A DNA stretch of 64,000 bases. It comes from Nitrospirota bacterium (GTDB taxonomy: Bacteria > Nitrospirota > Nitrospiria > 2-01-FULL-66-17). This document shows, one piece after another, positions 1-64,000 of the stretch. The translations under genes and the position numbers were made by a program. Location of the stretch: positions 46,612 through 110,611 of the forward strand of contig JBMOMC010000002.1 of assembly GCA_049325335.1 (NCBI GenBank). The letters are read 5' to 3'. Each line of letters starts with the position of its first letter. The first letter of the stretch is position 1. The notes beneath the pieces were generated by a model. The model did no database searches. It had not been told where the DNA came from and worked only from the letters and a program-made list of their open reading frames with translations.

Positions 1-63
1 CATCAACCGCGCGGCGTCGCGAACCGAGGCGTTACGGTCGATGGTTTTGAGTTCACGAGCCAT
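1..63 (-). CDS. CBS-domain protein, N-terminal fragment; gene runs off the window start
   Basis: Reverse-strand ATG at 63..61 then MARELKTIDRNASVRDAARLM, a typical CBS-domain opening; open to the window edge; too short for the ORF track. Confidence 0.3.
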   Translation of the reverse strand, partial: MARELKTIDRNASVRDAARLM

Positions 64-213
64 TAAGACGGCGAGTGGCAACATACGGGTCGGGTTCGGT
101 ATTCCGCGCCGAATAAAAGAGTGGGCGGATTATACCGGGGTCCGAAGAAGGGGGTCAAGCCGAGGAGTCGTTGACAGGCGAACGGCCGAGTCGCTATGCT
201 CGCGCAAGTTGAA

Positions 214-750
214 TCACTCGTCGTGATCCAACTCCACGTTCCAATACAGGTAGTCTTTCCATACTGATGGAGTATGAGACAGGCCGATGGTCATCGCCAG
301 GGCGGGGTTCCAGGAGGGTTTCACGGGCGCTTTGATCAGCTTCATGCGGGCTTCACCCGGCGTACGACCGCTCTTGTGGTTGTTGCACCGCCAGCACGCG
401 GTGACGATGTTCTCCCAGCTCTTCTTCCCCCCGCGGGCGATGGGCAAGACGTGATCGAACGTCAGGTCTTCGGTGCGAAACCGTTTCCCGCAGTACTGGC
501 ACGAGTAGTGGTCGCGGATAAAAATATTGGCGCGCGAGAATTTCACGCCCCGGCGCGCGGGCTCGATCCGAATCAGTTTCAGCAGGCGCAGGACCGCGGG
601 CAAGGGGACCGTGGTGCTGACCCCTCGAATGCGGCGGTCGTACACCTCCAACACTTCGACCTTTTCCTGCCACAACAAGGTCACGGCTTTTTGCCAGTGA
701 ATGATCCGGAGCGGTTCGTAGGACGCGTTCAGGAGAAGCGATTGTTCCAT
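214..750 (-). CDS. HNH endonuclease
   Basis: ORF 214..813; Cys pairs CQYCGK and CWRCNNHK around FDHVLPIARGG give the HNH zinc-finger nuclease signature; the 813 start is TTG, first ATG is at 750 (MEQSLL). Confidence 0.75.
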   Translation of the reverse strand: MEQSLLLNASYEPLRIIHWQKAVTLLWQEKVEVLEVYDRRIRGVSTTVPLPAVLRLLKLIRIEPARRGVKFSRANIFIRDHYSCQYCGKRFRTEDLTFDHVLPIARGGKKSWENIVTACWRCNNHKSGRTPGEARMKLIKAPVKPSWNPALAMTIGLSHTPSVWKDYLYWNVELDHDE

Positions 751-839
751 CGACGGAATACCCCAGCCGACTTGCCTCGCGGAAAGTGTATCAACTTTAA
801 CGACCCCGCGCAAACCATTGATCGGGGAGGATCGGGCCC

Positions 840-1367
840 ATGATCCGGTCTTATCAGGGGAAAACGCCGGTGATCGACCCGACCGTGTACCTCGCCGCCG
901 GGGCGCGGGTGATCGGCGACGTGGTGATCGGGCCCGAATCGAGTCTGTGGTTCAACGTGGTGGTCCGCGGTGACGTGAACTCGATCCGCATCGGCTCGCG
1001 CACCAACGTGCAAGACCTGTCCATGCTGCACGTCACGCGTCGGACCGCGCCGTTGCGCGTGGGGGATGAGGTGACGGTCGGTCACGCGGCGATCCTGCAC
1101 GGCTGTACGGTTGAGAACCGATGTCTGATCGGCATGGGGTCGGTGGTGATGGACGGCGCCGTGGTCGGCGAGGAATCCATCGTCGGGGCCGGCGCGGTGG
1201 TGCCGGAGCGCATGATCATCCCGCCGCGAAGCCTCGTGGTGGGCGTGCCCGCGACGGTCCGACGCGCGTTGCGGCCCGAGGAGATCGCGTTTCTGGCCCG
1301 GAGCGCGGCCAACTACGTCCAGGACGCGGCGAACTACCGCGCGGACGAGGCGCTGAACAGCCCCTGA
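840..1367 (+). CDS. gamma-class carbonic anhydrase family / hexapeptide-repeat protein
   Basis: Hexapeptide-repeat left-handed beta-helix pattern (IGDVVIGPESSLWFNVVVRGDVNSIRIGSRTNVQD...); GGGAGG 10 nt upstream of ATG 840. Confidence 0.8.
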   Translation: MIRSYQGKTPVIDPTVYLAAGARVIGDVVIGPESSLWFNVVVRGDVNSIRIGSRTNVQDLSMLHVTRRTAPLRVGDEVTVGHAAILHGCTVENRCLIGMGSVVMDGAVVGEESIVGAGAVVPERMIIPPRSLVVGVPATVRRALRPEEIAFLARSAANYVQDAANYRADEALNSP

Positions 1368-2452
1368 TAAATCGCGTCGTGGATCGCGGGACGGAAGGCC
1401 GCGATACCCTGATTCTCCCGCGTCGGGTGGACCCGATTGGTCAACAGGATCACGGTCAGTTCGCGGTCAGGATCCACCCAGATCGAGGTGCCGGTGAACC
1501 CGAGGTGTCCATACGAGCGAGGGGAGAAGAACCGCCCCGATGTTGACGGCGGCGTCGGGGTCGTCCACCCCAGGGTCCAACTTCCATTGCCCACGTCGTT
1601 TTGTCGGGTGAGAAATCGCATGGCCAAGTCCGCGGGCCAGCGGGGTGAGCGCCCGAGCGACGCCTCGCGCCAGCCCCGAACGAGTCGGAGCACGCTCATC
1701 GCATCGCCGAACAGCCCGGCGTGACCGGACACCCCGCCCATGGCGTAGGCGTTCTCGTCGTGCACCTCGCCGCGCAACACGCGGCCCCGCCACGGACACT
1801 GTTCTGTGGCCGCCACGGTTCGATGGTCCGCCCAAGACGGTGAGTCCGTCCGGCGCGCCGGGAGAAAGCCGATGGAGTGCAGTCCCAGCGGGGCAAAGAG
1901 CCGTTCACGCGCCGATTCGTCCAACGGTTGATCCGCGACGCGTTCCAGAATCGACCCGAGCAGGATGAACCCCAGATCGCTGTACCGGCTCTCGGCCCCT
2001 GGAGGGCTGATCAACGGTTCTCGTTCAGCCGCGTCGATGAGCCGGTGTTTGCCCGCCGGCGTCGCGATCAGCTCCGGGGGCACGTCTCGGTAGAACGGGC
2101 GCCAGTCGGGTAATCCCGAGGTGTGCGTCAATAGATGGCGGATCGTCGCCCGCGCGCCCGCCCCGTCCCGCCAGCTCGGCAGGTAGCGGCCGACGGGATC
2201 ATCGACCGCGAGGCGGCGTTCGGCGACCAACGACAGCGCCAGGGCGGCGGTCACAAGGGGTTTGGTCAACGAGGCCAGGTCGAATACGGTGTCGGTGGTC
2301 ATGTCCTCTGCAACGGGGATTTCCGCCGCGCGGCCGAACGCCTCGAAAAACACGACGCGGCCGCCGACATCCGCTACGAGGACCCCGCCGGGAAAGGCGC
2401 GGGCGGCGAGGGTATCCGCCATGAGCCGTCGGATTCGTCGGTCGTGCAGCAC
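1334..2452 (-). CDS. serine hydrolase, beta-lactamase/transpeptidase-like family
   Basis: SxxK motif (SLTKP) near N-terminus and overall class C beta-lactamase/esterase-like pattern; GTG at 2452, alternative ATG at 2422. Confidence 0.7.
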   Translation of the reverse strand: MLHDRRIRRLMADTLAARAFPGGVLVADVGGRVVFFEAFGRAAEIPVAEDMTTDTVFDLASLTKPLVTAALALSLVAERRLAVDDPVGRYLPSWRDGAGARATIRHLLTHTSGLPDWRPFYRDVPPELIATPAGKHRLIDAAEREPLISPPGAESRYSDLGFILLGSILERVADQPLDESARERLFAPLGLHSIGFLPARRTDSPSWADHRTVAATEQCPWRGRVLRGEVHDENAYAMGGVSGHAGLFGDAMSVLRLVRGWREASLGRSPRWPADLAMRFLTRQNDVGNGSWTLGWTTPTPPSTSGRFFSPRSYGHLGFTGTSIWVDPDRELTVILLTNRVHPTRENQGIAAFRPAIHDAIYQGLFSASSAR

Positions 2453-2555
2453 GCGCCATTATACCGTGATCGCCCCGCTGCGGAGGCCGAGGCTGGCGGC
2501 GCGTTCGTGGTTCTCAGTTAAGGCCTTATGTTATGATAGCGACGTGTCGGGCTTG

Positions 2556-3506
2556 ATGACATCACTGCGATCCGGCCACGCGGGCGCCGGTGACGGACGT
2601 GACCCAGCGTCGCTGACCGGCGCGGCCATCGCCGCGCTGGTCACATTGCTGGATCGCGAATCCAAGGCGGAAAATCTGGCGATGATCCGTGCGCGGCTCG
2701 ACGAGGTCGGCGAGGGCGCGCTCCCGTGGCTTGATGCGGCCGCGTCGATGGGCGGCCGATCCGAGCGTGCCGCGGAGATGGCGACTCGTATTCGCCGCCG
2801 GCGTCTCGATGCCGAATGGGAACCGTGGATTGCCGATCCGTGCGCTGATCTCGAGTGCGGGGTGCTGCTCATCGATCGATTCGGTGATCCGTGCCGGGAG
2901 GCCCAAGCGGTCCGGCGCGCGTTGGATGAACTGGCTGAGGCCTTGGGCCGTCGGTTACATGGGGTATCGGACACGACCGCTGTCATCGAGCGTCTGAATG
3001 GGTTGCTGTTTGCCGAACTCGGGTTCCGCGGGAACGTGGAGTCGTATGACGATCCGGAGAACAGTTACCTTTCCCGAGTGTTGGATCGACGGGTCGGGAT
3101 TCCGGTGTCGCTTTCGGTCGTGGTGCTGCTCTTGGCGGAGCGCCTCAAGTTGCCGTTCGTGGGGATCGGGATGCCGGGACATTTTCTGCTTCGGTACGGC
3201 GCCGACCCCTCCGGGCCGTATCTTGACCCGTTCGGGAACGGCCGCGTCCTGAGTCGAGAGGACTGTTTGGCTTGGTTACGGGCGTCGGGATTGCCGGTGA
3301 CGCCCGGGCTGTTCCACCCGGTGGGCCCTCGATACATCGTGGCTCGCATGTTGCGGAACCTGATCGGCGTCTTCACAAAAGCCGGTTTGTCCGGTGAATC
3401 GGTCATATTGACGCGGTATCTCAAACGCGTGACTGCCGCGCCGAAATCATCCACCGGAACCGACTCGGGGCGGCGGAATGTCTCGAGTAGGGGCACGCTG
3501 CCGTGA
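2556..3506 (+). CDS. SirB1-like transglutaminase-family protein
   Basis: ORF 2262..3506 but the first 98 codons overlap the divergent hydrolase; ATG at 2556 (MTSLRSG); motif RRVGIPVSLSVVVLLLAERLKLPFVGIGMPGHFLLRY. Confidence 0.65.
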   Translation: MTSLRSGHAGAGDGRDPASLTGAAIAALVTLLDRESKAENLAMIRARLDEVGEGALPWLDAAASMGGRSERAAEMATRIRRRRLDAEWEPWIADPCADLECGVLLIDRFGDPCREAQAVRRALDELAEALGRRLHGVSDTTAVIERLNGLLFAELGFRGNVESYDDPENSYLSRVLDRRVGIPVSLSVVVLLLAERLKLPFVGIGMPGHFLLRYGADPSGPYLDPFGNGRVLSREDCLAWLRASGLPVTPGLFHPVGPRYIVARMLRNLIGVFTKAGLSGESVILTRYLKRVTAAPKSSTGTDSGRRNVSSRGTLP

Positions 3507-3540
3507 GAGCCGATATGCGCCCCATCCGTCAATAACCGTC

Positions 3541-3843
3541 ATGAGCGCCCCCCTGATGAGCACGTCTCCGCCTCATCCGTTGGTTGAGATCACGATTCTG
3601 GGACGATGTTATCGAGTGCGTCCCGATGTGTCTCTGGTGTGGGCGCTGTACGATGAGGGATTCATCACCGCGGCCAACCGATTTTGTTGGAACGGAACGT
3701 GTTTGTACTGCATGGTGACGGTGGTCTGGCCGAATACTACGGTCGCGGTGCGGAAAAAAGCGTGTGAGATCTTCCCTACCGCCGGGTTGAACGTGATTCG
3801 GCTCGGCGGGGAGTTTTCCGTGCCGGTCCGTCTCGCGTCGTGA
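3541..3843 (+). CDS. small (2Fe-2S)-binding domain protein
   Basis: C-x4-C-x2-C (CWNGTCLYC) plus a later Cys; stop TGA 3841-3843 overlaps the GTG start of the next gene (GTGA). Confidence 0.45.
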   Translation: MSAPLMSTSPPHPLVEITILGRCYRVRPDVSLVWALYDEGFITAANRFCWNGTCLYCMVTVVWPNTTVAVRKKACEIFPTAGLNVIRLGGEFSVPVRLAS

Positions 3844-5573
3844 AGCTCGATCTCGGTCCGTTTGCCGCGTTGGTGCGTCCCCACCGCGGCGCCATGGCGC
3901 AAGCCTCGCTGCTGGTCATGGGCGTGGCCGCGCTCAACCTCGCGTTGCTATGGCTCTTTCGGTATTTCTTCGACCATGTGTTGGTCCGCCACGACACCGC
4001 CGCGCTCGGTCGGATCATCTGGGCCTCGCTCGGCCTGTTTGCACTGCACAGCGCCTTGTCCTTGCGCCAACACGTGGTGTTGGCGCGCGTGGGACAGCGG
4101 ATCGTCACCGCGCTGCGGTTGCGGTTGGTGGAGCACCTAACCACGTTGTCATTGGATTTTTTCGTCAAACGACGGACCGGCGAGCTGATGTCGCGGGTGA
4201 CCAGCGACGTGGGCACGGTGCAACAGGTCGCGACCAACGTGCCCGTGGACTTGGCGAAACAGTCCGTGACGTTCGTGGGCGCGTTGGGGCTGCTCTTGTA
4301 CATGAATTGGCGGCTGTGTCTGGCCGTTCTCGCGGTGATCCCGTTGGTGGTGGTGGTCGCCCGTCTGTTCGGACGGCGGCTCAAGGCGCTCTCGACCGAG
4401 AGCCAGGACCGAGCTGCGGAGTCCGCGACGATCCTGGAGGAAATGTTGTCCGGCATCACGCTGGTGAAGTCGTTCGTGATGGAGCGACACGAGGTGGATC
4501 GACTCGGCGCGCAACTTGAGCGCGCGGACGCGGTGGCCGCCCGCCGCGCCGCGTTGGTGGGGGTGTTCGTGCCCGTGGTCACGGTCCTGACGCTGCTCGG
4601 CGCACTCGGCGTGTTGTGGTACGGCGGGGTGCAGGTGATCGCCGGCGCGATGAGTCCCGGCGATCTGGTCGCGTTTTTGTTGTACGGCGGCATTCTGATG
4701 GGACCGTTTTCCGCGGCGGCTCGCGTGTTTTCGCAGATCAAAGAGGCGCAGGGCGCAATGCAGCGGGTGACGGAGATCCTCAACGAACAGCCGATGGTTC
4801 GCGACGCCCCGGGCGCCGCCCGTCTGGGCGCGGTGAACGGTCGCGTGGAGGTCTGCGACGTCTCGTTCGCCTACGAGCCGGGACGATCGGTGTTGCGCGG
4901 CGTCTCGCTCACCGCGGAACCCGGGCAGATCGTGGCATTGGTCGGACCCAGCGGCGGCGGCAAATCCACGCTCGTTCATTTGTTACATCGGTTCTACGAT
5001 CCCTTGGAGGGGGCCATCTTGCTCGATGGCCGCGACCTACGGGCGATCCGGATGGCGGACCTGTACGCGCGGATCGCCTTCGTGCCGCAAGAGACGATGT
5101 TGTTCGGGGGGACGGTTGAAGAGAACATCCGGTTCGGTCGTCCGTCCGCGCGTCAGGACGAGGTGGCGGCGGCTGCGGAGGCCGCGCACGCGCACGGATT
5201 CATTCAGGCGCTGCCGAACGGGTACGGGACCGTGGTGGGGGAGAAGGGCGTGCGACTGTCCGGCGGGCAGCGACAACGGATCGCGATCGCGCGGGCGGTG
5301 CTCAAGGACCCGAGAATTTTGCTGTTGGATGAAGCCACGTCGGCGTTGGATAATGAATCCGAAGTGTTGGTGCAAGACGCGTTGGACCGCCTGATGAAGG
5401 GCCGCACCACGATCGTGGTCGCCCATCGGTTGTCCACCATCCAGCGCGCGGATCATATCCTGGTGTTGGATCAGGGGCGGATCGTGGAACGCGGCACGCA
5501 CGGCGAATTGTTGGCGAGCCGCGGGGTGTACCATCGTTTGTCGGTCGCGGTGTCGACGAGCGCGGGCGCATGA
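3840..5573 (+). CDS. ABC transporter, fused permease/ATP-binding exporter (MsbA-like)
   Basis: N-terminal six-helix TMD then Walker A GPSGGGKST, signature LSGGQRQRIAIARAV, Walker B ILLLDEATSALD. Confidence 0.85.
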   Translation: MKLDLGPFAALVRPHRGAMAQASLLVMGVAALNLALLWLFRYFFDHVLVRHDTAALGRIIWASLGLFALHSALSLRQHVVLARVGQRIVTALRLRLVEHLTTLSLDFFVKRRTGELMSRVTSDVGTVQQVATNVPVDLAKQSVTFVGALGLLLYMNWRLCLAVLAVIPLVVVVARLFGRRLKALSTESQDRAAESATILEEMLSGITLVKSFVMERHEVDRLGAQLERADAVAARRAALVGVFVPVVTVLTLLGALGVLWYGGVQVIAGAMSPGDLVAFLLYGGILMGPFSAAARVFSQIKEAQGAMQRVTEILNEQPMVRDAPGAARLGAVNGRVEVCDVSFAYEPGRSVLRGVSLTAEPGQIVALVGPSGGGKSTLVHLLHRFYDPLEGAILLDGRDLRAIRMADLYARIAFVPQETMLFGGTVEENIRFGRPSARQDEVAAAAEAAHAHGFIQALPNGYGTVVGEKGVRLSGGQRQRIAIARAVLKDPRILLLDEATSALDNESEVLVQDALDRLMKGRTTIVVAHRLSTIQRADHILVLDQGRIVERGTHGELLASRGVYHRLSVAVSTSAGA

Positions 5574-5597
5574 TGCGACGTACGGCGGGAGGATGCG

Positions 5598-5996
5598 GTG
5601 CAAGAGAACTTTGAAGCAATCAAGCAGGCCATTGCCGAACAACGCGTGCGGTTGGCGATCGTCAAACCGAAAGCGCGTCAATTATTGATCTGGCCCACGG
5701 CGGACCAGAAACAGTGGGCCCCGTCGGGGCTGCAGTGGTTCTCGCGCGGGTTGGGCGCGCTGTTTATCGGGTCGTCGTTGACCGCCGCGTATGCGTGGGT
5801 GACCTGGGAGTTGATGCAGATGATTTTTTCCTGCACGATCAGCCTGGTGTCGTTGCGGTACCTGGATCGGATCGCGGCCCACCATACCCAGGACAAGGCC
5901 TTGTCGGACGAAGCGTTTTTTCACGCAGGTCGCGAATCGGGGTTGATCGAACTCGAACCCGTGACCGGCCGAGCGGAATCCCGCGGCTACTCCTGA
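5598..5996 (+). CDS. hypothetical membrane protein
   Basis: GTG start 6 nt after GGGAGG; one hydrophobic helix (GLGALFIGSSLTAAYAWV); no recognised domain. Confidence 0.45.
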   Translation: MQENFEAIKQAIAEQRVRLAIVKPKARQLLIWPTADQKQWAPSGLQWFSRGLGALFIGSSLTAAYAWVTWELMQMIFSCTISLVSLRYLDRIAAHHTQDKALSDEAFFHAGRESGLIELEPVTGRAESRGYS

Positions 5997-6668
5997 TCAC
6001 CCGCCGCAGAGGCGGTCGATCGGTTCCACGCGCGGGCCCTTGAGGTTGTCGCGCGCGGCGTCCGCGCAATCAAGACTCACCAAATACCGAACCAACTTGT
6101 CCAGCCCGGCGACGGTGAACGTCGCCTTGAAATGGGCGGGCATGGTGGATTCATCGGGCCGTTCGCGCTGCTCGAACCCCGGGACGATGAACGCGCTGGG
6201 GCGGAGGACGGACTCGCGGATGTATTCCTCGGGCGACCGAGCCGAAGCGCGGCCGGATCGGACCGCGGCTTGATACGCGGGGGAGGCCATCCGGCGCTCC
6301 GCGGTGACCTTGGGGAGTAAGAGAGGTCCTTCGACCCCGGATTGCGCGGTGAGGATTCCCGGGATCTGGTGGCACACGCCGCAACCCAGTTTGGTGATCA
6401 TTCGTTCTGGCGTGTCCTCGTCTTGCGCCACCACCGGTATCGATGCGGGCAACGTGTCAGAACCTGGAGTCGTCACGGGCCGCCCGGCTGGGATCGATAT
6501 CGGCGCGGGCGGGGCGAACCACGCATGCCATGCCGCATACCCTCCGACCACCAGCGCGGCGGACCCGACTCCGAGCGTGAGCCAACGGTACTCGGGGGTG
6601 CGAGCCGCGGTCGAGAGCAAGATGAGCGCCATCAGCAGAAACGGGACGGCGATCAGGACGGAGGTCAT
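5997..6668 (-). CDS. membrane-anchored mono-heme c-type cytochrome
   Basis: N-terminal TM helix and a single CxxCH motif (CGVCH); ATG at 6668, ORF-track start 6674 is GTG. Confidence 0.65.
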   Translation of the reverse strand: MTSVLIAVPFLLMALILLSTAARTPEYRWLTLGVGSAALVVGGYAAWHAWFAPPAPISIPAGRPVTTPGSDTLPASIPVVAQDEDTPERMITKLGCGVCHQIPGILTAQSGVEGPLLLPKVTAERRMASPAYQAAVRSGRASARSPEEYIRESVLRPSAFIVPGFEQRERPDESTMPAHFKATFTVAGLDKLVRYLVSLDCADAARDNLKGPRVEPIDRLCGG

Positions 6669-6735
6669 CAACACATCGCGTCGGTGGACATCGCGGGCGG
6701 GAACGATACCAGCGAGAGGGTGGTCGGGTCAATCG

Positions 6736-6773
6736 AGGCCGAACCGTCGCGTAAATGAGACGGTTCGGCCTCG
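6736..6773 (-). terminator. stem-loop downstream of sat (14-bp perfect stem)
   Basis: GAGGCCGAACCGTC / loop gcgtaaatga / GACGGTTCGGCCTC immediately after the sat stop on the minus strand. Confidence 0.5.
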
Positions 6774-6782
6774 GACCTAAGG

Positions 6783-7946
6783 TCAGGCCGGCGCGCGCAT
6801 CGCGTCGATGAGGATCTGCGCGACCTCGGCGCGGGAGAACTCCGGGGGCGGCATTTGGCCCGTACTCAACATTTCCCGGACTTTGGTCCCGGAGAGCGCG
6901 ACGTGGTTGGTCGGGTCGTGCGGGCAGGTCTTGGACGAGGCCATGCTCCCGCACGTTTTGCAGAAAAACGTGTTGTCGAAGAATAATGGCGTGATCCCCA
7001 GTTCGCCGTCCTTGAATTCCCCGAAAATGTGGTGAGCGTCGAACGACCCGTAGAAGTTGCCGACCCCCGCGTGATCGCGCCCTACGATAAAGTGGGTACA
7101 CCCGTAGTTCTTACGCACCAGGGCGTGAAAGATCGCCTCGCGCGGTCCGGCGTAGCGCATGGCCGCCGGCAGCACCCCGAGCAGGGTCCGGTTCTTGGGG
7201 TAGTAGTTCGCCAGCAATGCCTGATAACAGCGCATCCGCACGTTCGCCGGAATGTCGTCGGATTTGGTTTCGCCCACCAATGGGTGGATGAAGAGCCCGT
7301 CCACGATTTCGAGCGCGCATTTCTGGATGTACTCGTGCGCCCGATGAATGGGGTTTCGGGTCTGAAAACCCACCACGGTTTTCCAGCCCCGTTCCGCGAA
7401 CGCCTTGCGGGTGTCCGCGGGGTCCAGGCGGTTCTCGTGAAAATCCGCGTGGGTTTGCCGTCGCAACACGTCGACTTTGCCGCCCAACAAGACCTCACCG
7501 CGTTTGAACAAGTAGTCGACGCCGGGATGCTTGCGATCTTCGGTGCGGTAGATCGAGCGCGCGGCTTGGGCCTTGTCGCGTTGGTAACGCTCTTCCAAGT
7601 GCAGGATCGCCACGATCGTCCCGCTCTCGTCGGTCAGGGCCGCGTCACGGCCGTCCTTCAGGGCTGCGGCCTGGCCGTGATCCACCGCCAGGATGATCGG
7701 CAGGCTCCACGGCAAACCGTTGGCCAGATGCATGGCGTCGCGCACGCTCTCGTAGTCCTTGCGTCCCATGAACCCTTCGATGGGGCTGTAGGCGCCGGTG
7801 GCGATCAAGTCGAGATCGGACCGTTCCCGCGCGTTCAGCGCGATCTTCGGCATGTCGGCGGCTCGGCGTTCTAGGTCGGCTTGTTGTTCGGGCGGGACCA
7901 TTCGATTGATCAGGACGCCGCCGTGGGGGATGGATTGAATAGACAT
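6783..7946 (-). CDS. sat: sulfate adenylyltransferase (ATP sulfurylase)
   Basis: 387 aa; QTRNPIHRAHE and GRDHAGVG motifs characteristic of homo-oligomeric ATP sulfurylase. Confidence 0.9.
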   Translation of the reverse strand: MSIQSIPHGGVLINRMVPPEQQADLERRAADMPKIALNARERSDLDLIATGAYSPIEGFMGRKDYESVRDAMHLANGLPWSLPIILAVDHGQAAALKDGRDAALTDESGTIVAILHLEERYQRDKAQAARSIYRTEDRKHPGVDYLFKRGEVLLGGKVDVLRRQTHADFHENRLDPADTRKAFAERGWKTVVGFQTRNPIHRAHEYIQKCALEIVDGLFIHPLVGETKSDDIPANVRMRCYQALLANYYPKNRTLLGVLPAAMRYAGPREAIFHALVRKNYGCTHFIVGRDHAGVGNFYGSFDAHHIFGEFKDGELGITPLFFDNTFFCKTCGSMASSKTCPHDPTNHVALSGTKVREMLSTGQMPPPEFSRAEVAQILIDAMRAPA

Positions 7947-8063
7947 CTGGTTGTGCTCCTTTCCGCGAACGCTTCTAATAAGAAGCCGACACCCCGCGCG
8001 GGACGAGGTGTCGGTCAGTCGTCGGCTCTTGGATCGAGGCGCAGGGAGGTACGCCTCGACGAA

Positions 8064-10499
8064 TCAGGACGCCTTGTTCTCGATCACCAGCTTGTAGTGA
8101 TCCCCTTCCTGCTCCATGGACACGACGCGGTAGCCGTCGGCCTTCACGCTGCGCGGCACGTTCTCGGCGGGCTCGCCCGCGTCCAACAAGACTTCGAGGA
8201 TTTGCAGGGGATCCATTTCTTCCAATTGGAGCTTGGTTTTGACGTAGTTCATGGGACAGGCCACGCCCAACAGGTCCATTTTGATGGTCGGCGCGGTCGC
8301 GGGCTGAGCCGGAGTAGTCGAGGCGGATGGCGCCGGAGTCGTCTCCGCCTGCGAGCCCTGCGCGACCTTGAGCGAGGCGTCGATCTTGGCGAACGCGGTC
8401 CGGCACGCGTCCGCGAGCGCCTTGGCATCGGCCACGAACCGGCGGGCTTCGTCGAGGGTGATGTGCGATTTGACCGCCGCGCTCCGCTGGATCACGGCCT
8501 CGTACCGATCGCGCGGTACCACGCCCTTGTCCACCATGCGTTGCGAGAATTCCTTGAGCACCAATTCATGGCTGGTTGGCTCGATCGCTTGGGTCACCAA
8601 CAATCCCTTGGCCGCGGCCACGATGCCCAGTTCAGCCCGCATCACCGCGTCAACGGGCTTGTGTTTCTCGATGAGCACGCTGGCGTGCGCCAATTCGTAC
8701 TTGGAGTCTTCCAAGTGTTGTTCCACCATGTTAATGACGCCGCCTGCGCACTCGCCCGCGCCCGCATCCTCCAAGGAGAACGGGGTGTAGGCCCCGTAGT
8801 CCAGGTACTGCGACGGCGCGTCCGCGTGGGACGGCAAGGTGGTGTACGGTTCGAGCGCGGCCGTGATCGGGGCTTTGCCCACGCGGTCCACGAACGCGGT
8901 GAACGATTCGCCGGCTTGACGGTGATCGCGGTAGTACTCCAAGAGCGCGTCCACGACTTCCGGGAGTCGTTTGGCCGGGTACTTACCGCCCGGCAGACCG
9001 AACGCCACGCCGTGATCCGTGGATCGGCCGCCCAGGTGCAACTGGTACGCAGGGATCAACTGCCCGTCGATGCGGTGCCCGAGGCCGTGGAACCCGATTG
9101 ACGCGATGTGATGTTGGGCGCAGGAGTTGGGGCACCCGCTGACTTTGATGTCGATGCCCTTGAGGTCCTCGGCAAAAGCCTTGCCGTTGTGCGCCAATTG
9201 TTCACTGAGCGCGAGCCCGACCCCCTTGGACGAGGTGATGCCCAGACCGCAGGTGTCGGCGCCGGGGCACGTGACCACGTCGCCGACGCGGTCGGCGCCC
9301 GGCGTGCCCAACCCGATCGCGGTGAGCGCCTCGTGCAGCACGAGCAAATCCGCGTCCGCCACCCAGCGCAGGAGAAAGTTCTGAGTCACGGTGACCCGAA
9401 TGCTGCCGTGCGCGAACCGCTCCGTGATGTCGGCCAAACCGCGCAATTGCGCCGTGGTCAAGTCCCCGATCGGCAACGTGACCAATGCCGCGGAGTAGCC
9501 GGCCTGTTTTTGCGGTTTCACGTTGGTGGCCTGCCACGCCTCGAACGCGTGCGAGCGCGACCCGTTGGACGGCGGGCGCTTGGACCCGTTGGTGGGCACC
9601 GGCTCCGACATCGGTGCGAACGCGGCCAGCGTCGCGGCGTCGCGGCCTTCGCATACGAACGCGTACTCCTCAGCGTACATGGCGTAGAACTTCTCGAATC
9701 CGCCTTTTTCAATCAGGAACTTGAGTCGGGCCAGGCTGCGGTTCTTACGGTTGCCGTGGCGGTTGAACACCCGGAGCACGGCTTCACAACGCGGGCGCAA
9801 CTCCGACGCGGGCACCCACTCTTCCAGCAGATAGGGTCGTTTGGGGCTGGGCCCCAAGCCGCCGCCGACCGTGAGCCGGAATCCGATCTCTTCGCGGCCG
9901 TTCACCGTGCGTTTCACGGCCAACACGCCGAAGTCATGGATGCCGGTGAGCGCGCAATCGCTCGCGCAGCCCGAAAACGCGATCTTGAACTTGCGGGGCA
10001 GATTCTCGCACACGGGGTTGCGCAGAAAATGCATGGCCACGCCGTGGGCGTAGGGCGTCACGTCCACCACTTCGTCGCGGCAAATGCCCGCGTAGGGACA
10101 GGCGGTGACGTTGCGGACCGTGTTGCCGCACGCCTCGCGGGTGGTCAGGCCCACCTCCGCGAGTTGCCGCATGATCGCGGCGGTGTATTCGAGTTTGATG
10201 TAGTGGAGCTGAATGTCTTGGCGCGTAGTCAGGTGGGCCACGCCTCGTGAGTAGCGATCGCCGATGTCCGCGACGCGACGAAGTTGAGGCGCGGTCATCC
10301 CGCCGAACGGGATCTTGATGCGCACCATCTGCACGCCGTCTTGCCGTTGGCCGTAGATGCCGTGTTGCAACCGGAACCGTCGAAAGACCTCGGGATGGAT
10401 CTCGCCGCGCAGGAAACGCTGCGTTTCCTGTTCGTAGTTGGCGATCTCCTCCTCGATGTCAGGAGGAATGGTGTGCGTCGCGATTGTTGCCTGTGCCAT
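8064..10499 (-). CDS. sir: assimilatory sulfite reductase (sirohaem/4Fe-4S, ferredoxin-type) with C-terminal TusA-like domain
   Basis: Nitrite/sulfite reductase repeat pattern with cluster Cys (CPGADTCG, CPNSCAQHH); last ~75 aa IKMDLLGVACPMNYVKTK... resemble TusA with a Cys-Pro motif; ATG at 10499 preceded by GGAGG, ORF-track start 10565. Confidence 0.8.
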   Translation of the reverse strand: MAQATIATHTIPPDIEEEIANYEQETQRFLRGEIHPEVFRRFRLQHGIYGQRQDGVQMVRIKIPFGGMTAPQLRRVADIGDRYSRGVAHLTTRQDIQLHYIKLEYTAAIMRQLAEVGLTTREACGNTVRNVTACPYAGICRDEVVDVTPYAHGVAMHFLRNPVCENLPRKFKIAFSGCASDCALTGIHDFGVLAVKRTVNGREEIGFRLTVGGGLGPSPKRPYLLEEWVPASELRPRCEAVLRVFNRHGNRKNRSLARLKFLIEKGGFEKFYAMYAEEYAFVCEGRDAATLAAFAPMSEPVPTNGSKRPPSNGSRSHAFEAWQATNVKPQKQAGYSAALVTLPIGDLTTAQLRGLADITERFAHGSIRVTVTQNFLLRWVADADLLVLHEALTAIGLGTPGADRVGDVVTCPGADTCGLGITSSKGVGLALSEQLAHNGKAFAEDLKGIDIKVSGCPNSCAQHHIASIGFHGLGHRIDGQLIPAYQLHLGGRSTDHGVAFGLPGGKYPAKRLPEVVDALLEYYRDHRQAGESFTAFVDRVGKAPITAALEPYTTLPSHADAPSQYLDYGAYTPFSLEDAGAGECAGGVINMVEQHLEDSKYELAHASVLIEKHKPVDAVMRAELGIVAAAKGLLVTQAIEPTSHELVLKEFSQRMVDKGVVPRDRYEAVIQRSAAVKSHITLDEARRFVADAKALADACRTAFAKIDASLKVAQGSQAETTPAPSASTTPAQPATAPTIKMDLLGVACPMNYVKTKLQLEEMDPLQILEVLLDAGEPAENVPRSVKADGYRVVSMEQEGDHYKLVIENKAS

Positions 10500-10522
10500 G
10501 CGTGGTTCCTCCCGCGAACGGG

Positions 10523-11269
10523 TCAGCGGCTGGCCGTCGCCTTGGACCCGCTGTGCAACCCGCACTCTTTATGTTCCGGTGACTCCCACCACCACCGGCC
10601 CGCCCGGACATCCTCGCCGGGTTTGATCGCGCGCGTGCACGGCGCGCAGCCGATGCTGGGGAATCCCTGATCGTGCAGCTTATTATAGGGCACTTTATTG
10701 GTTTTGATGTACTCCCACACCTGGGACTCGGACCAGTGGATCAAGGGGTTGAGCTTGGCGATGCCGTTGTGCCCGGCGTCGTGCTCGATCATCGGCATGT
10801 CCGCGCGCGTGACGGCTTGGGCGCTTCGCAGTCCCGTGATCCACGCTCGCAACCCGGAGAGGGCCCGACCCAGGGGCTCGACCTTGCGCACACCGCAGCA
10901 CTCCTTGCGGTTCTCGATGCTTTGATAGAACAGGTTCACGCCCTTGGCTCGCACCATGGACTCGACCGCCGGGGCCTGCGGGAAGTAGGTCTCGATCGAC
11001 ACGCCGTAGCGATCCCGGACCGCGTCCATGACCTCGTAGGTCTCCGAGTGCAGGCGTCCGGTGTCCAAACAGAAGATCCTGGGCGTTCGGTGGAGTTTAC
11101 ACAACATGTCGACCAGCACCACGTCTTCCGCGCCGAAGCTGCACGCGAGCGAGACCTGCGAACCGAACTCGTTGAGCGCCCACTTGAGCACGACTTCGGC
11201 CGGTTGCACGGTGTATTGTTGGTTCAAGGTTTTGAGTTGTTCTTGCGTGTACAACGTAGCGGTGCTCAT
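10523..11269 (-). CDS. cysH: adenylylsulfate (APS) reductase, thioredoxin-dependent, Fe-S type
   Basis: PAPS/APS reductase fold; CC...CxxC pairs (ECCGVRK, CAPC) typical of the Fe-S-containing APS-reducing form. Confidence 0.85.
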   Translation of the reverse strand: MSTATLYTQEQLKTLNQQYTVQPAEVVLKWALNEFGSQVSLACSFGAEDVVLVDMLCKLHRTPRIFCLDTGRLHSETYEVMDAVRDRYGVSIETYFPQAPAVESMVRAKGVNLFYQSIENRKECCGVRKVEPLGRALSGLRAWITGLRSAQAVTRADMPMIEHDAGHNGIAKLNPLIHWSESQVWEYIKTNKVPYNKLHDQGFPSIGCAPCTRAIKPGEDVRAGRWWWESPEHKECGLHSGSKATASR

Positions 11270-11531
11270 CGGGACGTCAGCTCCTCAATCGTCATGGTTC
11301 TGGTGAGTAGAATATGACCGGGTCGGGGTCATCGCCTATCTTGCTTCAGTTGTGAGACTATTCCAACTAGTTTACTCAGAATCTGTTCACTATAAATGGC
11401 CCCTGAACGGCCTGTCAAGGCCACTTATAGCCCGCGGCGCGATCTGCATCGGAACGGTTCCTTGTCAACAAACCGACTCGTTTGTTATTGTTATTCTCCG
11501 TGCGGAACTTGTGAGGTAATCCGTCAACAAC

Positions 11532-12842
11532 ATGCCTTGGTATTCCATACTCGTCATTTTGGCGTTGGTTTTGGCGAACGGGTTTTTTGCGGCCGCTGAG
11601 ATTGCGATCCTGACGGTTCGCAAAAGCCGCATCCTGCACCTGGTCGAAGCCGGGAAGCATCGCGCCAAAGACGTACAACGGCTTCAGGCGGATCCGGAAC
11701 GGTTTCTGGCCACGATCCAGATCGGTATCACCGTGATCAGCGCATTGGCCGGCGCGGTGGGCGGCGTGACCGCGATTGAGAACATCAAACCCTACCTGGA
11801 ACAGATTTCGAACCCGTTGCTGCGGAGCGCAAGCGAAGGCATCGCGTTGACCATTGTGGTGGCGTCGATTTCGTATTTGTCGCTGGTCTTCGGGGAGTTG
11901 GTGCCCAAGTCCCTGGCCTTGCGGTATCCGGAGCAGATCGCGTTGTGGGTGGCGTGGCCGATCGACGCGCTGTCTCGATTCTCGTCGGTGGTGGTCAAGG
12001 TCCTGACGTGGTCCAGCCGGCTGATTCTGCGGCCGCTCGGCGCGCACTCAAAGCCCGCGTTCTTCCCCGAGGAAGAGATCAAAAGCCTCTTGATCGAAGG
12101 GCGAGAGACCGGGGCGATCGATCGGACCGAACAGGAGTTGATCCATTCGGTATTCGAGTTCGCCGACATCTCGGTCAAGGAAGTCATGGTCCCTCCGCCC
12201 AAGATCCACGCGATCAAACTCGATACCCCGCAGGAAGCGGTGCTGGCTGATATTACGGAGAACAAGTTTTCCCGGTATCCGGTGTACCGCGAAGAGCTCA
12301 ACGACATTTGCGGCGTGGTGTATACCAAGGACATTCTCGACGCCATGGTGCGGCGGCGACCGATCGACATCAAGACCCTGATGCACCCCGCGTATTTTGT
12401 CCCCGAGAGTATGAAGGTGAGCCACCTGTTGCAGGAGATGCAGCGCCGGCACACCCAGATGGCGATTGTGGTCAACGAGTATGGGACGGTCGAGGGCTTG
12501 GCGACCATGGAAGATCTGATTGAAGAGATCGTGGGCGAGATTCGGGACGAATACGACTTGGAAGAGCGTCCGGTGGAGCGGCTCAAAGACGGATCATTCG
12601 TGGTGGACGCATCCCTCTCGGTCCGGGATTTGAACGAAGAGTATGGCTTGCCGATTCCGGAGTCCCCGCTGTACGAGACGTTGGGAGGCTTTGTCATGGC
12701 GCAGTTGCAGAACATCCCCCGCAGCGGAGCCATCACCCACCACAATCAGCTCAAGTACACGATCGTGGATATGGAAGGCCGGCGGATCATGAAAGTGAAG
12801 ATCGAAAAGGTGCCGGGCTACGAGAAGACGGCGGTGTCGTAG
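11532..12842 (+). CDS. CNNM/CorC-family transporter (DUF21-CBS pair-CorC_HlyC), putative Mg/Co efflux
   Basis: N-terminal DUF21 membrane domain, tandem CBS region, C-terminal transporter-associated domain. Confidence 0.85.
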   Translation: MPWYSILVILALVLANGFFAAAEIAILTVRKSRILHLVEAGKHRAKDVQRLQADPERFLATIQIGITVISALAGAVGGVTAIENIKPYLEQISNPLLRSASEGIALTIVVASISYLSLVFGELVPKSLALRYPEQIALWVAWPIDALSRFSSVVVKVLTWSSRLILRPLGAHSKPAFFPEEEIKSLLIEGRETGAIDRTEQELIHSVFEFADISVKEVMVPPPKIHAIKLDTPQEAVLADITENKFSRYPVYREELNDICGVVYTKDILDAMVRRRPIDIKTLMHPAYFVPESMKVSHLLQEMQRRHTQMAIVVNEYGTVEGLATMEDLIEEIVGEIRDEYDLEERPVERLKDGSFVVDASLSVRDLNEEYGLPIPESPLYETLGGFVMAQLQNIPRSGAITHHNQLKYTIVDMEGRRIMKVKIEKVPGYEKTAVS

Positions 12843-12968
12843 CTATGAGCCTGTCCATGAGCGGCCATCTGCGGCGTTGCTGCTGCGCTTCCGGTCCTCA
12901 CGTACGACTCAGTACGCTCCGGTCCGGTTCTCGCAGCGCCTTGCATCTGGCGCGCTCCTGAACAGGCT

Positions 12969-12989
12969 CCGCCCTGCTTTGCAGGGCGG
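12969..12989. terminator. bidirectional hairpin between convergent CNNM and pabC genes
   Basis: CCGCCCTGC ttt GCAGGGCGG, perfect 9-bp stem with 3-nt loop. Confidence 0.5.
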
Positions 12990-13859
12990 TTAAGGCTTGA
13001 ACCCCTCCAACATTGCGCCGACGAACTCTTGGTATCGGCGTCGCAGGGCGAGTGTAGCCTGTCCCGGTTGTCCCGATCCGACGTGACGCCCGTCTACTCG
13101 GGTGACCGGTAGTACCTCCATCCCCGTGCTGGTCAGCAAAACCTCGTCGGCTTCCCGGAGCTGATCCGGAGTCAGCCGATCTTCGGCTGACTTGATCCCA
13201 TCGCGGCGCGCTAGATCCAACACCACCTCGCGGGTGATGCCTTGGAGGATGCCGTCGGAGAGCGGCGGGGTGTGAAGTGTGCCGTTCTTGACGCAGAAGA
13301 CATTGCTCACCGTGCCTTCCGCGACGTGCCCCGACTCGGTGCACAACACGGCTTCATCCGCGCCCTGTCCGGAGGCCTCGCGTTTGGCTTGGACGTGCGC
13401 CAGCAGGCTCAGTGATTTGACCGACGGGGTCAGCGCGGCGGGACGGAGGCGGGTGTTGGCGAGGATGACGATCGAGGCTCCGGATCGGTACAACTGATCC
13501 GGGTACCCCGCGAACGGCTGCTCCACGATGACCACCGTGGGAGTGCCGTCGTGCCGAACGTCCCAGCCCGTGGTGACGCCCCTGGTGACGGTGGTGCGAA
13601 CCAGAGCCTCCGGGAGCTCATTCCGCTCGATGAGATCGCGGATCGTCCCGGCGAGCGCCGAAGCCGTCGGCAATGGGGCGATCCCCAGCGCGGTTGCGCC
13701 CTCGATCAGGCGCGCAAGGTGCCGGTCGATCAGAAACGGTTGCCCCCGATACACGCGGAGCGTGTCGAAGACCCCGTCGCCGTATCGAAACCCGCGGTCG
13801 TGGACCGAGACCACCGCCTCGCGGTCAGGGACGAACGTTCCGTTGACCACGGCCCACAC
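12990..13859 (-). CDS. class IV aminotransferase (aminodeoxychorismate lyase or branched-chain aminotransferase)
   Basis: Fold-type IV PLP enzyme pattern; sits 4 nt downstream of pabB, which favours PabC. Confidence 0.7.
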   Translation of the reverse strand: MWAVVNGTFVPDREAVVSVHDRGFRYGDGVFDTLRVYRGQPFLIDRHLARLIEGATALGIAPLPTASALAGTIRDLIERNELPEALVRTTVTRGVTTGWDVRHDGTPTVVIVEQPFAGYPDQLYRSGASIVILANTRLRPAALTPSVKSLSLLAHVQAKREASGQGADEAVLCTESGHVAEGTVSNVFCVKNGTLHTPPLSDGILQGITREVVLDLARRDGIKSAEDRLTPDQLREADEVLLTSTGMEVLPVTRVDGRHVGSGQPGQATLALRRRYQEFVGAMLEGFKP

Positions 13860-13863
13860 CGGA

Positions 13864-15396
13864 TCAACCCACCGCGTCGATCAAGGCCTGGGCTTTATAC
13901 AAGGTCTCGCGGTACTCCTTCTCCGGGTCTGAGTCCGCCACGATCCCCGCGCCGGTGTAGAACGACAGCTCGCCGCGTGTTCGCGTCAACGTGCGGATCA
14001 CAATGTTCCAATCCATGTGGCCCGACCACGACACGTAGCCGATGGACCCGGTGTACAACCCGCGCGACACGGGCTCCAGTTCGTCGATGATTTCCATGCA
14101 GCGGATCTTGGGCACGCCGGTCACGGTCCCGCCGGGGAACACCGCATCCAACACGTCGAAGCCCGTCGCGCCCTCCCGGAGCAGGCCGCGGATATTGGAC
14201 ACGATGTGGATGACGTGCGAGTACCGCTCCGTGACCATCAGCTCATCCACCTTGACCGATCCGTACGCGCACACTCGGCCCAGATCGTTGCGCTCCAGAT
14301 CCACCAACATCAGGTGTTCGGCGCGTTCCTTGGGGTTGAGCAACAAATCGGCCGTGAGATCGTCGTCATCGGTCGGGGTCGCGCCGCGGGGCCTGGTGCC
14401 CGCGATGGGACGGGTTTCCACCTCGCGGCCGGACACCTTGACCAGGCGTTCGGGCGATGAGCAGATGATTTCGGTCTCGCCAAGGTCCACAAACGCCGCG
14501 AACGGGGCGGGGTTAATGGTACGCAGGCGCCGATACACGTCCAACCCGTCGCCGTGATGCGTGGCCGTGAATCGCTGCGCCAGATTCGCCTGGAAGATAT
14601 CGCCCGCCGCGATATAGTCCTTGGCGCGGTCCACCATTGCGCAATACGCCTCGCGCGACATGCCGGCAACGATCGAGGCTGCGGGCGCGGTCGGGCTCAC
14701 GTGTTCCGCGCTGAGGCCACGCGTCACCGCGCCGAGAAAGTCCCTCAGCCTGGTGCGGCCCTCTTCCAGCAGCCGCGCGCGCGGCTCAGCCGCAAATCGC
14801 TCGGGAGACGGACAAAACGACGCGGTAAACGTACGCTCAACGTGATCGAACGCGCCCACGAGATCGAACAACATCCAATGCAGGTCCGGAAAGAAGTCGG
14901 TCCGATCGTGTGGTGCGCCGCGTCGGTGCCGTTGCGAGAGCCTGTACCCCAAGCATCCGATCGCGCCCCCGATAAACGGCGGTGCCCCGGGCGGCGCGGC
15001 CACGGCGCCCGGCAGCATCTGGTCAAACACGGCGGCCAGGGGATCAACCGTCGGCGTGGTCGTGGTTTCGCCGGACGTTGACGTCCAGCGGGTCAACGCG
15101 CCGTGTTGGGCCGTGACAGTCTGATACGGCGCGCCGCCGATGAACGAGTACCGTCCCAGCGCTCCGCGACCGGCTCGGCTCCCACTCTCCAGGAGAAACG
15201 ACGGCGCTGCCGCGCGGATAGCGGAGTACGCATCCACCGGCGCGAGATCCCCAAGTGGAATCGTCGCCAACAGCGGAACCGGCACGCGCGCGTCCAGAAA
15301 CCGGGCTTCATTGGTCAACACGCGCCCATCTTCCCGCGCGACTCCGCGCGCTGTCAAGCAGTCGAGTCGTGGTGAGACGCTCCGTGGCGCGTCCAT
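13864..15396 (-). CDS. pabB: aminodeoxychorismate synthase component I / anthranilate synthase component I family
   Basis: Chorismate-binding enzyme C-terminal pattern (GGTVTGVPKIRCMEIIDELEPVSRGLYTGSIGY). Confidence 0.8.
   Translation of the reverse strand: MDAPRSVSPRLDCLTARGVAREDGRVLTNEARFLDARVPVPLLATIPLGDLAPVDAYSAIRAAAPSFLLESGSRAGRGALGRYSFIGGAPYQTVTAQHGALTRWTSTSGETTTTPTVDPLAAVFDQMLPGAVAAPPGAPPFIGGAIGCLGYRLSQRHRRGAPHDRTDFFPDLHWMLFDLVGAFDHVERTFTASFCPSPERFAAEPRARLLEEGRTRLRDFLGAVTRGLSAEHVSPTAPAASIVAGMSREAYCAMVDRAKDYIAAGDIFQANLAQRFTATHHGDGLDVYRRLRTINPAPFAAFVDLGETEIICSSPERLVKVSGREVETRPIAGTRPRGATPTDDDDLTADLLLNPKERAEHLMLVDLERNDLGRVCAYGSVKVDELMVTERYSHVIHIVSNIRGLLREGATGFDVLDAVFPGGTVTGVPKIRCMEIIDELEPVSRGLYTGSIGYVSWSGHMDWNIVIRTLTRTRGELSFYTGAGIVADSDPEKEYRETLYKAQALIDAVG
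15319..15359. repeat. direct repeat copy 1, inside the pabB 5' coding region
   Basis: 41 bp matching 15572..15612 at 38/41; weaker similarity extends to about 64 bp. Confidence 0.7.
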
Positions 15397-15468
15397 GAAC
15401 GTTCGGTTGATGCGCGGTTGACGGGCGTAATTGGCAGCTGCTATGGTACGCCTATGTTTTATGAGGAT

Positions 15469-15551
15469 GGGGATGTTGTTTAAAGATTAAAAGCTCACTG
15501 CAATACCTGCGGCGCAAACCTCCGATCATAAAATCTTTAAACAACGTCCCC
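15469..15551. repeat. inverted repeat / hairpin, 20-bp arms (19/20) with 43-nt loop
   Basis: GGGGATGTTGTTTAAAGATT ... AATCTTTAAACAACGTCCCC in the AT-rich segment between the two pabB-5' repeat copies. Confidence 0.6.
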
Positions 15552-15571
15552 AATCAGTCCCAATTGGCTAG

Positions 15572-15612
15572 CACGCGTCCATCTTCCCGCGCGGCTCTGC
15601 GCGCTGTCAAGC
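15572..15612. repeat. direct repeat copy 2, diverged duplicate of pabB 5' end
   Basis: Reverse translation gives LTARRAAREDGRVLA versus pabB LTARGVAREDGRVLT; no in-frame start. Confidence 0.7.
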
Positions 15613-15833
15613 GATCAAATGGTGGGGCATTGACGGCTGCGTGATGTCAGAGGCCCTTGACGAGCGCGCGCTGAAGCGTGTTAGGCTGGGTACGCCTTAT
15701 TGGGATTTGACAGTGGAAGTGAAGTGGCTTTGAGACCGTCGTGATAATAAATCTGTCCCGTTAGTTGTAGAGAGGGCCGAAGAAAATGGTTCCTGTCACC
15801 CTCCGGGTCCCTGGCCCCAATCGTGGGCCGCAA

Positions 15834-17009
15834 TCAGTTCAAGGGAACGAATGAATTCCGGAACGACATCCACGCCTCCGCAAACTGTTCAGTCCGACCC
15901 ACATTCGACACCTGGTATTCCTCGTGCAGGCCACTACTGCTCTTGAAGACCAGCGCGCCGTATACGGTGACGGGAATCTGATAGTTGTCCTTGAAACGGC
16001 GATCAGGGCTGCCATCTTTGTTTGTCTTCGCCCAAGTATGCTCGATCACCCGGCTATCAGATGGCACATGCTCGTGCTCAATGAACTGAACTGGTGTGTA
16101 AGTCAGAACGACGTCGCGCGTGTCGATAAGGGCAAAGGCCTCTTTGGACACGCGATAGAGAATAAACCCCGGATAGATCCATAGGTCACCACCATTCCTA
16201 TTCGCGAGGTGAGGCACCTGCTGATCCCAGCTAATTAATTCACTCCGTCCCAGTCTAAACGTGACAGGTTCTCTGGTGATGGCCTCTTTGGCGAGGGATC
16301 GTTCGACAATGGCATTTGTTGGCCGTTTGGTCAGCGTGTCCCAGATCTGTTGGGACTCCGCGAGTGTGGCAAATGTGTCGCGCATGCGGTAATAGGGCTC
16401 AGCTTGCTCGCTAGGAATATCGAACTCGGTTGCTAGTGTTGTGAGGCGGAGCTGCTCTTGCAGCTCCGCTTGCTTGGCGGTCGCAGTGTCAGCGTCATTT
16501 TTGAGTTGGGCAAACCGGGTCTTCCACAGATTTTTAAGTAGAAACCCTCGGTCCCATCGTTGATAGCGGTCCGCAGCGTGCTCTTGCTCGCGGTCTGCAA
16601 GCGCAAGTTCCCTCTCAATTTCGTCGTGCTCATCCCGTGTAGTCTTAAGCAATTTCCGAAACTCCTCGAGGCCCTCACTTGTGAGCATTTGAGTGCTCGC
16701 GCTGCGGACCTCCTGAGTCGGTGCCGCCGGTGGTGAGGTTGGTTTTGGGACGGAAACTGTGTCAGGGGGATCTAGAAACGGAGTGATGCTAGGGACATTC
16801 GCCGGATCAGTTGCGTGGAGCCCCCTCCCAGCGATCCGGGTACGAAAGGACACGCCGGTGCCAGGAGCTGAGACGTTTCCATAAACCCCACGTGGTCCGA
16901 TGTTGAGTGAAAACGGGGCGGTTCCAATGGTTGTACTAATACCACTACGCGAAAGATTGAGGCGGACGCCTGGCAGTAGTTTGAATGTCTTCCTGAACCG
17001 CCAACCCAT
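15834..17009 (-). CDS. DUF4236-family protein with coiled-coil middle and uncharacterised C-terminal domain
   Basis: N-terminus MGWRFRKTFKLLPGVRLNLSRSGISTTIG matches the DUF4236 opening; low-GC codon usage unlike neighbours. Confidence 0.65.
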   Translation of the reverse strand: MGWRFRKTFKLLPGVRLNLSRSGISTTIGTAPFSLNIGPRGVYGNVSAPGTGVSFRTRIAGRGLHATDPANVPSITPFLDPPDTVSVPKPTSPPAAPTQEVRSASTQMLTSEGLEEFRKLLKTTRDEHDEIERELALADREQEHAADRYQRWDRGFLLKNLWKTRFAQLKNDADTATAKQAELQEQLRLTTLATEFDIPSEQAEPYYRMRDTFATLAESQQIWDTLTKRPTNAIVERSLAKEAITREPVTFRLGRSELISWDQQVPHLANRNGGDLWIYPGFILYRVSKEAFALIDTRDVVLTYTPVQFIEHEHVPSDSRVIEHTWAKTNKDGSPDRRFKDNYQIPVTVYGALVFKSSSGLHEEYQVSNVGRTEQFAEAWMSFRNSFVPLN

Positions 17010-17220
17010 GTGTCACTCGCTACTATAACAAGGCAGGAGAACCTCAAATACCCCTCCTATTTACTCGGATTCCCTGTCGGAGTCAATCGACTAACAAGCA
17101 ATCCCTCAGGCTCGCTTCAAAATATCGCAGACAAAGGAACTTATCAGCGCAACGCCCACCGAGTGACGCAAAGTAAGGGCCTCTCTCCTAACCCGCGTTG
17201 GTTTTGACACGAGGTCGGCT

Positions 17221-19008
17221 GTGGCTATACTTGGCCGCGTCGCGAGGGGAGCCGTTTGGTCGGTCTTCCTCGCGCTCTTACTTATCGCAGACATGGTGCA
17301 CGAACCCCTCAAGCCGGCATCTGTTGGAGCCCAGCTGGCACCCGAAAATCCTTTGGTCGAGTCCGCCCGCGAGGTGATGCGCGGGTTGGTCAAGGCCGTC
17401 AAAGCGTCGAAGATGTATCTGCCGGAGCACGAGATTTGCCGGAAGTTCCGAGACGATTTTGCAGGGCGGCTGTTGCGGCATCTGGACGAACAGGGCGACC
17501 TGGCGCTGACGGTCAAGGGGTGCGAGTTCTATGTCGGAGACACGCCGGTGTATGAGGAGCCCAACCGGTTCGAGAATCTGGCGTTTCGGTGTTCGTCGGA
17601 CGGCCTTTGTGAATTGGTCCTCCACCAGGGGCTGACGCGCGCAGACCTCGACCGGTTGTTGGATGTGCTCACGTCCGACGCGCGGCCGCTGGACAACGAC
17701 ATTGTCACTAGGTTGTGGGAGCAGCCGATTCCGCACGTCACGTATGAAGTGGCCGAGGTCGATGAAGCCTCGGATCGCGAGGTGGCGCTGTCATCCCGAC
17801 CGCCGGGCGCGAGATCGTTGTCCGAAGCCGCTGATGACGCTCCAGGGGCCGGGGCGCCCGCTCCTGAGCCGGAGGTCATTCCCGACTCGCTGCGTCATGA
17901 CAGTCCGGTGTTCACGCTGACGGATCAGGACATCGAGTTGCTGCAACGGCAAGTGGTGGAAGACAGCACGCAGGATTACGTGGGGCAGTTGATCGATATT
18001 CTGACGTCGATTCTGATGTTGGACGACGATGAGCAGTCGTTTCTGGAAGTGTTGCAGGTGTTGGACGACATTGTGGCCGCCAGCGTCACGCAGGATCGGT
18101 TCGAGCGCGCCAACGATATCGTGAGCCGGTTGTCGGCGTTGCGGGACGACGAGGTCAAGGTCTCGGCGCGCAGTCGCGAGTTGATTCGCGTAGTCTGGAC
18201 CCAGATGGGGAGTTGGGAGCGCGTGGCGCCCTTGGGGAATTCCCTCAGTCGGCAAGGCGCGTGGGAGTCGGACGCCATTGCGCGCTATCTGATCCAACTG
18301 CCGTCTTCCGCCGTGGACTCGCTGATCACTCTGCTCGATCACGTGCAGACCGCCAAAGGGCGACGGATCATTTGCGACGCGTTGACCGCGTTTGCGGGCG
18401 AGGCGCTGGACGCCATGCTCTCGCGGCTTCCGGAGGCGCCTTGGTACGTGGCGCGCAATCTGATCTATGTTCTGGGGCGCGTGAAGGATCCTCGTGCTCA
18501 GCCGGCATTGGAAACGTTCATGGGGCATGCCGATGTGCGCCTTCGCCGCGAAACGCTCAAGGCGTTGGAAGCGCTCGGCGCCGAGCGGCTGGCCGAGGCG
18601 CTTCCCCAGTGGTTGGGTGATGATGACGACGGGGTGCGACTGCACGTGCTTCGTTTGGCGCGCCGTCATCCATCGCGGGATCTTCTGGCGGCCTTGATCG
18701 CGGCGATCAATGACCGCGGGTTTGCCCACCGCAAGGACGCGGAACAGCGCGAGTGGTTTGATACGCTCGCGGATGTTGGGGGCGACGCGGCGTTGTCGCT
18801 GATCCGGCCGTGGTTGGAGCTGGGACGCGGGTGGCGGCAACTCTGGTCGGCGCGGCACGATGCGCGGGCGCGGCATGCCGTGGCGCTGGTGCGGCGAGTC
18901 GGGTCCTCCGCCGCGGTGGCGCTCTTGCGGGAAACCGTCGCGTCCGCGCGAGGGGACATCCGCGAGGAAGCGCGCCGCGCCCTGCAGGACCTGGAGCGTG
19001 CGGCGTGA
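17221..19008 (+). CDS. HEAT-repeat protein
   Basis: Repeated HEAT/PBS-lyase-like units in the C-terminal half; GTG start; stop overlaps next gene start. Confidence 0.7.
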   Translation: MAILGRVARGAVWSVFLALLLIADMVHEPLKPASVGAQLAPENPLVESAREVMRGLVKAVKASKMYLPEHEICRKFRDDFAGRLLRHLDEQGDLALTVKGCEFYVGDTPVYEEPNRFENLAFRCSSDGLCELVLHQGLTRADLDRLLDVLTSDARPLDNDIVTRLWEQPIPHVTYEVAEVDEASDREVALSSRPPGARSLSEAADDAPGAGAPAPEPEVIPDSLRHDSPVFTLTDQDIELLQRQVVEDSTQDYVGQLIDILTSILMLDDDEQSFLEVLQVLDDIVAASVTQDRFERANDIVSRLSALRDDEVKVSARSRELIRVVWTQMGSWERVAPLGNSLSRQGAWESDAIARYLIQLPSSAVDSLITLLDHVQTAKGRRIICDALTAFAGEALDAMLSRLPEAPWYVARNLIYVLGRVKDPRAQPALETFMGHADVRLRRETLKALEALGAERLAEALPQWLGDDDDGVRLHVLRLARRHPSRDLLAALIAAINDRGFAHRKDAEQREWFDTLADVGGDAALSLIRPWLELGRGWRQLWSARHDARARHAVALVRRVGSSAAVALLRETVASARGDIREEARRALQDLERAA

Positions 19009-20474
19009 CGCGCGGCGGGACTCCTCATCACGCGGCGCCCAAACTGTTCGATGCGGTCAAGGGCAGTCACATCCGAGACGAGAACCTGCACCGGATCGGC
19101 AAACGCCTCGTGTATCAAGTTCACATTCTCCTCAAGACCGCGCACATCCATTTGGCGGGCAACGTGGCGCTGAGTCAATCCGCGGACCGGCTGGTCAAGA
19201 CCGTCGTGGAGGTGCACGACTGGCGGGCCGAGCCCGTGTTGCGCCAGGACGGCGATCATGTATACCTCGATGACATTCGGCTCAAGGTTGATCTGGAAGG
19301 GTACATCGGGTTCAGCGAAGTGATCGCCGCTATGCAGGCGCGCGGGGTGGGAAGCGTTCGGTTCGACGCGGGCCTGAGCCCTGGAGACGTCATCGCGTTC
19401 GCGCACGAGTGGGCGACCGCCGCGACCACGACCGCGGAGGAACTGGGCGCGGCCCTGACCCGCGTTGGGGTGTCGCACGTGGAGGTTGCCCCGCCGCTGT
19501 CGGCCCGCGCGAAGCCGTCCCGCGAACACGAGAGCCAGAAAGCGGTGGCCAAACGCACCTACTTCCGCACGATCTCCGCCGTCGCGGAGGTGATGGAGAG
19601 CGTCAAACTCAAACAGGCGGTGGGCGTACGAAAGTCCAAACGCGTGGTGCAGGGCCTCGTGGACAACCTGTTGCAGGATGAGAACACCTTGCTGGGTCTC
19701 ACCACGCTGCGAAGCCACGACGAATACACGTACAGCCATTGCGTGAACGTCTGTATCCTCGCGCTCTCGATCGGTCAGCGGCTGGGTTATGAACGGACGC
19801 ACCTGTCCGAACTCGGCGTAGCCGCCCTGTTCCACGACGTGGGGAAGACGGACATTCCACTGGAGATCCTGAACAAGGCGGGGGATTTCACGCCGGAGGA
19901 CTGGCGGGTCATTCGGCGGCATCCCGTGTATGGCGTGAAAAGCCTGTTGCGCCTCAAGGGGCTCGACGACGTGTCCACGAAGATCGTGATCGCGGGATTC
20001 GAGCATCACCTCAATTATGACTTGTCGGGGTATCCCAAGATCGCAGTGCCGCGCAAACTCACCTTGTTCGGGCGGATCATCTCGCTCGCGGATTGTTACG
20101 ACGCCATGACCGCCTCGCGCGTGTACAGCCGGGTGCCGCTGTCGCCCGACAAGGCGTTGAGCCTCATGGCGGCCAAGGCCGGGACGGTGTACGACCCGTT
20201 ATTGCTCAAGGTGTTCGCCAACACGATGGGCGTGTACCCGGTGGGGACGATTGTGCGGTTCGACACCGGGGAACTGGCGGTGGTCGTCGGTGGCCACCAG
20301 TCCGCGGATCGCCGCGCGCATCCATTGGTCAAACTTATTCGTGACGCCTCGGGCCGCGAGGTGGACGGGGACACGATCGACCTCGCGGCCGCGAACGCGC
20401 GTCCGACGCGTCGGATCGTGGACACCGCGGACGCCCAGTCGCTCGGCATCGACCTCGCCCGGTACTTTCTGTAG
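19005..20474 (+). CDS. HD-GYP domain phosphohydrolase (putative c-di-GMP phosphodiesterase) with N-terminal sensor region
   Basis: HD motif (ALFHDVGK), HHLNYDLSGYP (GYP motif); GTG 19005 overlaps the HEAT gene stop (GTGA). Confidence 0.8.
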   Translation: MTRGGTPHHAAPKLFDAVKGSHIRDENLHRIGKRLVYQVHILLKTAHIHLAGNVALSQSADRLVKTVVEVHDWRAEPVLRQDGDHVYLDDIRLKVDLEGYIGFSEVIAAMQARGVGSVRFDAGLSPGDVIAFAHEWATAATTTAEELGAALTRVGVSHVEVAPPLSARAKPSREHESQKAVAKRTYFRTISAVAEVMESVKLKQAVGVRKSKRVVQGLVDNLLQDENTLLGLTTLRSHDEYTYSHCVNVCILALSIGQRLGYERTHLSELGVAALFHDVGKTDIPLEILNKAGDFTPEDWRVIRRHPVYGVKSLLRLKGLDDVSTKIVIAGFEHHLNYDLSGYPKIAVPRKLTLFGRIISLADCYDAMTASRVYSRVPLSPDKALSLMAAKAGTVYDPLLLKVFANTMGVYPVGTIVRFDTGELAVVVGGHQSADRRAHPLVKLIRDASGREVDGDTIDLAAANARPTRRIVDTADAQSLGIDLARYFL

Positions 20475-20600
20475 CCGCAGCGCGGTCTCCCCTTGATTTT
20501 CCCTCAGGCTGTGGTGTATCTCTATCCCGGTTTTGGGGACGGGTGTCCCCCTCCGGAATATGCATCCAACTGACATGAGAGAGGGGAGGTGATCGTAGTG

Positions 20601-20897
20601 ATGAAGAAGCTCGTGGTGGTGCCCTTGATTGCCGCGCTGTTGATGCTGCCCTTGACCGGGTGTGAATCCAAAAAGCTCAAAGAGGAGAACGCGAGTCTGA
20701 AACAACAAGTGGACTCGTTGACCCAAGAGAAGAACGGGTTGGCGGCGAAGACCGACGAATTGAGCAAGTCCAACATGGACCTCCAGGCGAAGATCGGCGA
20801 CTTGGAAAAGAAGGTGGAAGAGTTGTCAAAGCCGAAACCGGCTCCGAAGCCCGCGGCGAAGGCGCCCGCCAAGAAAGCTCCGGCGAAGAAGAAGTAA
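20601..20897 (+). CDS. Lpp-like coiled-coil lipoprotein with Lys/Ala/Pro-rich tail
   Basis: Signal peptide + lipobox LTGC, heptad-like segment, tail KPKPAPKPAAKAPAKKAPAKKK; GGAGG 11 nt upstream of ATG 20601. Confidence 0.6.
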   Translation: MKKLVVVPLIAALLMLPLTGCESKKLKEENASLKQQVDSLTQEKNGLAAKTDELSKSNMDLQAKIGDLEKKVEELSKPKPAPKPAAKAPAKKAPAKKK

Positions 20898-20921
20898 GGC
20901 GGTTGTCGATGATGTGTCGCG

Positions 20922-20946
20922 AGGGCGGACCGATTCGGTCCGCCCT
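20922..20946 (+). terminator. hairpin terminator after lipoprotein gene
   Basis: AGGGCGGACCG att CGGTCCGCCCT, perfect 11-bp stem, followed by T-containing tract. Confidence 0.55.
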
Positions 20947-21043
20947 TCGTGTTGTGGCTCCGCGTCATTCGTGGGGTGGCGTAGGGCTGCTGGGTTCAGG
21001 GCTTTACACGGTTCTGCGGCCGGCAGTAGGATAGCGGGACCCG

Positions 21044-22540
21044 ATGGTTACGCCACGCCTCCGTTCCGCCGCCCCGCGCGGTCCGTTCCGCGCGTTCCAA
21101 CGTCTTCATCTCACCACCAAACTCCTCTTGATGATGGGAGTGCTGACCGTGCTATCGCTCGGTTCGGTCTTCCTGTTCTATGCGTATAATGAACGACTGC
21201 TCATTCGAGAGATTACCGAGAATGTGAACGATCTCTCATCCGCGATCCAGATCAGCGGCGAGGAATTGACCAGCCAGGCGTCCACCAACGAGGGCCGGCT
21301 TCAAGATTATGTGGGCCGGTTGACTAAAAAGGGCGTGCGGGAAATTTCCATCATCAGTAACTCCGAAAAGGTCATTGCCAGCTCAAACCCGACTCGCGTG
21401 GGCCAGAAAATCAACCCGCATCGCAAGGATTTGTTCATCACGGCGCGACTGGGCGAGGGCAACGCCGAAGGCGTTCAGACCCATAATCTCTTGGTGCCGA
21501 TTGTCGTGGACAAGCAACAGGTCGGCTACGCCCACATCATGTTGGTGATGGACGATTACGAGCGGCTGCTCCGGACGAATCTGATCAAACGGTTGATGGT
21601 GACGGGCGGGATCTTCGGGCTCGGAGCCGGACTGGTGCTGTTTTTGTCGTGGCGGTACACGCGTCCCATCTATCAGGTCGTTGCGGTCGCCAAGCAAGTG
21701 GCCGCGGGCAACCTGTCGGCCACGCTTCCTCAAGACCGCGGCGACGAAATCGGCGAGCTGATTGCCAGCGTGAACGAGATGGTCGATCGGCTCAGAGAGC
21801 AGCGCGCCTTGGAAGACCGGCTGCGCGAGGCCGAGCGGTTTTCGGCGTTGGGGCAGCTCGCGGCTGGGATTGCCCACGAGATCCGCAATCCACTGAATTT
21901 CATCAGCCTGTCCCTCGACCGCGTTCGAGATCTCGTCAAGCGGGAGGATGGCGGCCGATCCGATGAGATCCCGGCGCTCCTCGGGAGTATCAAGGGCGAG
22001 GTGTTCCGGCTCAATCGCCTGATCGATAGTTTTTTGAAGTACGGGCGTCCGGTGAAGCTGGCGCGGCAGTGGGTGTCGGTGCGCGCGCTGCTGGACGACG
22101 TGATCGCGCTGGTCCGCCCGAAAGCGGATGAAGCCCGCGTGGCGCTGTCGGTGGACGGGGAGTCCCTTCCGCCGTGTTTCGTGGATCCCGAGCAGATCAC
22201 CCGGTGCGTCATGAACGTGATGCTCAATGCCTTTCAGTCGATGCCGGACGGCGGGAGACTGCGCGTGGTCTTGGCCTTGGAGCCCGGGGGCGACGAGTCC
22301 GTCGGGCGGTTCGTGCGGCTGGCAATCGGGGACACCGGGGCCGGTATCGGAGAAGAGGACTTGTCCCGGGTGTTCGAACCGTATTTTACGACCAAGAAGC
22401 TGGGCATCGGTCTGGGACTAGCCCTGACCAAGCAGATTATCGAAGAACACGGCGGGACGATCGCGATTGCCAGCCGGATCGGCGAGGGAACCACGGTCTC
22501 GATGCGGGTGCCGGTCGGACGCGACGAGGCGCGCGGATGA
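21044..22540 (+). CDS. sensor histidine kinase (TM-HAMP-HisKA-HATPase)
   Basis: H-box HEIRNPLNFIS, N/G boxes (DTGAGIGEED, GIGLGL). Confidence 0.85.
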   Translation: MVTPRLRSAAPRGPFRAFQRLHLTTKLLLMMGVLTVLSLGSVFLFYAYNERLLIREITENVNDLSSAIQISGEELTSQASTNEGRLQDYVGRLTKKGVREISIISNSEKVIASSNPTRVGQKINPHRKDLFITARLGEGNAEGVQTHNLLVPIVVDKQQVGYAHIMLVMDDYERLLRTNLIKRLMVTGGIFGLGAGLVLFLSWRYTRPIYQVVAVAKQVAAGNLSATLPQDRGDEIGELIASVNEMVDRLREQRALEDRLREAERFSALGQLAAGIAHEIRNPLNFISLSLDRVRDLVKREDGGRSDEIPALLGSIKGEVFRLNRLIDSFLKYGRPVKLARQWVSVRALLDDVIALVRPKADEARVALSVDGESLPPCFVDPEQITRCVMNVMLNAFQSMPDGGRLRVVLALEPGGDESVGRFVRLAIGDTGAGIGEEDLSRVFEPYFTTKKLGIGLGLALTKQIIEEHGGTIAIASRIGEGTTVSMRVPVGRDEARG

Positions 22541-23901
22541 CGCGATCGCTGCTGGTGGTGGACGACGAGCGCTCGCAACGCGAGATTCTGGAGCGTATTC
22601 TTCGCGACGAGGGGTACGAGGTGCGCACCGCGGGGACGGCGCGGGAGGCGGCCTCGATTCAGCGCCGTGGTCCGTGTGACGTCGTCCTGAGCGACGTGAA
22701 GATGCCGGACACCGAGGGGGTGTCCGTGCTGAACGATCTGCTCGGCGCGGCGCCAAACTCGACCGTGATCCTGATGACCGCGCACGGAACGATCGACTCC
22801 GCGGTGGACGCGATGAAAAAGGGCGCGTTCGACTACCTGACGAAGCCGCTGGATAAGGATGAGTTGCTGATCACCATCGCGCGGGCGTTCGAGCGCGTGA
22901 GCCTCTTGCGGGAGAACCGGCGGCTGCGCCAAGAACTAGATGACCGCGTTCGGGTCGGAAGCCTCATCGGACACCACCCGTCGATGCAGGACATCATCAA
23001 GGTCATCAAGAAGGTGGCGCCCAGCGCGTCGACCGTCTTGATCGTGGGTGAGAGCGGCACCGGCAAAGAGCTCATTGCGCGCGCGATTCATGATGAGAGC
23101 CCCCGACGGGAGCTGCCGTTTCAGGCGATCAACTGCGCGGCCATTCCCGATCCGCTGATGGAAAGCGAACTGTTCGGCTATGAGAAGGGGGCGTTCTCCG
23201 GCGCGCAGACTCGCAGCATCGGCCTCTTCGAGGCGGCTCACCGCGGGACGATCTTCCTGGATGAGATCGGCGACCTCGGGCTCGGTCTGCAGGCGAAAAT
23301 CTTGCGCACGTTGCAGGAGCGGACGATTCGCCGGGTCGGGGGACAAGAAGAAGTCCCGATCGACGTTCGCGTGGTGGCGGCGACCAACAAAGACCTCGAA
23401 GCGGAGATCACCGCGGGTCGGTTCCGTCTGGATCTGTTCTATCGCCTCAACGTGGTGACGCTCCGGGTGCCGCCGCTTCGCGAGCGTACGGCGGACATCC
23501 CGTACCTGGTCGACGCGTTTCTTCACAAACACGAGGGTATGGACCGTGGCGCCAAGACCATCTCGAAAGACGCACTGCGCGTGCTGATGGACTATCCGTG
23601 GCCGGGCAACGTCCGTCAGTTGGCCGCGACCATCGAGCGCGCGGTACTGCTCTGCGAGAAAGATGAAATTCAGGTGGATGATCTCCCGCCGGAAATCCGT
23701 CGGCCGCCGTCTCCGCTTCCCACCCCGTTTCAACTCCCGGTCGGCGGCGTGTCGCTCGATCAGCTCGAACGATCCTTGATCGAACAGGCGATGGCTCAGA
23801 GTCATGGAGTGATCGCCAAGGCCGCCCGTCTCCTCGGGCTCTCATACAAGACGCTCCAATATCGGCTCGAGAAGTTGCGGGCCGCCGACCCGCCGACCTG
23901 A
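22537..23901 (+). CDS. sigma-54-dependent response regulator (NtrC family)
   Basis: Receiver domain, AAA+ domain with GESGTGKE and GAFSGA, C-terminal HTH; ATG overlaps kinase stop (ATGA). Confidence 0.9.
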   Translation: MTRSLLVVDDERSQREILERILRDEGYEVRTAGTAREAASIQRRGPCDVVLSDVKMPDTEGVSVLNDLLGAAPNSTVILMTAHGTIDSAVDAMKKGAFDYLTKPLDKDELLITIARAFERVSLLRENRRLRQELDDRVRVGSLIGHHPSMQDIIKVIKKVAPSASTVLIVGESGTGKELIARAIHDESPRRELPFQAINCAAIPDPLMESELFGYEKGAFSGAQTRSIGLFEAAHRGTIFLDEIGDLGLGLQAKILRTLQERTIRRVGGQEEVPIDVRVVAATNKDLEAEITAGRFRLDLFYRLNVVTLRVPPLRERTADIPYLVDAFLHKHEGMDRGAKTISKDALRVLMDYPWPGNVRQLAATIERAVLLCEKDEIQVDDLPPEIRRPPSPLPTPFQLPVGGVSLDQLERSLIEQAMAQSHGVIAKAARLLGLSYKTLQYRLEKLRAADPPT

Positions 23902-24014
23902 ACACCCCAAATGGGGTAGGCGGTCGCCGCATTTCGGGTATCGCGGCGGCCACGCGTTCGGGCCACGGTTTGCAACTCTCTCGATTGCCGAGTGTTTTAA
24001 CCCCGTCATGCTCC

Positions 24015-24030
24015 TGGCACGCCCTATGCT
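24015..24030 (+). promoter_or_regulatory. sigma-54 (-24/-12) promoter candidate
   Basis: TGGCACGcccTATGCT: GG and GC at correct 12-nt spacing, about 35 nt upstream of ATG 24066. Confidence 0.5.
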
Positions 24031-24065
24031 GTAGCGAGCTGTTTCAAGAAAGGAGGTGATGTCAG

Positions 24066-24329
24066 ATGAAGCAGTGGCTCAAGAGTGTGTGCGCGATGGC
24101 GGCGGTGTTGGTGTTCGCGGCGGCGGCGTATGCCGGGATGACCTCGGTCAGCGGCGAGGTCGCCAAGTACGAAGCCGGGAAGACCCTCTCGGTCAAAGAC
24201 GCCAAGGGCGCGGTGGCGATGTTCGAGATCTCCAAGGACACGAAGGTCGAAGGCGAGGTGAAAGTTGGCGCCAAGGTGTCCGTGGAGGCTGATGGAAACA
24301 AGGCCCATTCGGTCAAAGCGGCCAAATAA
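24066..24329 (+). CDS. small secreted protein of unknown function
   Basis: 87 aa, signal peptide (AAVLVFAAAAYA), strong AGGAGG RBS. Confidence 0.6.
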   Translation: MKQWLKSVCAMAAVLVFAAAAYAGMTSVSGEVAKYEAGKTLSVKDAKGAVAMFEISKDTKVEGEVKVGAKVSVEADGNKAHSVKAAK

Positions 24330-24364
24330 CGGTCGGGTCTGATTCCGGCACGGTACGGTAGGGG

Positions 24365-24393
24365 CGCCGATCCTCTCGGGAGGGGGATCGGCG
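24365..24393 (+). terminator. hairpin after small secreted protein gene
   Basis: CGCCGATCC / 11-nt loop / GGATCGGCG. Confidence 0.45.
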
Positions 24394-24470
24394 GCGCGCG
24401 CCGCACGGGCTTGCTTCCTTCTACCGTACCTGCCGGACGGCCTTGGCGTGAACACGACGGGAGACGCAAG

Positions 24471-24806
24471 ATGATGATGCGACGGGTGATGCCGTGGGTG
24501 GCGATCGGGCTGGTGGCCGTGTTGCCGATCCTCGGAGGTTGTGAAAGCAAACAACAACGGGAGGACAACGCAAAACTCAAGGCGCAGGTCCAAGCGTTGA
24601 CGCAGGAGAAGGGCGAGTTGCAACGCAAGGTGGACGGCGCGCAACAAGAGCAGGCTCAGCTCAAGACGAAAGTCGATGAGTTGACGAAAAAAATCAGCGA
24701 CGCGGAGGCCAAGCTGGCCGCGGCGGCCAAGCCCGCTCCCAAGGCGGCGAAAGTAACGGTCAAGCCGGCGGCCAAACCCGCCCCCAAACCGGCGGTCAAA
24801 AAGTAA
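24471..24806 (+). CDS. Lpp-like coiled-coil lipoprotein, paralog of 20601..20897
   Basis: Lipobox LGGC followed by ESK as in paralog; shared LTQEK motif; tail KPAPKAAKVTVKPAAKPAPKPAVKK. Confidence 0.6.
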   Translation: MMMRRVMPWVAIGLVAVLPILGGCESKQQREDNAKLKAQVQALTQEKGELQRKVDGAQQEQAQLKTKVDELTKKISDAEAKLAAAAKPAPKAAKVTVKPAAKPAPKPAVKK

Positions 24807-24873
24807 CCGTATCGAGCATCGGTTCTACCGAAGGGGCTTGCCTGGTCCGGCAGGCCCCTCGTGTATCAAGACC

Positions 24874-24901
24874 GAACAACGATTGACAGCAGCCGATTCG
24901 C
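24874..24901 (+). promoter_or_regulatory. sigma-70-type promoter candidate upstream of FHA gene
   Basis: TTGACA - 16 nt - TATATT, about 45 nt upstream of GTG 24946. Confidence 0.4.
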
Positions 24902-24945
24902 CTCTATATTTGTGATGGCTGGATCTGCCGCCCGAGGAAACGATC

Positions 24946-25323
24946 GTGTTAGACCCCGAACAAACCATTCGTCCGGACCTTTCCCACCCGTATTTGCCGG
25001 GGCGAGAACCCGCGTATCCGTTGTTGCGCGTGTTGAGCGGGCCGCTGGAGGGGCGCGAGTTTACCCTGACGGCCGATCGGTACGCGGTGGGCCGTGACGT
25101 GCAATCGGATATCGTCATCGCGCAGCCGGAGGTCTCTCGCCGGCACGCCGAGATCATTCGGATGGCCAGCGAATACGTGGTGATGGACCTCAAAAGCGCC
25201 AACGGGATTTACATCAATAATTTGAAACTCGATCGAGCCGTGTTGCACCACGGCGACGTGTTCCAGATCGGCTCCTGTGTGTTTCAGTTCATCTGGAGCC
25301 GACACCAGTCGTCACCGCCGTAA
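24946..25323 (+). CDS. FHA domain protein
   Basis: FHA signature GR...DIVI...VSRRHAEI...DLKSANGIYIN...L..GDVFQIG. Confidence 0.75.
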   Translation: MLDPEQTIRPDLSHPYLPGREPAYPLLRVLSGPLEGREFTLTADRYAVGRDVQSDIVIAQPEVSRRHAEIIRMASEYVVMDLKSANGIYINNLKLDRAVLHHGDVFQIGSCVFQFIWSRHQSSPP

Positions 25324-25326
25324 CGC

Positions 25327-26952
25327 ATGGGCCGGCGCACACCCGCCAAGGGACGGTCGCGACGCCCGAGGGCGTCTCCACGGACGGCCGCGACGCCGTC
25401 GAAGCTCTCCACGCTCCTGGAACACCTCCCCGGCATGATGTATCGGTCGCGGGCCGACGGGCGTCACACGATCGAGTTCGCGAGCGAGGGGTGTTTCGAC
25501 TTGACCGGGTATCGCCCCGAGGCGTTGACGGCCGGGATGACGAGGCCGGATCTGGTCCATCCCGACGACCAATGGTCCGTGGAGCGCGCCATTGGAGACG
25601 CGGTGGGCGCCAAACGCGCGTTTCGGGTGGAGTACCGATTGCGGACCGCGTCCGGGGAGACGCGGTGGGTCTCCGAGCAGGGGCGGGGAGTGTACACCCG
25701 TCGCGGCGCGCTCACCGCGGTGGAAGGCTACGTCAGCGACATCACGGAGCAGAAATCGGCCGAGCGGTTGCTGGCCGAGCAGGCGATCCGCGATGCGCTG
25801 ACCGGTTTGTACAACCGCCGATTTTTCGACGAACGCATCGACATTGAGTTGGCCCGCGCCAGACGCAACGGCCACGCCGTCGCGTTTTTGATGTGCGATC
25901 TTGATCATTTTAAATCCATCAACGACAGCCGGGGGCATCAGATCGGCGACGAGGTGCTCAAGGCCGTGGCCAACGTGATCATGGCGGCCACGCGCGGCAG
26001 CGACATGGTCGTGCGGTGGGGGGGCGATGAAGTCGTCATCGTATTGTCCGAAACGAACGAAGCCGGCGGCCGTATCGTGGCCGACCGCATTCGGCGGGCG
26101 GTGTGTCGGCTGAGCGAGGCCCGGGACATCCGGTTCGACATCAGCATCGGGATCGCGGTGTTCCCGAGCCACGGCGAATCCGTGAGCCAGATCATTCGGC
26201 TCGCCGACCGCGCGCTGTATATCGCCAAAAAAAGCGGGGAGCGCATCCATGTCGGGGACGAACACTACCGGTTGGACGAACAGGCCATCAAAGTGGTGTT
26301 TCAGCCGATTGTGGACGTCTGGTCCGACCAGGTGTTGGGATACGAAGCCCTGAGCCGAGACCCCGAGGGCCGGTTGAGCGTGGCCGAGTTGTTTCGCAAG
26401 TACCACGTGGTGGGTCAACTCGACGAACTCAAAACGATCTGTTTCAAGGAGCAGTTGCGGGTCGCGGAGGAACTCCGATTGAACCGGATTTTCCTGAACG
26501 TGGATTTCCACGTCTTGGAACATCTGGAACCGCCGCCCAAGCCGGACGGCACCGACGTCATCGTCGAAATCTCCGAGCGCGACGCGCTCCACGACGTGGA
26601 GCGGCATTTGGAGATCGCGGTGAAGTGGCGCGCGTGCGGCTACAAGTTCGCCATCGACGATTTCGGCGCGGGCTTCGTGTCGCTGCCGTTCGTGGCGCGG
26701 CTGATGCCCGAGTACATCAAGATCGACCGATCGCTGGTGCTCCAAGCCGTGGCGTCGGACACATTTAAGGGGTTTTCCAAACATCTCCTAATCGCCTTGA
26801 GGACCTATGCCACCGAGGGGATCATCGCCGAGGGGATCGAAACGGAACGAGAACTGGCGGCGATGAAGGGGATCGGGATTTTTATCATCCAAGGGTTTCT
26901 TTTGGGGCGTCCCCGGGCATTGGGGCCGGACCAGTCCGCCGACGCCGCGTAG
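25327..26952 (+). CDS. PAS-GGDEF-EAL protein (variant GGDEV motif; EAL residues intact)
   Basis: PAS region, GGDEF domain with RWGGDEV, EAL domain with YEALSR, DDFGAGF, EGIETE, QGF. Confidence 0.85.
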   Translation: MGRRTPAKGRSRRPRASPRTAATPSKLSTLLEHLPGMMYRSRADGRHTIEFASEGCFDLTGYRPEALTAGMTRPDLVHPDDQWSVERAIGDAVGAKRAFRVEYRLRTASGETRWVSEQGRGVYTRRGALTAVEGYVSDITEQKSAERLLAEQAIRDALTGLYNRRFFDERIDIELARARRNGHAVAFLMCDLDHFKSINDSRGHQIGDEVLKAVANVIMAATRGSDMVVRWGGDEVVIVLSETNEAGGRIVADRIRRAVCRLSEARDIRFDISIGIAVFPSHGESVSQIIRLADRALYIAKKSGERIHVGDEHYRLDEQAIKVVFQPIVDVWSDQVLGYEALSRDPEGRLSVAELFRKYHVVGQLDELKTICFKEQLRVAEELRLNRIFLNVDFHVLEHLEPPPKPDGTDVIVEISERDALHDVERHLEIAVKWRACGYKFAIDDFGAGFVSLPFVARLMPEYIKIDRSLVLQAVASDTFKGFSKHLLIALRTYATEGIIAEGIETERELAAMKGIGIFIIQGFLLGRPRALGPDQSADAA

Positions 26953-27056
26953 GCTCGGCCCCTCGTAGGATTCCTCCGTACGGCGCCGGCCGTCACGAGT
27001 CCGGCGTCAGCCGCCTCGGGGTGCGTGATCGTGCCGGAACCGTCCGGCGCACGCTG

Positions 27057-28145
27057 TTACGCGTCGTGGTGCGACGGGCTGTGTTTCGGCAGGACGGAGG
27101 GATCGAACAGCACGGTGTGTGTGGCGTTGATTTTGATGTCTACGCGGCTCCCGAGCTCGTAGACCACGTCCGAGGGTTGCGTGGAGTGGAGCGGGCGTCC
27201 GGACGCCAGGTGCACGGTGTAGAGGTTCTCCGAGCCGCGGAATTGGCGGTTGACCACGACCGCGGGCGCGTGGTCCGACGGCACGAGCAGCACGTCGTCG
27301 GGTCGGATCATCACGGACACGGCCATGCCGGTCGGGAATCCCGAGGTGTTGGGGAACGGGCCGAGTTCGGTGCGGACCTGCAGGCCGTCCACCGCGCCCG
27401 GTACGAAGTCGGCTTGGCCCACGAACTCGGCCACGAACGGCGTGGTCGGGAGGTGGTAGACGATTTCGGGGGTGCCGAGTTGTTCGAGACGGCCGCGGTT
27501 CAAGACCGCGACGCGGTCGGCCATGGCAAAGGCTTCTTCGTGATCGTGCGTGACCAACACCGTGGTGGCGCCCGATTGCCGCAAGATCGCGTCGACTTCC
27601 TGCCGCATCCGCGAGCGCATATCCGGGTCGAGGTTGGAGAAGGGCTCATCGAGCAGGACCACGATCGGCTTGGGGGCCAAGGCCCGGGCCAGGGCCACGC
27701 GTTGCTGTTGGCCGCCGGAGAGTTGGTGCGGGTGCCGCGCTTGCAGCCCCGCGAGCCCCACGAGTTCCAAGACCTCCGACACGCGGCGTGTGCGCTCGGC
27801 CCGTCCCAACTGATGGAGACCGAACGAGACGTTGCGCGACACGGTTAAGTGGGGAAACAGGGCGTAGTCCTGGAACACCATGCCCACGCCGCGGCGTTCC
27901 GGCGGAACCCAGGCGCCGTTGCCCGCCACGCAATGGCCTCCGACATGGACCGTGCCGGTCGTGGGGTCCTCGAATCCGGCGATGAGACGCAGCAGCGTGG
28001 TTTTTCCGCACCCGCTGGGCCCTAGGACGGCGAGGGTGTGGCCGCGCGCCACGGTGAGCGAGAGCGCGTCGATCGCGGGCGCGTGGTCGGGTTGATACCG
28101 CTTGGTCACGCCCGCCAGTTCAATGACGGGGCCGGGCGCGTTCAT
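27057..28145 (-). CDS. ABC transporter ATP-binding protein with C-terminal TOBE-like domain (FbpC/ModC-like)
   Basis: Walker A GPSGCGKTT, signature LSGGQQQRVALARAL, Walker B VVLLDEPFSNLD; ATG 28145 preferred over 28208. Confidence 0.8.
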   Translation of the reverse strand: MNAPGPVIELAGVTKRYQPDHAPAIDALSLTVARGHTLAVLGPSGCGKTTLLRLIAGFEDPTTGTVHVGGHCVAGNGAWVPPERRGVGMVFQDYALFPHLTVSRNVSFGLHQLGRAERTRRVSEVLELVGLAGLQARHPHQLSGGQQQRVALARALAPKPIVVLLDEPFSNLDPDMRSRMRQEVDAILRQSGATTVLVTHDHEEAFAMADRVAVLNRGRLEQLGTPEIVYHLPTTPFVAEFVGQADFVPGAVDGLQVRTELGPFPNTSGFPTGMAVSVMIRPDDVLLVPSDHAPAVVVNRQFRGSENLYTVHLASGRPLHSTQPSDVVYELGSRVDIKINATHTVLFDPSVLPKHSPSHHDA

Positions 28146-28293
28146 CGCGGTCCCGTCCGGCGCTGCTCCGCGAGCGGGATGCGGCGGATTATGAGGCAGG
28201 CTCGGCATCGGCTTTGATTATACGTCGGAAACCGCATGAAACGAAGGGTATCCACGCGTCCTGTCCAGACCGGCTCACGTCGGGCGCGGTCGA

Positions 28294-29340
28294 TCAGCGG
28301 TTGGCGAGCAGATACACGTCCATGAAGAGATACACGAACCACCCCGCCAGCAGCAAAAACCAGCCCGCAATCAAAATAAAATCCAGTGTAGTGTGGAACG
28401 ACACCGAGAAATTTTCCGCGACCATGGTGGAGACGTCTTCGATCGTGTCCAGTTTATGTTGGACGGACGTTTGCCACGCCTCGATGTGGAATTTTTTGGC
28501 CAGGAGCGCGTACACGCGGGCCGCGTACCAGTCGCCGATGAGTTTGATGCGGTGCTCCGTGGCCTGCGACTCCAGGAGGGTCTCCGCACGGATTCGCATG
28601 ATCTCTCGGAGCAAGGCGCGGACTTCGCGACGGCGAAACATCGATTGTTTGGGCGTGGTGCGGAGCATCCGCGCGATATGGGCAATCCGCGCGTCGAGCG
28701 CCTGATCGGACATCCGCATGCGCAGCAGTTGGAAATTGGCGATTTCGATCAACTCGATGTTGGCGTCGAAATCCGCGTGCGGGTCAAAGAGCACCGCGCC
28801 GTCCCAGTCCACGATCGTCAGATCGTCCTTGCCGTATTTGATGTTGGCTCGGAGGGTGGCGTGAACCTCTTCTTCGTCGAGCGGGAGGCGCTCGTCCTTG
28901 ATCAGTCCCACCAGCCGTTCTCCGTGCAGGGTCAGGAACACCTCGGGGTCGCCCTGATAATCGGCGATGCAATACACCCGGTACTCTTCCTGAAATTGCG
29001 GATCGCCGTCCAGACGACGAAGGATCGCGCGGCACGCCTCAATGAGCTCGGTGTGGATGTCGAACAACGGGGCGGTGAGCAGGTCGTCGACCTCGACCGT
29101 GATCTCCGCGATCGCGAATCCGGGATCATAGGTCTTGACGATTTCCACTGCCGGGCGGCCGCTCAGCGTGACGGCGGTGCGTTCGATGATTTGCTGGCGC
29201 GGCGTCAGATCCGGGTAATAGTTGGGCGCGGCTTTGGAGGACTTAGAGGCGACCGTCCCGGTCGGCGCCACCCGCGCGGCAACCGGGCTGATCACGAAAC
29301 CGATCAGTCGGGCGGGGATCGCCAAGCGTTCCCGTTCCAT
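28294..29340 (-). CDS. membrane-anchored protein, possibly DUF155/RMD1-like
   Basis: Soluble domain plus C-terminal TM helix; family assignment from overall pattern only; start set at first ATG not overlapping the divergent ispB gene. Confidence 0.35.
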   Translation of the reverse strand: MERERLAIPARLIGFVISPVAARVAPTGTVASKSSKAAPNYYPDLTPRQQIIERTAVTLSGRPAVEIVKTYDPGFAIAEITVEVDDLLTAPLFDIHTELIEACRAILRRLDGDPQFQEEYRVYCIADYQGDPEVFLTLHGERLVGLIKDERLPLDEEEVHATLRANIKYGKDDLTIVDWDGAVLFDPHADFDANIELIEIANFQLLRMRMSDQALDARIAHIARMLRTTPKQSMFRRREVRALLREIMRIRAETLLESQATEHRIKLIGDWYAARVYALLAKKFHIEAWQTSVQHKLDTIEDVSTMVAENFSVSFHTTLDFILIAGWFLLLAGWFVYLFMDVYLLANR

Positions 29341-29512
29341 TCCGAGATCATACGGACGGCTCGGGGGGAGAGTCAATTTGCGCCGCGCCGCGCATGCGCG
29401 GGGGTGGTATCCGGAAGGTTGACACGCCGGATTCTCTTCTTGACTTCGGTCGTGAGCCTCCCCTACACTGGCGCCCATGCAAACCGGAAGGCCGGGAGTC
29501 GAGTTATCGACC

Positions 29513-30487
29513 ATGCAGGACGTCTGGGACTTCTATCGGACCGACCTGCGGGAGGTGGATCTCTCGATCGAAAAATACGTGGACTCCGGCGTTCCGCTCA
29601 TCAACCAAGTCGCACTCTATATCTTGACCAGCGGAGGCAAACGCATTCGCCCGCTGTTGCTGATGATTTCCGCCCGGGTCTCCGGGTTCGAGGGACCCTC
29701 GGACCAAACGGTCACACTGGCCAGCGCGGTCGAATACATCCACGCGGCCACCCTGTTGCACGACGACGTGTTGGACGACGCGACCCTGCGCCGCGGTAAA
29801 GACCCCGCGCACGCGGTGTGGGGGAATCGCGCGACGATTCTGGTCGGCGATTATCTCTATACCAAGGCCGTATGCCTGGCCGTGCAGATCGGCCTGTTGG
29901 AGGTGGATTCGATCCTGGCCAACGCGTGCCGGGTCATGGCCGAGGGCGAGGCGTTGCAATTACTGCACTGCGGGGACCTGTCGTTGACCGATGCGGCCTA
30001 TCTAAAGATCGTCGAGTGTAAAACCGCGGCGTTGCTGTCGGCCGCGTGCCGATTGGGCGGGGTCATCAGCGGCGCGCCGTGGCGGACCAAAGACGCGCTC
30101 GGCCAGTTCGGCATGCACCTGGGTATCGCGTATCAAGTGGCCGACGATACGCTCGATTACGTGGCGGATCAGGGGCGCTTGGGCAAGGCGCTCGGCAAGG
30201 ATCTCTCCGAAGGCAAAATCACCCTTCCGTTGCTGCACCTGTTGCGGTCGGTCAACGGCACCGAGCGCCGCCTGGTTGAAACCGTGGTGCGCGACGGGCA
30301 AGCCTCGGCCGAGCAGCTTCGGGACATCCTCGATCTGATGCAGACCTACGGTTCCACCACGTACGCCATGGACGTGGCGCGCCGGCACATCACCCTCGCC
30401 CAGCAACAGTTGGAAGCCTTCGACAATGGTCCGCATCGACAAGCCTTGATGGCGGTCGCGGATTACGTGGTCGCGCGGGATCACTGA
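29513..30487 (+). CDS. ispB: polyprenyl diphosphate synthase (octa/hepta/solanesyl type)
   Basis: Two Asp-rich motifs (LLHDDVLDD, VADDTLDY). Confidence 0.85.
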   Translation: MQDVWDFYRTDLREVDLSIEKYVDSGVPLINQVALYILTSGGKRIRPLLLMISARVSGFEGPSDQTVTLASAVEYIHAATLLHDDVLDDATLRRGKDPAHAVWGNRATILVGDYLYTKAVCLAVQIGLLEVDSILANACRVMAEGEALQLLHCGDLSLTDAAYLKIVECKTAALLSAACRLGGVISGAPWRTKDALGQFGMHLGIAYQVADDTLDYVADQGRLGKALGKDLSEGKITLPLLHLLRSVNGTERRLVETVVRDGQASAEQLRDILDLMQTYGSTTYAMDVARRHITLAQQQLEAFDNGPHRQALMAVADYVVARDH

Positions 30488-30569
30488 TCGGTTGCCCGTT
30501 GTTGTCGGTGGTCCCTTCCTACCAGCCCTCCTATCTGAACGCGAACCAGTGCCTCGACGAGGCCTGCTC

Positions 30570-30800
30570 ATGATCGGTCCAATCGTGCTGGGCCTCGTGC
30601 TGGCGCTTTCGCCAGCCGCATGTACGTCTTCCGAACGCGCCGCGCAAGAAGCTTACGAGCTCGCGCAGTTCGAAGAGAAACAGGGAAACGCGGCCCACGC
30701 CCGGCAACTCTATCAACAGATCGTCACGAAGCACCCCGACACGCCCTGGGCCGAAAAAGCCCAAGCGCGGCTAGGCGAGCTTCCTCCGGCCCAGCCCTAG
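30570..30800 (+). CDS. small lipoprotein with TPR-like helical hairpin
   Basis: Signal peptide MIGPIVLGLVLALSPAAC; ORF-track N-terminus lacks signal features. Confidence 0.4.
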   Translation: MIGPIVLGLVLALSPAACTSSERAAQEAYELAQFEEKQGNAAHARQLYQQIVTKHPDTPWAEKAQARLGELPPAQP

Positions 30801-30846
30801 TTCCTGCTAGAAACACGCTCCTGCGGCGAGTAGGGTGACTGGGAAT

Positions 30847-31416
30847 CTAATACGCGTCCGCGTCACATCGCACTAATCTCACGTCGACTTCCCGCTCCAC
30901 ATATGTCCATTCCACCGTGCTACGGAGCGCTGCGACCAGCTTGTCGAACGCCGCACCGTCCTCGGCCGCATACTCGAACCAGGTCAGAAAATCGAACGGC
31001 TCGTTGTCGCCCAGATCCCGGCAATGGTGCAGCTTGCGCGCAATCGCGGGCAGGAAACCCATGCCGATCCGGATGTGCTGGGACTGCGCTTCAAAGATCG
31101 CTCGTCGTTCGTCCTGCGGTAGGTTCCACCACGCGGCGGATTTTTTGATCGGGATCAGCGCGGCGTGCGTGGCCTCGAATCGGCCCAGCGGAGGCTGATT
31201 CGAGGCCAAGAGGCGTTTCTCCACCCGCTCCACGTAACGCTCGTTGCTGGTGATCCCGCGAAGCGCCCACGAACCGCTCCGCAACGGTTGCTGCGACAGG
31301 CTGTCGACCACGGTGACGTACCCCACCGGGTCCAAGCCATGCCCCTTCACCGCGTCCATTGTAAGGACGCGCCATTGACCCGTCGTACCTCCGATAAATG
31401 TTGACCGTCGAGACAT
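30847..31416 (-). CDS. chlorite dismutase family protein, short form
   Basis: 190 aa from ATG 31416; AAWWNLPQDERRAIFE and KLHHCRDLGDNEPFDFLTWFEY pattern typical of short-clade Cld-like haem proteins. Confidence 0.55.
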   Translation of the reverse strand: MSRRSTFIGGTTGQWRVLTMDAVKGHGLDPVGYVTVVDSLSQQPLRSGSWALRGITSNERYVERVEKRLLASNQPPLGRFEATHAALIPIKKSAAWWNLPQDERRAIFEAQSQHIRIGMGFLPAIARKLHHCRDLGDNEPFDFLTWFEYAAEDGAAFDKLVAALRSTVEWTYVEREVDVRLVRCDADAY

Positions 31417-31589
31417 CGCCACTCCGTCGAAATGTTCGATCGAAATACCCAATTTGCAACTTCCGGACCGAGTCGGGATGACTCGGGATTGGCCGAGCGG
31501 TGAAATGTTACCGAGGGAATGACGCGTTGAAGCTTGAACCAACCATCAAGGGTAGACAACTTTGTCGCCCGTCCGTCATTTCTGTCGGT

Positions 31590-31609
31590 CTCACGGCGAT
31601 CGCCGTGAG
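31590..31609. terminator. perfect 20-bp palindrome downstream of tonB
   Basis: CTCACGGCGATCGCCGTGAG; could be terminator hairpin or operator. Confidence 0.45.
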
Positions 31610-31623
31610 AAGGGTGAGGCCGT

Positions 31624-32586
31624 TTACACCGGGAAGAACACGAACGGGTAGGTGACGATGATGACGCCGTCATACAGGTGGGGGAACTTCCACATCTTGA
31701 TCCGGCTGGCGAGGGCTTGTTCCAGCGGGGCGTGATCCATGGTGGTGGAAATGATGCGCGTTTCAATGACCTTGCCGGTGGCGTCGATGGAAAACTCCAC
31801 GGAAATGGTGCCCTTGAGCGTGGGGTTGGCACGGAGTTCTTTGTTGTAGAGGTAGATCAGGCCGTTCTTGTACTGCTCCACCACGCGCGCGATGGCGTCG
31901 TAATCAATCGACGCGCCTGTCCCCGACCCACCGCCTCTCAGCCGGACGCCCACGCCGTCGCCGAGACGGTGCCCGCCGCTGCCCGCTCCGCCGGCGCCGG
32001 TCTCGGTTGGAATCCGGGCCAAGGCGACTTGTTCGCCGTGGGCGAGTCTGGTGCGGTCGCCGCTGCCCAGGGATTTGGATTTGGCCACGGTCTTGTCCAC
32101 CAATGCGGTATCGTGCGACAGGGGTTTAGTAGCAATGGCGCGGGTGCTCTTGGCGGTCGGGGCCGTGATCAGATCCGACGATGACAAGGCCTGGGTCAGG
32201 CGATCGCTCTCGATGATGTCGCTGAGTCCGCCTTTTTCTTCTTCTTCGATCAACGAGGCGAGCAGGCCGCTCTGCCGCACGATCTCCCGTGTTTGCTGGG
32301 CCGAGGGTTTTGGCGGGGCCGCCGGCTTCTTGTCGGCTTTGGGTTTGTCGGCGTCCTTCTTTTCCGGGGCGACGTCCGCCACGTTAGGTTTCTCCGGTGT
32401 GGCTACGATGGGCGGAGGTTCCAAGATCAGCTTCGCCACACGTTCGGGCAGATCCTGAATGTCGGGGTGCTCGGGAACAGGCATGCGGATGATGGTCACG
32501 AGCGCCGCGGCCAACAAATAGAAGCCCAGCGAGACACGCAGGGTCTTCTTAAACAGCTCATCGTCTGAATGCGGTACGATGATCAT
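31624..32586 (-). CDS. TonB-family energy transducer
   Basis: N-terminal TM anchor, Pro/Lys/Ala-rich linker, TonB-type C-terminal domain. Confidence 0.75.
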   Translation of the reverse strand: MIIVPHSDDELFKKTLRVSLGFYLLAAALVTIIRMPVPEHPDIQDLPERVAKLILEPPPIVATPEKPNVADVAPEKKDADKPKADKKPAAPPKPSAQQTREIVRQSGLLASLIEEEEKGGLSDIIESDRLTQALSSSDLITAPTAKSTRAIATKPLSHDTALVDKTVAKSKSLGSGDRTRLAHGEQVALARIPTETGAGGAGSGGHRLGDGVGVRLRGGGSGTGASIDYDAIARVVEQYKNGLIYLYNKELRANPTLKGTISVEFSIDATGKVIETRIISTTMDHAPLEQALASRIKMWKFPHLYDGVIIVTYPFVFFPV

Positions 32587-32598
32587 CTACGGTCTCCG

Positions 32599-33096
32599 TT
32601 AACCGATCTGCTCTTTTTGCACCACCGCGAGCGCGATGTGCGGAAACTCCGCCTGCGCGCAGGTGGCCATGAGTTTTTTGAGCAACTGAAACGGAATCTT
32701 GCGATCCCCCATAATCGTGATGTTCCCGGTGAACGTGACCGACGCGGTCTTTTGCGCCATGGCGCGGGTGCGGTCTCCCAACCGAGTCAGCTCCTGCGTG
32801 AGCGGTCCCAGGATAGTGTCCGGTTGCGCGATGGCTTCCGCCACGCCCATGACGCGTTTCCCGTCCACGAAGATCTCCCTGTCCGTCACCAACAAGGTGA
32901 CGGTCGGACGCGGGGCCTTTTCCGCGGTGGAGGCTGGCAGCTTGAGGCCTTCGGAGTCTGGTAACGCTTCTTCACCCGCAAGATGAACCAGGAGAAACAA
33001 TAGCAGGATGGTGAAAATGTCCATCAAGCTGATGAGGCTCAACGACACGACGGCGTCGCGGCCTCGTCGATTATGGAGCCGGTCGCGAAACTTCAT
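32599..33096 (-). CDS. ExbD/TolR-family protein
   Basis: Single TM helix and ExbD-like periplasmic domain. Confidence 0.8.
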   Translation of the reverse strand: MKFRDRLHNRRGRDAVVSLSLISLMDIFTILLLFLLVHLAGEEALPDSEGLKLPASTAEKAPRPTVTLLVTDREIFVDGKRVMGVAEAIAQPDTILGPLTQELTRLGDRTRAMAQKTASVTFTGNITIMGDRKIPFQLLKKLMATCAQAEFPHIALAVVQKEQIG

Positions 33097-33581
33097 ACGC
33101 GTTTAACCTCGCCGATTGAAATGTCCGGAAACAACTCCTGGGACGGGCCGGCCTTCCGGCACACGTCCATGACTTCGACCAAGGACTCGTACGCCACGTC
33201 GGGCTCGCTCAATAGGATGACCGACTTTTCCTGCGGGTAGGAGGTTTTTACCCGTTGCAACAGCGCAGTCAGCCCAGCGAGGTCGTACGCGCCGTTTTGC
33301 AGCGCGAGCCGATTCGGAGCCAACCCGCTGCCTTGTACGCTGATTCCGTCCCGGTGCAAGGCCACGATCAAGCTGAACGGTTCTTGCGCGGGCGGCGCGG
33401 CGGCGTGCGCGCTCGATGCCGTGGGCAGGTTGAGCTCCAACACCGCGAGCCGGGAAAACACCACGCCCGTCAGCAAGAACGGGATCAACACCACCATGAG
33501 ATTCATGAATGGCGTGATGTTCAGCGAGTTGTCGCCTTGCCCGAACCGGCGAGCCCGACGTAGCCGCACGCTATTTCGCAT
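33093..33581 (-). CDS. ExbD/TolR-family protein, second copy
   Basis: NITPFMNLMVVLIPFLL TM helix; 4-nt overlap with downstream exbD. Confidence 0.8.
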   Translation of the reverse strand: MRNSVRLRRARRFGQGDNSLNITPFMNLMVVLIPFLLTGVVFSRLAVLELNLPTASSAHAAAPPAQEPFSLIVALHRDGISVQGSGLAPNRLALQNGAYDLAGLTALLQRVKTSYPQEKSVILLSEPDVAYESLVEVMDVCRKAGPSQELFPDISIGEVKRV

Positions 33582-34293
33582 GCACGGTCCCTTTCATCCC
33601 CACCGCTCGGCGCGGCTGGAGCATTTCCGAGCCGTTGGAGTACGCGTCCGCCGCGTCACTCTTCGCCATCTGGCCGGCCAGATTCACCAGCCTCAGCGCG
33701 TACCCTTCCACGGTGTCGATAACCCGGTTGGTGCGGCTCTGGAGAAATCCGTGCACCAACATGAGCGGCACCGCCACGATCAATCCGAACGCGGTGGTGT
33801 TCATGGCTACTGAAATCCCCTTAGCCAACAACGTGGCCTTCTGGGCGGGGTCGGCCATCGACACCGCGGTAAAGGCCTGGATCAACCCTACGATGGTGCC
33901 GAGGAGTCCGAGCAGGGTGGCGACGTTGGCCAGATTCGGCAGGTAGTTGAGCCGTGCCTCCAGCCGCGGAATGACCTGCATCATGGCCTCGTCCACGCCG
34001 CCTTGGGCGTCTTCCCGGGTGAACGAGCCTTTCATGCCGCGAATTCCCCCCGCGAGGACCTGGTGGAGCGGGCGGTTGGACTGCGTGCAGTGACGCGCTG
34101 CTTCGTCCATGCGCCGGCCGTGGATGCTCGGCGCAATTTGCCCCCACAGCCGTTCGCCGTTGGTCCCGGCCCGCGCGATCACCACGATGCGTTCCACCAC
34201 GATCGCGGTTGACACAGCCAGCACCAGGAGGATCGGATACATGAAGAATCCTCCGGCCTGGAAAAAGTTGATATATGTTGCCACGCTGGTCAT
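33571..34293 (-). CDS. MotA/TolQ/ExbB proton-channel protein
   Basis: Three TM helices and the conserved C-terminal channel pattern. Confidence 0.85.
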   Translation of the reverse strand: MTSVATYINFFQAGGFFMYPILLVLAVSTAIVVERIVVIARAGTNGERLWGQIAPSIHGRRMDEAARHCTQSNRPLHQVLAGGIRGMKGSFTREDAQGGVDEAMMQVIPRLEARLNYLPNLANVATLLGLLGTIVGLIQAFTAVSMADPAQKATLLAKGISVAMNTTAFGLIVAVPLMLVHGFLQSRTNRVIDTVEGYALRLVNLAGQMAKSDAADAYSNGSEMLQPRRAVGMKGTVHAK

Positions 34294-34625
34294 TGGTTCC
34301 CTCCTCCTGTTCCGGATATCGGTGTGCGCAAAAGCTGGCGTTGAAAACGCGCTCGATCTACGGGTTCGAGTAGTTCTTGTTCAAAACTCCGGCGAAGCGG
34401 CATGTCGTTGTCCACCGCCGACAGCGTATTCTTCCACGGGACCACGTACACCACGTGCGGTTGCTCCAAGGTGCCCTGGATCTCGGTGCCTTCCATCAGA
34501 AAGCGTTCGACGTTCGCGTCCGTCCCGACGGACTCGGCTCCGGCGGGCGCGGTGTCCGCCGCTGAGGCCAGTCCGACAGCGAGCAGCACGGTTGCGGGTA
34601 TGAGCGACCCGATCAACCGCCTCAT
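34290..34625 (-). CDS. hypothetical periplasmic protein
   Basis: Signal peptide; 4-nt overlaps with both neighbours. Confidence 0.4.
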   Translation of the reverse strand: MRRLIGSLIPATVLLAVGLASAADTAPAGAESVGTDANVERFLMEGTEIQGTLEQPHVVYVVPWKNTLSAVDNDMPLRRSFEQELLEPVDRARFQRQLLRTPISGTGGGNQ

Positions 34626-35263
34626 GGCGTCTCCTTGACGCGGTCCACCCGCTTCTGGAGCGCGGCGATCCAGATCGCCACCTCCTCTTGCCCCTCTCCG
34701 CCCGCAGCCAGATAGGTCTGATAGTGCTCGATCGCCTTGTCGGGTTCATTGAGATACAGATCGTAGAGCACTGCCAGGTTGTAGTCGGCGTCTCGGAAAT
34801 CCGGCGCGGCATTGAGCGCGCGGCGGTATGCGTCTTCGGCCTGGCGAAACTTGCCTTGCTCGCGCAATGCGAGCCCCATGTTGTAGTAGGCTTCGGGGTA
34901 TTGGGGTTGGATCTTGATCGCCTGTTGGTACGCGGCTACGGCTTCCGGCAGCAGTCCCATGCGCTTGTAGACCACGCCGAGATTGTTGTGGAACACGCTC
35001 ACGTGCGGGTAGCTGGTCCGCAAGTTTTCGAACGCGGCCCTGGCTTCCTTGAGCTTTCCGTTCTCAATCAGGCTCGTACCTTTTTGGAAGCGTAGGAGAA
35101 CCTGGTCAAGTTTTTGTGCCTCAGCGGCACGCGATTCGTCGCTTCGCGCGGTGGTCTGAGTCGGGATCGGCGCGGGCGGCGGCAACATCGCGCGGGTGCA
35201 AGCCGTCAGCGCCGCGACAAGGACGAGCAACAGACGCATGAATTTCTGGGGACGGGTACTCAT
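34622..35263 (-). CDS. TPR-repeat lipoprotein
   Basis: Signal peptide with LTAC lipobox; at least three TPR units. Confidence 0.75.
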   Translation of the reverse strand: MSTRPQKFMRLLLVLVAALTACTRAMLPPPAPIPTQTTARSDESRAAEAQKLDQVLLRFQKGTSLIENGKLKEARAAFENLRTSYPHVSVFHNNLGVVYKRMGLLPEAVAAYQQAIKIQPQYPEAYYNMGLALREQGKFRQAEDAYRRALNAAPDFRDADYNLAVLYDLYLNEPDKAIEHYQTYLAAGGEGQEEVAIWIAALQKRVDRVKETP

Positions 35264-38103
35264 CGTTCAGCCGCCAAGAGCCTGTCAATGATTGACGAGA
35301 GCGGTTTAGCCGTCAACGTCTCGACATCGATATTCGAAGTGAGTCGCTCGGTTCGCTCTGGACGTTTGTAGAGCGCGGGCCGCAATTCCGCCAGCCGGTC
35401 GTAACTCTTCTTGACCCACTCGTTGTAGGCTCCCGGTTGGCTCGACGCCCGCTGCACGTTGCTGGCATACGCCTGAATCGCCTTTTCTTCAAACGGGAAC
35501 GCTTTCTCTTCCAGTTGGAACTTGTACTCGTCCACCTGTTCCGGGGTGAGTTTCTTCGGGAGTTCGGCTTCGAGCAGCGCGGTCTTGAAGTGTTCGAACA
35601 CCTCGCCCAGGCGGTACGCGGACGTGGCAACCACCTCCTGGTATCGCGTCTCCGCGGCCCGTGTGTAGAGCGTGATCGTCTTGTCCAACGCCTGAGTCTT
35701 ATTTTTGAGGTTCTTTTTGAACGGCTCCCTCAGGGCGATTTTTTTAAGCGACCGGAACGACTCCTCGGCCTGGTGGAACACGGCTTGCGCCGCGAACTGG
35801 GTGCCGGGTGCCTGTTGTTCCACCTCCGTGAACAGCTTGAGGGCCTCCATGGTCTTCCCCTGGCGCTGCCGGATCATGGCCATCTTCCACCAACCTTCAG
35901 GCGCATCCGGGTGTTTGGGGAACCGCTCGGTGAATTGCGCGAAGACCGCGTAGCTCTTGTCCCATTGGGAGGCCTTTTCGTAATCGACACCGGCGGTCCA
36001 GAGAATCTGTGGCGCCTGCGCGTGGTGTTGGGGTAACGTGGCCGCGGCTTCGAAAGCCTCGGCGGCTTCGCCCCACTGTTCACCTTGTTCGTAAATCAAG
36101 GCGGTTTGGAGCGCGGCTTTTGCGCCGAGGTCGGACGTGGGGTCGCGCTGGACCAGTTGCTGGTAGGCGGCGATCGCCTCGCGCGGCTGCTTGAGCGTTT
36201 CGTACAGACTCGCCGCCTCGAACAACGCGTCGGCCGCCAAGGGGCTCTCCGGGGCTTCGCGCGAGATGGCGGCAAACGTCTTGGCCGCGTCGCTGAGCCG
36301 ATTGGCCTTCTTGTGCTGCTCTCCCTGCTTGTACATGGCCGCGGCCAACAGATCGTTCATCTCGCGCTGCTGGGCCTTGTCCGCTGTCGGGAGGAGCGAC
36401 AGGGTCAGCGCGTACGCCGCGCGAGCCTCGTCGAAACGGCCTTGCCGCATATAGGAGTGGGCGATCAACTTCTGCGCGGTGGCGGTGCCCGTGAAATTGG
36501 GATACCGGGACAAGACCTGCCCCAACATCTCGCGCGCCTCGGCATCGCGTTGCTGGTCGAACAGGATCTCGCCGGACTTGAGCAAGACCGTGGGCGTCCG
36601 GGCATCCTTCGGGAACTGATCCGCGAACCGTTTCGTCAACGCGACGAATCGCTCGTGGCCCTTCTTGTCCTGAAGTTTTTCCGCGGCCACGATGGCGGAG
36701 TACGCGGGTTCTTTGTCCGCCGCGACTCCGGGATAGCTGTAGGCCACGGCTTCGTACGCCGCGGCCGCCTGCGCATACTCCTGCAACGCCATCAGGGATT
36801 CGGCGTACAGCAGATGGACTTCCCGCGTGTCCTTTTCCTCAGGGAACTCCGCGAGGAACTGGCGATACCATCCGACTGCTTCCCGATACTGCTCGGCCTG
36901 TTTGCTCTCCCGCGCAGCGGCATGCGCGGACACCCCGAGCCGGTACAGACTGTCTTTGACCAAGGGGCGCGAGCGGGCTCGACCGGCCTCGTCGGTGGCC
37001 TTGTACCAGACGCTGGTGCTCAGGTACCCGTTCACGAGTGCGATTCTGGCGTCACGCGCGGCTTCGGGATCCCTCTCCTTCTCGTACGCCTCGATGACAT
37101 ACGACGCGAAGATGGGCGCCATGTCGTGCATGGGATGCTGTTGTACGAACGTCCGGTAGGTCGCAATCGCCTGCTGCCGGTTCCCCTCACCCAGATATTG
37201 GTTCCCCATCATGAGGTAGAGATCTTTCTCGTAGAGCGCGATCCCGTGTTGTTTGAAATAGTCGGCCATGGGTTGCGGCCCGCCCAACCCCCGGAATGAA
37301 ATAGCCACGTACGTCAGCGCTTCCCACACGAGGGACCCGGAGTCGGCGGCCGTGGCCGGTTGTCCGGCGGTCTTCTTGTCCACGAGGTACAAGAACTGAT
37401 CGACCGCGTGCGGGTATGCGCGGAGATTGAAGTAGGTCCACCCGAGTTTGTACCGGGCCCGGTCTTGAAGGACCGGATCGTCGAGCCCAATCGTCTGCTC
37501 ATAGGCGTCAGCCGCCTGCTCGAATCGACGGCCGTCAAAGTCGGATTCGCCGATACGGAAATATGCTTCCTGGAGGTGGGGACTGGTCGGGTATTCCGCG
37601 ACCAACTTACTGAGCAACGGCTGGGCCAGGTCCCGACGCCCGGTCTCCGAGTAGGCACGGGCCAGACCGTACAGCACGTCGTCCTGCGCATGAAATGTCG
37701 GATCGGTTTCGAGCAACGTCCGGTAGGTCGTGATCGCGTCGTCGTAATTGACCAGCGGCGGGGGGCCTTGTGGGTCCTTCTCATACGCCTCCATCGCCGA
37801 GAGAAATTGCTGGTGCGCGCGTTCAAGATACAGATCCCCGAGCCGTTTGAGTGCCTCGGATCGCAGGACGGGGTCCACGGTTCCGTAATCCTTGAGAAAG
37901 CCTTCATACCCTGTGATCACGTCGGCTTTGCGAACCACGGGCAACGGCGCGCTCGAAGCCGCGTTTACGGCCTCCGAGTCCACGCGCAACACGCCGTGAT
38001 CCTTCGCGCTTGCGCAGGCCGTCAGCAGGCATGTGAGGCCGGCGAGAGACCACGTGGTCGCGGTGTGAAAAACACGGTGTTTCATTGGCTCGCCATATCC
38101 CAC
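35260..38103 (-). CDS. large TPR-repeat protein (947 aa), secreted
   Basis: Signal peptide then TPR-like helical repeats throughout. Confidence 0.8.
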   Translation of the reverse strand: MGYGEPMKHRVFHTATTWSLAGLTCLLTACASAKDHGVLRVDSEAVNAASSAPLPVVRKADVITGYEGFLKDYGTVDPVLRSEALKRLGDLYLERAHQQFLSAMEAYEKDPQGPPPLVNYDDAITTYRTLLETDPTFHAQDDVLYGLARAYSETGRRDLAQPLLSKLVAEYPTSPHLQEAYFRIGESDFDGRRFEQAADAYEQTIGLDDPVLQDRARYKLGWTYFNLRAYPHAVDQFLYLVDKKTAGQPATAADSGSLVWEALTYVAISFRGLGGPQPMADYFKQHGIALYEKDLYLMMGNQYLGEGNRQQAIATYRTFVQQHPMHDMAPIFASYVIEAYEKERDPEAARDARIALVNGYLSTSVWYKATDEAGRARSRPLVKDSLYRLGVSAHAAARESKQAEQYREAVGWYRQFLAEFPEEKDTREVHLLYAESLMALQEYAQAAAAYEAVAYSYPGVAADKEPAYSAIVAAEKLQDKKGHERFVALTKRFADQFPKDARTPTVLLKSGEILFDQQRDAEAREMLGQVLSRYPNFTGTATAQKLIAHSYMRQGRFDEARAAYALTLSLLPTADKAQQREMNDLLAAAMYKQGEQHKKANRLSDAAKTFAAISREAPESPLAADALFEAASLYETLKQPREAIAAYQQLVQRDPTSDLGAKAALQTALIYEQGEQWGEAAEAFEAAATLPQHHAQAPQILWTAGVDYEKASQWDKSYAVFAQFTERFPKHPDAPEGWWKMAMIRQRQGKTMEALKLFTEVEQQAPGTQFAAQAVFHQAEESFRSLKKIALREPFKKNLKNKTQALDKTITLYTRAAETRYQEVVATSAYRLGEVFEHFKTALLEAELPKKLTPEQVDEYKFQLEEKAFPFEEKAIQAYASNVQRASSQPGAYNEWVKKSYDRLAELRPALYKRPERTERLTSNIDVETLTAKPLSSIIDRLLAAER

Positions 38104-40010
38104 AGACGAATTTGGTTGAGCCGCGCCGCGGCGGCCATGGTTTCGATCCGCCCGTGGCGTTGGTCCACGGCTTTGACCAACAGGGCTTGCAGCGGCGGGA
38201 GGAGTTCGGCCCGCGCCGCGGTTAATCGGCGTTGGTGCGCAACCAAATCGCGTCTGATGTCACGGATGTCGCTGCGGAACGTGCCGAGTCGGTTTTCAAT
38301 GCCCGCAATGGATTCCACCAACTTCCGTTGATCGCGATCCGCCTGCTCAAGGTCCTCGTGCAATCGGTTTAACGCACGTTGAAGGTCGTCGCGTCGTCCC
38401 GGGACGTCGGTGGCAATGGTCCATACACGCTCGCCATAGAGCACATCGAGCCAGCGATCGGTCGTTTGCCACTGCGCCCGAAGGTCGTGGAGCCGGTCAC
38501 GCACGGCAGGTGTTCCGTCGTCCATCCGTCGGATGGATTCTCCGACCGCACGGCTCTTCCGCCGAGCGTCTTCCAGCTCGTCGAGCGCGGGGCGCTCAGC
38601 GCCCGATGCCCAGTTCCGCGCGGTCTCGTGCCGGACAGCCTGCTCGATCGCGGTTTGCAACACAGCCTCTCGCTGCGTGAGCGGGGCCACGGGGCTTTCA
38701 TCGAGAAAGCCTTGCACAATGGGCACGCGCTCGCGAAAAATCGCTTGTCGATGCTCGAGCATCACGTCGAAGACGGCCGTGTCCTCGAGTTTTCGGGCCA
38801 GGTAGTGCTCAAGGGCCGCGAGTTCGCCGTATTGTTTGACCCAGTATCGGAGTCCGTCGTCTTCCAGGATCGGAGCGAGGGGACTCCGCATCACTGCGTG
38901 GAAGTCCGTAAACAGCGCGTCCAATTGATCGCGATCTCGGATCAGGGATTTGATCGCAAGAAGGTTCTGCTGTGTCCGCTGGTAGGTGTCCAGGGCCGTG
39001 ACATACGATTCGAGCGCCTTGGCGTGTTGTCCCAGGCGGTCGTAGCAATGGCCGATCGTGGTGAGGGCTTCCAGCGCATAAGGATGGTCGGGGGCCGCGC
39101 GTACGAGCGCTAAAAACGCGGCAAGCGACTCGTTGTACCGCTTGCGATACAAATGAGCCCAACCTAAGCCGAACGTCGCGTCGGGGTAGAACCGGCTGCT
39201 CGAAGGCACGGAGGCCAAGGTCGGGACCGCGTTGTCGTACCACCCGGTCTCGGTGAACAACAATCCCAATGTCACTCGGCTCTTCTCGGCAAGGGCTTGG
39301 CGTTCCGCGTCGTCCTCGGGGGTGAACGCGCCCGCGCCTTCGAGCAGGCGGATCGCGGCCGACACGTCGGCCAGTTGCATCCGGGATTTGGCCGACGCCA
39401 GCGCGGCGAACGGGCGGTACGCGCTGGAAGTCGGAACCGTCGCGAACGCGCGCAGCGATTCGTCGAATTGCCCCAGCGCGTAATGGCTCATTCCGGCGAA
39501 GTAGGCGGCTTGGTCAAGCGATGCGAATGTCGGATCGCGATCAAGTCGCTTGTACGTGGACACCGCAGCCTCGTACAAGGATCGCGAGTATTGGAGCCGT
39601 TCGATCAGCAGCAACACCTGGTTACGGTCGTTTCCCGGTGGGAATGTGGCAACGAGCTGATCAAAGATGGTTCTGGCGGACCGGTGAAGGCCCCATGCCA
39701 GATAGAGGCTGCCCCGAAGCAGGCGGGTCTCGTTGAGCAGGCTGGGCTCGTTCTGAACCCCCTTTTCCATCAGCTTCAGTCGAGTCGCGGACGTCAGGTA
39801 GTCCTCCAGAAAGAAGTGGTAGTAGGCTTCTTTCTTAAGCGAGGCCACGGTGGCGGGGGATACGGGGGAGACCGGCCATGCCTCGGCCGTGGTCGCTCCG
39901 ACCTGGAGGGTGTCGGAAGCCGCAGCAAGGGGCGTGGTGCCATCCCCGGCAAAGGCCGGGAACGCCCACGCGCCGAGACTCAGGACAAGGATGTTAATGC
40001 CACGCTTCAT
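38082..40010 (-). CDS. TPR-repeat protein (642 aa), secreted
   Basis: Signal peptide; TPR-like repeats and coiled-coil C-terminal region. Confidence 0.7.
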   Translation of the reverse strand: MKRGINILVLSLGAWAFPAFAGDGTTPLAAASDTLQVGATTAEAWPVSPVSPATVASLKKEAYYHFFLEDYLTSATRLKLMEKGVQNEPSLLNETRLLRGSLYLAWGLHRSARTIFDQLVATFPPGNDRNQVLLLIERLQYSRSLYEAAVSTYKRLDRDPTFASLDQAAYFAGMSHYALGQFDESLRAFATVPTSSAYRPFAALASAKSRMQLADVSAAIRLLEGAGAFTPEDDAERQALAEKSRVTLGLLFTETGWYDNAVPTLASVPSSSRFYPDATFGLGWAHLYRKRYNESLAAFLALVRAAPDHPYALEALTTIGHCYDRLGQHAKALESYVTALDTYQRTQQNLLAIKSLIRDRDQLDALFTDFHAVMRSPLAPILEDDGLRYWVKQYGELAALEHYLARKLEDTAVFDVMLEHRQAIFRERVPIVQGFLDESPVAPLTQREAVLQTAIEQAVRHETARNWASGAERPALDELEDARRKSRAVGESIRRMDDGTPAVRDRLHDLRAQWQTTDRWLDVLYGERVWTIATDVPGRRDDLQRALNRLHEDLEQADRDQRKLVESIAGIENRLGTFRSDIRDIRRDLVAHQRRLTAARAELLPPLQALLVKAVDQRHGRIETMAAAARLNQIRLWDMASQ

Positions 40011-40542
40011 ACCCGAACTCGGGTTGTTTCTTGGCGTCGTCGTCGCGAATGACCAACTTTAAGAAAGCCGCGCCTTTCTCCTTGGCGAGGGGGATGTTCT
40101 CCGCTCGTTTGTAGTCCTGTCCTTGCGGACCTTTGCCCGTAAACACCGCGGCGATTTGATGGTCGCCTGACTTCACGTTACCCATATACAGCCGCTGAAT
40201 CCCGCCCTTTTTGAGCGCGGTGACTTCGCGCTCGGTATACAGGTGCGTGGTCACCATGGTGTCGTCGAGCACCAATTTCACGGAGTCTAAGACGAAGTAA
40301 TTCCCGCCCTCGACGCTCAGGAAAATCACCAACGAGGAGTCCTCCGGATACAACAGATCTTCCTGGAGTCGAAAGAGCCGCGTGTTGAGATCGAGCACGT
40401 CGTCTTTTAATCGCTGGATCTTCACGTCCAATGCCTCGATGTCGCGTTCAGGATTGGGAGGTTCCTCCGCCCGCGTGGGGAACCCCGTCGTGAAGACGAA
40501 CGAAAGACACCAGAATCCGACGAGTGCGTGAAATGGTTTCAT
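39994..40542 (-). CDS. hypothetical secreted protein
   Basis: ATG 40542 overlaps apbE stop (ATGA); signal peptide MKPFHALVGFWCLSFVFT; ORF-track N-terminal extension lies inside apbE. Confidence 0.5.
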   Translation of the reverse strand: MKPFHALVGFWCLSFVFTTGFPTRAEEPPNPERDIEALDVKIQRLKDDVLDLNTRLFRLQEDLLYPEDSSLVIFLSVEGGNYFVLDSVKLVLDDTMVTTHLYTEREVTALKKGGIQRLYMGNVKSGDHQIAAVFTGKGPQGQDYKRAENIPLAKEKGAAFLKLVIRDDDAKKQPEFGYEAWH

Positions 40543-41585
40543 CAGGGTTCCTTCCCGTGTTCCATAAGTTTTGCCCCGAGGCCGAGTCCCGCCAGCCCCG
40601 AGGACAGGTGCATGTCGCCGTTTCGGTCGATGATGATCGCCTCCACGTCGTCCAGTTGTTCGACCAGCGCCAGGCCTTGTTCCGGGCCCAGCACGAATAC
40701 GGTTGTCGACAACGCGTCGCTGGTCATCGCGTCCGTCGCCAAAATGGTGGCGCTGCGAGATTTCTTCGCGGGATATCCGGTGGTCGTGTCGAGAATATGG
40801 TGGTAACGCACGCCGTCTTTGACGAAGAATCGTTCGTAGTCTCCGGACGTGGAAACAGCCTGGTCTTCGAGCGGCAACACCGCGAGAATGCCGTCGGCCT
40901 TGTCCGGATCCCGAAGCCCGATTCGCCACAAATCGTCGCCGTTTGTGCCCCGGATCAGCGTGTCACCGCCCGCCATGACCATGGCGTTGTGGACTCCGTG
41001 TGCGTTGAGCACGGCCATGGCCCGGTCCATGGCGTACCCTTTGCCGATCCCGCCGAGGCCGATCTCCATCTCACGCGCAGGGAGAAACACCGTGGAGTGG
41101 TCGTCGTCGACGCGGACCTTCCGATAATCCACAAAGGGGAGCTGGGCCTTCACGGCGGCGGGGTCGGGGATCACGCCCGCGCGAAAGTTCCAAAGTTTTC
41201 CGACCGACGCGAAGGAAATGTCGAACGCGCCGTCGGAGAGTCGGGAGAAAAACAGCGAGCGTTGAATCACCTGCAACAATTCGCGACTCACCGCAACCGG
41301 CGCCACCCCGGCCTGTTGATTGATCCGGGACAGTTCGGTCTCCGGCAGAAAATTGCTCATGAGCCGTTCCAGACGGGAAACCTCGTCGAACGCGGCGTTG
41401 ACCGCGCGCCGCAGTTGTTCGCGATCGTTACCCACGGCTTTCACGATCACCTGGGTTCCCATCAACGCGCGCTCTTCGGACACGAGTACGGGTCGGGAAG
41501 GCGGCGTGACGGCCTGAACCGGCGCCACCGCTGCGCCGGCCAGCAGTACGTTAGTAAGTAAAGCCAACGCTCGTGTGTAGGACAT
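40542..41585 (-). CDS. apbE: FAD:protein FMN transferase (ApbE family)
   Basis: Signal peptide; ApbE-family pattern (GGIGKGYAMD, SGDYERFF...RYHHILD). Confidence 0.8.
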   Translation of the reverse strand: MSYTRALALLTNVLLAGAAVAPVQAVTPPSRPVLVSEERALMGTQVIVKAVGNDREQLRRAVNAAFDEVSRLERLMSNFLPETELSRINQQAGVAPVAVSRELLQVIQRSLFFSRLSDGAFDISFASVGKLWNFRAGVIPDPAAVKAQLPFVDYRKVRVDDDHSTVFLPAREMEIGLGGIGKGYAMDRAMAVLNAHGVHNAMVMAGGDTLIRGTNGDDLWRIGLRDPDKADGILAVLPLEDQAVSTSGDYERFFVKDGVRYHHILDTTTGYPAKKSRSATILATDAMTSDALSTTVFVLGPEQGLALVEQLDDVEAIIIDRNGDMHLSSGLAGLGLGAKLMEHGKEP

Positions 41586-42687
41586 GGGCTCTCTGCGAGT
41601 ACAGTGCGCCGGTGCGCGGGTCCGTAAAGTTGTCGTAGTCGTACATCAACAATGCGTAGCTGAACAGGACCGACATGTTTTCCAGCCCGTGCCACTTGAA
41701 CCCTTGGGGTTTGTATTGAAGCGATCCGCCGATCCAGTGGTCGGAGAAGCGTGATAACTCCTTGTCCCGGGCCTTGTAGATCTGGGTGGCCGGGACCCGG
41801 TCCCCGTAAAAACTGGCCTCGCCCTGACGGTAATATCGATAAAACACGCCGCCGAGCCAATCGGCGCGTATGTACCGCTGATATTCCACCTTGCCGGTAT
41901 GGGACCTGACCTCAAAGGTGTCCTGGTAGTACCGATAATCGATCTGGATGGCGCTGCGCCGCCCGATCGACACGTTGTCCGCTGATCCGGGATCAAACCC
42001 ATAACTGGTTCGCAGCGCCCACGCGTGCCCGGTCCGTGATTCAGGATACCGTTCAGGAGCAAACGCCTCGCTGTCGAGGATCGCGCTGCGGTACGGATTG
42101 TTGAGAAAACCGGAGTCAGCCGTGTTTTCATAGTTGATCTGCCCCAACCAACGAGGGGTCAATGACTGACTCAGCCCGACCGCATAAATCGTTCGGTTGG
42201 CGTGTTCCTGCCCGAACGCGGGATCGCCGTTTTTGCCGATCTCATCCCAGGAGCGAGCAAGCCGGAAAGTGAGCGTGGCGTTCTTCTCGAAGAGGTCGTG
42301 CGCCATGGCCACGGCGAACGTGTTTGAGGTGTAGTCGGACTCGTGGCTCCGCGTGTAGTTGATTCCGGTGAGGATGTCCTCGTGCAGGACGTCGGCGCCC
42401 AATGAATATTCGGTCCGCTGTTCGCGGTACGGGCTGGCCTGGGTCACCACGTCGATCGATGCCGAGCTGACCAGATCCACCCTGGCGCCGGCCTTGACCG
42501 ACAGGCGGTTGAGCAATTCCTTCTTGACGATCATGGCCGGTCCTTGAACCGTAATACCGCCGCCGCTGTAGAGGTTGTAGCCGATCGCCATATCGTCTTG
42601 GGGAGGCTCCACGGCCTCCGCGGTACCGAGCAGCCCGGCCAGCAGCGCCGCACAACCGCCGGCTTGCATGCACGCGCGCGCGTTCAC
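41551..42687 (-). CDS. DUF3570-like outer-membrane beta-barrel protein
   Basis: Signal peptide; alternating beta-strand pattern ending in aromatic residue. Confidence 0.6.
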   Translation of the reverse strand: MNARACMQAGGCAALLAGLLGTAEAVEPPQDDMAIGYNLYSGGGITVQGPAMIVKKELLNRLSVKAGARVDLVSSASIDVVTQASPYREQRTEYSLGADVLHEDILTGINYTRSHESDYTSNTFAVAMAHDLFEKNATLTFRLARSWDEIGKNGDPAFGQEHANRTIYAVGLSQSLTPRWLGQINYENTADSGFLNNPYRSAILDSEAFAPERYPESRTGHAWALRTSYGFDPGSADNVSIGRRSAIQIDYRYYQDTFEVRSHTGKVEYQRYIRADWLGGVFYRYYRQGEASFYGDRVPATQIYKARDKELSRFSDHWIGGSLQYKPQGFKWHGLENMSVLFSYALLMYDYDNFTDPRTGALYSQRAHVLHTSVGFTY

Positions 42688-42911
42688 CGGCAGCCGCAGC
42701 CCCCGCCGCTTCCGCTAAACCCGCCGCGCGATCCCTCCAACACTTCTTCGATGTGCACGTGCCATTCCGCCTGGAGGACGTTGGCGTCGAACTGCATGAT
42801 TTCGTCCGCGAGGTACTCTCGCTGCCACGGCTTCACCGCGGAGCAACCCGCGAGCAGGGCGCTGATCATCACGGTCGCAAGCACGAGGGCCTTCGCGGTC
42901 ACCGGCGTCAC
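42684..42911 (-). CDS. DUF4266-like small lipoprotein
   Basis: 75 aa, lipobox LAGC, C-terminal GGGCGC signature. Confidence 0.6.
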   Translation of the reverse strand: MTPVTAKALVLATVMISALLAGCSAVKPWQREYLADEIMQFDANVLQAEWHVHIEEVLEGSRGGFSGSGGGCGCR

Positions 42912-43432
42912 TCCTTGAGCAATGCGCGGATTTCGGATTCGTACCGATCCGGGTCGGCGGGCCCAAACCCCCAGTGCACGTGACGAAGGGTCCCGTCCTT
43001 GGCCACGACGAACGTGGTCGGCATGGAGCGAATCTGGTACAGGTCCGATGTGCTCCCGGCCGGATCGAGCAACACGGGGAACGACAGGCCGAGCGCGGCG
43101 CTCAGGTGCGAGGCCTGGGAGGACACCTTGTCGATATTGACGCCGAGGACTTCCAACCCGAGGTTCTGATACCGACGATACAGGACGTTGAAATACGGGA
43201 GTTCCTCTTTACACGGCGTGCACCACGTGGCCCAAAAATTCACGAGCACCACCCGTCCGCGCAGTTCGCTCAACTTCACGTTGCCGCCGGTCGAGCGCTT
43301 CAGCGTGAAGTCGGGCGCCTTCTTTCCCGCGCGGGGGATCTCGCTTGAAACGGGTGGCGCCAACAGCAGCACACTCAACAACGAGGCGGCCAACAACGAG
43401 ACAATGCGAATCGTACGCATCGGGTTCCTCAA
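42908..43432 (-). CDS. TlpA-family thiol:disulfide oxidoreductase
   Basis: Signal peptide; thioredoxin fold with WATWCTPCKEE active site. Confidence 0.85.
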   Translation of the reverse strand: MRNPMRTIRIVSLLAASLLSVLLLAPPVSSEIPRAGKKAPDFTLKRSTGGNVKLSELRGRVVLVNFWATWCTPCKEELPYFNVLYRRYQNLGLEVLGVNIDKVSSQASHLSAALGLSFPVLLDPAGSTSDLYQIRSMPTTFVVAKDGTLRHVHWGFGPADPDRYESEIRALLKE

Positions 43433-44079
43433 AAGAATAGGACGAGGGCGAGGGTGCCCTCGATGTTGTACGTGAGTTTGTTCACGCCCGTGACATCGGT
43501 TTCGAACATATGAAACCGCAGGTCGGGCCTCACGTTGAACCAGTCCGTGACAAAGATTTTGAACCCGGTCCCCGCATTGGCGCTGAAGTGGCTGCGGTCA
43601 TCCATGGTGACCTGGCCTAAGCCGCCCGCCAGATAGATGGCGGAGTTGATGGTGCGTTTGCGCGTGAGAAAGAGTTGGCCCGGGAAGAGATCGTAAGAGA
43701 CGCCGACGTTCCAGTATGAGAGATCGTCATTGACCAATAACGAGCGGCCCGTCAGCCGGCGAAACGCGGATTGATCGACTTGCGAGATCGCGTAACTCGC
43801 CTCGAACGCGACATCTTCGTTGACGTGATAGGTGAGTCGCAGTCCGAACACGGAGGATGCGCCGAAGCCGTCGGGCGCGTAGATGCCGGCGTACGGACCC
43901 AACTCAAACCGTTCGGTGTCCAGGCGCGCTTCTTTGAGCCGCCGATCGTCGCTCGGCGGCTTGATGACGGGTTCCTCCTCGATCGGCAGGCCCTGACCGA
44001 ATGCCGATGATCCGAGATCCACGCCCGCGCCGATTACCAGACCCATCCCCACCGCCATCCATGTCCGCCACGTCATCAT
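43429..44079 (-). CDS. outer-membrane beta-barrel protein
   Basis: ATG 44079 gives signal peptide MMTWRTWMAVGMGLVIGAG; amphipathic strands, C-terminal Phe. Confidence 0.5.
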   Translation of the reverse strand: MMTWRTWMAVGMGLVIGAGVDLGSSAFGQGLPIEEEPVIKPPSDDRRLKEARLDTERFELGPYAGIYAPDGFGASSVFGLRLTYHVNEDVAFEASYAISQVDQSAFRRLTGRSLLVNDDLSYWNVGVSYDLFPGQLFLTRKRTINSAIYLAGGLGQVTMDDRSHFSANAGTGFKIFVTDWFNVRPDLRFHMFETDVTGVNKLTYNIEGTLALVLFF

Positions 44080-44084
44080 GGTCG

Positions 44085-44807
44085 CTAGAAGTGGAACACC
44101 AATCCCGCGCTGTACTCTTGGAACTCCCTGGTGCGTTCGGTGGTCATGAACAGGGTGAAATGTCGGACGTCCACGCGCCCCTCCAGGTTCCGGAACAGCG
44201 GAACGATGACTCCGACGCCGGCATGCATGGTGGGAAACGTGCCGGAGTCGGCGTTGACCAACAGGGTGGTGGGCGTGACGTGCGCGACGCCCCCGCCCAT
44301 GGCGGCGTTGACCGCCAGCCACGACGCGCGCCACGGGGTTACCACGATCCCTCCGTGGTAGAGTTGCGTGCTGCCCAAGTCCCCGGCCCCAAAGCCTCCG
44401 GTCGCTTCGAACGCGAGATGGTCGGTGAGCGTGTGCGTGAACCGCACGCAGAGGACCGGATCACCCGCGAACGTGCCGGCGCTCCACCCCAATGCGGTAC
44501 GGCCCGCGATGAAGTCGTCATAGATTCGCTCGGTCCAACGCTTGCGGTATCCGGATGCCATCAAGGTTTTTTCGATCTCGCGTCGATGGGCCCATCCCAC
44601 GGTTCCGTTGCGGAGACGGATTTCGTACCAGTCCACGCGTTGTTTGAGCAGCCGGATGGTTTCGCCTTTCTCCGCGATATAAAAGACCGGGTAGCTGCTT
44701 CCCGGTCCGGTATGGATTTCCAGAAACGGTTCGACCACCGCGGCTTCCCGGAAGACGGGCTCCTTTCCGAACGCGACGGCGGGGCCGACCATCAGCCCCA
44801 CCGCCAT
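44085..44807 (-). CDS. SH3-like domain + outer-membrane beta-barrel protein
   Basis: ATG 44807 (MAVGLMVG); bacterial SH3-like segment then barrel strands ending in Phe. Confidence 0.45.
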   Translation of the reverse strand: MAVGLMVGPAVAFGKEPVFREAAVVEPFLEIHTGPGSSYPVFYIAEKGETIRLLKQRVDWYEIRLRNGTVGWAHRREIEKTLMASGYRKRWTERIYDDFIAGRTALGWSAGTFAGDPVLCVRFTHTLTDHLAFEATGGFGAGDLGSTQLYHGGIVVTPWRASWLAVNAAMGGGVAHVTPTTLLVNADSGTFPTMHAGVGVIVPLFRNLEGRVDVRHFTLFMTTERTREFQEYSAGLVFHF

Positions 44808-44848
44808 GATGCAGATCCCGAGTCCCCATCCCGCAATCACCCGCGCCC

Positions 44849-45310
44849 TCAAAGCGGGTTCTGGATCCAGCCCAAGATCGCGACATAATCCGCGTCCGTC
44901 GCGCTCATGAAGATGTCTCCCCCCAGGTGCTGAATCCCGCCCGCCGCGAGCGCCAATGGTTTGGTGAGCAGTTTGCTGGTCGTCGGGTTGGCGAGGTTGG
45001 CCATGCCCGCGGCCGAGTCGCTGTTGGCGAGCAACTGATCCGCGGTGCAGGAGTTTCCCGAACAGTCGAACACCCGAAAACTCCCGCCGGGTCCTCCCGA
45101 ATTCGGGTTGTCCTTGTCCCGGTAGTGGCACCCGCCCTGCGAGCAACTGCGCGCGTCGAGGATCGATTGAATCGCCGTGGCAAATACCGACTGATCCAAT
45201 TGACCGAGCGCCTCCTGCTCGCCGGGTTCCACGTGCCCGCAACCCGTTCCGAACCACGCCGTCATCATCGCGCACGCAAGTATACCCCTCGTGTGTGATC
45301 GGCCCGCCAT
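44849..45310 (-). CDS. small secreted cytochrome-c-like protein, paralog of the C-terminal module of 45313..47745
   Basis: Cys-rich; CSQGGCH (Cx4CH) at the position of CASCH in the paralog; shared C-terminal TDADY(V/A)(A/T)IL(G/N)WI. Confidence 0.5.
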   Translation of the reverse strand: MAGRSHTRGILACAMMTAWFGTGCGHVEPGEQEALGQLDQSVFATAIQSILDARSCSQGGCHYRDKDNPNSGGPGGSFRVFDCSGNSCTADQLLANSDSAAGMANLANPTTSKLLTKPLALAAGGIQHLGGDIFMSATDADYVAILGWIQNPL

Positions 45311-45312
45311 CC

Positions 45313-47745
45313 TCACTGCGCCGCGATGATCCAGTTGAGGATGGTGGCGTAATCCGCGTCCGTGGCGGCCAACGGCGCGGGATTCACCGGCTGGCCGTTG
45401 CGGACCATCGGCACCACGCCGGTGCCTTTGACGAACAGCAGGCTATTGGCCGGGTTGGTCACGTTCACGCGGGCCGCGGTCGCCCCAAAGTCGCCTTCGG
45501 GGTCTCCGGTCAGCACGAAATTGCTGTCGCCGCCCGCCACGTGACAACTCGCGCACCGTCGTTGCAAGATGGGCTGAATCGTGGTTTCGAACACGGTCTC
45601 GTCCAGATTCGCCCGGCCCGGATTGGTGATGACGTCGTAGTTGCTGAACTGCGCGCCCAGATCGATCCACTCCACGATGGTGCGTTTATCTTGGGCCGAC
45701 AACATCCCGGCGTGGTTATTGGCGTCGGTGGCCGGCAAGGCCACGGACGAACGGAGTTCCTCGCCGAAGATGCGCTCGACCAGATGGCTTTGGCGTGATT
45801 CCCCGGGCTGCACGAGGTCGGATCCGTCCGACTCCATTTCGCCGCCGAGCAGGGTGGTGTACGAGATCGGGAACCCGAGGCCCGACACATCGCCGCTCAA
45901 ATCAAGATTCCCGCTCGGGGTGGTTGACGAGTGGCACGACACGCATTCCGCGTCGAAGATCGTCTGCACGTGGTCCGTATAGTCAATGACCGCGATGGTG
46001 GGCGGCGTGTACACGGACGGCGCGCGGTTGAGCGCGATCGAATCCGCGGCTGCGCGTTGCGGCTGACCGCGACGCGGCGAATGGCAGCCGTTGCAGGTCC
46101 GGCTTTCGCCGGGCCGCACCTGCAGCCAGTTTTCCTTCACCTTAAACGACCGTCCCTCATTATCGACCACGTGCAAGGTCAGGGACGTGTCGGCCGGGAC
46201 CGTGACCCGGAACGAGCCGTCCGCTTCGACCGGGGCATATCCCAGGATTTTTTGGCGCTCGAAGTCGGTGAGCCCCATGTCTTCGACCCCCACCCCGGGC
46301 TGGCTCGGCACCGCCTGGACCACTCGAACCTGTCTGACCACTTGCAGCGACGCGTCGCCGACCAGCGCCGCGAAGTCGATGTTGCCGCTGCCGTCGCGCG
46401 GAATGGTCACCCCCAAGACGCTGTTCGACAACGCGCGGTTGGCTTCGGAGTCGTACACGCTTGTTGCCGCGAGCACGCCGGTTGTCCCGGTCCGGTTCGC
46501 AGGTGTACTGGGCTTGGTCGAGGGGATATCGCTGGCGGCCACGGCCATCAACGGCACCGGCTCCACGTAGACCTGCTGGGTTCCGGCGTTCGGCACTTTG
46601 ATGGGTTTGAGCGTTCCGTCCGCGTTGTTGAGCATCCAGATGCCATACCGAGCCTCTTCCCCCTCGGTCACCACCCCGGTATCCTCGTCTTCCATATCTT
46701 CGACCACCTCACCGGTCGAGTAGGAGACCAGGTAGCGGTTGGTCCCGTCCGGCACCGGGTACACGTTGTGATACCGGCCGACCTCGGAGGCTTCCCGGCC
46801 GGTGGGAATCACTTGGCTTCCGGTCAACTGGAGCGACGAGGTGTTGGGGTTGTCGGCTTCCGCCGCCACGTCGACCACGCCGATGGCGCCGCCTTCAAAC
46901 GTGCCGGTCAATGGCATCATGGTGCCGACCATTTGCCCATCCGGGAGCTCCCGGATGTCCAAGAACGAGTTCACCCCGGAATGGGATCCGTATTTGACGA
47001 ACATGTCGGTTCCGTCCGGTCCCATCACGAACATGGGGAACTTGTTTTCTCTGCCCAAGTGTTCCCAACGACTGAACGCAATGTTCCCGTCGCGCAGGAC
47101 AATCGGGTTGCGGTCGTGGCTTTGATTAAACGAAATCTGGACCACCTCGCCGCCGTCGCACGACGGTTGGGACGACGACACCGGTTGCGTGCGATCCAGC
47201 ATGTGCAGCACGGTGGATCGCCGGCGTTCGTATTCGTCGAGGTGCCCGGGTCGATCCGAGGAGAACACGATTCGGCCGTCGGGCAGGTACTGCGGATCCA
47301 CTTCGTTTGACGAACCGCACGTGAGCTGGACCGGATCGCTCACCCGCGTCCCGTCCGCGTTCACGTCCACTTCGTACAGATGCCACCGGTCCGCGCTGCT
47401 GGTGCGCATCGCGAACACCACCCGAAACTGCTCGTCGGTGGTCTGGGCGAACACCTCCGGATCGCTCACATCGCCGACCCCGTTCGTGACATCACCCGTG
47501 AGGTTTCGTAGGGTGCCGGATGGGGTGGCGGGCACCAGAGTCATCAGATCGCCGCCTGGTTCGAAGCGAATGGGATCCAATGGGTCACCAATCGCGTCGA
47601 GGCTCCGCGCCGCAAAGACGATCCCAGGGATGTCTTCCTGCGCGACCGGGCTCTCTCCGGTTCCGCAGGACCACGCGGCAACCCCGCCGACCAGGGACAA
47701 CGCGCCCCAACGGATCCACTTCATCGTTTGTGCGTGCAGTCGCAT
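45313..47745 (-). CDS. secreted beta-propeller (TolB/PD40-like) protein with three CxxCH haem-binding motifs
   Basis: Signal peptide; PD40-like repeats (LPDGRIVFSSDR); CNGCH, CVSCH, CASCH; ATG 47745 with GAGGA upstream. Confidence 0.65.
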   Translation of the reverse strand: MRLHAQTMKWIRWGALSLVGGVAAWSCGTGESPVAQEDIPGIVFAARSLDAIGDPLDPIRFEPGGDLMTLVPATPSGTLRNLTGDVTNGVGDVSDPEVFAQTTDEQFRVVFAMRTSSADRWHLYEVDVNADGTRVSDPVQLTCGSSNEVDPQYLPDGRIVFSSDRPGHLDEYERRRSTVLHMLDRTQPVSSSQPSCDGGEVVQISFNQSHDRNPIVLRDGNIAFSRWEHLGRENKFPMFVMGPDGTDMFVKYGSHSGVNSFLDIRELPDGQMVGTMMPLTGTFEGGAIGVVDVAAEADNPNTSSLQLTGSQVIPTGREASEVGRYHNVYPVPDGTNRYLVSYSTGEVVEDMEDEDTGVVTEGEEARYGIWMLNNADGTLKPIKVPNAGTQQVYVEPVPLMAVAASDIPSTKPSTPANRTGTTGVLAATSVYDSEANRALSNSVLGVTIPRDGSGNIDFAALVGDASLQVVRQVRVVQAVPSQPGVGVEDMGLTDFERQKILGYAPVEADGSFRVTVPADTSLTLHVVDNEGRSFKVKENWLQVRPGESRTCNGCHSPRRGQPQRAAADSIALNRAPSVYTPPTIAVIDYTDHVQTIFDAECVSCHSSTTPSGNLDLSGDVSGLGFPISYTTLLGGEMESDGSDLVQPGESRQSHLVERIFGEELRSSVALPATDANNHAGMLSAQDKRTIVEWIDLGAQFSNYDVITNPGRANLDETVFETTIQPILQRRCASCHVAGGDSNFVLTGDPEGDFGATAARVNVTNPANSLLFVKGTGVVPMVRNGQPVNPAPLAATDADYATILNWIIAAQ

Positions 47746-47942
47746 AGCGTCCTCGTTTCTCGGGGTGAAGAGTGGGTACATGGCTCGTCGCATAGGTGCA
47801 AATCGCATGCGAGGCTCGGTGTGGAGCTCGATCGCGGCCGCGGGGGCGAAACGCTCGATTGCCGGCTTGTCGTTGTTCGAACATGGACATCGGATTCAAA
47901 AATGGTGATGACCCTTCCATGGGTAATTACCATCCGGTGATG

Positions 47943-49310
47943 TCAGGCGATACGCGCCGGGGCGAGCGAGCCGTCGGCGGGGGGCGTATGCTCCTGGAGC
48001 AACACGCGGCGGTGCCAGTGTCCGGCGCGGACGCGGTGCAGCAGCAGCGCCATGCGCACGAGCCAATCCGCGGCCATCAAGCTCCACACGGTCGTCACGT
48101 CCGCGTGCCAGACCGCCGCGCACAACCACGCCGCCGGAACCCGCACGCCCCAACTCCCGATGACCGTGCTCAGGAAGAGAAACCCCGTGTCGCCGGCTCC
48201 GCGCAGCGAACCCGACAGCGTCAACGCGAGGGCCATAGGGATCTGGAGGATCGCGGCGATCAGGAGAAACGACGCGCCGAGCGCGATGACTTCCGGATCG
48301 TGGGTGAACAGTCGGAGCAAGGGCCCCGGCGCGAGCACGAACAGCAACGCACATCCGGCCATCATCATGACGGCCAGGCGTGCGGCTTCACGAGTGGCGA
48401 TGACCGCCTGCGTGATCTGCCGAGCGCCCAACCGTTGCCCCACCACGGTGGTCGCGGCGATGCCGATTCCCAGACCGGGGAGAAAGGAGATCGCTTCGAT
48501 CGCCATGCCGATTTGGTGCGCCGCGTACGCCACGGTGCCGTACACGATCACGGCTTTGACGAAGAGCAGTTGCGCGAGTTGTTGCAGGATTCGATCTGCG
48601 AAGACCGGCAGTCCGACCCGCAGCACGGGCGCCATGACGGTTTGCGGGGCGCGCCCCGCGAGGAGGTACCGTTTCTTGAGGCCGACGTAGAGGAGGTACG
48701 CGGCGCCCGAGGACTCCGAGACCGCGCCGGCGACCGCCGCGCCGGTGACCCCGAGCGCGGGGAGCCCCCAGAGGCCGTGGATCAAGGGATAGGCCGCGGC
48801 CACGTGGATGACGTTCATGCCGATCGCGGCGCACAGGGGCGAACGCGTGTTGCCCGCGCCGTGCATCACGGCGGAGATCAGGTTCACGAGCAGGGAGCAG
48901 GTAAAGAACAAAAACACGATGCGAAGATAGGGCGCGACCACGTCCACCACGTCATCGGGCGCGCCCAGAAAGATCGCGCCGTAGCGGCTGCACAATATGC
49001 CGGCCGCGCTGATGCCGATTCCCATGACCGCGCCGACCATGACGGACCGCATTCCCACGCGGCCGGCGTCGTCGCGTCGCTGCGCGCCCCAGAGTTGAGC
49101 GACCAAGACGCTGGCGCCGGCCGCCAGCCCCCACGCCGCGGTCATCCCCGTCAGCATGAGGAGTTGTCCGATGCCGACCGTGGCGATGGCGACTGTTCCC
49201 AGGCCGCCGACCAACGCCAGATCAACGATCATGGTGGCGCGTTGGAGCAGGCTGCTGAGCACCACCGGCCCCGCCAAGGAGCAGATTTCTCGGCGAATCG
49301 CGTCCATCAT
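47943..49310 (-). CDS. MATE-family efflux transporter
   Basis: 12-TM MATE pattern; ATG 49310 (MMDAIRR) preferred over ORF-track start 49436. Confidence 0.85.
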   Translation of the reverse strand: MMDAIRREICSLAGPVVLSSLLQRATMIVDLALVGGLGTVAIATVGIGQLLMLTGMTAAWGLAAGASVLVAQLWGAQRRDDAGRVGMRSVMVGAVMGIGISAAGILCSRYGAIFLGAPDDVVDVVAPYLRIVFLFFTCSLLVNLISAVMHGAGNTRSPLCAAIGMNVIHVAAAYPLIHGLWGLPALGVTGAAVAGAVSESSGAAYLLYVGLKKRYLLAGRAPQTVMAPVLRVGLPVFADRILQQLAQLLFVKAVIVYGTVAYAAHQIGMAIEAISFLPGLGIGIAATTVVGQRLGARQITQAVIATREAARLAVMMMAGCALLFVLAPGPLLRLFTHDPEVIALGASFLLIAAILQIPMALALTLSGSLRGAGDTGFLFLSTVIGSWGVRVPAAWLCAAVWHADVTTVWSLMAADWLVRMALLLHRVRAGHWHRRVLLQEHTPPADGSLAPARIA

Positions 49311-49654
49311 GAATGTGTGAGAGGCGGTAGCAAGATAACACAGCCCTGTGGCGTGTCTATCCAATGACGGGGTGAGCGGCGGACGTGCGCCTGAAGCGTG
49401 GCGGTGTCGAATGTGCCGCGGTGTCGCGATCAACACCCGTCGCGGCTTAATGCCAGAACAATGCCACCGTGTGTCGTTGATCTCGGCGTGGAAAACGCGG
49501 TGGGTTCATCAGAATATGCCGAAAATCCGTCGCGAGTGCCGGGTTTTGGCGTCACTGTTTCGCCGGGCGCTCTCCCCGTGAAATGGGAGGGGATCTGTTC
49601 GCGTCGGGTGATTCAAGAAGGAGGCGGTGAGTCGTCGCGACGTGTCATGATAAG

Positions 49655-49684
49655 GGCCCGTCGGTGGAGTGTCCGACGGGCCCT
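49655..49684 (-). terminator. hairpin downstream of yceI-like gene
   Basis: GGGCCCGTCGG / 8-nt loop / CCGACGGGCCC. Confidence 0.45.
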
Positions 49685-49717
49685 TGGGCCACGGGTTGGA
49701 ACCGAGAGGGGAGTGGA

Positions 49718-50335
49718 TTACTTCGACGGTTTTTCCTGAATAGCCTCGATCTCCAATTTGATCTTCACCGTATCACCCACCACGAGGCCGCCCTTATCCA
49801 AGGTCTTGGTCCACTGCATGCCGAAATCTTTGCGGTTGATGACGCCTTCGCCGCTAAATCCCACACGGGTATTCCCGTACGGGTCGGCCACCGCCCCGTT
49901 GAACGTCCCGGTGAGCGTCATCTCTTTTGTGACGCCGAGCAGGGTGAGGTCACCGATCGCGGTGTACTGATCGCCCGCCTTGGTGTACCTCTTCATTTTG
50001 TACGTCATGGTCGGGTGTTTGGCGACGTGAAAGAAGTCGGGACTCTTCAAATGGTCGTCTCGTTTTTTGTGGTTGGTGGTCACGGAAGCGGTCTGGATCA
50101 CCGCGTCGATGGATTTAACCTCTTTCGTGTCGGGGTCCATGACCACCGATCCCGACAACTCCGTAAATCGCCCGGTGGTCCGGGAGACCACCATATGGGC
50201 CACGTCGAACCCGACGATCGAGTGGTCGAGGTCCACGTTGAACCGCGCAACCTCGGCATACACGGCGTTCGGAAGCCACGCAACGGCCGCCGCGACCGCA
50301 AACAGACGCGCCCATCCTGGGAAAACGTGACTCAT
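49718..50335 (-). CDS. YceI-family periplasmic protein
   Basis: Signal peptide; YceI-like pattern; AGGAGGA RBS before ATG 50335. Confidence 0.75.
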   Translation of the reverse strand: MSHVFPGWARLFAVAAAVAWLPNAVYAEVARFNVDLDHSIVGFDVAHMVVSRTTGRFTELSGSVVMDPDTKEVKSIDAVIQTASVTTNHKKRDDHLKSPDFFHVAKHPTMTYKMKRYTKAGDQYTAIGDLTLLGVTKEMTLTGTFNGAVADPYGNTRVGFSGEGVINRKDFGMQWTKTLDKGGLVVGDTVKIKLEIEAIQEKPSK

Positions 50336-50478
50336 CGTGTCCTCCTGTGCCTGTTGTCCTTGGTGTGTGGCGTCGAAGCCGAGGGATGCTAGCCATGAGG
50401 ACATGAGCTTGTCAAGCGGGCCCGCGCGACGCGTCGGGGAGTTGACAGGCGAGCGGAAGCTGGTATGTCCATACCATC

Positions 50479-51321
50479 ATGACGATGATTCACGGCGCGG
50501 ATGGAGCCGCTAGGCGGCGCCCCAACAAATGGTTCGTGGCCGTGTGGCGCGCGATCTGCAAGTGGAGCGTGCGTCCCGTTGCGGACCGAGGCGATGTGCG
50601 TGAGACGCGGGCCCCCCGCGCCGCGGCCGGTTATACCGTGGATCTCGCCGAAGCGTTGCAGGTTCTTCGGCACGCCGGGTATCCGGAACCGCCCAACCAC
50701 GTCCGATCCGAGAATGCCCGAATCGAATACGTGTTGCACGCCTTGTGCGAATTGACGATCCATGACGGCTTGACCGGTCTGGTCAACGCCCGGCAGTTCA
50801 TGACCGTGTTGGAACAGGAGGTGGAACGATCGTTCCGGACCGGACAGCCGTGTTCATTGCTGCTGATCGACTTGGATCATTTTAAGGCGATCAACGATCA
50901 CCGCGGGCACGTGGCCGGCGATCAAGCGCTTCGGATGGTGGGGCGTGTGATGAAGTCCGGAACACGCACCATGGACACTGCGGCACGCTACGGCGGCGAG
51001 GAGTTCGCGGTGCTGCTCCCGAACACGTCGCGGGACAGCGCCGCGAAAATCGCCGAGCGACTCAGATGTCACATCGCGCAGGAGGCGGTGCCGGTCGAGG
51101 GCGGCGCGTTCCACGTGACGTGCAGCATCGGCATGGCCTGTCTGAGTGGTCAAGCCCGTCGCACCGGAACGGAATTCATCGCGATGGCCGACGAACAGCT
51201 CTACCGCGCGAAACACCAGGGCCGGAACCAAGTGTGCTGCGACGAGGAACCCGCGCTCGCGCTGACTCCGAACGAGCGGCTGGCCTTGTCGAATCGAACC
51301 CGCGGCACGGAGGGGATGTGA
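50479..51321 (+). CDS. GGDEF-domain diguanylate cyclase
   Basis: Canonical RYGGEEF active site. Confidence 0.85.
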   Translation: MTMIHGADGAARRRPNKWFVAVWRAICKWSVRPVADRGDVRETRAPRAAAGYTVDLAEALQVLRHAGYPEPPNHVRSENARIEYVLHALCELTIHDGLTGLVNARQFMTVLEQEVERSFRTGQPCSLLLIDLDHFKAINDHRGHVAGDQALRMVGRVMKSGTRTMDTAARYGGEEFAVLLPNTSRDSAAKIAERLRCHIAQEAVPVEGGAFHVTCSIGMACLSGQARRTGTEFIAMADEQLYRAKHQGRNQVCCDEEPALALTPNERLALSNRTRGTEGM

Positions 51322-52133
51322 TGAGCACAACCATGCAACGGGCCCGCGTCATCGCGGTGACCAGTGGGAAAGGCGGCGTCGGCAAAACGCTCCTCACCGC
51401 CAACCTGAGTTATTGTCTGGCGCAGGCCGGTCACGCGGTGTTGGTGGTGGACGCGGATTTTGGTCTGGCCAATCTGGACATCATGCTTAATCTCAGTCCG
51501 TCGGCCACGCTCCATGACGTCATCGTCGGCGCCAAATCGCTCGACGAGGTGATCATCGACGGACCCGGCGGCATCCGGATCGTGCCGGCCGCGTCCGGGA
51601 TGGCCGAGTACACTCGGATGTCCGCGGACTTTCGGGACGCGTTGGTGGAGACGCTCGCCGCGCTCGCCGCGCGGTACGACTACGTGTTGCTCGATACCGG
51701 CGCCGGGATTTCCGACGCGGTGTTGTACACCACGTCGTTGGCGGATGAGGTGATCATTGTGGCGACGCCGGACCCGACCGCCATGACCGACGCGTATGCC
51801 GCGGTGAAACTCATTGCGGGGCAACAGCGGCGGTCATGGCTGTGGTTGTTGGTCAATCAGGCGTCCGACGCCGCGACCGGTACGCGCATCGCACAGCAAC
51901 TTCAGCGCGTAGTCGATCAGTTTCTGCAACCGCAACTGGGGCGTCCGGTCCGGTTGTCCCCTCTGGCCGTGATTCCCGCGGACCCCCGAGCCGGGCAGTC
52001 CGTCTGCGCGCAGCAACTCTTGACGGCCGTGGCCCGGGACTCGAAGGCCGCGCTCGCCATCGCGGACGCGGCCCAACGCCTTCAGGTTCCTCCGGGGGAA
52101 TCCGCCGTACCGCGTGTCGCCAACCAACGGTGA
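51321..52133 (+). CDS. MinD/ParA/FlhG-family P-loop ATPase
   Basis: Deviant Walker A SGKGGVGKT; ATG overlaps the GGDEF gene stop by one base (TGATG). Confidence 0.75.
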   Translation: MSTTMQRARVIAVTSGKGGVGKTLLTANLSYCLAQAGHAVLVVDADFGLANLDIMLNLSPSATLHDVIVGAKSLDEVIIDGPGGIRIVPAASGMAEYTRMSADFRDALVETLAALAARYDYVLLDTGAGISDAVLYTTSLADEVIIVATPDPTAMTDAYAAVKLIAGQQRRSWLWLLVNQASDAATGTRIAQQLQRVVDQFLQPQLGRPVRLSPLAVIPADPRAGQSVCAQQLLTAVARDSKAALAIADAAQRLQVPPGESAVPRVANQR

Positions 52134-52251
52134 CGGGGTCCGCCGGCGCGCGATTTGACGGCCTGACGGGCGGGCGGTACCTTTCCGGTACGCGGGTATC
52201 CGAGATGGGGATGTGTCGCGCGGAGAACGGCTCCGCGCAGGGAGGAACCAC

Positions 52252-53526
52252 ATGACGGTACGTCACGTCGTCGCCGTTGTTTCGGCCGCCTGGGGCGTGG
52301 TTGCCTTGGGCGCGTTAGCGGGCCTTGCCGCGCTGTTCGTTCGATCGGGATCGGTCAGCGCTCCGGCATCGGTCGCCAGTCTTGCCGCGGTGGCCGGCGC
52401 GCTCGCCGCGTTGACCGTGATCGCCATTGGTCTGGCGGCCAGACGCCTGTTCGATCCGATGGCGCGGGCGCTCGCGGATCGGTGGTTGGACGCGCAACGC
52501 TCCGCGCGCGAATTGGAGCGTTCCCACAAAGAATTCGCGATCGTGGCCCGTTACGCGGATTCCTGTACGAAGTTCCAAGACTCCGCGGAACTTTACCGGA
52601 ATCTGACCCATCACATGGCGCAAACGGTCGGCGCCGGCGTGTGTTTCATCATGCGATATGAAAAGGCGTCCAACCGCATGGTGGGTCAAGCCCCGGGATA
52701 CGGGATCGCGGAGGAGGCCATCAAGTCGATCCAGTATGCGGTGACCCCTGCAGTCAAGGCCGTCTGGAACTTCTCGACCCAGGGGAGCCTGCTCAGTAAC
52801 GATCCGCAAGGAGACCGGCGTATCTTGCCCGAGATCACCACCGCATTGGGGCTCTACAACTGCCTGGTGGTCCCGTTCTTTTTCCAGGGGCGCGTGGCCG
52901 GCCTTGTGGTGGCTGCGAATAAACCGCGCTGGTTTACCTACGATGAGGTGCGGATGCTGAGCGCGTTTTCGAGCTACACGTCGCTGGCAGTGGCCAACCA
53001 ACAACTGCAGCAGGAAATGCGGCGGACCATTCGTGACGGCCTCACCGGGTTGTATGCCGCGCATTACTTCCGCGGGTTGTTGGATCAGGCCATCGCGGCC
53101 CAGGAGGCCGGGGGCCGCCACGTCTCGGTGTTGGCGGTGGCCATCGATAATTTTCAGGCGTGCCTGGAGTTGTACGGTCGCTCCGGCGCGGATCGGATCG
53201 TCAAGGAAGTGGCGTCGCGCCTGCTCGGTTACGTGGGCGCCGACGGGTACGTGGCGCGGTACGGAGCCCAGGAGTTCGTGATGGCGTGGCTGGGCCGAGA
53301 CGGGAACGACCCGACGACCGCGGCGGAACGGATCCGCGGGCTGGTTGAGGAACACCCGGTTGCCGTCGACACCGGGATTCCGTTTGCCGTCACCGTGAGC
53401 ATCGGGGTGGCGTCCGCCACCGTTCCGGTCGCTTCCGAACGACTGCTCCACGCGGCCCAGAGCGCGTTGCGTCGAGCCAACCAGAGCGGGAAGAACCACA
53501 TCGTGACGGCCGGCGTCGACGCATAA
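52252..53526 (+). CDS. membrane-anchored GAF + degenerate GGDEF domain protein
   Basis: Two N-terminal TM helices, GAF-like region, GGDEF fold with YGAQEF in place of GG(D/E)EF; GGAGG RBS before ATG 52252. Confidence 0.7.
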   Translation: MTVRHVVAVVSAAWGVVALGALAGLAALFVRSGSVSAPASVASLAAVAGALAALTVIAIGLAARRLFDPMARALADRWLDAQRSARELERSHKEFAIVARYADSCTKFQDSAELYRNLTHHMAQTVGAGVCFIMRYEKASNRMVGQAPGYGIAEEAIKSIQYAVTPAVKAVWNFSTQGSLLSNDPQGDRRILPEITTALGLYNCLVVPFFFQGRVAGLVVAANKPRWFTYDEVRMLSAFSSYTSLAVANQQLQQEMRRTIRDGLTGLYAAHYFRGLLDQAIAAQEAGGRHVSVLAVAIDNFQACLELYGRSGADRIVKEVASRLLGYVGADGYVARYGAQEFVMAWLGRDGNDPTTAAERIRGLVEEHPVAVDTGIPFAVTVSIGVASATVPVASERLLHAAQSALRRANQSGKNHIVTAGVDA

Positions 53527-53623
53527 GCGTTCCCTTTTCCAGCTTCACGAGCCAGCCCACGAACGTCTCGCCGGATACACCCGCCGTCTCCGTAGTACAA
53601 TAGGCCGCACAGGAGGGCGGGTG

Positions 53624-54010
53624 ATGAACGGATCGATGTGGATCGGCCTGTTGGCCGCGGCGATGATTGTGGTGGGTGGTGCGCCTGAGGTGGGCGCGGC
53701 GGATCTGACGACCATTCACGGTCCGCAACTTGAGGCATTGATGGCCGACGGCCGGCCGCTAACGGTCGTGGACGTTCGGGAGCCCGAGTTGTTCGCCGCC
53801 GGGCACATTCCGGGCGCCGTGAATATCCCGTACGACGACGCCAGGCCGCGCATCGTTCGGGACCTGTCGCCAGACGAACGGATCGTGTTCGTCTGCCACG
53901 GCGGCCCAATGGGTGATGAACTGGGTGCCCTGCTTGCGGCTCGCGGGTATGGCTCCGTCTACAACCTCGCGGGCGGCATGAAAAAGTGGCGAGGCGCCGT
54001 GGTGAAGTAG
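53624..54010 (+). CDS. rhodanese-domain sulfurtransferase, secreted
   Basis: Signal peptide; rhodanese fold with active-site Cys in FVCHGG. Confidence 0.8.
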   Translation: MNGSMWIGLLAAAMIVVGGAPEVGAADLTTIHGPQLEALMADGRPLTVVDVREPELFAAGHIPGAVNIPYDDARPRIVRDLSPDERIVFVCHGGPMGDELGALLAARGYGSVYNLAGGMKKWRGAVVK

Positions 54011-54043
54011 CGGAGCCCCGTTCGAGGCGGGCCGCGTCGGGTG

Positions 54044-54961
54044 TTAGAACGTGACGTAGACGTCCACGAGGCCTCCGGCGCCGCTCTCCTTGCCGGTTCG
54101 TTCAAAGTTCGTGACCACCACCCCCGCGGTCACGCCCCACGAATCAGCCAGGAAGCGGATGCCGGGCACGAACGACAGCGCGTCATCCGGCTCGTGCGCC
54201 GCGCTCCGGCGGGCGGATGTACCGCTTGCCTCCGCGATGAGTTGCAGTTCTCCGGCATCTTCCAACAATCCGGCCCGACCCAGGGGAACCACGACCGCCA
54301 CCCCATACACCAGGGCGGAGTCGGATTCCGGACGGCCGGGGTCGCGCCAGAATCCTCCCAACTCGGTTACCACCGACCACCGGTGTTCGCCGGAGGCCAG
54401 GTCGAGTTCTCCCGACAGCGTGGCCAGATACCCGTTGGTGCTGACGCTGCCGATCTCCAGTTTGTCCGCGGTTTCGCCCACCCAGGTGGCGGAGGCGGCG
54501 AGCGCGGGACGCCAACCGCGTTGATTCCACACCCGATGTTTCACCGAGAGGGTGGTGTCCCCGACGCCGTCGGTCGACACGTCGTTCGCCTGAACATTGA
54601 CGTACGGGGCGGTGACGGCCGCCTCGATGCGCGCCGGGAGCCCCACTGCCACGGCCCATCGGATCTGGGTAAGGGCATCGGCCGCCGGGTCCTCTCCCAA
54701 AAGGATGTCCACGCGGTTGCCGACGCTTCCGGAGGCGCCGTAGGCCATGAGCCCGACACGGCCCTGCCCCGGGGCCAACACCTCGGGCGAGTTGACGGTG
54801 ATCGCGCCGGTGTATCCCAACACCGTGGGCGCCGGGGCAAACGGCCCGGCCGTGCCGGGCCGCGGCGTTGCTGCGATCGCCAACAACAGGAGGAGCAGAG
54901 TGAATCGGCGCCGACGTATCAACCGTGTGGTCATTAGGGGTCCCGGGTATCCCGTCAACAT
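54044..54961 (-). CDS. outer-membrane beta-barrel protein
   Basis: Signal peptide (RRRRFTLLLLLLAIAA); alternating strands, C-terminal YVTF. Confidence 0.45.
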   Translation of the reverse strand: MLTGYPGPLMTTRLIRRRRFTLLLLLLAIAATPRPGTAGPFAPAPTVLGYTGAITVNSPEVLAPGQGRVGLMAYGASGSVGNRVDILLGEDPAADALTQIRWAVAVGLPARIEAAVTAPYVNVQANDVSTDGVGDTTLSVKHRVWNQRGWRPALAASATWVGETADKLEIGSVSTNGYLATLSGELDLASGEHRWSVVTELGGFWRDPGRPESDSALVYGVAVVVPLGRAGLLEDAGELQLIAEASGTSARRSAAHEPDDALSFVPGIRFLADSWGVTAGVVVTNFERTGKESGAGGLVDVYVTF

Positions 54962-55078
54962 GGCGTGTAACCGCCGGGCGATCGTAGCCAGGGGGCCATC
55001 GACGTGTCAAGGGGTTCGCCGTCGATCGCGGGGCGGCGCCCGTGTATGGACGATGCGGCACGCTGGTCCGCGGTCGAG

Positions 55079-55107
55079 TTGACGGATCGCCACGCTGTGC
55101 GTACTCT
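55079..55107 (+). promoter_or_regulatory. sigma-70-type promoter candidate
   Basis: TTGACG - 17 nt - TACTCT, about 35 nt upstream of ATG 55141. Confidence 0.35.
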
Positions 55108-55140
55108 CTTCTCCCGTCACCTCATGGGAGGAGTGGCGGC

Positions 55141-55527
55141 ATGCAAAACCGCATCGTGATCCATTTCGGCGACGGCCGCATCGTCAAAGGCAGCACCGGG
55201 GACTTTTTCCCGAACAAACAGTGGTTTCACTTGGTGGAGAAGGACAGCGGCAAGTCCAATCGCATCGACGTCGCCAAGCTCAAGGGGATTTTTTTCGTCA
55301 AAGACTACGACGGCCAACCGGAATACCGGCATTGCAACGACGTGGAGCGATCCGGGCTTGGGAAACGGGTGAAAGTCAGTTTTAAAGACGGGGAATCGAT
55401 CGTAGGGTATACCTCGGGGTTTTCTCCGACCAAACCGGGTTTTTTCCTCTTTCCCGCGGATGGGAACGGGAACACGGAAAAAATCTTTGTGGTCAGCGTG
55501 GCCACCGAGGAAATCAGTTTTTTGTGA
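55141..55527 (+). CDS. hypothetical protein
   Basis: ATG 55141 with GGGAGGAG RBS; beta-rich, no recognised domain. Confidence 0.45.
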   Translation: MQNRIVIHFGDGRIVKGSTGDFFPNKQWFHLVEKDSGKSNRIDVAKLKGIFFVKDYDGQPEYRHCNDVERSGLGKRVKVSFKDGESIVGYTSGFSPTKPGFFLFPADGNGNTEKIFVVSVATEEISFL

Positions 55528-55582
55528 GAGACCTCGCGGCCGGACGCCCTGCACCCCGCGCTCGAATGCACCATCGGGCGTC

Positions 55583-56566
55583 ATGTCCGGTGCCAACATG
55601 ACACGAAGCGTCGTCCAGCCCCAACTGATGTCCGCGTTGAACGCGGCGAACAACGACGAGTTCCGCTTCGCCCTGATCTGCGGCATCTTGGAGGCGTCGC
55701 CCGACGGCATTCTCGTCGTGGATGATCAGGACCGGATTGTCACGCACAACCGGCGCATGCTGCACGTCTGGGACATCCCGGAGACCGACTTGCCGGGAGC
55801 TCGCGACGGCGTGGCGGAAGGGATCGACGATCACCACCTGTTATCGCGCGTGCTTTCTCGGGTGGCGAATCCGGACGCGTTCCTGGCTCGGGTGAAGGAA
55901 CTGTACGCCGATCCCAAGGCGGACGATCATTGCGAAATCGAGCTCAAGGACGGTCGGACGCTCGATCGGCATTCCACCGGGTTGTGGAACCAAGCTGGGA
56001 AATACCTGGGGCGGGTATGGTTTTTCCGCGACATTACGCAGCGCAAGGCGACCGAAGCCGCGCTGAAAGACCTTGCGCAGACCGATTCGCTCACTGGGGT
56101 GGCGAACCGGCGGCACTTCTTGCTGCGCGCGAACGAGGAGTTCAGCCGCGCGAAACGGTTCGGTCGGCACCTCTCGGTGATCATGATCGACCTCGATCAC
56201 TTCAAGGCCGTCAACGACCGATGGGGCCACGCCGGGGGCGACGAGGTCCTCAAGGCGTTTTGCGCCGCGTGGAGTGCGATCGTGCGACGCGGCGATGTGC
56301 TGGCGCGGATGGGCGGAGAGGAATTTGCGTGGCTGTTGTCAGAAACCGGACGGGAGAAAGCGTGTCTGGCGGCCGAGAAGCTCCGTCGCGTGGCGGCCAC
56401 GATCGCCGTCCCCCGCGACGGCGACGTGATCACGTTTACGATCAGCGCGGGGGTTGCGACCATGGCGCCGACCGATCGAACGGTCGAAGACGCCGTGGCG
56501 CGGGCCGACGCGGCGTTGTATCACGCCAAAGCCAACGGCCGTAACCGCACCGAGTCCGACGCCTAA
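55583..56566 (+). CDS. PAS-GGDEF diguanylate cyclase
   Basis: PAS-like N-terminal region; GGDEF domain with RMGGEEF. Confidence 0.8.
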   Translation: MSGANMTRSVVQPQLMSALNAANNDEFRFALICGILEASPDGILVVDDQDRIVTHNRRMLHVWDIPETDLPGARDGVAEGIDDHHLLSRVLSRVANPDAFLARVKELYADPKADDHCEIELKDGRTLDRHSTGLWNQAGKYLGRVWFFRDITQRKATEAALKDLAQTDSLTGVANRRHFLLRANEEFSRAKRFGRHLSVIMIDLDHFKAVNDRWGHAGGDEVLKAFCAAWSAIVRRGDVLARMGGEEFAWLLSETGREKACLAAEKLRRVAATIAVPRDGDVITFTISAGVATMAPTDRTVEDAVARADAALYHAKANGRNRTESDA

Positions 56567-56586
56567 GCCGCGCGGTCCATCACGGA

Positions 56587-58242
56587 TCAGCGGGCCGGAT
56601 ACGGAGGCAAACTCCGCAGCCGCGGGTCATCAACCGGTCCACCCAGCGTGAAGTGATACAGACTCTGGTACTGGAGTGTCGTCAGTCCCAACACCCGGTG
56701 CATGGGGTCGTCGAAGAAACAGCCGATGCCTGTGCCGCGGATGCCCGTGGCCTCGGCCTCCAAGTATAGGACCTGGCCGACGATGCCGGTTTCCCAAAAC
56801 AGCCTGGGATACGCCCATGCGCCGTCGCGCTGCAAGGGCCGCTCGAACTCCGCGATCATGCCGAGCGCAAAACAGCCGTCGGCCGCAATCGCTTGATGGC
56901 AGGAGACTTGCTCGGCGACTTGCCGGGCATCCCCGGTGAGTAACCGATATAGCGGCAGGCCGTCAGGGCACGCCGCGGGTCGCTCCCAGGCGAACTCCGG
57001 CTTCATGGCCGCGCGGAGGGCCTCCGCCTGCCCGGGCTCTCGTACCAGCAGATAGAGTCCGGGGTCCAGGTCCTGGACGCGATGGACAAAGAGCGCTAAG
57101 TGAACGCGCGGTGTCCAGGGGAGCATGGTGAAGGGGAATTGACCGGGACCGGCCAAGGTCTTGCCCAGAATCTGGTAGAACGCCTCGCGTGTAATGCCGG
57201 TCCGGCCGTCGAACGCCACCGCGCTGCGACGTTGAAAAATCATGTGGCGGAACGGAATCGGCACGGTTCCGATCGCGCGCGGCGGGCCGGCAGGATGAGC
57301 GCTCTCAGCCCCATGAGCGGTTGGCGGCTTGCGGGCCGCGGCGCTCACGCGGTCGATGATGGGCCAGTCCACGTGATCGGGACTCAACGGATTGGGGCGA
57401 CCGTGCCACGACACACTCGCGAACGCGGCGATCGCATCGCTCGGCACCGTCACCGCTCCGCGGGATTCGCCTTGTGGGTAGACCGCGAGCACGCAGTCGG
57501 GGTCCTCGGCTTCGGCGCCGTGAGGATCCCCGACGCCGAGCAACGCCGCCACCTCGTCGCTGCTCAAATCATCCAGGAGGGTTGCCTGCCAGCCCAAACC
57601 CGCGGCCGCCAGGCTCACGGCGGCCATGGCGTGTCCCACGTCGTGCTGGCAATAGCGGTACGCCCGCTCGCCGTACTTCCACGCTTCCCGCCAATGGACC
57701 GACGTCAACCCAATCAACAACACCGCGCTCGGCAACTCCGCGGTCAAGGCTTGCCAGGTCTCCAACGGGACCTCGGCACGGCGTTCCAACGCGTGTTCGG
57801 CGGGCGCGTAGTGGCACACCATCGGCGCAATGCACAATCCCTCGATCGGGCCGCAGATCAGGTACCCTTCAGTGGGATGGAGGTTGCCGCTGGACGGGTT
57901 GATCCGCAACGCCCATGACGAGTCCCCGGCCTGTTTCCAGGCGGAGAGCGCCAGGCTGTCCGAGAAGAGTTGCGACACGGTGCGATGCGTGAAGGGCTGC
58001 GGTACCACGTGGCCTGCGACAAACGCCGGCTCGTAGCGGGGGTCCGGAGTGGGCGCGACGTGCTCCAGCGTGATCAGCGTGGCGCCCGCGTACCGCCGAA
58101 ACGGATCGGGCTGCGTGGCCCAGTCCAAGTGGCCGGGCCCGCGGGCATACGCGTGCAAGTGGTGCTTGGTTGCCTGGTGGTAGGCGATGACTTCCGTGAG
58201 CGTATCAGACGTCACGCTGCCCTGGTCATCGCCGGTCGTCAT
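56587..58242 (-). CDS. SagB-type dehydrogenase / two-domain nitroreductase-family protein
   Basis: N-terminal AYHQATKHH motif typical of SagB/ThcOx-type dehydrogenases; two nitroreductase-like halves. Confidence 0.65.
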   Translation of the reverse strand: MTTGDDQGSVTSDTLTEVIAYHQATKHHLHAYARGPGHLDWATQPDPFRRYAGATLITLEHVAPTPDPRYEPAFVAGHVVPQPFTHRTVSQLFSDSLALSAWKQAGDSSWALRINPSSGNLHPTEGYLICGPIEGLCIAPMVCHYAPAEHALERRAEVPLETWQALTAELPSAVLLIGLTSVHWREAWKYGERAYRYCQHDVGHAMAAVSLAAAGLGWQATLLDDLSSDEVAALLGVGDPHGAEAEDPDCVLAVYPQGESRGAVTVPSDAIAAFASVSWHGRPNPLSPDHVDWPIIDRVSAAARKPPTAHGAESAHPAGPPRAIGTVPIPFRHMIFQRRSAVAFDGRTGITREAFYQILGKTLAGPGQFPFTMLPWTPRVHLALFVHRVQDLDPGLYLLVREPGQAEALRAAMKPEFAWERPAACPDGLPLYRLLTGDARQVAEQVSCHQAIAADGCFALGMIAEFERPLQRDGAWAYPRLFWETGIVGQVLYLEAEATGIRGTGIGCFFDDPMHRVLGLTTLQYQSLYHFTLGGPVDDPRLRSLPPYPAR

Positions 58243-58246
58243 GCCG

Positions 58247-59056
58247 TTATCCCGCGGTGATCACGTCATTGAGCAGCCGACACCCGGCAAAGAGTGTGGC
58301 CTCTTCGTCACGCATCCACCGGCTGATGGCGCCCAGGTAGACGAGTGTGTCCGCGACGGCTTTGATGTCGTGGATCCCGGTGTCCGATTGGGCAACCGTG
58401 GGATTCACCGGTTTGCTGCGATCAATCAGATACCGCAAGAGTTGTCGTTCCGGGCCATGACCAATCTCGGCCGCGAGGCGCTGTACAAAGGGTTCCCACT
58501 GAGGCCGGCCCGTTGCGATCGGATTGTCCCCGTAGTGAAGCAACAACTTGGTCAGATACGGATGGTTCCCGGTCCACGCAGCCAACGGGGGGGCAGTGTC
58601 TTTCCCGATCAGCCGTCGCGTTTCCCCATCAAGGAGGACCGAGAGGGGGAACAGGCGGAACGACACATCAGCCAACATCTGGGTGTCGCCCAAGAGCGTT
58701 CTCAGTCGGCGCCCACCGGTCACCACCAGGCTGGTTGGTTTCGCCGCGCACACTCGCGCGAGCAAGGGGGTGATCACCGAGTCAGTCAGCGCGTCGAGAT
58801 TGTCCAGAACGATGATCGAACCAGGAGACCACTCAGTGTGTGGAGAAGGGATTTCAGCGAGGTCGACCTCGACGGTTGGGCGTGACAGTCCCTGCAGGGC
58901 GGTTCGGACCAGGGAGGTCTTACCCAGCTTCGGCCCGCCGATCACCGCCAGTGACTCGCCCTGCGCGATGCGCCAACGCAGGTTCCGCACGAGGCCCTGC
59001 CGACCGATGAATGTGTCTCCGGTCGTGGGAACGGACGTGAAGGGTGTGATGAACAT
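58247..59056 (-). CDS. P-loop NTPase-like protein of unknown function
   Basis: Walker A-like GGPKLGKTS; 4 nt upstream of SagB-type gene on same strand. Confidence 0.5.
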   Translation of the reverse strand: MFITPFTSVPTTGDTFIGRQGLVRNLRWRIAQGESLAVIGGPKLGKTSLVRTALQGLSRPTVEVDLAEIPSPHTEWSPGSIIVLDNLDALTDSVITPLLARVCAAKPTSLVVTGGRRLRTLLGDTQMLADVSFRLFPLSVLLDGETRRLIGKDTAPPLAAWTGNHPYLTKLLLHYGDNPIATGRPQWEPFVQRLAAEIGHGPERQLLRYLIDRSKPVNPTVAQSDTGIHDIKAVADTLVYLGAISRWMRDEEATLFAGCRLLNDVITAG

Positions 59057-59232
59057 GGCTCACTGTAGCACAGGTCACGCCGCGCTCGATGTGCTCCGCC
59101 TCGCAGCTCCTCCACTGAATCCCTCGGATCGAAGGATTCGGTTTGCCGGCCGCCTCCGTCGTTGATTTGAGAACCGCATAAACCTCACGGCGACTTCCCG
59201 GCATAGAGACCCGGGTTGGCGTCGAACTGCCG

Positions 59233-59403
59233 CTAACGGCCGACCGAACAGCAGGAGTATGTTTGGTCCCGATGCTCGCTCTGATCTGCCGTGTTCTTCG
59301 GGTTTGCCGACATGCAGCAGTCCGGATCCTTCTGGGGCATGCCGTGATGAACCGAAGTGGTATGTCCACACCCGCACCCCCCGGTTACTGTCTGTTTGTT
59401 CAT
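59233..59403 (-). CDS. small Cys/His-rich peptide (56 aa), not in ORF track
   Basis: AGGAGG 6 nt upstream of ATG 59403; MNKQTVTGGCGCGHTTSVHHGMPQKDPDCCMSANPKNTADQSEHRDQTYSCCSVGR; 6 Cys in CxC/CC/CC pairs plus 4 His. Confidence 0.5.
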   Translation of the reverse strand: MNKQTVTGGCGCGHTTSVHHGMPQKDPDCCMSANPKNTADQSEHRDQTYSCCSVGR

Positions 59404-59585
59404 GTCCGTCCTCCTGTTTGGGGGTTCGCCAAAGGCTCAAGTGCCCTGGTCACCTCGGAGACGGACGACCGAGCCGGATATTACACCGGGCCAAACAATG
59501 CCCCGCCTTCCCTCCAAACACGTGGTCCGCACCGCTTGTCGGGTGAACGCGGAATACGATAGACTCCGGCCTCTGAGAGCTACCG

Positions 59586-60191
59586 ATGTCCGACCATCTG
59601 TCTCATCAGCCGCATGAGTCCGAGGCTCCCGAGTCGGCAGTCGTCCGGCTTGACGACCTGGTGGCGGCGCTCAACCAACACCAGGACGCGTTTCGCGGGT
59701 TTCTGCGCCGTCGGGTGGAGGACTCGGCGTTGGCGGAGGACTTGCTTCAGCAGAGTCTGGTGCGGGCGGTGGAGCGCCACCGCTCGGTCCGAGACGAGAC
59801 CAGCGCGGTGGCGTGGTTCTACCAGATTTTGCGCAACACCGTCATCGACTATTACCGCTCGCGCGGGGCGGAAGCGCGGCGCGATGACGCGTACCTTCAA
59901 GAGCTGGTGGCGACCGGACAGGACAAGGAGCCGCCGCCGGGTGAGATCACCGCCACGATCTGCGCGTGCCTTAATCGATTGCTGCCGGCTTTGCGGCCGA
60001 ACTACGCCGAACTGATCCGGCGTATCGATCTGGAAGGTGAATCGCCCCAACAGGTCGCGGCGGCACTGAACATCTCGGTGAATAACCTGACGGTTCGACT
60101 CCACCGTGCCCGCCAAGCCCTCCGCGCCAGCCTGGAAGAGACCTGCGGCATCTGTACCACCCACGGGTGCTTAAACTGTACCTGCGAATAG
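59586..60191 (+). CDS. ECF sigma factor with C-terminal Cys-rich extension (CorE-like)
   Basis: Sigma-70 region 2 and region 4 patterns; tail CGICTTHGCLNCTCE. Confidence 0.8.
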   Translation: MSDHLSHQPHESEAPESAVVRLDDLVAALNQHQDAFRGFLRRRVEDSALAEDLLQQSLVRAVERHRSVRDETSAVAWFYQILRNTVIDYYRSRGAEARRDDAYLQELVATGQDKEPPPGEITATICACLNRLLPALRPNYAELIRRIDLEGESPQQVAAALNISVNNLTVRLHRARQALRASLEETCGICTTHGCLNCTCE

Positions 60192-60315
60192 GCCGGGAGG
60201 ATCGGCGCGCCGTTTCCGGCGAGGCCCTGTTCCGGCACTGTAATATCCGCGACGGTCGTCCGTCTCCAGGGTGAGCACGGGCAATGGGCCTGGGGCACCA
60301 CGAGGAGGGCGACCC

Positions 60316-61080
60316 ATGAACAGCGCGACGATGACAACTCGGGACCACGCAACAGCGCACCACCACGGCACGGTCACGGACCCGATCTGCGGGATGTCGG
60401 TTGACCCGGCGGAGGCGGCTGGCACGAGCGAGTACCGGGGCAACACGTATTATTTCTGCTCGATTCGATGCAAACAAACGTTCGATCGCGATCCGCCCGC
60501 GCACGTTCGTTCCGAGGCTCACGCAGGGCGCGGACCGGCGTCGAAGCCGCCTACGGTTTCCGATCAACCTGGCGGGTTGGGCTCGCTCAATCGTCTGGCC
60601 TTGAGCGCGACCGTGCACTGCTTGACCGGTTGCGCGACCGGTGAAGTGCTGGGTCTGGTGATCGGCACGGCGTTGGGGTGGGGTACATGGCCCACCATCG
60701 CGTTGGCGGTGGGCTTGGCCTTCGTGTTCGGTTATCTCTTTACTCTGGTCCCGCTCGTGCGGGGAGGGCTGGGATTCCGCGCCGCGTTCGGTCTGGCTTT
60801 GGCCTCGGACACGGCGTCGATCGCGATCATGGAAGTGGTCGACAACGGCGTGATGCTCGTGATTCCCGGCGCAATGGACGCGGGGCTGGCCGATCCGCTT
60901 TTCTGGGGAAGCCTTTCCATCGCACTGACGATCGCGGGCGTCGCCGCGTTTCCGGTGAATCGGTGGCTGATCGCCCGCGGGCGAGGGCATGCCTTGGTCC
61001 ATCAGTACCACGGCCACACCCCGTCGGAGGGTGGGCCTGCCGGCGGGCAGCATGCCGGGACATACGGAGCGCACCATTAA
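60316..61080 (+). CDS. YHS-domain + DUF4396-like membrane protein
   Basis: YHS/TRASH-like DPICGMSV...YYFCSIRCKQTF then 4-TM domain with HCLTGCATGE; GAGGAGGG RBS before ATG 60316. Confidence 0.7.
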   Translation: MNSATMTTRDHATAHHHGTVTDPICGMSVDPAEAAGTSEYRGNTYYFCSIRCKQTFDRDPPAHVRSEAHAGRGPASKPPTVSDQPGGLGSLNRLALSATVHCLTGCATGEVLGLVIGTALGWGTWPTIALAVGLAFVFGYLFTLVPLVRGGLGFRAAFGLALASDTASIAIMEVVDNGVMLVIPGAMDAGLADPLFWGSLSIALTIAGVAAFPVNRWLIARGRGHALVHQYHGHTPSEGGPAGGQHAGTYGAHH

Positions 61081-61194
61081 TGGATTGGGACGCGTGAACG
61101 GCATCGTTATCACCGTGCACCACCGTCGGAGGCCTGTCATTCCGCGTGGTGATATGGTCTGCGGGTTTGCCAATTCCGCGAGGGGACTTCCGGC

Positions 61195-62019
61195 ATGACC
61201 GACCGCGCAGGTGGCGCGTCCGTGCGGTGGCCGCTCCCCAAACACGACTACTGGTCCACGCCGTTCGCCGAGGCGTTGTTACACCATTTGGTGCTCGTTC
61301 CGGGATTGACCATCCTGGATGTTGCCTGCGGCCACGGTATTCCCGCGTTCTATGTGGCCGAACAGATCGGCCCGACCGGGCAGGTCTTGGGCCTCGACAT
61401 CAGCGAGCACCAGATCGCGCGCGCTCGGGCGATTCAGGGATCGCAGCTCCCGTGGTTGAAGTTTGAGTGTGTGGACGTGCGCGTATTGCCGTCATCGGTT
61501 CCGACGTTCGATCGCATTATCGGCAACTTGTCGGTCATGTTCTTTCGCCCGAACCGGTTCGACTCGGTCCGCGGGTTGGTTGAGCATCTCAAGCCCGGCG
61601 GCCAACTGGTCCTGACCTTCCCGTCCCTCGGCACGTTCGATGCGCTGTGGCGGAGAATCGATCGCGAAATGGTCGCGCGCGGGCTGAGGGTGGAAGCATC
61701 GCGCCTTGCGGCGTATGTGGCGGAGCGGCCGTCCGCCAAAGACGGTCGGGGATGGCTCGAAGCATTGGGTCTCGATCGGATCGAGGTTGCCGAGTGGCCC
61801 CTGGAAATCGCCACCGGTCCCGGCCCGGCGTTTCTTTTCCATCCGTTGCTGCGAGGAGGATTTCTTGACGATGCGTATGAGTGTTTCGATGATCAGCGGC
61901 TTGCGGACGAGGTCATGAAGGCGGTATCCGAGGACTTGCCGAGTTTCACGCCGTTGATCGCCCAACGGTGCGTCTTGTCGGGGTGGAAGCGCGGCCTGAA
62001 CGACGCCGCGGTCAAGTGA
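61195..62019 (+). CDS. class I SAM-dependent methyltransferase
   Basis: Motif I LDVACGHG and motif post-I LGLDIS. Confidence 0.8.
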   Translation: MTDRAGGASVRWPLPKHDYWSTPFAEALLHHLVLVPGLTILDVACGHGIPAFYVAEQIGPTGQVLGLDISEHQIARARAIQGSQLPWLKFECVDVRVLPSSVPTFDRIIGNLSVMFFRPNRFDSVRGLVEHLKPGGQLVLTFPSLGTFDALWRRIDREMVARGLRVEASRLAAYVAERPSAKDGRGWLEALGLDRIEVAEWPLEIATGPGPAFLFHPLLRGGFLDDAYECFDDQRLADEVMKAVSEDLPSFTPLIAQRCVLSGWKRGLNDAAVK

Positions 62020-62563
62020 TGTGTGTGAGCCGTAGCCGGGGCGTGTCCGATCCAGACGCCGGTCTGACCCCGGTGTCCACCAGCCCGAGATAGCGATCGA
62101 CATCGGTCCGGAATGTTTCGACTGCGAGTCCCATCCAGATTCCGTGGAATGCACCGAGTCGCTCGCCCGCTGCTTTGGCGAGCGTGCGCGCCGCCCGCGT
62201 GTGGCCCATGCGGAGTTTAAGCAACGCAGCGGCCGAGCCGATCAGTCCCTGGACGAACCGCGCGTGGTCTGACTGCGGGGGGTGCGCGCGCCACAACGGT
62301 TCCCACGCTTCATGCGCCTCCCAGAAATACCAACGGTTGAACAGGTCGACCCCGCGAAGATAGGCCTGCAGCGTCGGCCACTGCTCGGGCGTCCATGGTG
62401 CGTGCACGGCGGGTACACTGCGCGCGATGCGACCGGTTTCCGGGTTTCGGTCAGGGTGCGGCGAGAGGCCGGGGATGAATCGCGACGCGGGGAGCGTCCG
62501 GTCGGATCCGTACCAGGGAATCGTGGCGACGTCAGATGGATCAAGGGGCGGGGTGACGGGCAT
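62012..62563 (-). CDS. DUF309-domain protein
   Basis: DLFNRWYFWEAHEAWEPLW matches the DUF309 signature. Confidence 0.6.
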   Translation of the reverse strand: MPVTPPLDPSDVATIPWYGSDRTLPASRFIPGLSPHPDRNPETGRIARSVPAVHAPWTPEQWPTLQAYLRGVDLFNRWYFWEAHEAWEPLWRAHPPQSDHARFVQGLIGSAAALLKLRMGHTRAARTLAKAAGERLGAFHGIWMGLAVETFRTDVDRYLGLVDTGVRPASGSDTPRLRLTHIT

Positions 62564-62595
62564 CAGGTGGTGGATAGAAGATGACGGGTGGGTCG

Positions 62596-64000
62596 CTACT
62601 TCGCGGAGAATGAAAAGTTAGCGTTGGTCTGTCGGTTTGGACGGATCGTGACGTGGGCGTCCTGTTTTCCCAACGTGGGGTGCCACGCGTAGACGTCGTA
62701 CGTCCCCGGCGGGATGTCGTGAATCCGGAATGAGCCGTCGTCCCGTACGATGGCGTAGTAGGGATTCTCCACCGGGAGGAAGAATGCCTGCATGAAGTTA
62801 TGCTGATCGCACTCCAGTTTGAAGATACGGTCTTTCTTCCGGAGGATTACCGGCTTCTTGATGATCTGGCCTTTTTCAGGGAGGGGAAGATTGAAGATCG
62901 ATATGTTGCTCGAGCCCACGACTTCATAACTATGCAGATTGTGCAGGACGCCAGTGGCGGCTTTGGGATCGGTTGGGTCCGCGTCCAGATTTTCGATCAC
63001 GATTTCCTTTTTCTTGACCACCACGCCCGCAAACGTCGATGCGCCGCCCTGCACGAGAAAGCGACACCCCTCCGCCGTCACCTTGGTCCCCGTGAACTCA
63101 AAGGGCTCCCCGCTCTGGACATCCTTCATGTAGACCACGACGTCCTTGAGCGCGTTGTCCTTGCCGATTCGGACCTCCTGGACAATACGATTGCCGTGAC
63201 CGTCGGAGTCGGCTCGGGCGCAGAATCCCATGTTGGGGAACTTGTCGAGGGCAACCACCTTGGGCGCGGGCGGAACGCCTTTGAACGTCACCATGCCCGT
63301 CAGCGTTCCACCCGTCCTGGCCGGGATTTCGACGGAGTCCTCGTCGTCTTCGATCTCGTCTGACTCAGCCGGCACAACGACGAGGTGGATTGGATCCGGC
63401 GTATCGAATGTCAGGGTGACGCGCTGCGTTCGTTCATTACCGGCGGCGTCGCGCGCTGAGACGGTGATGGTGTTGGTCCCCTCGAGCAACGGCACGCTGT
63501 GTGAGAATTCGCCGCGATCCAAGGCAAGGGGAACGTCGTTAAGTCGCGCCTCCACCACGTCGTCGGTATCGGAAATTCGACCCTCCACCGTGATCACTCC
63601 GACATTCGTCACCATGCCATCAGCCGGCCTCGAGATCGAGATATCTGGAGAGATGGTATCAAGCGCGACCATGATCGAGTCCCGGCTCTGATTGCCGGCG
63701 CGGTCCACAGCGGTGGCCACCAGCGGATTCGATCCCTGATCGGTCAGCAGAACGTGAGCGGTAAAAGTCCTGCCCGTCGTCGTCGCCCGTACGTCATTGA
63801 CCGTTACGACCGCAGTCGCGTCATCAACCGTGCCAGTGACGATCACGAGGTTACGATTCAGGAGTGCCCCATACGCCGGGGACGTGATGGTCACCGCGGG
63901 GCGGGTAGTATCTGGACGTGTGGAGACGGTTCCTTTCGGCGTGGCTTCGACCGTGTCCGTCGTCGGAGCTTCGTTGGCGAGCACCAGGGGTTCACGGGCC
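62596..64000 (-). CDS. Ig-like / carboxypeptidase-regulatory-like domain protein, probably N-terminally truncated by window end
   Basis: Beta-rich repeats; frame stays open upstream of 63984 to the window edge; no signal peptide at ORF-track start. Confidence 0.5.
   Translation of the reverse strand, partial: AREPLVLANEAPTTDTVEATPKGTVSTRPDTTRPAVTITSPAYGALLNRNLVIVTGTVDDATAVVTVNDVRATTTGRTFTAHVLLTDQGSNPLVATAVDRAGNQSRDSIMVALDTISPDISISRPADGMVTNVGVITVEGRISDTDDVVEARLNDVPLALDRGEFSHSVPLLEGTNTITVSARDAAGNERTQRVTLTFDTPDPIHLVVVPAESDEIEDDEDSVEIPARTGGTLTGMVTFKGVPPAPKVVALDKFPNMGFCARADSDGHGNRIVQEVRIGKDNALKDVVVYMKDVQSGEPFEFTGTKVTAEGCRFLVQGGASTFAGVVVKKKEIVIENLDADPTDPKAATGVLHNLHSYEVVGSSNISIFNLPLPEKGQIIKKPVILRKKDRIFKLECDQHNFMQAFFLPVENPYYAIVRDDGSFRIHDIPPGTYDVYAWHPTLGKQDAHVTIRPNRQTNANFSFSAK

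Follow-up and report, generated by a model that had tools for sequence, protein, structure and literature searches.

Paralogous predicted lipoproteins with leucine-zipper rods and polycationic tails flank a sigma-54 two-component system in Nitrospirota

Braun lipoprotein (Lpp), which holds the wall of Escherichia coli ~85 Å from the outer membrane (PMC12729407), was confined to four gammaproteobacterial orders in a PF04728 search (10.1101/2021.05.31.446380). [quoted passage not shown] In mycobacterial heparin-binding haemagglutinin (HBHA), Lys/Ala/Pro repeats (KAPAK, KKAAPA) that follow a coiled coil form a polyanion-binding domain (PMC3293801). Lipoproteins are among the cell-exterior functions for which sigma-54 regulons are generally enriched (PMC3162934), and in the QseE-QseG-QseF (GlrK-YfhG-GlrR) system a lipoprotein encoded inside the sigma-54 two-component operon controls the phosphorylation state of the kinase (PMC6075780). 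In the ZraPSR envelope stress system of Enterobacteria, the genes for a kinase (ZraS) and an NtrC-class regulator (ZraR) adjoin that for ZraP, a small periplasmic protein expressed from a sigma-54 promoter.

The locus described here lies in a 64,000-nucleotide stretch of Nitrospirota DNA (the window), and its features are listed in Table 1. As an earlier note on this DNA had proposed, two lipoprotein genes, lipoA and lipoB, flank a kinase, an NtrC-type regulator, and their target. Both genes have good Shine-Dalgarno sequences. Between them lie genes for a HAMP-HisKA-HATPase kinase and for a REC-sigma-54 AAA+-HTH_8 regulator, whose start overlaps the kinase stop (ATGA), followed by p87, whose sigma-54 promoter and upstream dyad are conserved. 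The description of the intervening genes as a sigma-54 two-component system plus its target also held, the target being sigma-54 dependent. The locus as a whole is flanked by c-di-GMP genes (HD-GYP and PAS-GGDEF-EAL), which are separate transcription units.

Table 1. Features of the lipoA-lipoB locus, in window coordinates
Feature	Position	Strand	Description
lipoA promoter region, sigma-70-like, conserved	20493-20525	+	TTGATT at 20493-20498; GTATCTCTAT at 20516-20525
lipoA	20601-20897	+	98-aa lipoprotein precursor; ATG at 20601, stop at 20897
Likely lipoA terminator	20918-20952	+	GC-rich hairpin, then UUCGUGUUGU; fold z -2.7
Sensor histidine kinase	21044-22540	+	Periplasmic domain, HAMP, HisKA, HATPase_c
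NtrC/AtoC/ZraR-class sigma-54 enhancer-binding response regulator	22537-23901	+	REC, AAA+, HTH_8
Putative upstream activating sequence	23905-23938	+	Dyad CCnnAAATnnGG-N10-CCnnATTTnnGG; candidate site for enhancer-binding protein
Sigma-54 -24/-12 promoter	24015-24030	+	TGGCACGCCCTATGCT; 36 nt before p87 start codon
p87	24066-24329	+	87-aa ORF with signal peptide, secreted protein; preceded by TGGCACGcccTATGCT
Nested RNA structure, conserved	24352-24430	+	Outer 13-bp stem and inner hairpin 24367-24391; p87-lipoB spacer
lipoB	24471-24806	+	111-aa lipoprotein precursor; ATG at 24471, stop at 24806
Likely terminator of p87-lipoB unit	24833-24858	+	GC-rich hairpin 3' of lipoB; fold z -4.0

Both predicted precursors have an n-region with Lys/Arg and a hydrophobic core, followed by a lipobox whose core is L-T-G-C in LipoA (LTG↓C) and L-G-G-C in LipoB (ILGG↓C). 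For signal peptidase II-type processing, LipoB fits the strict PROSITE lipoprotein pattern and LipoA fails it, solely because of a Pro at -4. The ESK that had been noticed after the lipobox is present in both, such that the mature proteins would each begin C-E-S-K, and the coiled-coil core with LTQEK is likewise common to the two, as seen in the heptads and in an AlphaFold2 helix. Each protein has ~7 heptads of leucine zipper; in LipoA these occupy residues 26 to 75, and the rod was modeled as one helix up to residue 76, with pLDDT of >90 for residues ~30 to 70 and a disordered tail. The tails, of 23 to 29 residues, are disordered, carry charges of +8 to +9, and end KK(K): that of LipoA (SKPKPAPKPAAKAPAKKAPAKKK) is 100% K/A/P/T/S/R with a net charge of +9 and ends KKK, and that of LipoB (AAAAKPAPKAAKVTVKPAAKPAPKPAVKK) is 90% K/A/P/T/S/R with a net charge of +8 and ends VKK. 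Lys/Ala/Pro-rich tails ending in Lys were thus borne out, but the literal KPAPK ascribed to both was not; what is shared is composition and charge rather than sequence.

By sequence comparison, lipoA and lipoB are true paralogues. BLASTP aligned them with 32/72 identities (44%; E = 7e-15), and their Smith-Waterman score was 123, whereas 5,000 shuffles that kept heptad register and composition gave 63 ± 9.5 (z = 6.3), and none of them attained 123. The similarity therefore reflects paralogy and not coiled-coil or low-complexity drift, and because DNA identity between the two genes is low, the duplication is old.

LipoA and LipoB belong to an uncharacterised family, centred on Nitrospirota, of predicted small periplasmic lipoproteins. 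Among ~65 members, the rod is 48 to 87 residues long (median, 59) and the tail ~19 residues, with a median net charge of +7; tail sequence and length drift, and purifying selection would appear to act on the architecture and not on the tail sequence. The heptad d position is Leu (89% hydrophobic in 36 members) and the a positions are N30, V37, K44, V51, N58, V65, and V72, a GCN4-like pattern that, by heptad rules, suggests a dimer rather than the alanine-zipper trimer of Lpp.

With Lpp/OprI (PF04728 LPP, PF11839 Alanine_zipper, NF040598), the two proteins share small size (~75 to 90 mature residues), a lipobox Cys, a body that is nearly all one coiled-coil helix of ~55 residues, a basic C terminus ending in Lys, and a plausible role as a membrane-wall spacer. 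They differ in their extra disordered K/A/P tail of 15 to 30 residues, in their dimer-type heptads, in the terminal Arg of some family members, in their Nitrospirota host, as opposed to Gammaproteobacteria, and in having one copy in a sigma-54 module. Lpp/OprI homology was considered and rejected, since the Pfam LPP model matched LipoB alone, at 17.4 bits where the cut-off is 29.1, and the NCBIfam Lpp/OprI model gave 20 against 43; PDB Lpp (1EQ7; E = 0.0033) ranked ~45th among unrelated coiled coils. Of the Braun-type tether envisaged earlier, the lipoprotein precursors, coiled coils, and Lys ends therefore remain, and the kinship with Braun lipoprotein does not.

The two copies differ in their transcription signals. 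Upstream of lipoA, an alignment of eight Nitrospirota loci has invariant TT..GTAT...TAT columns, and no sigma-54 box was found in this promoter region (20493-20525); the hairpin of what is likely a strong terminator is kept in L002, L032, and L034. Orthologues of lipoA (70 to 89% identity) occur in Nitrospirota MAGs, always after HEAT and HD-GYP genes, and persist in loci whose kinase/regulator pair has been deleted or is missing (L001, L002, L009, L013, L015-18, L020, L032, and L034). That the two copies bracket the two-component system is consequently no proof that it controls them both.

By contrast with lipoA, p87 is preceded by an invariant sigma-54 box and dyad in nine loci. The sequence TGGCACG-N4-TGCT is unchanged and in the same place in L004, L005, L008, L009, L012, L032, L033, and L034 and survives as a remnant in L002, and the dyad columns are invariant in a 10-locus alignment, being intact also in loci without an adjacent kinase/regulator pair. 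The kinase, whose transmitter is nearest to AtoS/ZraS, and the regulator score best with AtoS/ZraS and AtoC/NtrC/ZraR models, all below the equivalog cut-off. Unlike the helical ZraP of ZraPSR, the target here is p87, a predicted five-stranded OB-type barrel, together with a lipoprotein. The best PDB match of p87 is CusF (2qcp; E = 4.8e-3; TM, 0.56/0.61), a periplasmic Cu/Ag OB-fold metallochaperone that is likewise a small secreted five-stranded barrel, but this is a weak match, with generic OB folds (IF1) scoring nearly as high. Searches of Pfam and NCBIfam with p87 gave no hits; its distant homologues have a high content of His and Met.

Every LipoB-type homologue seen is encoded 3' of p87, as the last gene of an HK-NtrC-p87-lipoB cassette. 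The RNA structure in the p87-lipoB spacer has one compensatory pair and no U-tract, and it had no match in Rfam; none of 200 shuffles folded as well as the hairpin after lipoB. We infer that p87 and lipoB are co-transcribed, but with this structured spacer between the two genes read-through is putative, and lipoB might have a promoter of its own.

In 12 of 17 distinct Nitrospirota loci, p87 sits next to the lipoprotein gene. Since p87 is absent from the other five and the kinase/regulator pair from most, any functional coupling would be facultative. In two distant relatives, L014 and L019, the order is HK-NtrC-[TGGCAT-N6-ATGCT]-lipoprotein-p87, with the sigma-54 promoter directly ahead of the lipoprotein gene. 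On this comparative evidence, the regulatory link between the sigma-54 two-component system and the lipoprotein family is real in evolution, and the suggestion of regulated envelope proteins survives to that extent; it is overstated as applied to both copies, lipoA having its own promoter and terminator.

The reading that we favor, with a probability of roughly 0.4, is that LipoA and LipoB are functional analogues, not homologues, of Lpp: rods that would offer a polycationic tail to an anionic polymer of the envelope. Processing by signal peptidase II would leave an acylated Cys anchoring the protein in a membrane. Residues 26 to 75 would form a parallel, in-register leucine-zipper rod of ~8 nm, the heptad pattern suggesting a dimer, and this would present a disordered tail of 15 to 30 residues, with a net charge of +7 to +10 and ending [KR][KR][KR], to a polyanionic polymer, most probably peptidoglycan, held mainly by charge. 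The lipoprotein would then link membrane and wall as a strut or tether. LipoA would be the constitutive copy, under its sigma-70-like promoter and terminator; lipoB and p87, behind the sigma-54 promoter and dyad, would be served by the adjacent kinase and regulator, such that the supply of rod protein and p87 could rise when the kinase senses an envelope signal. The HBHA repeats are exactly of the LipoA/LipoB tail kind, which counts in favor of the Lpp-analogue reading, as do the closeness of the LipoA-type rod to mature Lpp in length, the general enrichment of sigma-54 regulons for cell-exterior functions, and the final three residues, basic in essentially all of 30 Nitrospirota-type sequences. 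Lipidation, oligomeric state, anchoring membrane, and tail ligand are all predicted here from sequence, and on charge alone the tail would suit anionic phospholipid, periplasmic glucans, LPS, or extracellular polymers just as well.

A Braun-type covalent tether, in which a YkuD-type L,D-transpeptidase would join the epsilon-amine of the C-terminal Lys of an outer membrane lipoprotein to meso-diaminopimelate of peptidoglycan, is unlikely. The KKK and VKK ends would suit it, as would the Dickeya precedent of a single sufficient Lys, the Lys-Lys termini of Dickeya Lpp and OutB, and the LipoA-type rod, which at 55 residues from Cys to last heptad Leu is near the mature length of Lpp. Lys is terminal in 25 of 30 Nitrospirota-type relatives, against ~10 to 12 expected from tail composition in a statistic that ignores phylogenetic nonindependence. 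However, the other five end in Arg (KKR, RKR, or AKR), and in members further removed the last residue is N, Q, D, P, or M. Terminal Lys is moreover weak evidence, since >20% of E. coli periplasmic proteins end in Lys (PMC12274547). The undetected homology to Lpp/OprI and the restriction of Lpp to four gammaproteobacterial orders also count against a covalent link. No YkuD catalytic motif was found in 299 kb of Nitrospirota DNA, although this says nothing about whole genomes.

Less likely still is a nonstructural signalling role, in which the lipoprotein, with or without p87, would modulate the adjacent histidine kinase as a periplasmic partner, much as NlpE does for CpxA. The lipoprotein gene adjoins HK-NtrC in two orders (the window, L004, and L012 versus L014 and L019) across ~50% protein divergence, and QseG provides a precedent within a sigma-54 two-component operon. 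QseG, however, is an unrelated lipoprotein of larger size, transcribed together with the kinase that it controls, whereas here the lipoprotein is independent (lipoA) or, in L014 and L019, an output and not a co-transcribed sensor subunit, because its gene lies behind the sigma-54 promoter. The persistence of lipoA orthologues without the kinase/regulator pair argues the same way, and a featureless zipper with a polycationic tail has no obvious ligand- or kinase-binding domain.

We give little credence to a polyanion-binding surface or matrix protein like HBHA, whose exposed rod and tail would bind extracellular polysaccharide, DNA, or mineral in aggregation or biofilm formation. Nitrospirota typically grow in flocs and biofilms, c-di-GMP genes flank the locus, and the order of hydrophobic N terminus, coiled coil, and disordered K/A/P repeats, which in HBHA bind sulfated glycans (PMC3293801), is matched. 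The likeness is architectural only: HBHA, which comes from a very different, mycolate envelope and whose targets are host glycans, is no lipoprotein, has roughly double the length, and contains a linker domain. The c-di-GMP genes, as noted, are transcribed separately, no export-signal motif was recognised in the lipoproteins, and we know of no evidence for lipoprotein surface export in Nitrospirota.

Least probable of all is a membrane-to-membrane bridge or lipid binder, its strongly cationic, flexible tail inserting among anionic head groups of the other membrane and setting intermembrane distance without peptidoglycan; a rod of ~8 nm and an extended tail of up to ~6 nm could by this geometry span the periplasm, but hydrophobic and aromatic residues that could stabilise membrane binding are missing from the tail, which would also need to thread the peptidoglycan mesh, and no precedent is known to us. 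As to the membrane in which the proteins would be anchored, Glu at +2 and Ser-Lys at +3/+4 are invariant and could act as a sorting signal of one sign or the other.

Every element that the earlier note had named at this locus was recovered in ORF and domain checks, and the coordinates are collected in the table below. The window has a G+C content of ~63% and is Nitrospirota-like DNA, and all close relatives of the region come from Nitrospirota or Nitrospiria MAGs. The regulator matched Sigma54_activat (E 6.9e-70), Response_reg (5.4e-28), and HTH_8 (3.7e-14). Among NCBIfam models, the kinase transmitter was nearest AtoS/ZraS and the regulator nearest AtoC/NtrC/ZraR; assignment to a named equivalog (AtoSC, ZraSR, NtrBC, or GlrKR) was rejected, every score being below its cut-off (AtoC, 459 versus 714; ZraR, 375 versus 760). 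The start of the regulator gene overlaps the kinase stop codon as ATGA (22537-22540), which indicates that the two-component genes are translationally coupled. A c-di-GMP neighborhood is conserved around lipoA, with the HEAT-repeat protein and an HD-GYP phosphodiesterase upstream (17221-20474) and the FHA and PAS-GGDEF-EAL proteins downstream (24946-26952). The FHA gene is preceded by a strong sigma-70-like promoter match.

Features of the lipoprotein locus and its surroundings in the window
Feature	Positions	Strand	Domains or sequence
HEAT-repeat protein	17221-19008	+	
HD-GYP protein	ends at 20474	+	
lipoA (lipoprotein precursor, 98 aa)	20601-20897	+	
Histidine kinase	21044-22540	+	HAMP, HisKA, HATPase_c
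NtrC-class regulator	22537-23901	+	REC-AAA+-HTH_8
Dyad	23905-23938		CCnnAAATnnGG-N10-CCnnATTTnnGG
Candidate sigma-54 -24/-12 promoter	24015-24030		TGGCACGcccTATGCT
p87 (87-aa signal-peptide ORF)	24066-24329	+	
Nested RNA fold of the p87-lipoB spacer	24352-24430		outer stem 24352-24364 with 24418-24430; inner hairpin 24367-24391
lipoB (lipoprotein precursor, 111 aa)	24471-24806	+	
Sigma-70-like promoter match	24883-24910		TTGACA-16-TATATT
FHA protein	24946-25323	+	
PAS-GGDEF-EAL protein	25327-26952	+	
833-aa ORF	8064-10565	-	NIR_SIR, NIR_SIR_ferr, TusA
831-aa ORF	45313-47808	-	HZS_alpha, cytochrome c

The signal peptides of LipoA and LipoB each combine a K/R n-region with a hydrophobic core and a core lipobox (LTG/C in LipoA and LGG/C in LipoB), such that the lipobox named in the earlier note is present in both as a motif, with a putatively acylated Cys at +1. 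LipoB conforms to the strict PROSITE pattern for lipoproteins; LipoA departs from it solely at -4, where it has a Pro that is kept in all A-type (LipoA-like) orthologues. Both mature proteins start with C-E-S-K, the E-S-K at +2 to +4 being invariant, and LTQEK is common to the two. BLASTP aligned them with 44% identity over 72 residues (E 7e-15). To control for spurious alignment of coiled coils, LipoB was shuffled 5,000 times inside each heptad position; the real score of 123 lies far above the scores of these shuffles (63 ± 9.5; maximum, 106; z 6.3), and the similarity is therefore paralogy, as had been proposed. The heptad-preserving shuffles and the invariant C-E-S..N..LK motif likewise rule out low-complexity drift as the source of the likeness. 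Because the DNA of the two genes is far diverged, the duplication must be old.

The coiled coil also held up. Leu recurs at every seventh residue from L26 to L75, the d position is hydrophobic in 89% of cases across 36 family members, and the a positions are Asn30 (32/36), Val37, Lys44, Val/Ala51, Asn58, Val65, and Val72. An AlphaFold2 monomer model built from the family alignment is a single helix to residue 76, with a pLDDT of >90 over residues ~30 to 70, followed by a disordered tail. The tails are SKPKPAPKPAAKAPAKKAPAKKK in LipoA (net charge, +9) and AAAAKPAPKAAKVTVKPAAKPAPKPAVKK in LipoB (net charge, +8).

Word-indexed searches returned 15 A-type and 3 B-type (LipoB-like) relatives, all from Nitrospirota or metagenomes, and a profile search over 1.84 billion representatives yielded 582 matches, mostly long coiled-coil noise. 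Accepting short, full-length, single-stretch matches only left ~45 members with a common plan, namely, a signal peptide, then G/A-C-[EQ]-S-[KQ]-x-L-[KQ]-[EQ]-E-N-x-x-L-K-x-Q-V-x-x-L-T-x-E-K, a zipper, and a basic K/A/P/T tail; by cluster look-up, one of the profile matches comes from a "Deltaproteobacteria bacterium" MAG. Across ~65 sequences, the median length is 59 residues for the rod (55 in the A type), counted from the Cys to the last hydrophobic residue, and 19 residues for the tail, whose median net charge is +7. The composition and charge of the tail stay constant while its sequence and length drift, a pattern that marks a disordered polycation under selection. A pattern scan also returned loci from Lachnospiraceae and Clostridia (L021-L031) with an EN-x-x-LK-x-QV zipper segment, and these Firmicutes loci were set aside as coiled-coil noise. 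Automatic annotation calls family members "hypothetical" or, loosely, "Lpp," and some relatives carry the JGI labels "outer membrane murein-binding lipoprotein Lpp" or "CwlO-like." In the literature searched, we found no description of the family.

The earlier note had likened the two proteins to tethers of the type of Braun's lipoprotein (Lpp) of E. coli. No Lpp/OprI model reached its cut-off, and the resemblance stands as an analogy only. LipoB alone matched Pfam LPP (17.4 bits versus a cut-off of 29.1) and Alanine_zipper (16.7 versus 23.1), the NCBIfam Lpp/OprI model Ala_zip_lipo scored ~20 bits versus 43 in 30 of the 36 members, and the best NCBIfam match, the staphylococcal SA0632 family lipoprotein (NF047408), gave 37 bits versus 70 and was subthreshold in 30/36. 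When the family profile was run against all PDB sequences, Lpp (1EQ7) appeared at E 0.0033 at a rank of ~45, behind designed coiled coils, M protein, BAP31, keratin, GCN4, and vimentin; bZIP, DivIC, and ZapB were further generic subthreshold coiled-coil matches. On the basis of these subthreshold, generic matches, direct homology to Lpp was rejected. Furthermore, the heptad patterns differ. Whereas Lpp is an alanine-zipper trimer, the family has beta-branched residues and a conserved Asn at a and Leu at d, the classic dimer-specifying pattern of GCN4-type zippers. The 55-residue rod would be ~8 nm long if 0.15 nm per residue is assumed, close to the ~85 Å at which Lpp keeps the E. coli wall from the outer membrane (PMC12729407).

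The reading that we favor, to which we give a probability of about 40%, is that these lipoproteins act as membrane-wall struts or tethers analogous to Lpp. The acylated Cys would be the anchor in a presumed membrane, the zipper would form a parallel rod, probably as a dimer, and the disordered polycationic tail would engage the anionic peptidoglycan layer, mainly through multivalent charge. One copy would be constitutive, and the other would be set together with p87 by a sigma-54 envelope-signal circuit.

The closest rival is a genuine Braun-type covalent attachment, which we regard as unlikely. Both window proteins end in Lys. Of 30 distinct Nitrospirota-type sequences, 25 end in K and the other 5 in R; at position -2, 26 have K, 3 have R, and 1 has N, and 21 have K at position -3. 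From tail composition, a terminal K would be expected in ~10 to 12 of these 30 phylogenetically non-independent sequences, against the 25 seen, which implies that a basic, mostly Lys, extreme C terminus is selected. Such an enriched Lys terminus is compatible with attachment by an L,D-transpeptidase. In Dickeya, one C-terminal Lys is both required and enough for attachment, and the box before it can be substituted in many ways, although >20% of E. coli periplasmic proteins have a C-terminal Lys (PMC12274547). The Arg-terminated members (ending KKR, RKR, or AKR), however, could not be joined via a terminal Lys, and in distant members the last residue is N, Q, D, P, or M. Other attachment chemistries exist, as in LimB27 (via internal Lys21) and Lpg1810 (via a C-terminal Lys-Thr) (PMC12729407). 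A scan for the YkuD catalytic motif in the window and the Nitrospirota loci (299 kb) found none, a result that is uninformative for whole genomes, and literature searches on Nitrospira L,D-transpeptidases and on leucine-zipper or lysine-rich lipoproteins yielded nothing specific. On balance, we consider covalent attachment the less likely mode of binding.

The regulatory half of the favored reading draws on the intergenic DNA. The candidate sigma-54 promoter precedes p87; window-wide, its pattern occurs 20 times (with ≤2 mismatches) versus 25 expected and is not significant alone. TGGCACG-N4-TGCT is, however, invariant and equally positioned before p87 in 10 aligned loci (the window and nine further), and the dyad is conserved ~80 to 110 nt upstream of the box. 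At the sequence level, the putative target promoter thus combines GG-N10-GC at -24/-12 with an upstream activator site. The dyad is fully intact in L032 (~6840-6880), L034, L033, and L009, genomes without adjacent kinase/regulator genes, implying that in these genomes it answers to an activator whose gene lies elsewhere. Directly before lipoA or lipoB in the window, no sigma-54 promoter was found; lipoA has a conserved TTGATT...GTATnnnTAT element upstream. A strong hairpin lies 3' of lipoA (fold z -2.7), and one 3' of lipoB is stronger still (z -4.0). A simple terminator/promoter scan missed both because they lack T-runs, whereas folding found them. The p87-lipoB spacer holds a conserved nested RNA fold without a U-tract, in which a 13-bp outer stem surrounds a hairpin and one compensatory pair is seen across four relatives; no Rfam model matched in a scan of 20300-25100. 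This structure may serve in processing, in stability, or as an attenuator, and a structured spacer without a U-tract makes cotranscription of lipoB with p87 plausible, though unproven. The inner hairpin persists in L002 despite the loss of both flanking genes.

Gene order around the lipoprotein genes varies among Nitrospirota MAGs, and comparison of the window (20862-24943) with L001, L002 (1396-1872), L009, L013, L032, and L034 marks the locus as a presence/absence hot spot.

Gene orders at related loci (L numbers) from other genomes; HK-NtrC, kinase and regulator gene pair; lipo, lipoprotein gene; promoter elements in parentheses
Order	Arrangement	Found in	Remarks
1	HEAT-HDGYP-lipoA-HK-NtrC-(sigma-54)-p87-lipoB-FHA-GGDEF/EAL	window, L004, L012; partial in L005, L008	
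2	HEAT-HDGYP-lipoA-(dyad + sigma-54)-p87-FHA-GGDEF/EAL	L009, L032, L034	
3	HDGYP-lipoA-FHA-GGDEF/EAL	L002/3, L013	
4	HEAT-HDGYP-lipoA, then unrelated genes	L001	
5	HK-NtrC-(TGGCATAAAAAATGCT or TGGCATAAGATATGCT)-lipo-p87	L014, L019	low-GC genomes; lipoprotein ~45-50% identical
6	Sua5-like gene-(sigma-70-like)-lipo-p87	L018, L020	
7	Sua5-like gene-lipo	L015-17	

In L002, a 476-nt spacer stands in place of the 4.1-kb block and keeps the lipoA terminator, the -24 box (CTGGCACGCC), and the post-p87 hairpin. The last two remnants rule out a recent insertion of the HK-NtrC-p87-lipoB block; the L002 lineage lost it rather than the window having gained it. Taken together, the gene orders show that a lipoprotein gene repeatedly comes paired with p87, the two being neighbors in 12 of 17 distinct loci, and that in some lineages the lipoprotein gene comes first behind the sigma-54 promoter, beside an orthologous kinase and regulator (50% and 60% identity). 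The claim that these are regulated envelope proteins is therefore supported, from the sigma-54 box and synteny, at the level of the family and, plausibly, in LipoB; it is not supported for LipoA, which has no box and occurs without HK-NtrC.

The same comparison bears on the idea that the lipoproteins are accessories to the kinase, which we think still less probable than covalent attachment. A lipoprotein inside a sigma-54 two-component locus does recall QseE-QseG-QseF (PMC6075780); the gene orders imply that lipoA-type genes function without the kinase/regulator system.

A role as a surface or matrix polyanion binder like the mycobacterial heparin-binding hemagglutinin HBHA is more doubtful again. 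Of the proteins described so far, HBHA comes nearest to a coiled coil with KAPAK/KKAAPA repeats behind it, and its disordered K/A/P domain, in which the repeats were defined, binds a polyanionic glycan (PMC3293801). The LipoA tail holds KAPAK, KKAPAKKK, and KPAAK, an HBHA-like repeat plan after a coiled coil that is a likeness of architecture only. A lipid-binding bridge between membranes is the least probable of the alternatives.

The partner p87 matched no Pfam or NCBIfam family and is restricted to Nitrospirota in homologue searches. Its AlphaFold2 model (pLDDT 75) is a five-stranded OB-type barrel whose best PDB match is the copper/silver chaperone CusF (E 4.8e-3; TM 0.56/0.61), with IF1-type OB folds next. 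Distant homologues (L014, L018-L020) have His residues and a Met-rich C terminus (VMEMKMEKK), a hint that p87 might bind metal. The overall logic, in which a kinase and a sigma-54 activator are joined by a small periplasmic effector, resembles that of ZraPSR, and sigma-54 regulons in general are enriched for cell-exterior functions (PMC3162934).

Small coiled-coil envelope lipoproteins are already known; what distinguishes these is the type of zipper, the polycationic tail, the OB-fold partner, and the sigma-54 control. The architecture and its regulation are genuinely conserved. We know of almost no envelope genetics in the phylum Nitrospirota, and a small, probably abundant lipoprotein whose rod is about as long as that of Lpp and whose tail is polycationic and Lys-ended would be a candidate for an independent invention of tethering in these relatives of nitrite oxidizers, appearing, unlike Lpp, under conditional (sigma-54) control. 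A stronger version, which we put forward as speculative, is a convergent, nonhomologous "Braun lipoprotein" that would tie the outer membrane to the wall in Nitrospirota, a dimeric zipper whose polylysine tail would be fixed in peptidoglycan covalently by its terminal Lys or by multivalent charge and whose dosage would be set with the OB-fold partner by a sigma-54 envelope-stress circuit. By PF04728 at the gathering threshold, Lpp occurs in Aeromonadales, Alteromonadales, Enterobacterales, and Vibrionales only, and other Gracilicutes rely on Pal/OmpA (10.1101/2021.05.31.446380). If the stronger version is true, Lpp-type tethers extend past the four gammaproteobacterial orders now thought to be their limit, at a time when LimB27, OutB, and beta-barrels have been added as unexpected wall-attached proteins. 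Even with another tail ligand, the module of lipoprotein, OB-fold protein, and HK/NtrC pair would be a new envelope-directed sigma-54 regulon.

Two further ORFs in the window have unusual or fused domain arrangements. The 831-aa ORF combines the middle domain of hydrazine synthase alpha (HZS_alpha; E 8e-20) with a C-terminal cytochrome c domain, a combination that is unusual beyond anammox bacteria. In the 833-aa ORF, the nitrite/sulfite reductase domains NIR_SIR and NIR_SIR_ferr are fused to a C-terminal TusA sulfurtransferase domain.

Follow-up and report, generated by a model that had tools for sequence, protein, structure and literature searches.

The locus described here forms part of the window, that is, the whole 64-kb stretch of Nitrospirota DNA that was analysed, and consists of a co-directional series of genes in which a two-component pair is followed by a short gene for a secreted protein, with two related lipoprotein genes, lipo1 and lipo2, at either end. 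The features are as follows, with the basis of the assignment in brackets.

20601–20897, + strand: lipo1, a paralogous Lpp-like lipoprotein, which delimits the kinase-regulator cassette on its upstream side
21044–22540, + strand: sensor histidine kinase, HAMP/HisKA/HATPase_c (Pfam and translation)
22537–23901, + strand: NtrC-type response regulator, or bacterial enhancer-binding protein, bEBP (Pfam and motifs)
23905–23938, no strand: candidate enhancer (UAS), a 34-bp imperfect palindrome, CCCCAAAT-N18-ATTTCGGG (locus comparison)
23965–24000, no strand: spacer with the semi-conserved motifs YAAC...TG and a T-tract at 23995–23998 (alignment)
24015–24030, + strand: sigma-54 type -24/-12 promoter element, TGGCACgccctaTGCT (motif match and conservation)
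24050–24060, + strand: extended Shine-Dalgarno sequence, AAGGAGGTGAT (conservation)
24066–24329, + strand: small secreted protein gene, 87 aa (open reading frame and signal peptide)
24344–24437, + strand: conserved branched RNA-like element in the 3' region of the small gene (fold and alignment)
24471–24806, + strand: lipo2, an Lpp-like lipoprotein (translation)
24833–24858, + strand: GC-rich hairpin after lipo2 (sequence)

The kinase has Pfam matches to HAMP (2.3e-15), HisKA (3.6e-11), and HATPase_c (6.6e-21), and a weak match to sCache_3_2, while the topology read from its translation has two predicted transmembrane segments flanking a periplasmic domain of approximately 130 aa, at about residues 48–180. 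It scores under every equivalog cut-off in NCBIfam, where AtoS and ZraS are the nearest models. The small gene had been placed, in the first-pass annotation, directly downstream of a sigma-54 activator gene, and the gene at 22537–23901 is of precisely this kind, with Pfam matches to Sigma54_activat (7e-70), Response_reg (5.4e-28), and HTH_8 (3.8e-14), and with the Walker A sequence GESGTGKE, FLDE, and the receiver motif DVKMPD all present. The product thus has the composition of the NtrC family, that is, a receiver (REC) domain with a phospho-acceptor Asp, an AAA+ domain with Walker A and B, and a Fis-type HTH. Its L1 loop reads GAFSGA instead of the canonical GAFTGA, as it does in all the close orthologues, and given that Thr-to-Ser variants of this loop can stay active, the substitution is no argument against the function of the regulator. 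A scan of the 64-kb window, translated in all six frames, gave no other GAFTGA-like motif. All the named NCBIfam equivalogs (ZraR, AtoC, NtrC, PilR, and others) match the regulator below their cut-offs, the best being AtoC, with 460.6 bits against a cut-off of 714.

The small gene extends from the ATG at 24066 to the stop codon at 24327–24329, and its description as the gene of an 87-aa signal-peptide protein with a strong ribosome-binding site proved accurate. The N-terminal signal peptide, MKQWLKSVCAMAAVLVFAAAAYA with GM after the cleavage point (AYA/G), is encoded by 24066–24134 and is conserved across the small-protein family, and it is followed by a mature domain of approximately 64 aa (24135–24326). 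This domain is predicted to form a five-stranded OB barrel, which is closed in the model, as in the OB fold. The small protein belongs to no Pfam family, and a profile search of the PDB sequences found no relative in any chain. Its own family comprises 153 cluster representatives at E <= 1e-3, often in the form of tandem repeats, and in the family alignment only Met25 is nearly invariant, the conserved residues being mostly Lys, Glu, Asp, and Gly. Identity as a lipoprotein or a type IV pilin was rejected on the basis of the AXA cleavage site and the absence of a lipobox and a pilin leader, while CusF-like metal binding was rejected because the family alignment contains no conserved ligands.

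The extended Shine-Dalgarno sequence that precedes this gene is kept as GG(A/G)GGTGAT across all the loci compared. The sequence GGAGGTGAT occurs three times in the window, against an expectation of 0.55, at lipo1, at the small gene, and at one intragenic site. The leader itself is short and unstructured, folding worse than shuffled sequence (z = +1.78), and matches no Rfam family.

The promoter element is made up of TGGCAC (24015–24020), the spacer gccct, and aTGCT (24026–24030), with the GG (24016–24017) and GC (24028–24029) doublets separated by exactly 10 nt (GG-N10-GC). Both the element and the gap of 35 nt between its end (24030) and the ATG of the small gene are as first claimed from the sequence. 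The transcription start is predicted, from the standard -12 geometry, to lie near 24040–24042. The element TGGCACgccctaTGCT differs at one position from TGGCAC-N5-TTGCW, which is reportedly the sigma-54 consensus of Barrios et al. 1999. Taken alone, the match to the motif does not exceed what chance would give. Against the background of the 64-kb window, with 63% GC, matches with at most one mismatch number four, in comparison with 1.58 expected, which is not significant, and the remaining three are all located within long open reading frames; for the relaxed pattern, base composition gives an estimate of approximately 1.3 chance matches per window. Single-sequence motif statistics were thus rejected as sole evidence, and the support for the promoter rests, instead, on its position and conservation.

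A genome collection scan gave 4 loci, and a metagenome collection scan 11. The pattern GGCAC-N6-TGCT is kept upstream of the start codon in all 17 of the homologous Nitrospirota loci, with 46–51 nt between the GG and the start codon, the exception being L006 (57 nt), in which the tblastn match starts elsewhere than at the start codon. In the anchored alignment of 16 non-redundant homologous loci, no base of GGCAC or TGCT varies, whereas the bases on either side are randomised. Over approximately 300 kb, which includes the window and the loci, the pattern is found at the position of the small gene only, with one extra match. This combination, in the 17 homologous loci, of an invariant core, a fixed distance to the start codon, and randomised flanks bears out the initial claim of a sigma-54 promoter, and this reading is strongly supported, sigma-54 dependence itself being what we infer from it. 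The rpoN gene was not found within the 64-kb window, and is assumed to be present in the genome. A more distant homologue of the small protein (P0142, in L027) is without the -24/-12 element, which indicates that the link with sigma-54 is specific to the subfamily.

It would also be conceivable for TGGCAC-N5-aTGCT to be fortuitous, with transcription arriving by read-through from the kinase and regulator genes or from an unrecognised housekeeping promoter, given that approximately one chance match is expected per window and that the promoter types of the Nitrospirota are poorly characterised. The sharing of the motif position by 17 of 17 loci, however, including some in which the genes upstream are unrelated and a terminator precedes the motif, together with the lack of any sigma-70-like site between 23500 and 24066 in a promoter scan, makes this explanation very improbable indeed.

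Inverted repeats of the enhancer-binding type had been suggested as something to look for between 23902 and 24014, and this interval contains the palindrome at 23905–23938, which is unique in the 64-kb window (0.09 expected). The palindrome emerged from the comparison of loci, whereas a generic repeat finder applied to 23850–24100 gave only GC-rich repeats of 8–9 nt. The consensus of the half-site in the family is approximately CGCCGnATTTCnGG. In the window, the centre of the palindrome is located 94 bp upstream of the -24 GG, or at about -118, and of the 16 loci whose upstream sequence extends far enough, 14 have a distance of 93–95 bp. The internal spacer is 18 bp in the loci that retain the palindrome, except for L019 (17 bp) and L013 (20 bp), and in L002 and L003 the palindrome is perfect (14+14). 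Its retention (14 of 16 loci) is independent of the presence of an adjoining regulator gene. This is the classic position of an enhancer, and the palindrome is a candidate site for the activator on these sequence grounds, with a spacing of 26 bp between the centres of the outer half-sites, which a single Fis-type HTH dimer would not usually show. In the interval that separates the palindrome from the promoter, the anchored alignment of 16 loci shows the T-tract column to be conserved, and the spacer at 23965–24000 may represent a DNA-bending or IHF-type site; inspection of this spacer by eye found no good match to the IHF consensus.

The palindrome begins only 3 nt past the stop codon of the regulator gene in the window, and the perfect inverted repeats of L002 and L003 would fold as RNA, which is what would be expected if the palindrome were a hairpin at the level of the transcript, serving to terminate or to stabilise the transcript of the gene upstream, with the small gene being activated from elsewhere or without an enhancer. 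This interpretation is improbable. In the loci of arrangement B (L002, L003, L004, and L024), an arrangement carried by the genomes GCA_040757335.1 and GCA_040960215.1, the terminator of the lipo1-type gene leads straight into the palindrome and the promoter. The lipoprotein gene there has a canonical terminator hairpin of its own, separate from the palindrome and upstream of it, and the palindrome is without a U-tract. In the regulator-adjacent loci, moreover, the arms are non-complementary at several positions, while the outer AAAT/ATTT blocks are retained, which points to the conservation of sequence rather than of pairing. The distance between the palindrome and the -24 region is also fixed within 1 bp, despite the divergence of the spacer sequence.

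The kinase-regulator pair adjoins the small gene in approximately half of the lineages, and is precisely absent from the others. The order kinase, regulator, small gene is found in seven loci of two clades, L005, L009, L010, L019, L020, and L023 among them, while in L002, L003, L004, L024, L001, L006, and L013 the palindrome and the promoter are retained and no regulator lies within 6–7 kb. A homologue of the small gene is also present at a distant, Syntrophaceae-like locus, L018, where it is accompanied by the genes of a kinase, an NtrC-type regulator, and a coiled-coil lipoprotein, and by a sigma-54-like site, TGGTAT-N5-TTGCG. The first-pass annotation took the small gene to be the likely target of the adjacent regulator, and this claim stands in part. 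The recurrent adjacency, the status of the regulator as the sole bEBP-like gene given by a GAFTGA-motif scan of the window, and the arrangement in L018 all speak for it, whereas the loci that keep the palindrome and the promoter with no nearby regulator, at least seven in number, speak against it. Adjacency is thus not required, and which activator acts is something we can only infer. It is plausible, on this evidence, that the small gene is the target of the regulator next to it.

The search for homologues of the regulator revealed a gap in identity, from 76% down to approximately 62%, below which there is a large group of regulators, approximately 60% identical, with a nearly identical recognition helix (SYKTLQYRLEK vs. 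SYKTMQYRLEK). In two loci of this group, L025 and L026, the sigma-54 promoter and the palindrome were not found within approximately 6 kb, so the targets of these regulators must lie in trans. These observations are relevant to a different view of the locus, in which the promoter and the palindrome are real, but are served by another bEBP encoded elsewhere, while the adjacent pair has another target or acts at the site as well. The best candidate for this role would be the widespread, approximately 60% identical Nitrospirota paralogue, which is found in a kinase-regulator-lipoprotein operon, and whose HTH recognition region and trans-acting relatives in L025 and L026 are compatible with it. 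The loci of arrangement B and the orphan loci, which keep a more perfect palindrome and the promoter with no adjoining regulator, also favour this view, as does the metagenome-assembled genome JACXTT01, which has two copies of the small gene, only one of them adjoining a regulator. Even so, a specific clade of regulators (at least 76% identity) recurrently adjoins the small gene in two clades of the small protein, the palindrome of the window almost abuts the regulator gene, the regulator is the only bEBP-like product found in the window, and the presence of a 60%-group regulator in the genomes with arrangement B is an assumption. An activator encoded elsewhere is thus rather unlikely, while remaining the alternative to be taken most seriously.

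The small gene had been described as followed by a hairpin, and while a strongly folding structure is indeed present (MFE -75.2 kcal/mol, z = -3.8), this description understates it, given that the structure is a conserved, branched element. The outer stem, GGTACGGTAGG/CCTTCTACCGTACC, is lengthened in the window by CCGGCA/TGCCGG, and shows compensatory changes in six of its 13 pairs in a 10-locus alignment (A2), while the inner hairpin, CCGATCCTCTCGGGAGGGGGATCGG, has an SD-like GGGAGG in its loop and is followed by a variable second hairpin. Plain hairpins take the place of this element in L001, L005, L009, L010, and L011. No Rfam family matches the element, the best being psbNH, with 16.8 bits against a gathering threshold of 45 (E = 0.29). 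The element does not have the form of an intrinsic (Rho-independent) terminator, being branched, with no U-tract or T-run, and a terminator scan of 23500–25000 reported no terminator-like sites. A dispersed, REP-like repeat was rejected as its identity, given the single copy in the window.

The lipo2 protein has the lipobox LGGC, a coiled coil, and a Lys/Pro/Ala-rich tail with a terminal KK, with weak matches to the Lpp/alanine-zipper and coiled-coil models, and is 41% identical to lipo1. The lipo1 gene has the same extended Shine-Dalgarno sequence as the small gene and its own terminator hairpin. A promoter scan found no promoter-like site between 24330 and 24470, and lipo2 is probably co-transcribed by read-through from the sigma-54 promoter. 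The GC-rich hairpin at 24833–24858 is likely to represent the end of the transcription unit, and is followed, at 24883–24910, by a sigma-70-like promoter (TTGACA-16-TATATT) of an FHA gene; L002 and L003 have an equivalent TTGACA...TATAGT downstream of the 3' element.

Taken as a whole, the region 23905–24437 is probably a sigma-54-dependent expression unit under the control of the kinase-regulator pair, an interpretation that can be held, in its full mechanistic form, with moderate confidence. The unit would be composed of the enhancer-type palindrome, the -24/-12 promoter, a leader of approximately 25 nt, the gene of the predicted OB barrel, and the structured 3' element. The membrane kinase (21044–22540) would detect a periplasmic or envelope signal and phosphorylate the NtrC-type regulator (22537–23901), which would, in turn, oligomerise on the palindrome and, by DNA looping and the hydrolysis of ATP, open the closed complex of the sigma-54 holoenzyme. 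The outcome would be a tight off/on control and a high-level production of the small periplasmic protein, which would be Sec-exported and of approximately 64 aa in its mature form, with lipo2 probably also being made as transcription passes the U-less 3' structure. The Shine-Dalgarno sequence of the leader is a near-perfect anti-16S match. The physiological theme is likely to be an envelope response, in which the role of the small protein may be that of a binder or a chaperone-like effector in the periplasm, with feedback modulation of the kinase as a further possibility. Comparative work has tied sigma-54 regulons to the exterior of the cell (PMC3162934).

A bolder extension of this scheme is that the kinase, regulator, Lpp-like lipoprotein, and OB-barrel protein make up an undescribed sigma-54 module for the monitoring of the envelope in the Nitrospirota and at least one Syntrophaceae-like lineage, in which the barrel would be the effector or feedback ligand of the kinase, and the 3' element a new regulatory RNA, acting in cis or derived from the 3' UTR, by which the proportion of small protein to lipoprotein is set. 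This extension is speculative, and is considered unlikely to hold in full.

The locus is, on well-supported grounds, a real sigma-54 unit of a known and fairly ordinary kind, and its interest is modest, given that the regulatory logic is that of the textbook and that current understanding is not overturned. The Nitrospirota matter environmentally, and there has been hardly any experimental study of their gene regulation. The locus supplies a comparatively validated sigma-54 promoter and a defined candidate enhancer sequence, and its one-gene output may provide a reporter for the periplasmic signal sensed by the kinase. It also adds a number of newly mapped, uncharacterised components, that is, a family of small, secreted proteins with a predicted OB barrel, its recurrent association with Lpp-like lipoproteins, and an unannotated, structured RNA-like element.

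Among the known systems, ZraSR-ZraP, which is involved in the envelope stress of E. coli and Salmonella, likewise has a periplasm-sensing kinase and an NtrC-family activator that controls the adjoining gene of a small periplasmic protein. Of the named NCBIfam models, ZraS and ZraR are among those that score best with the kinase and the regulator, but the window proteins are far below the cut-offs (180 vs. 479 bits for ZraS, and 375 vs. 760 bits for ZraR). The ZraP gene is divergent, whereas the small gene of the window is co-directional with, and downstream of, the regulatory genes, and its family, unlike ZraP, has no conserved metal-binding motif. The ZraP, CpxP, and Spy proteins are helical, while the small protein is predicted to be an all-beta OB barrel, with neither the helical LTXXQ-type fold nor the Pfam match of that family. 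The closest periplasmic structural analogue, at the level of the fold only, is CusF, a Cu(I)/Ag(I) metallochaperone. However, no Pfam or sequence match connects the window protein with CusF, the His/Met/Met/Trp set of CusF is not conserved, and CusF is under the control of the OmpR-type CusRS, whereas the regulator of the window is of the sigma-54 type.

The only sequence families with any signal for the small protein are ExtJ, PraB, and DUF5666. The ExtJ model (NF040942; extHIJKL of Geobacter sulfurreducens) matches 21 of 22 family members (best E = 3.3e-7), the PraB model matches 15 of the 22, and DUF5666 (PF18914) matches five of 22 relatives (best E = 0.003), but not the window protein, while a profile search also reaches a protein with six copies of DUF5666 and a DUF5667. 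ExtJ has been described as a small periplasmic protein (PMC6148476). Membership of ExtJ was rejected on the basis of the score of the window protein (19.9 vs. 52.5 bits) and the unrelated gene context, in which, in contrast with the ExtJ cluster, there are no cytochrome or porin genes near the small gene; PraB and DUF5666 membership was not used, given that all the matches are below the curated cut-offs. As ExtJ, DUF5666, and PraB have no established mechanism, the likeness adds no function. The lipoproteins of the window resemble the Braun lipoprotein Lpp and OprI in their lipobox, in a coiled coil of short length, and in the lysine at the C-terminus. Their matches to the Lpp/OprI alanine-zipper models are weak and below the cut-offs (20.5 vs. 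43 bits), and they differ in having a long Lys/Pro/Ala tail.

The promoter region is comparable with the canonical NtrC/NifA-type promoters, such as glnAp2 and nifH. The canonical promoters have tandem 17-bp sites, whereas the window has a single 34-bp palindrome with outer half-sites 26 bp apart, and the canonical -12 element and activator loop are TTGCW and GAFTGA, in comparison with xTGCT and GAFSGA in the window. The two nevertheless share the GG-N10-GC spacing, a dyad-symmetric site approximately 100–130 bp from the start, an intervening conserved T-tract, and an adjacent activator with the REC-AAA+-HTH_8 architecture.

The small gene, which encodes a secreted protein, is preceded by a -24/-12 element with the geometry of a sigma-54 promoter. 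The established sigma-54 consensus is TGGCAC-N5-TTGCW (Barrios et al. 1999). The window (63% GC) here reads ...ctccTGGCACgccctaTGCTgtagcgagctgtttcaagaAAGGAGGTGATgtcagATG..., and the features upstream of the gene are as follows:

21044-22540, forward strand: membrane histidine kinase, with an sCache-like periplasmic part, HAMP, HisKA and HATPase_c
22537-23901, forward strand: NtrC-type regulator, with REC, Sigma54_activat and HTH_8
23905-23938, unstranded: palindrome CCCCAAAT-N18-ATTTCGGG, starting 3 nt past the regulator stop codon
24015-24020 and 24026-24030, forward strand: TGGCAC and aTGCT of the -24/-12 element, 10 nt from GG to GC
24050-24060, forward strand: 11-nt Shine-Dalgarno sequence, complementary to the usual bacterial 16S 3' end

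The signal-peptide protein of 87 aa with a strong ribosome-binding site (RBS), as proposed by the first-pass annotation, was borne out: the ORF at 24066-24329 begins at the only in-frame ATG (24066), behind a very strong RBS and an unstructured leader, and its product has a typical Sec signal peptide, with cleavage between AYA and G.

Taken alone, the promoter motif is no better than chance. Sigma-54 matches with at most one mismatch number four in the window, against 1.58 expected, a count equalled by 6 of 100 shuffles, and the relaxed pattern has approximately 1.3 chance matches per window on a base-composition estimate. Of the four, only the match at 24015 is both intergenic and correctly oriented; the other three, each with one mismatch (6616-6631 and 37613-37628 on the reverse strand, 56897-56912 on the forward strand), lie within long ORFs and are probably due to chance. 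The decisive evidence is the comparison across loci, rather than the statistics of a single sequence. Homologues of the small protein number 21 (63-89% identity) and come without exception from Nitrospirota metagenomes and metagenome-assembled genomes. The 17 loci recovered with a full-length homologue all carry [T/G]GGCAC-N5-xTGCT before the small gene, and 46-51 nt separate the GG from the start codon (in L006, whose match begins elsewhere than at that codon, 57 nt). When 16 non-redundant loci are aligned on the motif without gaps, every one keeps GGCAC and TGCT, and the adjacent columns hold almost no information. Across the window and the loci (~300 kb, both strands), the pattern is confined to the promoter position, with a single extra match (L013:464). 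A more distant homologue, P0142, is without the element.

The region upstream of the promoter, singled out earlier for enhancer-type inverted repeats, holds the palindrome at 23905-23938, which occurs once in the window (0.09 expected). The same element is present in homologous loci, and forms a perfect 14+14 inverted repeat, CCCGAAATACGGCG-N6-CGCCGTATTTCGGG, in L002 and L003. Of the 16 loci whose sequence reaches far enough upstream, 14 have its centre 93-95 bp before the -24 GG, across a diverged spacer. This places the palindrome near -118, where the enhancer of a bacterial enhancer-binding protein (bEBP) typically sits. In the regulator-adjacent loci, the arms are non-complementary at several positions and still retain the outer AAAT/ATTT blocks, a combination more in keeping with a protein-binding site than with an RNA hairpin. 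Between palindrome and promoter, a T-tract is conserved and a YAAC motif loosely so, and an IHF-type bend site is possible there.

The small gene is found in two syntenic arrangements. In arrangement A, present whole or to the contig limit in the window, L005, L009, L010, L019, L020 and L023, the order is HEAT-HD-lipo1-kinase-regulator-small gene-lipo2-FHA-PAS/GGDEF/EAL, where lipo1 and lipo2 are Lpp-like lipoprotein genes. In arrangement B (HEAT-HD-lipo1-small gene-FHA-GGDEF/EAL; L002, L003, L004 and L024), lipo2 is missing, and so, precisely, is the kinase-regulator cassette: the palindrome comes next after the terminator of lipo1, which is a separate, bona fide one. The cassette is cleanly present or absent (L002 5760-5850, L003 5710-5845, L004 and L024, versus window 20898-23904) in otherwise syntenic surroundings, through either insertion or deletion. 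The neighbourhood conserved around the unit hints at a link to c-di-GMP signalling:

17221-20474 and 24946-26952: genes for a HEAT-repeat protein, HD_5 (HD-GYP-like), an FHA-domain protein and a PAS-GGDEF-EAL protein

Other copies of the small gene occur in unrelated contexts (L001/L008, L006 and L011-L014). One metagenome-assembled genome, JACXTT01, has two paralogous copies, the A-type L009 and an orphan (L001/L008) flanked by the genes of a giant Calx-beta/laminin-G protein and an AI-2E transporter; promoter and palindrome are found at both, and the regulator adjoins only L009.

The regulator has Walker A, Walker B and receiver Asp motifs; in its sigma-54 contact loop (residues 218-223, window 23188-23205), GAFSGA replaces GAFTGA, as in all close orthologues. 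Neither kinase nor regulator reaches the NCBIfam equivalog cut-offs, the nearest named models being AtoC/AtoS and ZraR/ZraS. The proposal that the small gene is a target of this regulator is plausible, the identity of the activator being inferred: their adjacency recurs in two small-protein clades, but is not required, given that palindrome and promoter are kept in loci without the regulator. The adjacent regulator is probably the activator: a GAFTGA-motif scan of the 64-kb window detected no other bEBP-like gene, and a distant locus on a Syntrophaceae-like contig (L018) repeats the same logic. There, a kinase and an NtrC-type regulator (46% identity) are followed by a sigma-54-like TTGGTATTTTTCTTGCG with correct spacing (3364-3380), a ~290-nt leader with repeats, and genes for a coiled-coil lipoprotein (3663-3983), a tiny lipoprotein and a 139-aa small-protein homologue with Lys/Pro/Glu-rich extensions. 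The persistence of palindrome and promoter without the regulator would also suit a paralogue encoded in trans, whether as sole activator or as an additional one. Orthologues of at least 76% identity are few. The next tier, a large Nitrospirota group at ~60%, keeps the canonical loop, GAFTGA, and differs hardly at all in the HTH recognition segment (SYKTMQYRLEK versus SYKTLQYRLEK). A member of this tier belongs to an operon of kinase, regulator and coiled-coil lipoprotein genes that has neither a sigma-54 promoter nor a palindrome close by (L025, L026), so its targets must be in trans, and it is a credible, if less likely, alternative activator.

Lpp-like lipoproteins recur beside NtrC-type two-component systems (window 20601-20897, lipo1, and 24471-24806, lipo2; L025 7427-7756; L018 3663-3983), with a lipobox, a coiled coil and a Lys-rich C-terminus ending in Lys. 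The two in the window are paralogues (41% identical), and the pairing, which spans Nitrospirota, the ~60% regulator group and the Syntrophaceae-like contig, suggests a functional partnership.

The hairpin reported after the small gene is present, as part of a branched, conserved element:

24344-24437, forward strand: branched RNA-like element, with an outer stem, an inner hairpin and a variable second hairpin
L002 6303-6399, L003 6284-6378, L004 5155-5247, L019 6278-6373, L020 2960-3054, L024 4142-4236 and L013 7314-7399: copies of the element
24833-24858, forward strand: terminator-like hairpin downstream of lipo2
24883-24910, forward strand: sigma-70-like promoter of the FHA-domain gene, after the terminator-like hairpin

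The element (MFE -75.2 kcal/mol, z = -3.8) is kept in 10 loci of both arrangements, down to 54% small-protein identity, with compensatory double changes in 6 of 13 outer-stem pairs (RNAalifold). Its inner hairpin has an invariant CGGGAGGGGG(G)ATCGG and an invariant loop, CGGGAGGGGGGATCGG, with an SD-like GGGAGG. It is single-copy in the window, with no U-tract and no Rfam match, and is replaced by plain hairpins in L001, L005, L009, L010 and L011. In arrangement B, the FHA gene's sigma-70-like promoter comes directly after it, and the element closes the unit. In the window, lipo2 has no recognisable promoter of its own after the element, and we infer partial read-through into this gene. Read conservatively, the element would act as a terminator or stabiliser; it may be a specific regulatory RNA.

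The small protein belongs to no Pfam family. AlphaFold2 (22-sequence alignment) predicts five strands, with a mean pLDDT of 75 (~85 in the mature part), and the top Foldseek match is CusF (E = 5e-3, TM 0.56-0.63); the family profile has no match among PDB sequences. The likeness to CusF is one of fold, but a CusF-type metal site is not supported, since no His/Met/Cys cluster is conserved in the alignment, where conservation falls on Gly, Lys, Glu, Asp and Tyr positions and on Met25. When 1.84 billion cluster representatives were searched by profile, 153 clusters were recovered at E <= 1e-3, many of them secreted, with 2-9 tandem domain copies and Pro/Ala/Lys-rich linkers, and one with six DUF5666 copies and DUF5667. 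The NCBIfam ExtJ model matches 21 of the 22 members, all below cut-off; PraB matches 15 of the 22 and Pfam DUF5666 matches 5. The only description given of ExtJ, which comes from the Geobacter extHIJKL cluster, is "a small periplasmic protein" (PMC6148476). As a best guess, the small protein would serve as a periplasmic binder or effector in an envelope response, given the kinase with its periplasmic sensor part, the Lpp-like lipoproteins encoded alongside, the very strong RBS and unstructured leader, and the general link of sigma-54 to the cell exterior (PMC3162934).

Overall, the initial observation is confirmed and its interpretation supported, with the adjacent regulator as the probable activator. 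The least expected results are the unannotated 3' RNA-like element and the recurrent pairing of two-component system and Lpp-like lipoprotein. As a whole, the locus puts a regulatory architecture familiar from textbooks to use for small, secreted OB-barrel proteins of an uncharacterised family, in a phylum that has been little studied.

Follow-up and report, generated by a model that had tools for sequence, protein, structure and literature searches.

We found that the window (the whole 64,000-nucleotide stretch of DNA analysed here) encodes a lineage-2a chlorite dismutase (Cld) whose gene is most probably read from a sigma-54-dependent, enhancer-activated promoter of its own, and not as a member of the TonB cluster operon which precedes it. 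We put the probability of the joint reading, a lineage-2a Cld enzyme together with its own enhancer-dependent sigma-54 promoter, at roughly 65%. The enzyme itself is ordinary and a new member of a well-known family; what is added is a conserved regulatory module, a new testable lead which makes a debated physiological role experimentally approachable. The features concerned are the following:

30847..31416, minus strand: cld coding sequence, 189 aa, stop codon included; lineage-2a/clade 2, dimeric-type, cytoplasmic Cld
31422..31425, minus strand: GGAG resembling a Shine-Dalgarno sequence, 5 nt ahead of the ATG
31455..31470, minus strand: predicted sigma-54 (-24/-12) promoter CGGTCCGGAAGTTGCA, with GG at 31469-31468 and GC at 31457-31456
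31471..31553, minus strand: spacer from the dyads to the promoter, free in sequence and constrained in length
31554..31567, minus strand: dyad B, enhancer-like, CGACAAAGTTGTCT; consensus CGACA-N4-TGTCG with ACA and TGT as invariant columns
31574..31587, minus strand: dyad A, enhancer-like, CGACAGAAATGACG, 20 bp (two helical turns) upstream of dyad B
31589..31610, no strand assigned: 22-bp perfect palindrome TCTCACGGCGATCGCCGTGAGA, starting 13 nt past the stop codon of the TonB-like gene
31624..32586, minus strand: gene for a TonB-like protein of 320 aa, the upstream neighbour and last gene of a TPR/ExbB/ExbD/ExbD cluster, placed outside the cld unit
22537-23901: bacterial enhancer-binding protein (bEBP; PF00158, 1e-69), 7 kb from cld

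The cld gene and its product

The mechanical open reading frame runs from 31542 to 30847 on the minus strand (30847..31542), with a TTG start and 231 aa. We place the true start at the ATG at 31416, giving 189 aa, because this ATG is kept in all aligned relatives, because GGAG lies at 31425-31422, because residues 3-19 (with F7, G9, G10, G13, W15 and R16 invariant) can be aligned to the initial strands seen in the crystal structures, and because the indels found among relatives upstream of the ATG are not multiples of three. The TTG-extended reading frame was rejected, as the extension is not conserved and is broken by these frame-shifting indels. The gene is already annotated in GenBank, with a start which is 19 codons too late: MFZ5861951.1 (“chlorite dismutase family protein [Nitrospirota bacterium]”) is identical to residues 20-189, so that the 170-aa product begins at M20 and is missing 19 conserved residues. 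On the 3′ side, genes for a small TPR lipoprotein and a polyprenyl synthase converge on cld.

By every sequence criterion which we applied, the protein is a lineage-2a Cld, i.e. of clade 2 and of the short, dimeric type. Clade-2 Clds have about 180-190 aa and a truncated N-terminal domain, and the length of 189 aa lies in this range. It matches Pfam PF06778 (Chlor_dismutase) with 39.9 bits against a cut-off of 25, which bears out the Cld family assignment of the initial annotation, although its length of 190 aa has to be corrected to 189; NCBIfam holds no model which matches this Cld. The description as a short-form Cld was also correct, as the top three phmmer matches in the PDB are the solved dimeric Clds 9GTJ (1.8e-70), 3QPI (5.6e-61) and 5K8Z (8.5e-54), with pentameric clade-1 Clds following at only about 1e-12. 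The check proposed there, an alignment for the distal Arg and the proximal His, found both: His114 and Arg127 align exactly with H114/R127 of NwCld (Nitrobacter winogradskyi, 3QPI) and H115/R128 of PaCld (Pseudomonas aeruginosa, dimeric clade 2, 9GTJ; PMC12525007).

To list functional residues, the PaCld positions named in PMC12525007 were mapped onto the window protein, and all 17 of the key haem, active-site and dimer-interface residues were identical to the PaCld/NwCld positions: R60, Y61, V62, R64, Q74, I88, K92, W96, W97, E103, R104, R105, H114, L122, R127, D134 and E169. The proximal network H114, E169 and K92 corresponds to H115/E170/K93 in PaCld and H114/E167/K92 in NwCld. On the distal side R127 corresponds to R128 in PaCld and R127 in both NwCld and CCld (Cyanothece PCC7425, 5K8Z), and its hydrogen-bond partner Q74 is present too. 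The propionate binders R60, Y61 and V62 are retained, as are W96 and W97; the interface salt bridges R64/E103 and R60/D134 match R65-E104′ and R61-D135′ of PaCld; and R104 matches the clade-2-specific Arg (PaCld R105), with the Arg pair R104/R105 kept. H114, R127, K92 and E169 are invariant across 13 homologues.

An AlphaFold model built on the 13-sequence alignment (pLDDT 73.6, pTM 0.74) found its best fold matches in the dimeric Clds 9GTJ, 5NKV and 3QPI (TM 0.79-0.87), with clade-1 Clds at TM 0.5-0.58. In the alignment the N-terminal MSRRSTFIGG falls on a beta-strand of 9GTJ/3QPI; no hydrophobic stretch comes after it, and no signal peptide is present. A Tat signal in “SRRSTF” was considered and rejected, since this segment is a structural strand in the crystal structures and lacks a hydrophobic region. 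[quoted passage not shown]

It might be argued that the protein is another member of the superfamily, either a coproheme decarboxylase (ChdC/HemQ) or a protein which binds haem but acts on a different substrate, given that the superfamily fold is held in common and that the physiological substrate of clade-2 Clds in organisms which do not reduce (per)chlorate is openly questioned (PMC4973843). We consider this scarcely credible. A ChdC subunit has two domains and about 250 aa and lacks the distal Arg, whereas the window protein has this Arg together with the whole His-Glu-Lys proximal network known from functional Clds. Each of its three closest solved relatives has been demonstrated to be a Cld, no ChdC chain was matched by phmmer in the PDB at E ≤ 0.01, and coproheme decarboxylases superpose on the model at TM of about 0.5 with 14-18% identity.

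Among characterised enzymes PaCld is the nearest, with 61% identity over 181 aligned residues and the same length class. Its H115, R128, K93, E170, Q75, R61 and Y62 and its interface salt-bridge residues are all matched, and the model superposes on 9GTJ at TM 0.83-0.85, although PaCld comes from another phylum. NwCld (57% identity) and CCld (about 50%) share the H114/R127 numbering, the absence of a signal peptide and the dimeric type; a 2-residue “DN” insertion, which the window protein has in common with PaCld, distinguishes it from both. NdCld of “Ca. Nitrospira defluvii” (clade 1, 3NN1) is from the same phylum and uses the same catalytic His/Arg chemistry, but is only distantly similar (E 3e-12, TM 0.53-0.57), being pentameric, about 240 aa long and periplasmic, with an extra N-terminal domain.

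The nearest genome, with 93% amino acid identity in Cld, belongs to a Nitrospirota MAG. A scan of metagenome contigs gave only relatives at ≤ 63% identity, and closer ones came from exact protein look-up. Past the close relatives identity falls to about 60%, where there are thousands of clade-2 Clds spread over Proteobacteria, Verrucomicrobia, Cyanobacteria and others, a distribution in agreement with the extensive horizontal transfer that PMC9751292 reports.

A conserved module of dyads and a predicted promoter upstream of cld

The upstream DNA of nine lineages and an outgroup at 63% identity, which is also annotated as Nitrospirota, was aligned; the 10 lineages which carry the module span 63-100% Cld identity and are all apparently Nitrospirota. 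The alignment contains two invariant islands within otherwise unalignable sequence. The first, with the consensus ctcGGcCCgnnAGTTGCA, is a GGYCC-N6-TTGCA element in which GG-N8-TTGCA is invariant and in the same register in all 10 lineages, with GG and GC exactly 10 nt apart. Its distance to the ATG varies from 21 to 100 nt, and is 21-26 nt from TTGCA in five lineages. The second island, with the consensus ACAGAAnTGaCGG-N5-CGACAAAGTTGTCG, contains two CGACA-N4-TGTCG dyads 20 bp apart, which in the window directly abut the palindrome.

Between the islands it is length and not sequence which is kept. The spacer is 83-84 nt long in 8 lineages and 73 nt in the other 2, and the distance from dyad B to the -24 GG is correspondingly 98-99 bp or 88 bp, a difference of one helical turn. 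Its ungapped identity between distant lineages is 0.20-0.45, where 0.27 is expected at random, and the 51-nt module keeps 55-90% identity between lineages. Among the 2.7 Mb of strand sequence examined, dyads and promoter were found together only upstream of this clade's cld, and a pattern derived from the clade (GGYCCGNNNGTTGCA, built from close relatives) has a single match in the window where 0.06 would be expected. The module is kept whether the upstream gene encodes a TonB-like protein, a divergently oriented PAP2 protein, a GT87 protein or another.

The -24/-12 consensus of sigma-54 promoters is TGGCAC-N5-TTGCW, and helically phased activator sites about 80-150 bp upstream are a signature of enhancer-dependent promoters. 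A spacer of free sequence and fixed, phased length between the dyads and GG-N10-GC corresponds to the classic anatomy of an enhancer-dependent sigma-54 promoter. The predicted promoter in the window scores 9/12 against the consensus and those of the 10 lineages 8-10/12. It should be noted that a scan of the bare consensus with 3 mismatches gave 96 matches against 101 expected, which is not significant on its own, and the case for sigma-54 therefore rests on conservation among the 10 related lineages.

We also compared more distant clade-2 cld genes, and 15 of 152 (9.9%) had an independent sigma-54 match of ≥ 10/12, in register, within 150 nt upstream, compared to 0.5% of control windows. These 15 loci fall into at least six sequence groups. 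In one of these, from Comamonadaceae, TGGCACTGTAGTTGCA stands 29-33 nt ahead of the ATG, and the motif accompanies cld from one context to another. Neither such a site nor the dyad-promoter module was found upstream of clade-2 cld in other Nitrospirota, at a Nitrobacter locus (L075), in cyanobacteria or in genes of the Pseudomonas type. The Pseudomonas-type gene sits in an apparently widely transferred unit. Predicted sigma-54 control of clade-2 cld is, by these counts, recurrent but not universal.

The upstream gene cluster, the palindrome and other readings of the region

Upstream of cld and on the same strand lies a cluster encoding three TPR proteins, a small ORF, ExbB, two ExbD proteins and the TonB-like protein. 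The last of these matches NCBIfam NF033768 (AgmX/PglI C-terminal domain) with 84 bits against a cut-off of 40, and the TonB_C profile below its threshold (19 bits, cut-off 24.6). The initial annotation had placed cld after this operon on the same strand, which is correct as to position. The link appears to be incidental, however: in relatives at 63-75% identity cld follows divergent PAP2, GT87 or other genes, and the adjacency to TonB is therefore best seen as lineage history and not as a sign of function.

A 20-bp perfect palindrome had also been described between the two genes, as a possible terminator or operator. It exists (CTCACGGCGATCGCCGTGAG, 31590-31609) and extends by 1 bp on each side, to 22 bp. 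Neither of the two roles was supported. The terminator scan called nothing at the palindrome, the hairpin being followed by ACCGACAGAAAUGACGG without a U-run, and in the closest relatives the folding of the same position does not stand out from that of shuffled sequence (z from -1.0 to +0.2). As for an operator, the sequence is not kept in relatives: it is not conserved in L001, L171, L081 or L169, and the relative at 93% identity reads CTCCGGCCCTCGCCGTGAG at this position. Within the window the palindrome has one copy even with 3 mismatches allowed (0 in 100 shuffles). Perfect hairpins with stems of ≥ 9 bp number 13 in the window against 3.5 ± 1.9 in shuffles, an excess which makes the palindrome one of a class and not singular. 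We regard it as a hairpin specific to this lineage, located where the upstream operon ends and with no conserved role, possibly a U-less 3′-end structure of that operon. Its core, GCGATCGC, was considered as a HIP1 repeat and this was rejected, as the window has 9 copies where 6.4 ± 2.3 are expected and a count of 9 was reached in 16 of 100 shuffles. Rfam gave no match in the window at the gathering score and none in 30700-31750 at E ≤ 1, and the intergenic region gave no signal as a structured RNA (z = -0.9).

These observations bear on three other readings of the region. In one, cld would be the last gene of the TonB-like/ExbBD operon, reached by read-through, with the palindrome as a partial, U-less terminator or attenuator which determines its level. 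The two genes are on the same strand and separated by a 207-nt intergenic gap (the upstream gene ends at 31624), the hairpin is stable as RNA (dG -17.7 kcal/mol, z = -3.9), and the order ExbB-ExbD-ExbD-TonB-like-cld is retained in relatives at 78-93% identity. We nevertheless find read-through unlikely, since the unrelated or divergent upstream genes of the 63-75% relatives mean that cld must have its own promoter there, the hairpin is neither conserved nor called as a terminator, and a conserved promoter-like module sits between the TonB-like gene and cld. A second reading takes the palindrome as an operator through which a dimeric protein would regulate either cld or the TonB-like operon, on the strength of its perfect 22-bp dyad symmetry, its uniqueness in the window and its position directly against dyad A. 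This seems to us very improbable given that all relatives, even the one at 93% identity, have the palindrome only in degraded form or not at all, that it is absent from all 172 collected loci and that such hairpins are generally in excess in the window.

The remaining reading accepts the module but takes TTGCA(A) as the -35 box of an ordinary sigma-70 promoter, with the dyads binding a classical activator or repressor; TTGCAA does resemble TTGACA, and dyad sites are typical of sigma-70 regulators too. We give it little weight. In five lineages only 21-26 nt separate TTGCA from the ATG, a distance which suits a -12 element but is too short to hold a 17-nt spacer, a -10 box, a transcription start and also a ribosome-binding site. 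No sigma-70-like site was found in 30400-32000, the GG exactly 10 nt upstream is invariant, and helically phased sites 100 bp away are the mark of an enhancer-dependent promoter.

Candidate activators and the possible role of Cld

Under the preferred reading, that of an enhancer-dependent sigma-54 promoter belonging to cld itself, a signal would be passed to a putative enhancer-binding protein, not encoded next to cld, which would bind the two dyads (31554-31587). With the dyads on the same helical face, DNA looping across the roughly 98-bp spacer would allow ATP-dependent opening by the sigma-54 holoenzyme at 31469-31456, and transcription would start near 31444, so that the 5′ UTR would measure about 28 nt. 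Expression of cld would then be signal-induced and not constitutive, and the product would be a cytoplasmic, dimeric haem b Cld.

Scans for GAFTGA-type motifs at 168 loci found no enhancer-binding protein next to cld. The window does encode a histidine kinase and an NtrC-family enhancer-binding response regulator (21044-23901; PF00158, 1e-69), after which a near-consensus sigma-54 promoter, TGGCACGCCCTATGCT, is found at 24015-24030, 36 nt before a gene for a small secreted protein. Together this bEBP and promoter indicate that the organism has sigma-54 machinery; rpoN is not present in the window. The bEBP is unlikely to be the activator of cld, as it has an obvious promoter and target of its own, the repeats upstream of that promoter are unrelated to the cld dyads and no copy of the cld dyad motif was found near it.

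The NifA enhancer is TGT-N10-ACA. The core between the cld dyads, which reads TGW-N10-ACA, resembles it and is exactly TGT-N10-ACA in L170 and L172, but most lineages have TGA and not TGT. We offer a NifA-like link for the cld enhancer as a lead by analogy. Within the phylum, the nxrAB loci of Nitrospira are reportedly flanked by sigma-54 regulators, one of them NifA-like (PMC6606698, PMC7522533), so that sigma-54 activators accompany the enzyme most likely to produce chlorite from chlorate; the window, in contrast, has neither an nxr gene nor a NifA-like gene. It is conceivable, if rather doubtful, that Cld belongs to an enhancer-dependent sigma-54 regulon in which a NifA-like activator co-induces it with a chlorite-making nitrogen-oxyanion enzyme. 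In Azospira suillum, too, sigma-54 and an enhancer-binding protein control (per)chlorate-related genes, pcrA of the perchlorate-reduction islands being RpoN-dependent (PcrR/S/P; PMC3884062). The motif of these islands lies before pcrABCD and not before cld, the regulator PcrR has its gene next to them, and their Cld belongs to clade 1, whereas that of the window lies before a solitary clade-2 cld without a regulator in the vicinity.

Clade-2 Clds are well understood biochemically, but their purpose in bacteria without (per)chlorate respiration is acknowledged to be an open question (PMC4973843, PMC9751292). Cytoplasmic Clds show a genomic association with NasA, NarG and Nxr-like enzymes, from which adventitious reduction of chlorate by nitrate or nitrite oxidoreductases has been favoured as their explanation (PMC9751292); we also take it as the likeliest source of cytoplasmic chlorite. 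By analogy, the role of this Cld is most likely to clear self-made chlorite: it would remove what arises when nitrogen-metabolism molybdoenzymes (nitrite oxidoreductase, nitrate reductases) accidentally reduce chlorate.

Published neighbourhood analyses have examined genes and not promoters, and a large study of cld neighbourhoods (PMC9751292) makes no mention of promoters or of TonB. Our literature search, which was incomplete in coverage and on which we claim no priority, did not find sigma-54 or RpoN linked to any clade-2 cld. The conserved, phased enhancer and sigma-54 module suggests that a dedicated sensor switches Cld on when it is needed, and it supplies a specific DNA motif for tracing the activator and the genes regulated together with cld. 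If the co-regulated genes were to include those for NXR, Nar or Nas, this would support the idea that Cld guards against self-made chlorite, and if a NifA-like regulon is indeed involved, other copies of the enhancer would reveal the purpose of clade-2 Clds in organisms which do not respire (per)chlorate.

Start codon of the chlorite dismutase and apparently mobile relatives of its gene

The start codon of the chlorite dismutase (Cld; 30847-31416, - strand) is probably mis-called in the public annotation. The GenBank record MFZ5861951.1 places it at M20, giving a protein of 170 aa, and the start of the orthologue MFZ5876340.1 was called likewise (171 aa). A start at M20 drops 19 residues which form a conserved strand in crystal structures.

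Among the cld loci fetched from other genomes and contigs, we found a recurrent group of genes which were all 61% identical to our Cld (match to its residues 2-182), from Pseudomonas, Stutzerimonas, Marinobacter, Alcanivorax, Atopomonas and a "Clostridiales" MAG. This set comprised L005, L007-L009, L011-L014, L016, L019-L021, L023, L028, L029 and many metagenome loci. For three assemblies, the gene sat on a contig of only ~4.85 kb, and the DNA upstream of L005 was identical to that of L008. This recurrent gene looks to be the mobile, widely transferred cld that PMC9751292 describes.

Eight clade-2 cld loci of Comamonadaceae type (L017, L045, L048, L066, L128, L037, L039 and L063) had an almost perfect sigma-54 promoter, TGGCACTGTAGTTGCA, which lies 29-33 nt before the cld ATG and shares nucleotides with the stop codon of the gene upstream. 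The same 20-nt stretch was present even beside different upstream genes, and the promoter therefore seems to move together with cld. The window encodes four GGDEF or GGDEF-EAL signalling proteins in 64 kb (25327-26952, 50479-51321, 52213-53526 and 55460-56566), and relatives (L083, L172) have PAS-GGDEF-EAL genes close to cld.

The TonB-like gene and a two-component pair

The TonB-like protein matched the NCBIfam model for the AgmX/PglI C-terminal domain (84 bits, cut-off 40), matched Pfam TonB_C only below threshold and shows a partial resemblance to GltG/GltJ, gliding proteins of Myxococcus. Its gene ends a conserved cluster in which it is preceded by the genes of three TPR proteins (two large ones and one of 213 aa), a 111-aa ORF, and the genes of ExbB and two ExbD proteins:

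32599-40010, -, conserved cluster up to the TonB-like gene
31624-32586, -, TonB-like gene

Elsewhere in the window, the layout of genes and promoter at 21044-24329 resembles that of the envelope-stress system ZraSR/ZraP, with a gap of 36 nt between the promoter and the gene for the 87-aa protein:

21044-22540, +, Cache/HAMP histidine kinase
22537-23901, +, NtrC-family sigma-54 response regulator
24015-24030, +, near-consensus sigma-54 promoter TGGCACGCCCTATGCT, 3' of the kinase/regulator pair
24066-24329, +, 87-aa protein with a signal peptide

Hairpins and other genes of the window

Perfect GC-rich hairpins with a stem of at least 9 bp were in excess, with 13 in the window vs 3.5 ± 1.9 in shuffled sequences. 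Several appear to be intergenic, and these hairpins may be the U-less 3'-end structures that are usual in this genome. Two examples and the longest are:

12969-12989, perfect GC-rich hairpin
20922-20946, perfect GC-rich hairpin
49652-49685, longest perfect hairpin, 13-bp stem

An 831-aa protein (45313-47808, -) combines a hydrazine-synthase-alpha middle domain (PF18582, 8e-20) with a C-terminal cytochrome c domain; it matched the hydrazine synthase alpha model only in part. At 6783-10565 (-), ATP sulfurylase adjoins an 833-aa nitrite/sulfite reductase whose C terminus is a fused TusA sulfurtransferase; the fusion, located in a sulfate-assimilation cluster, is unusual.
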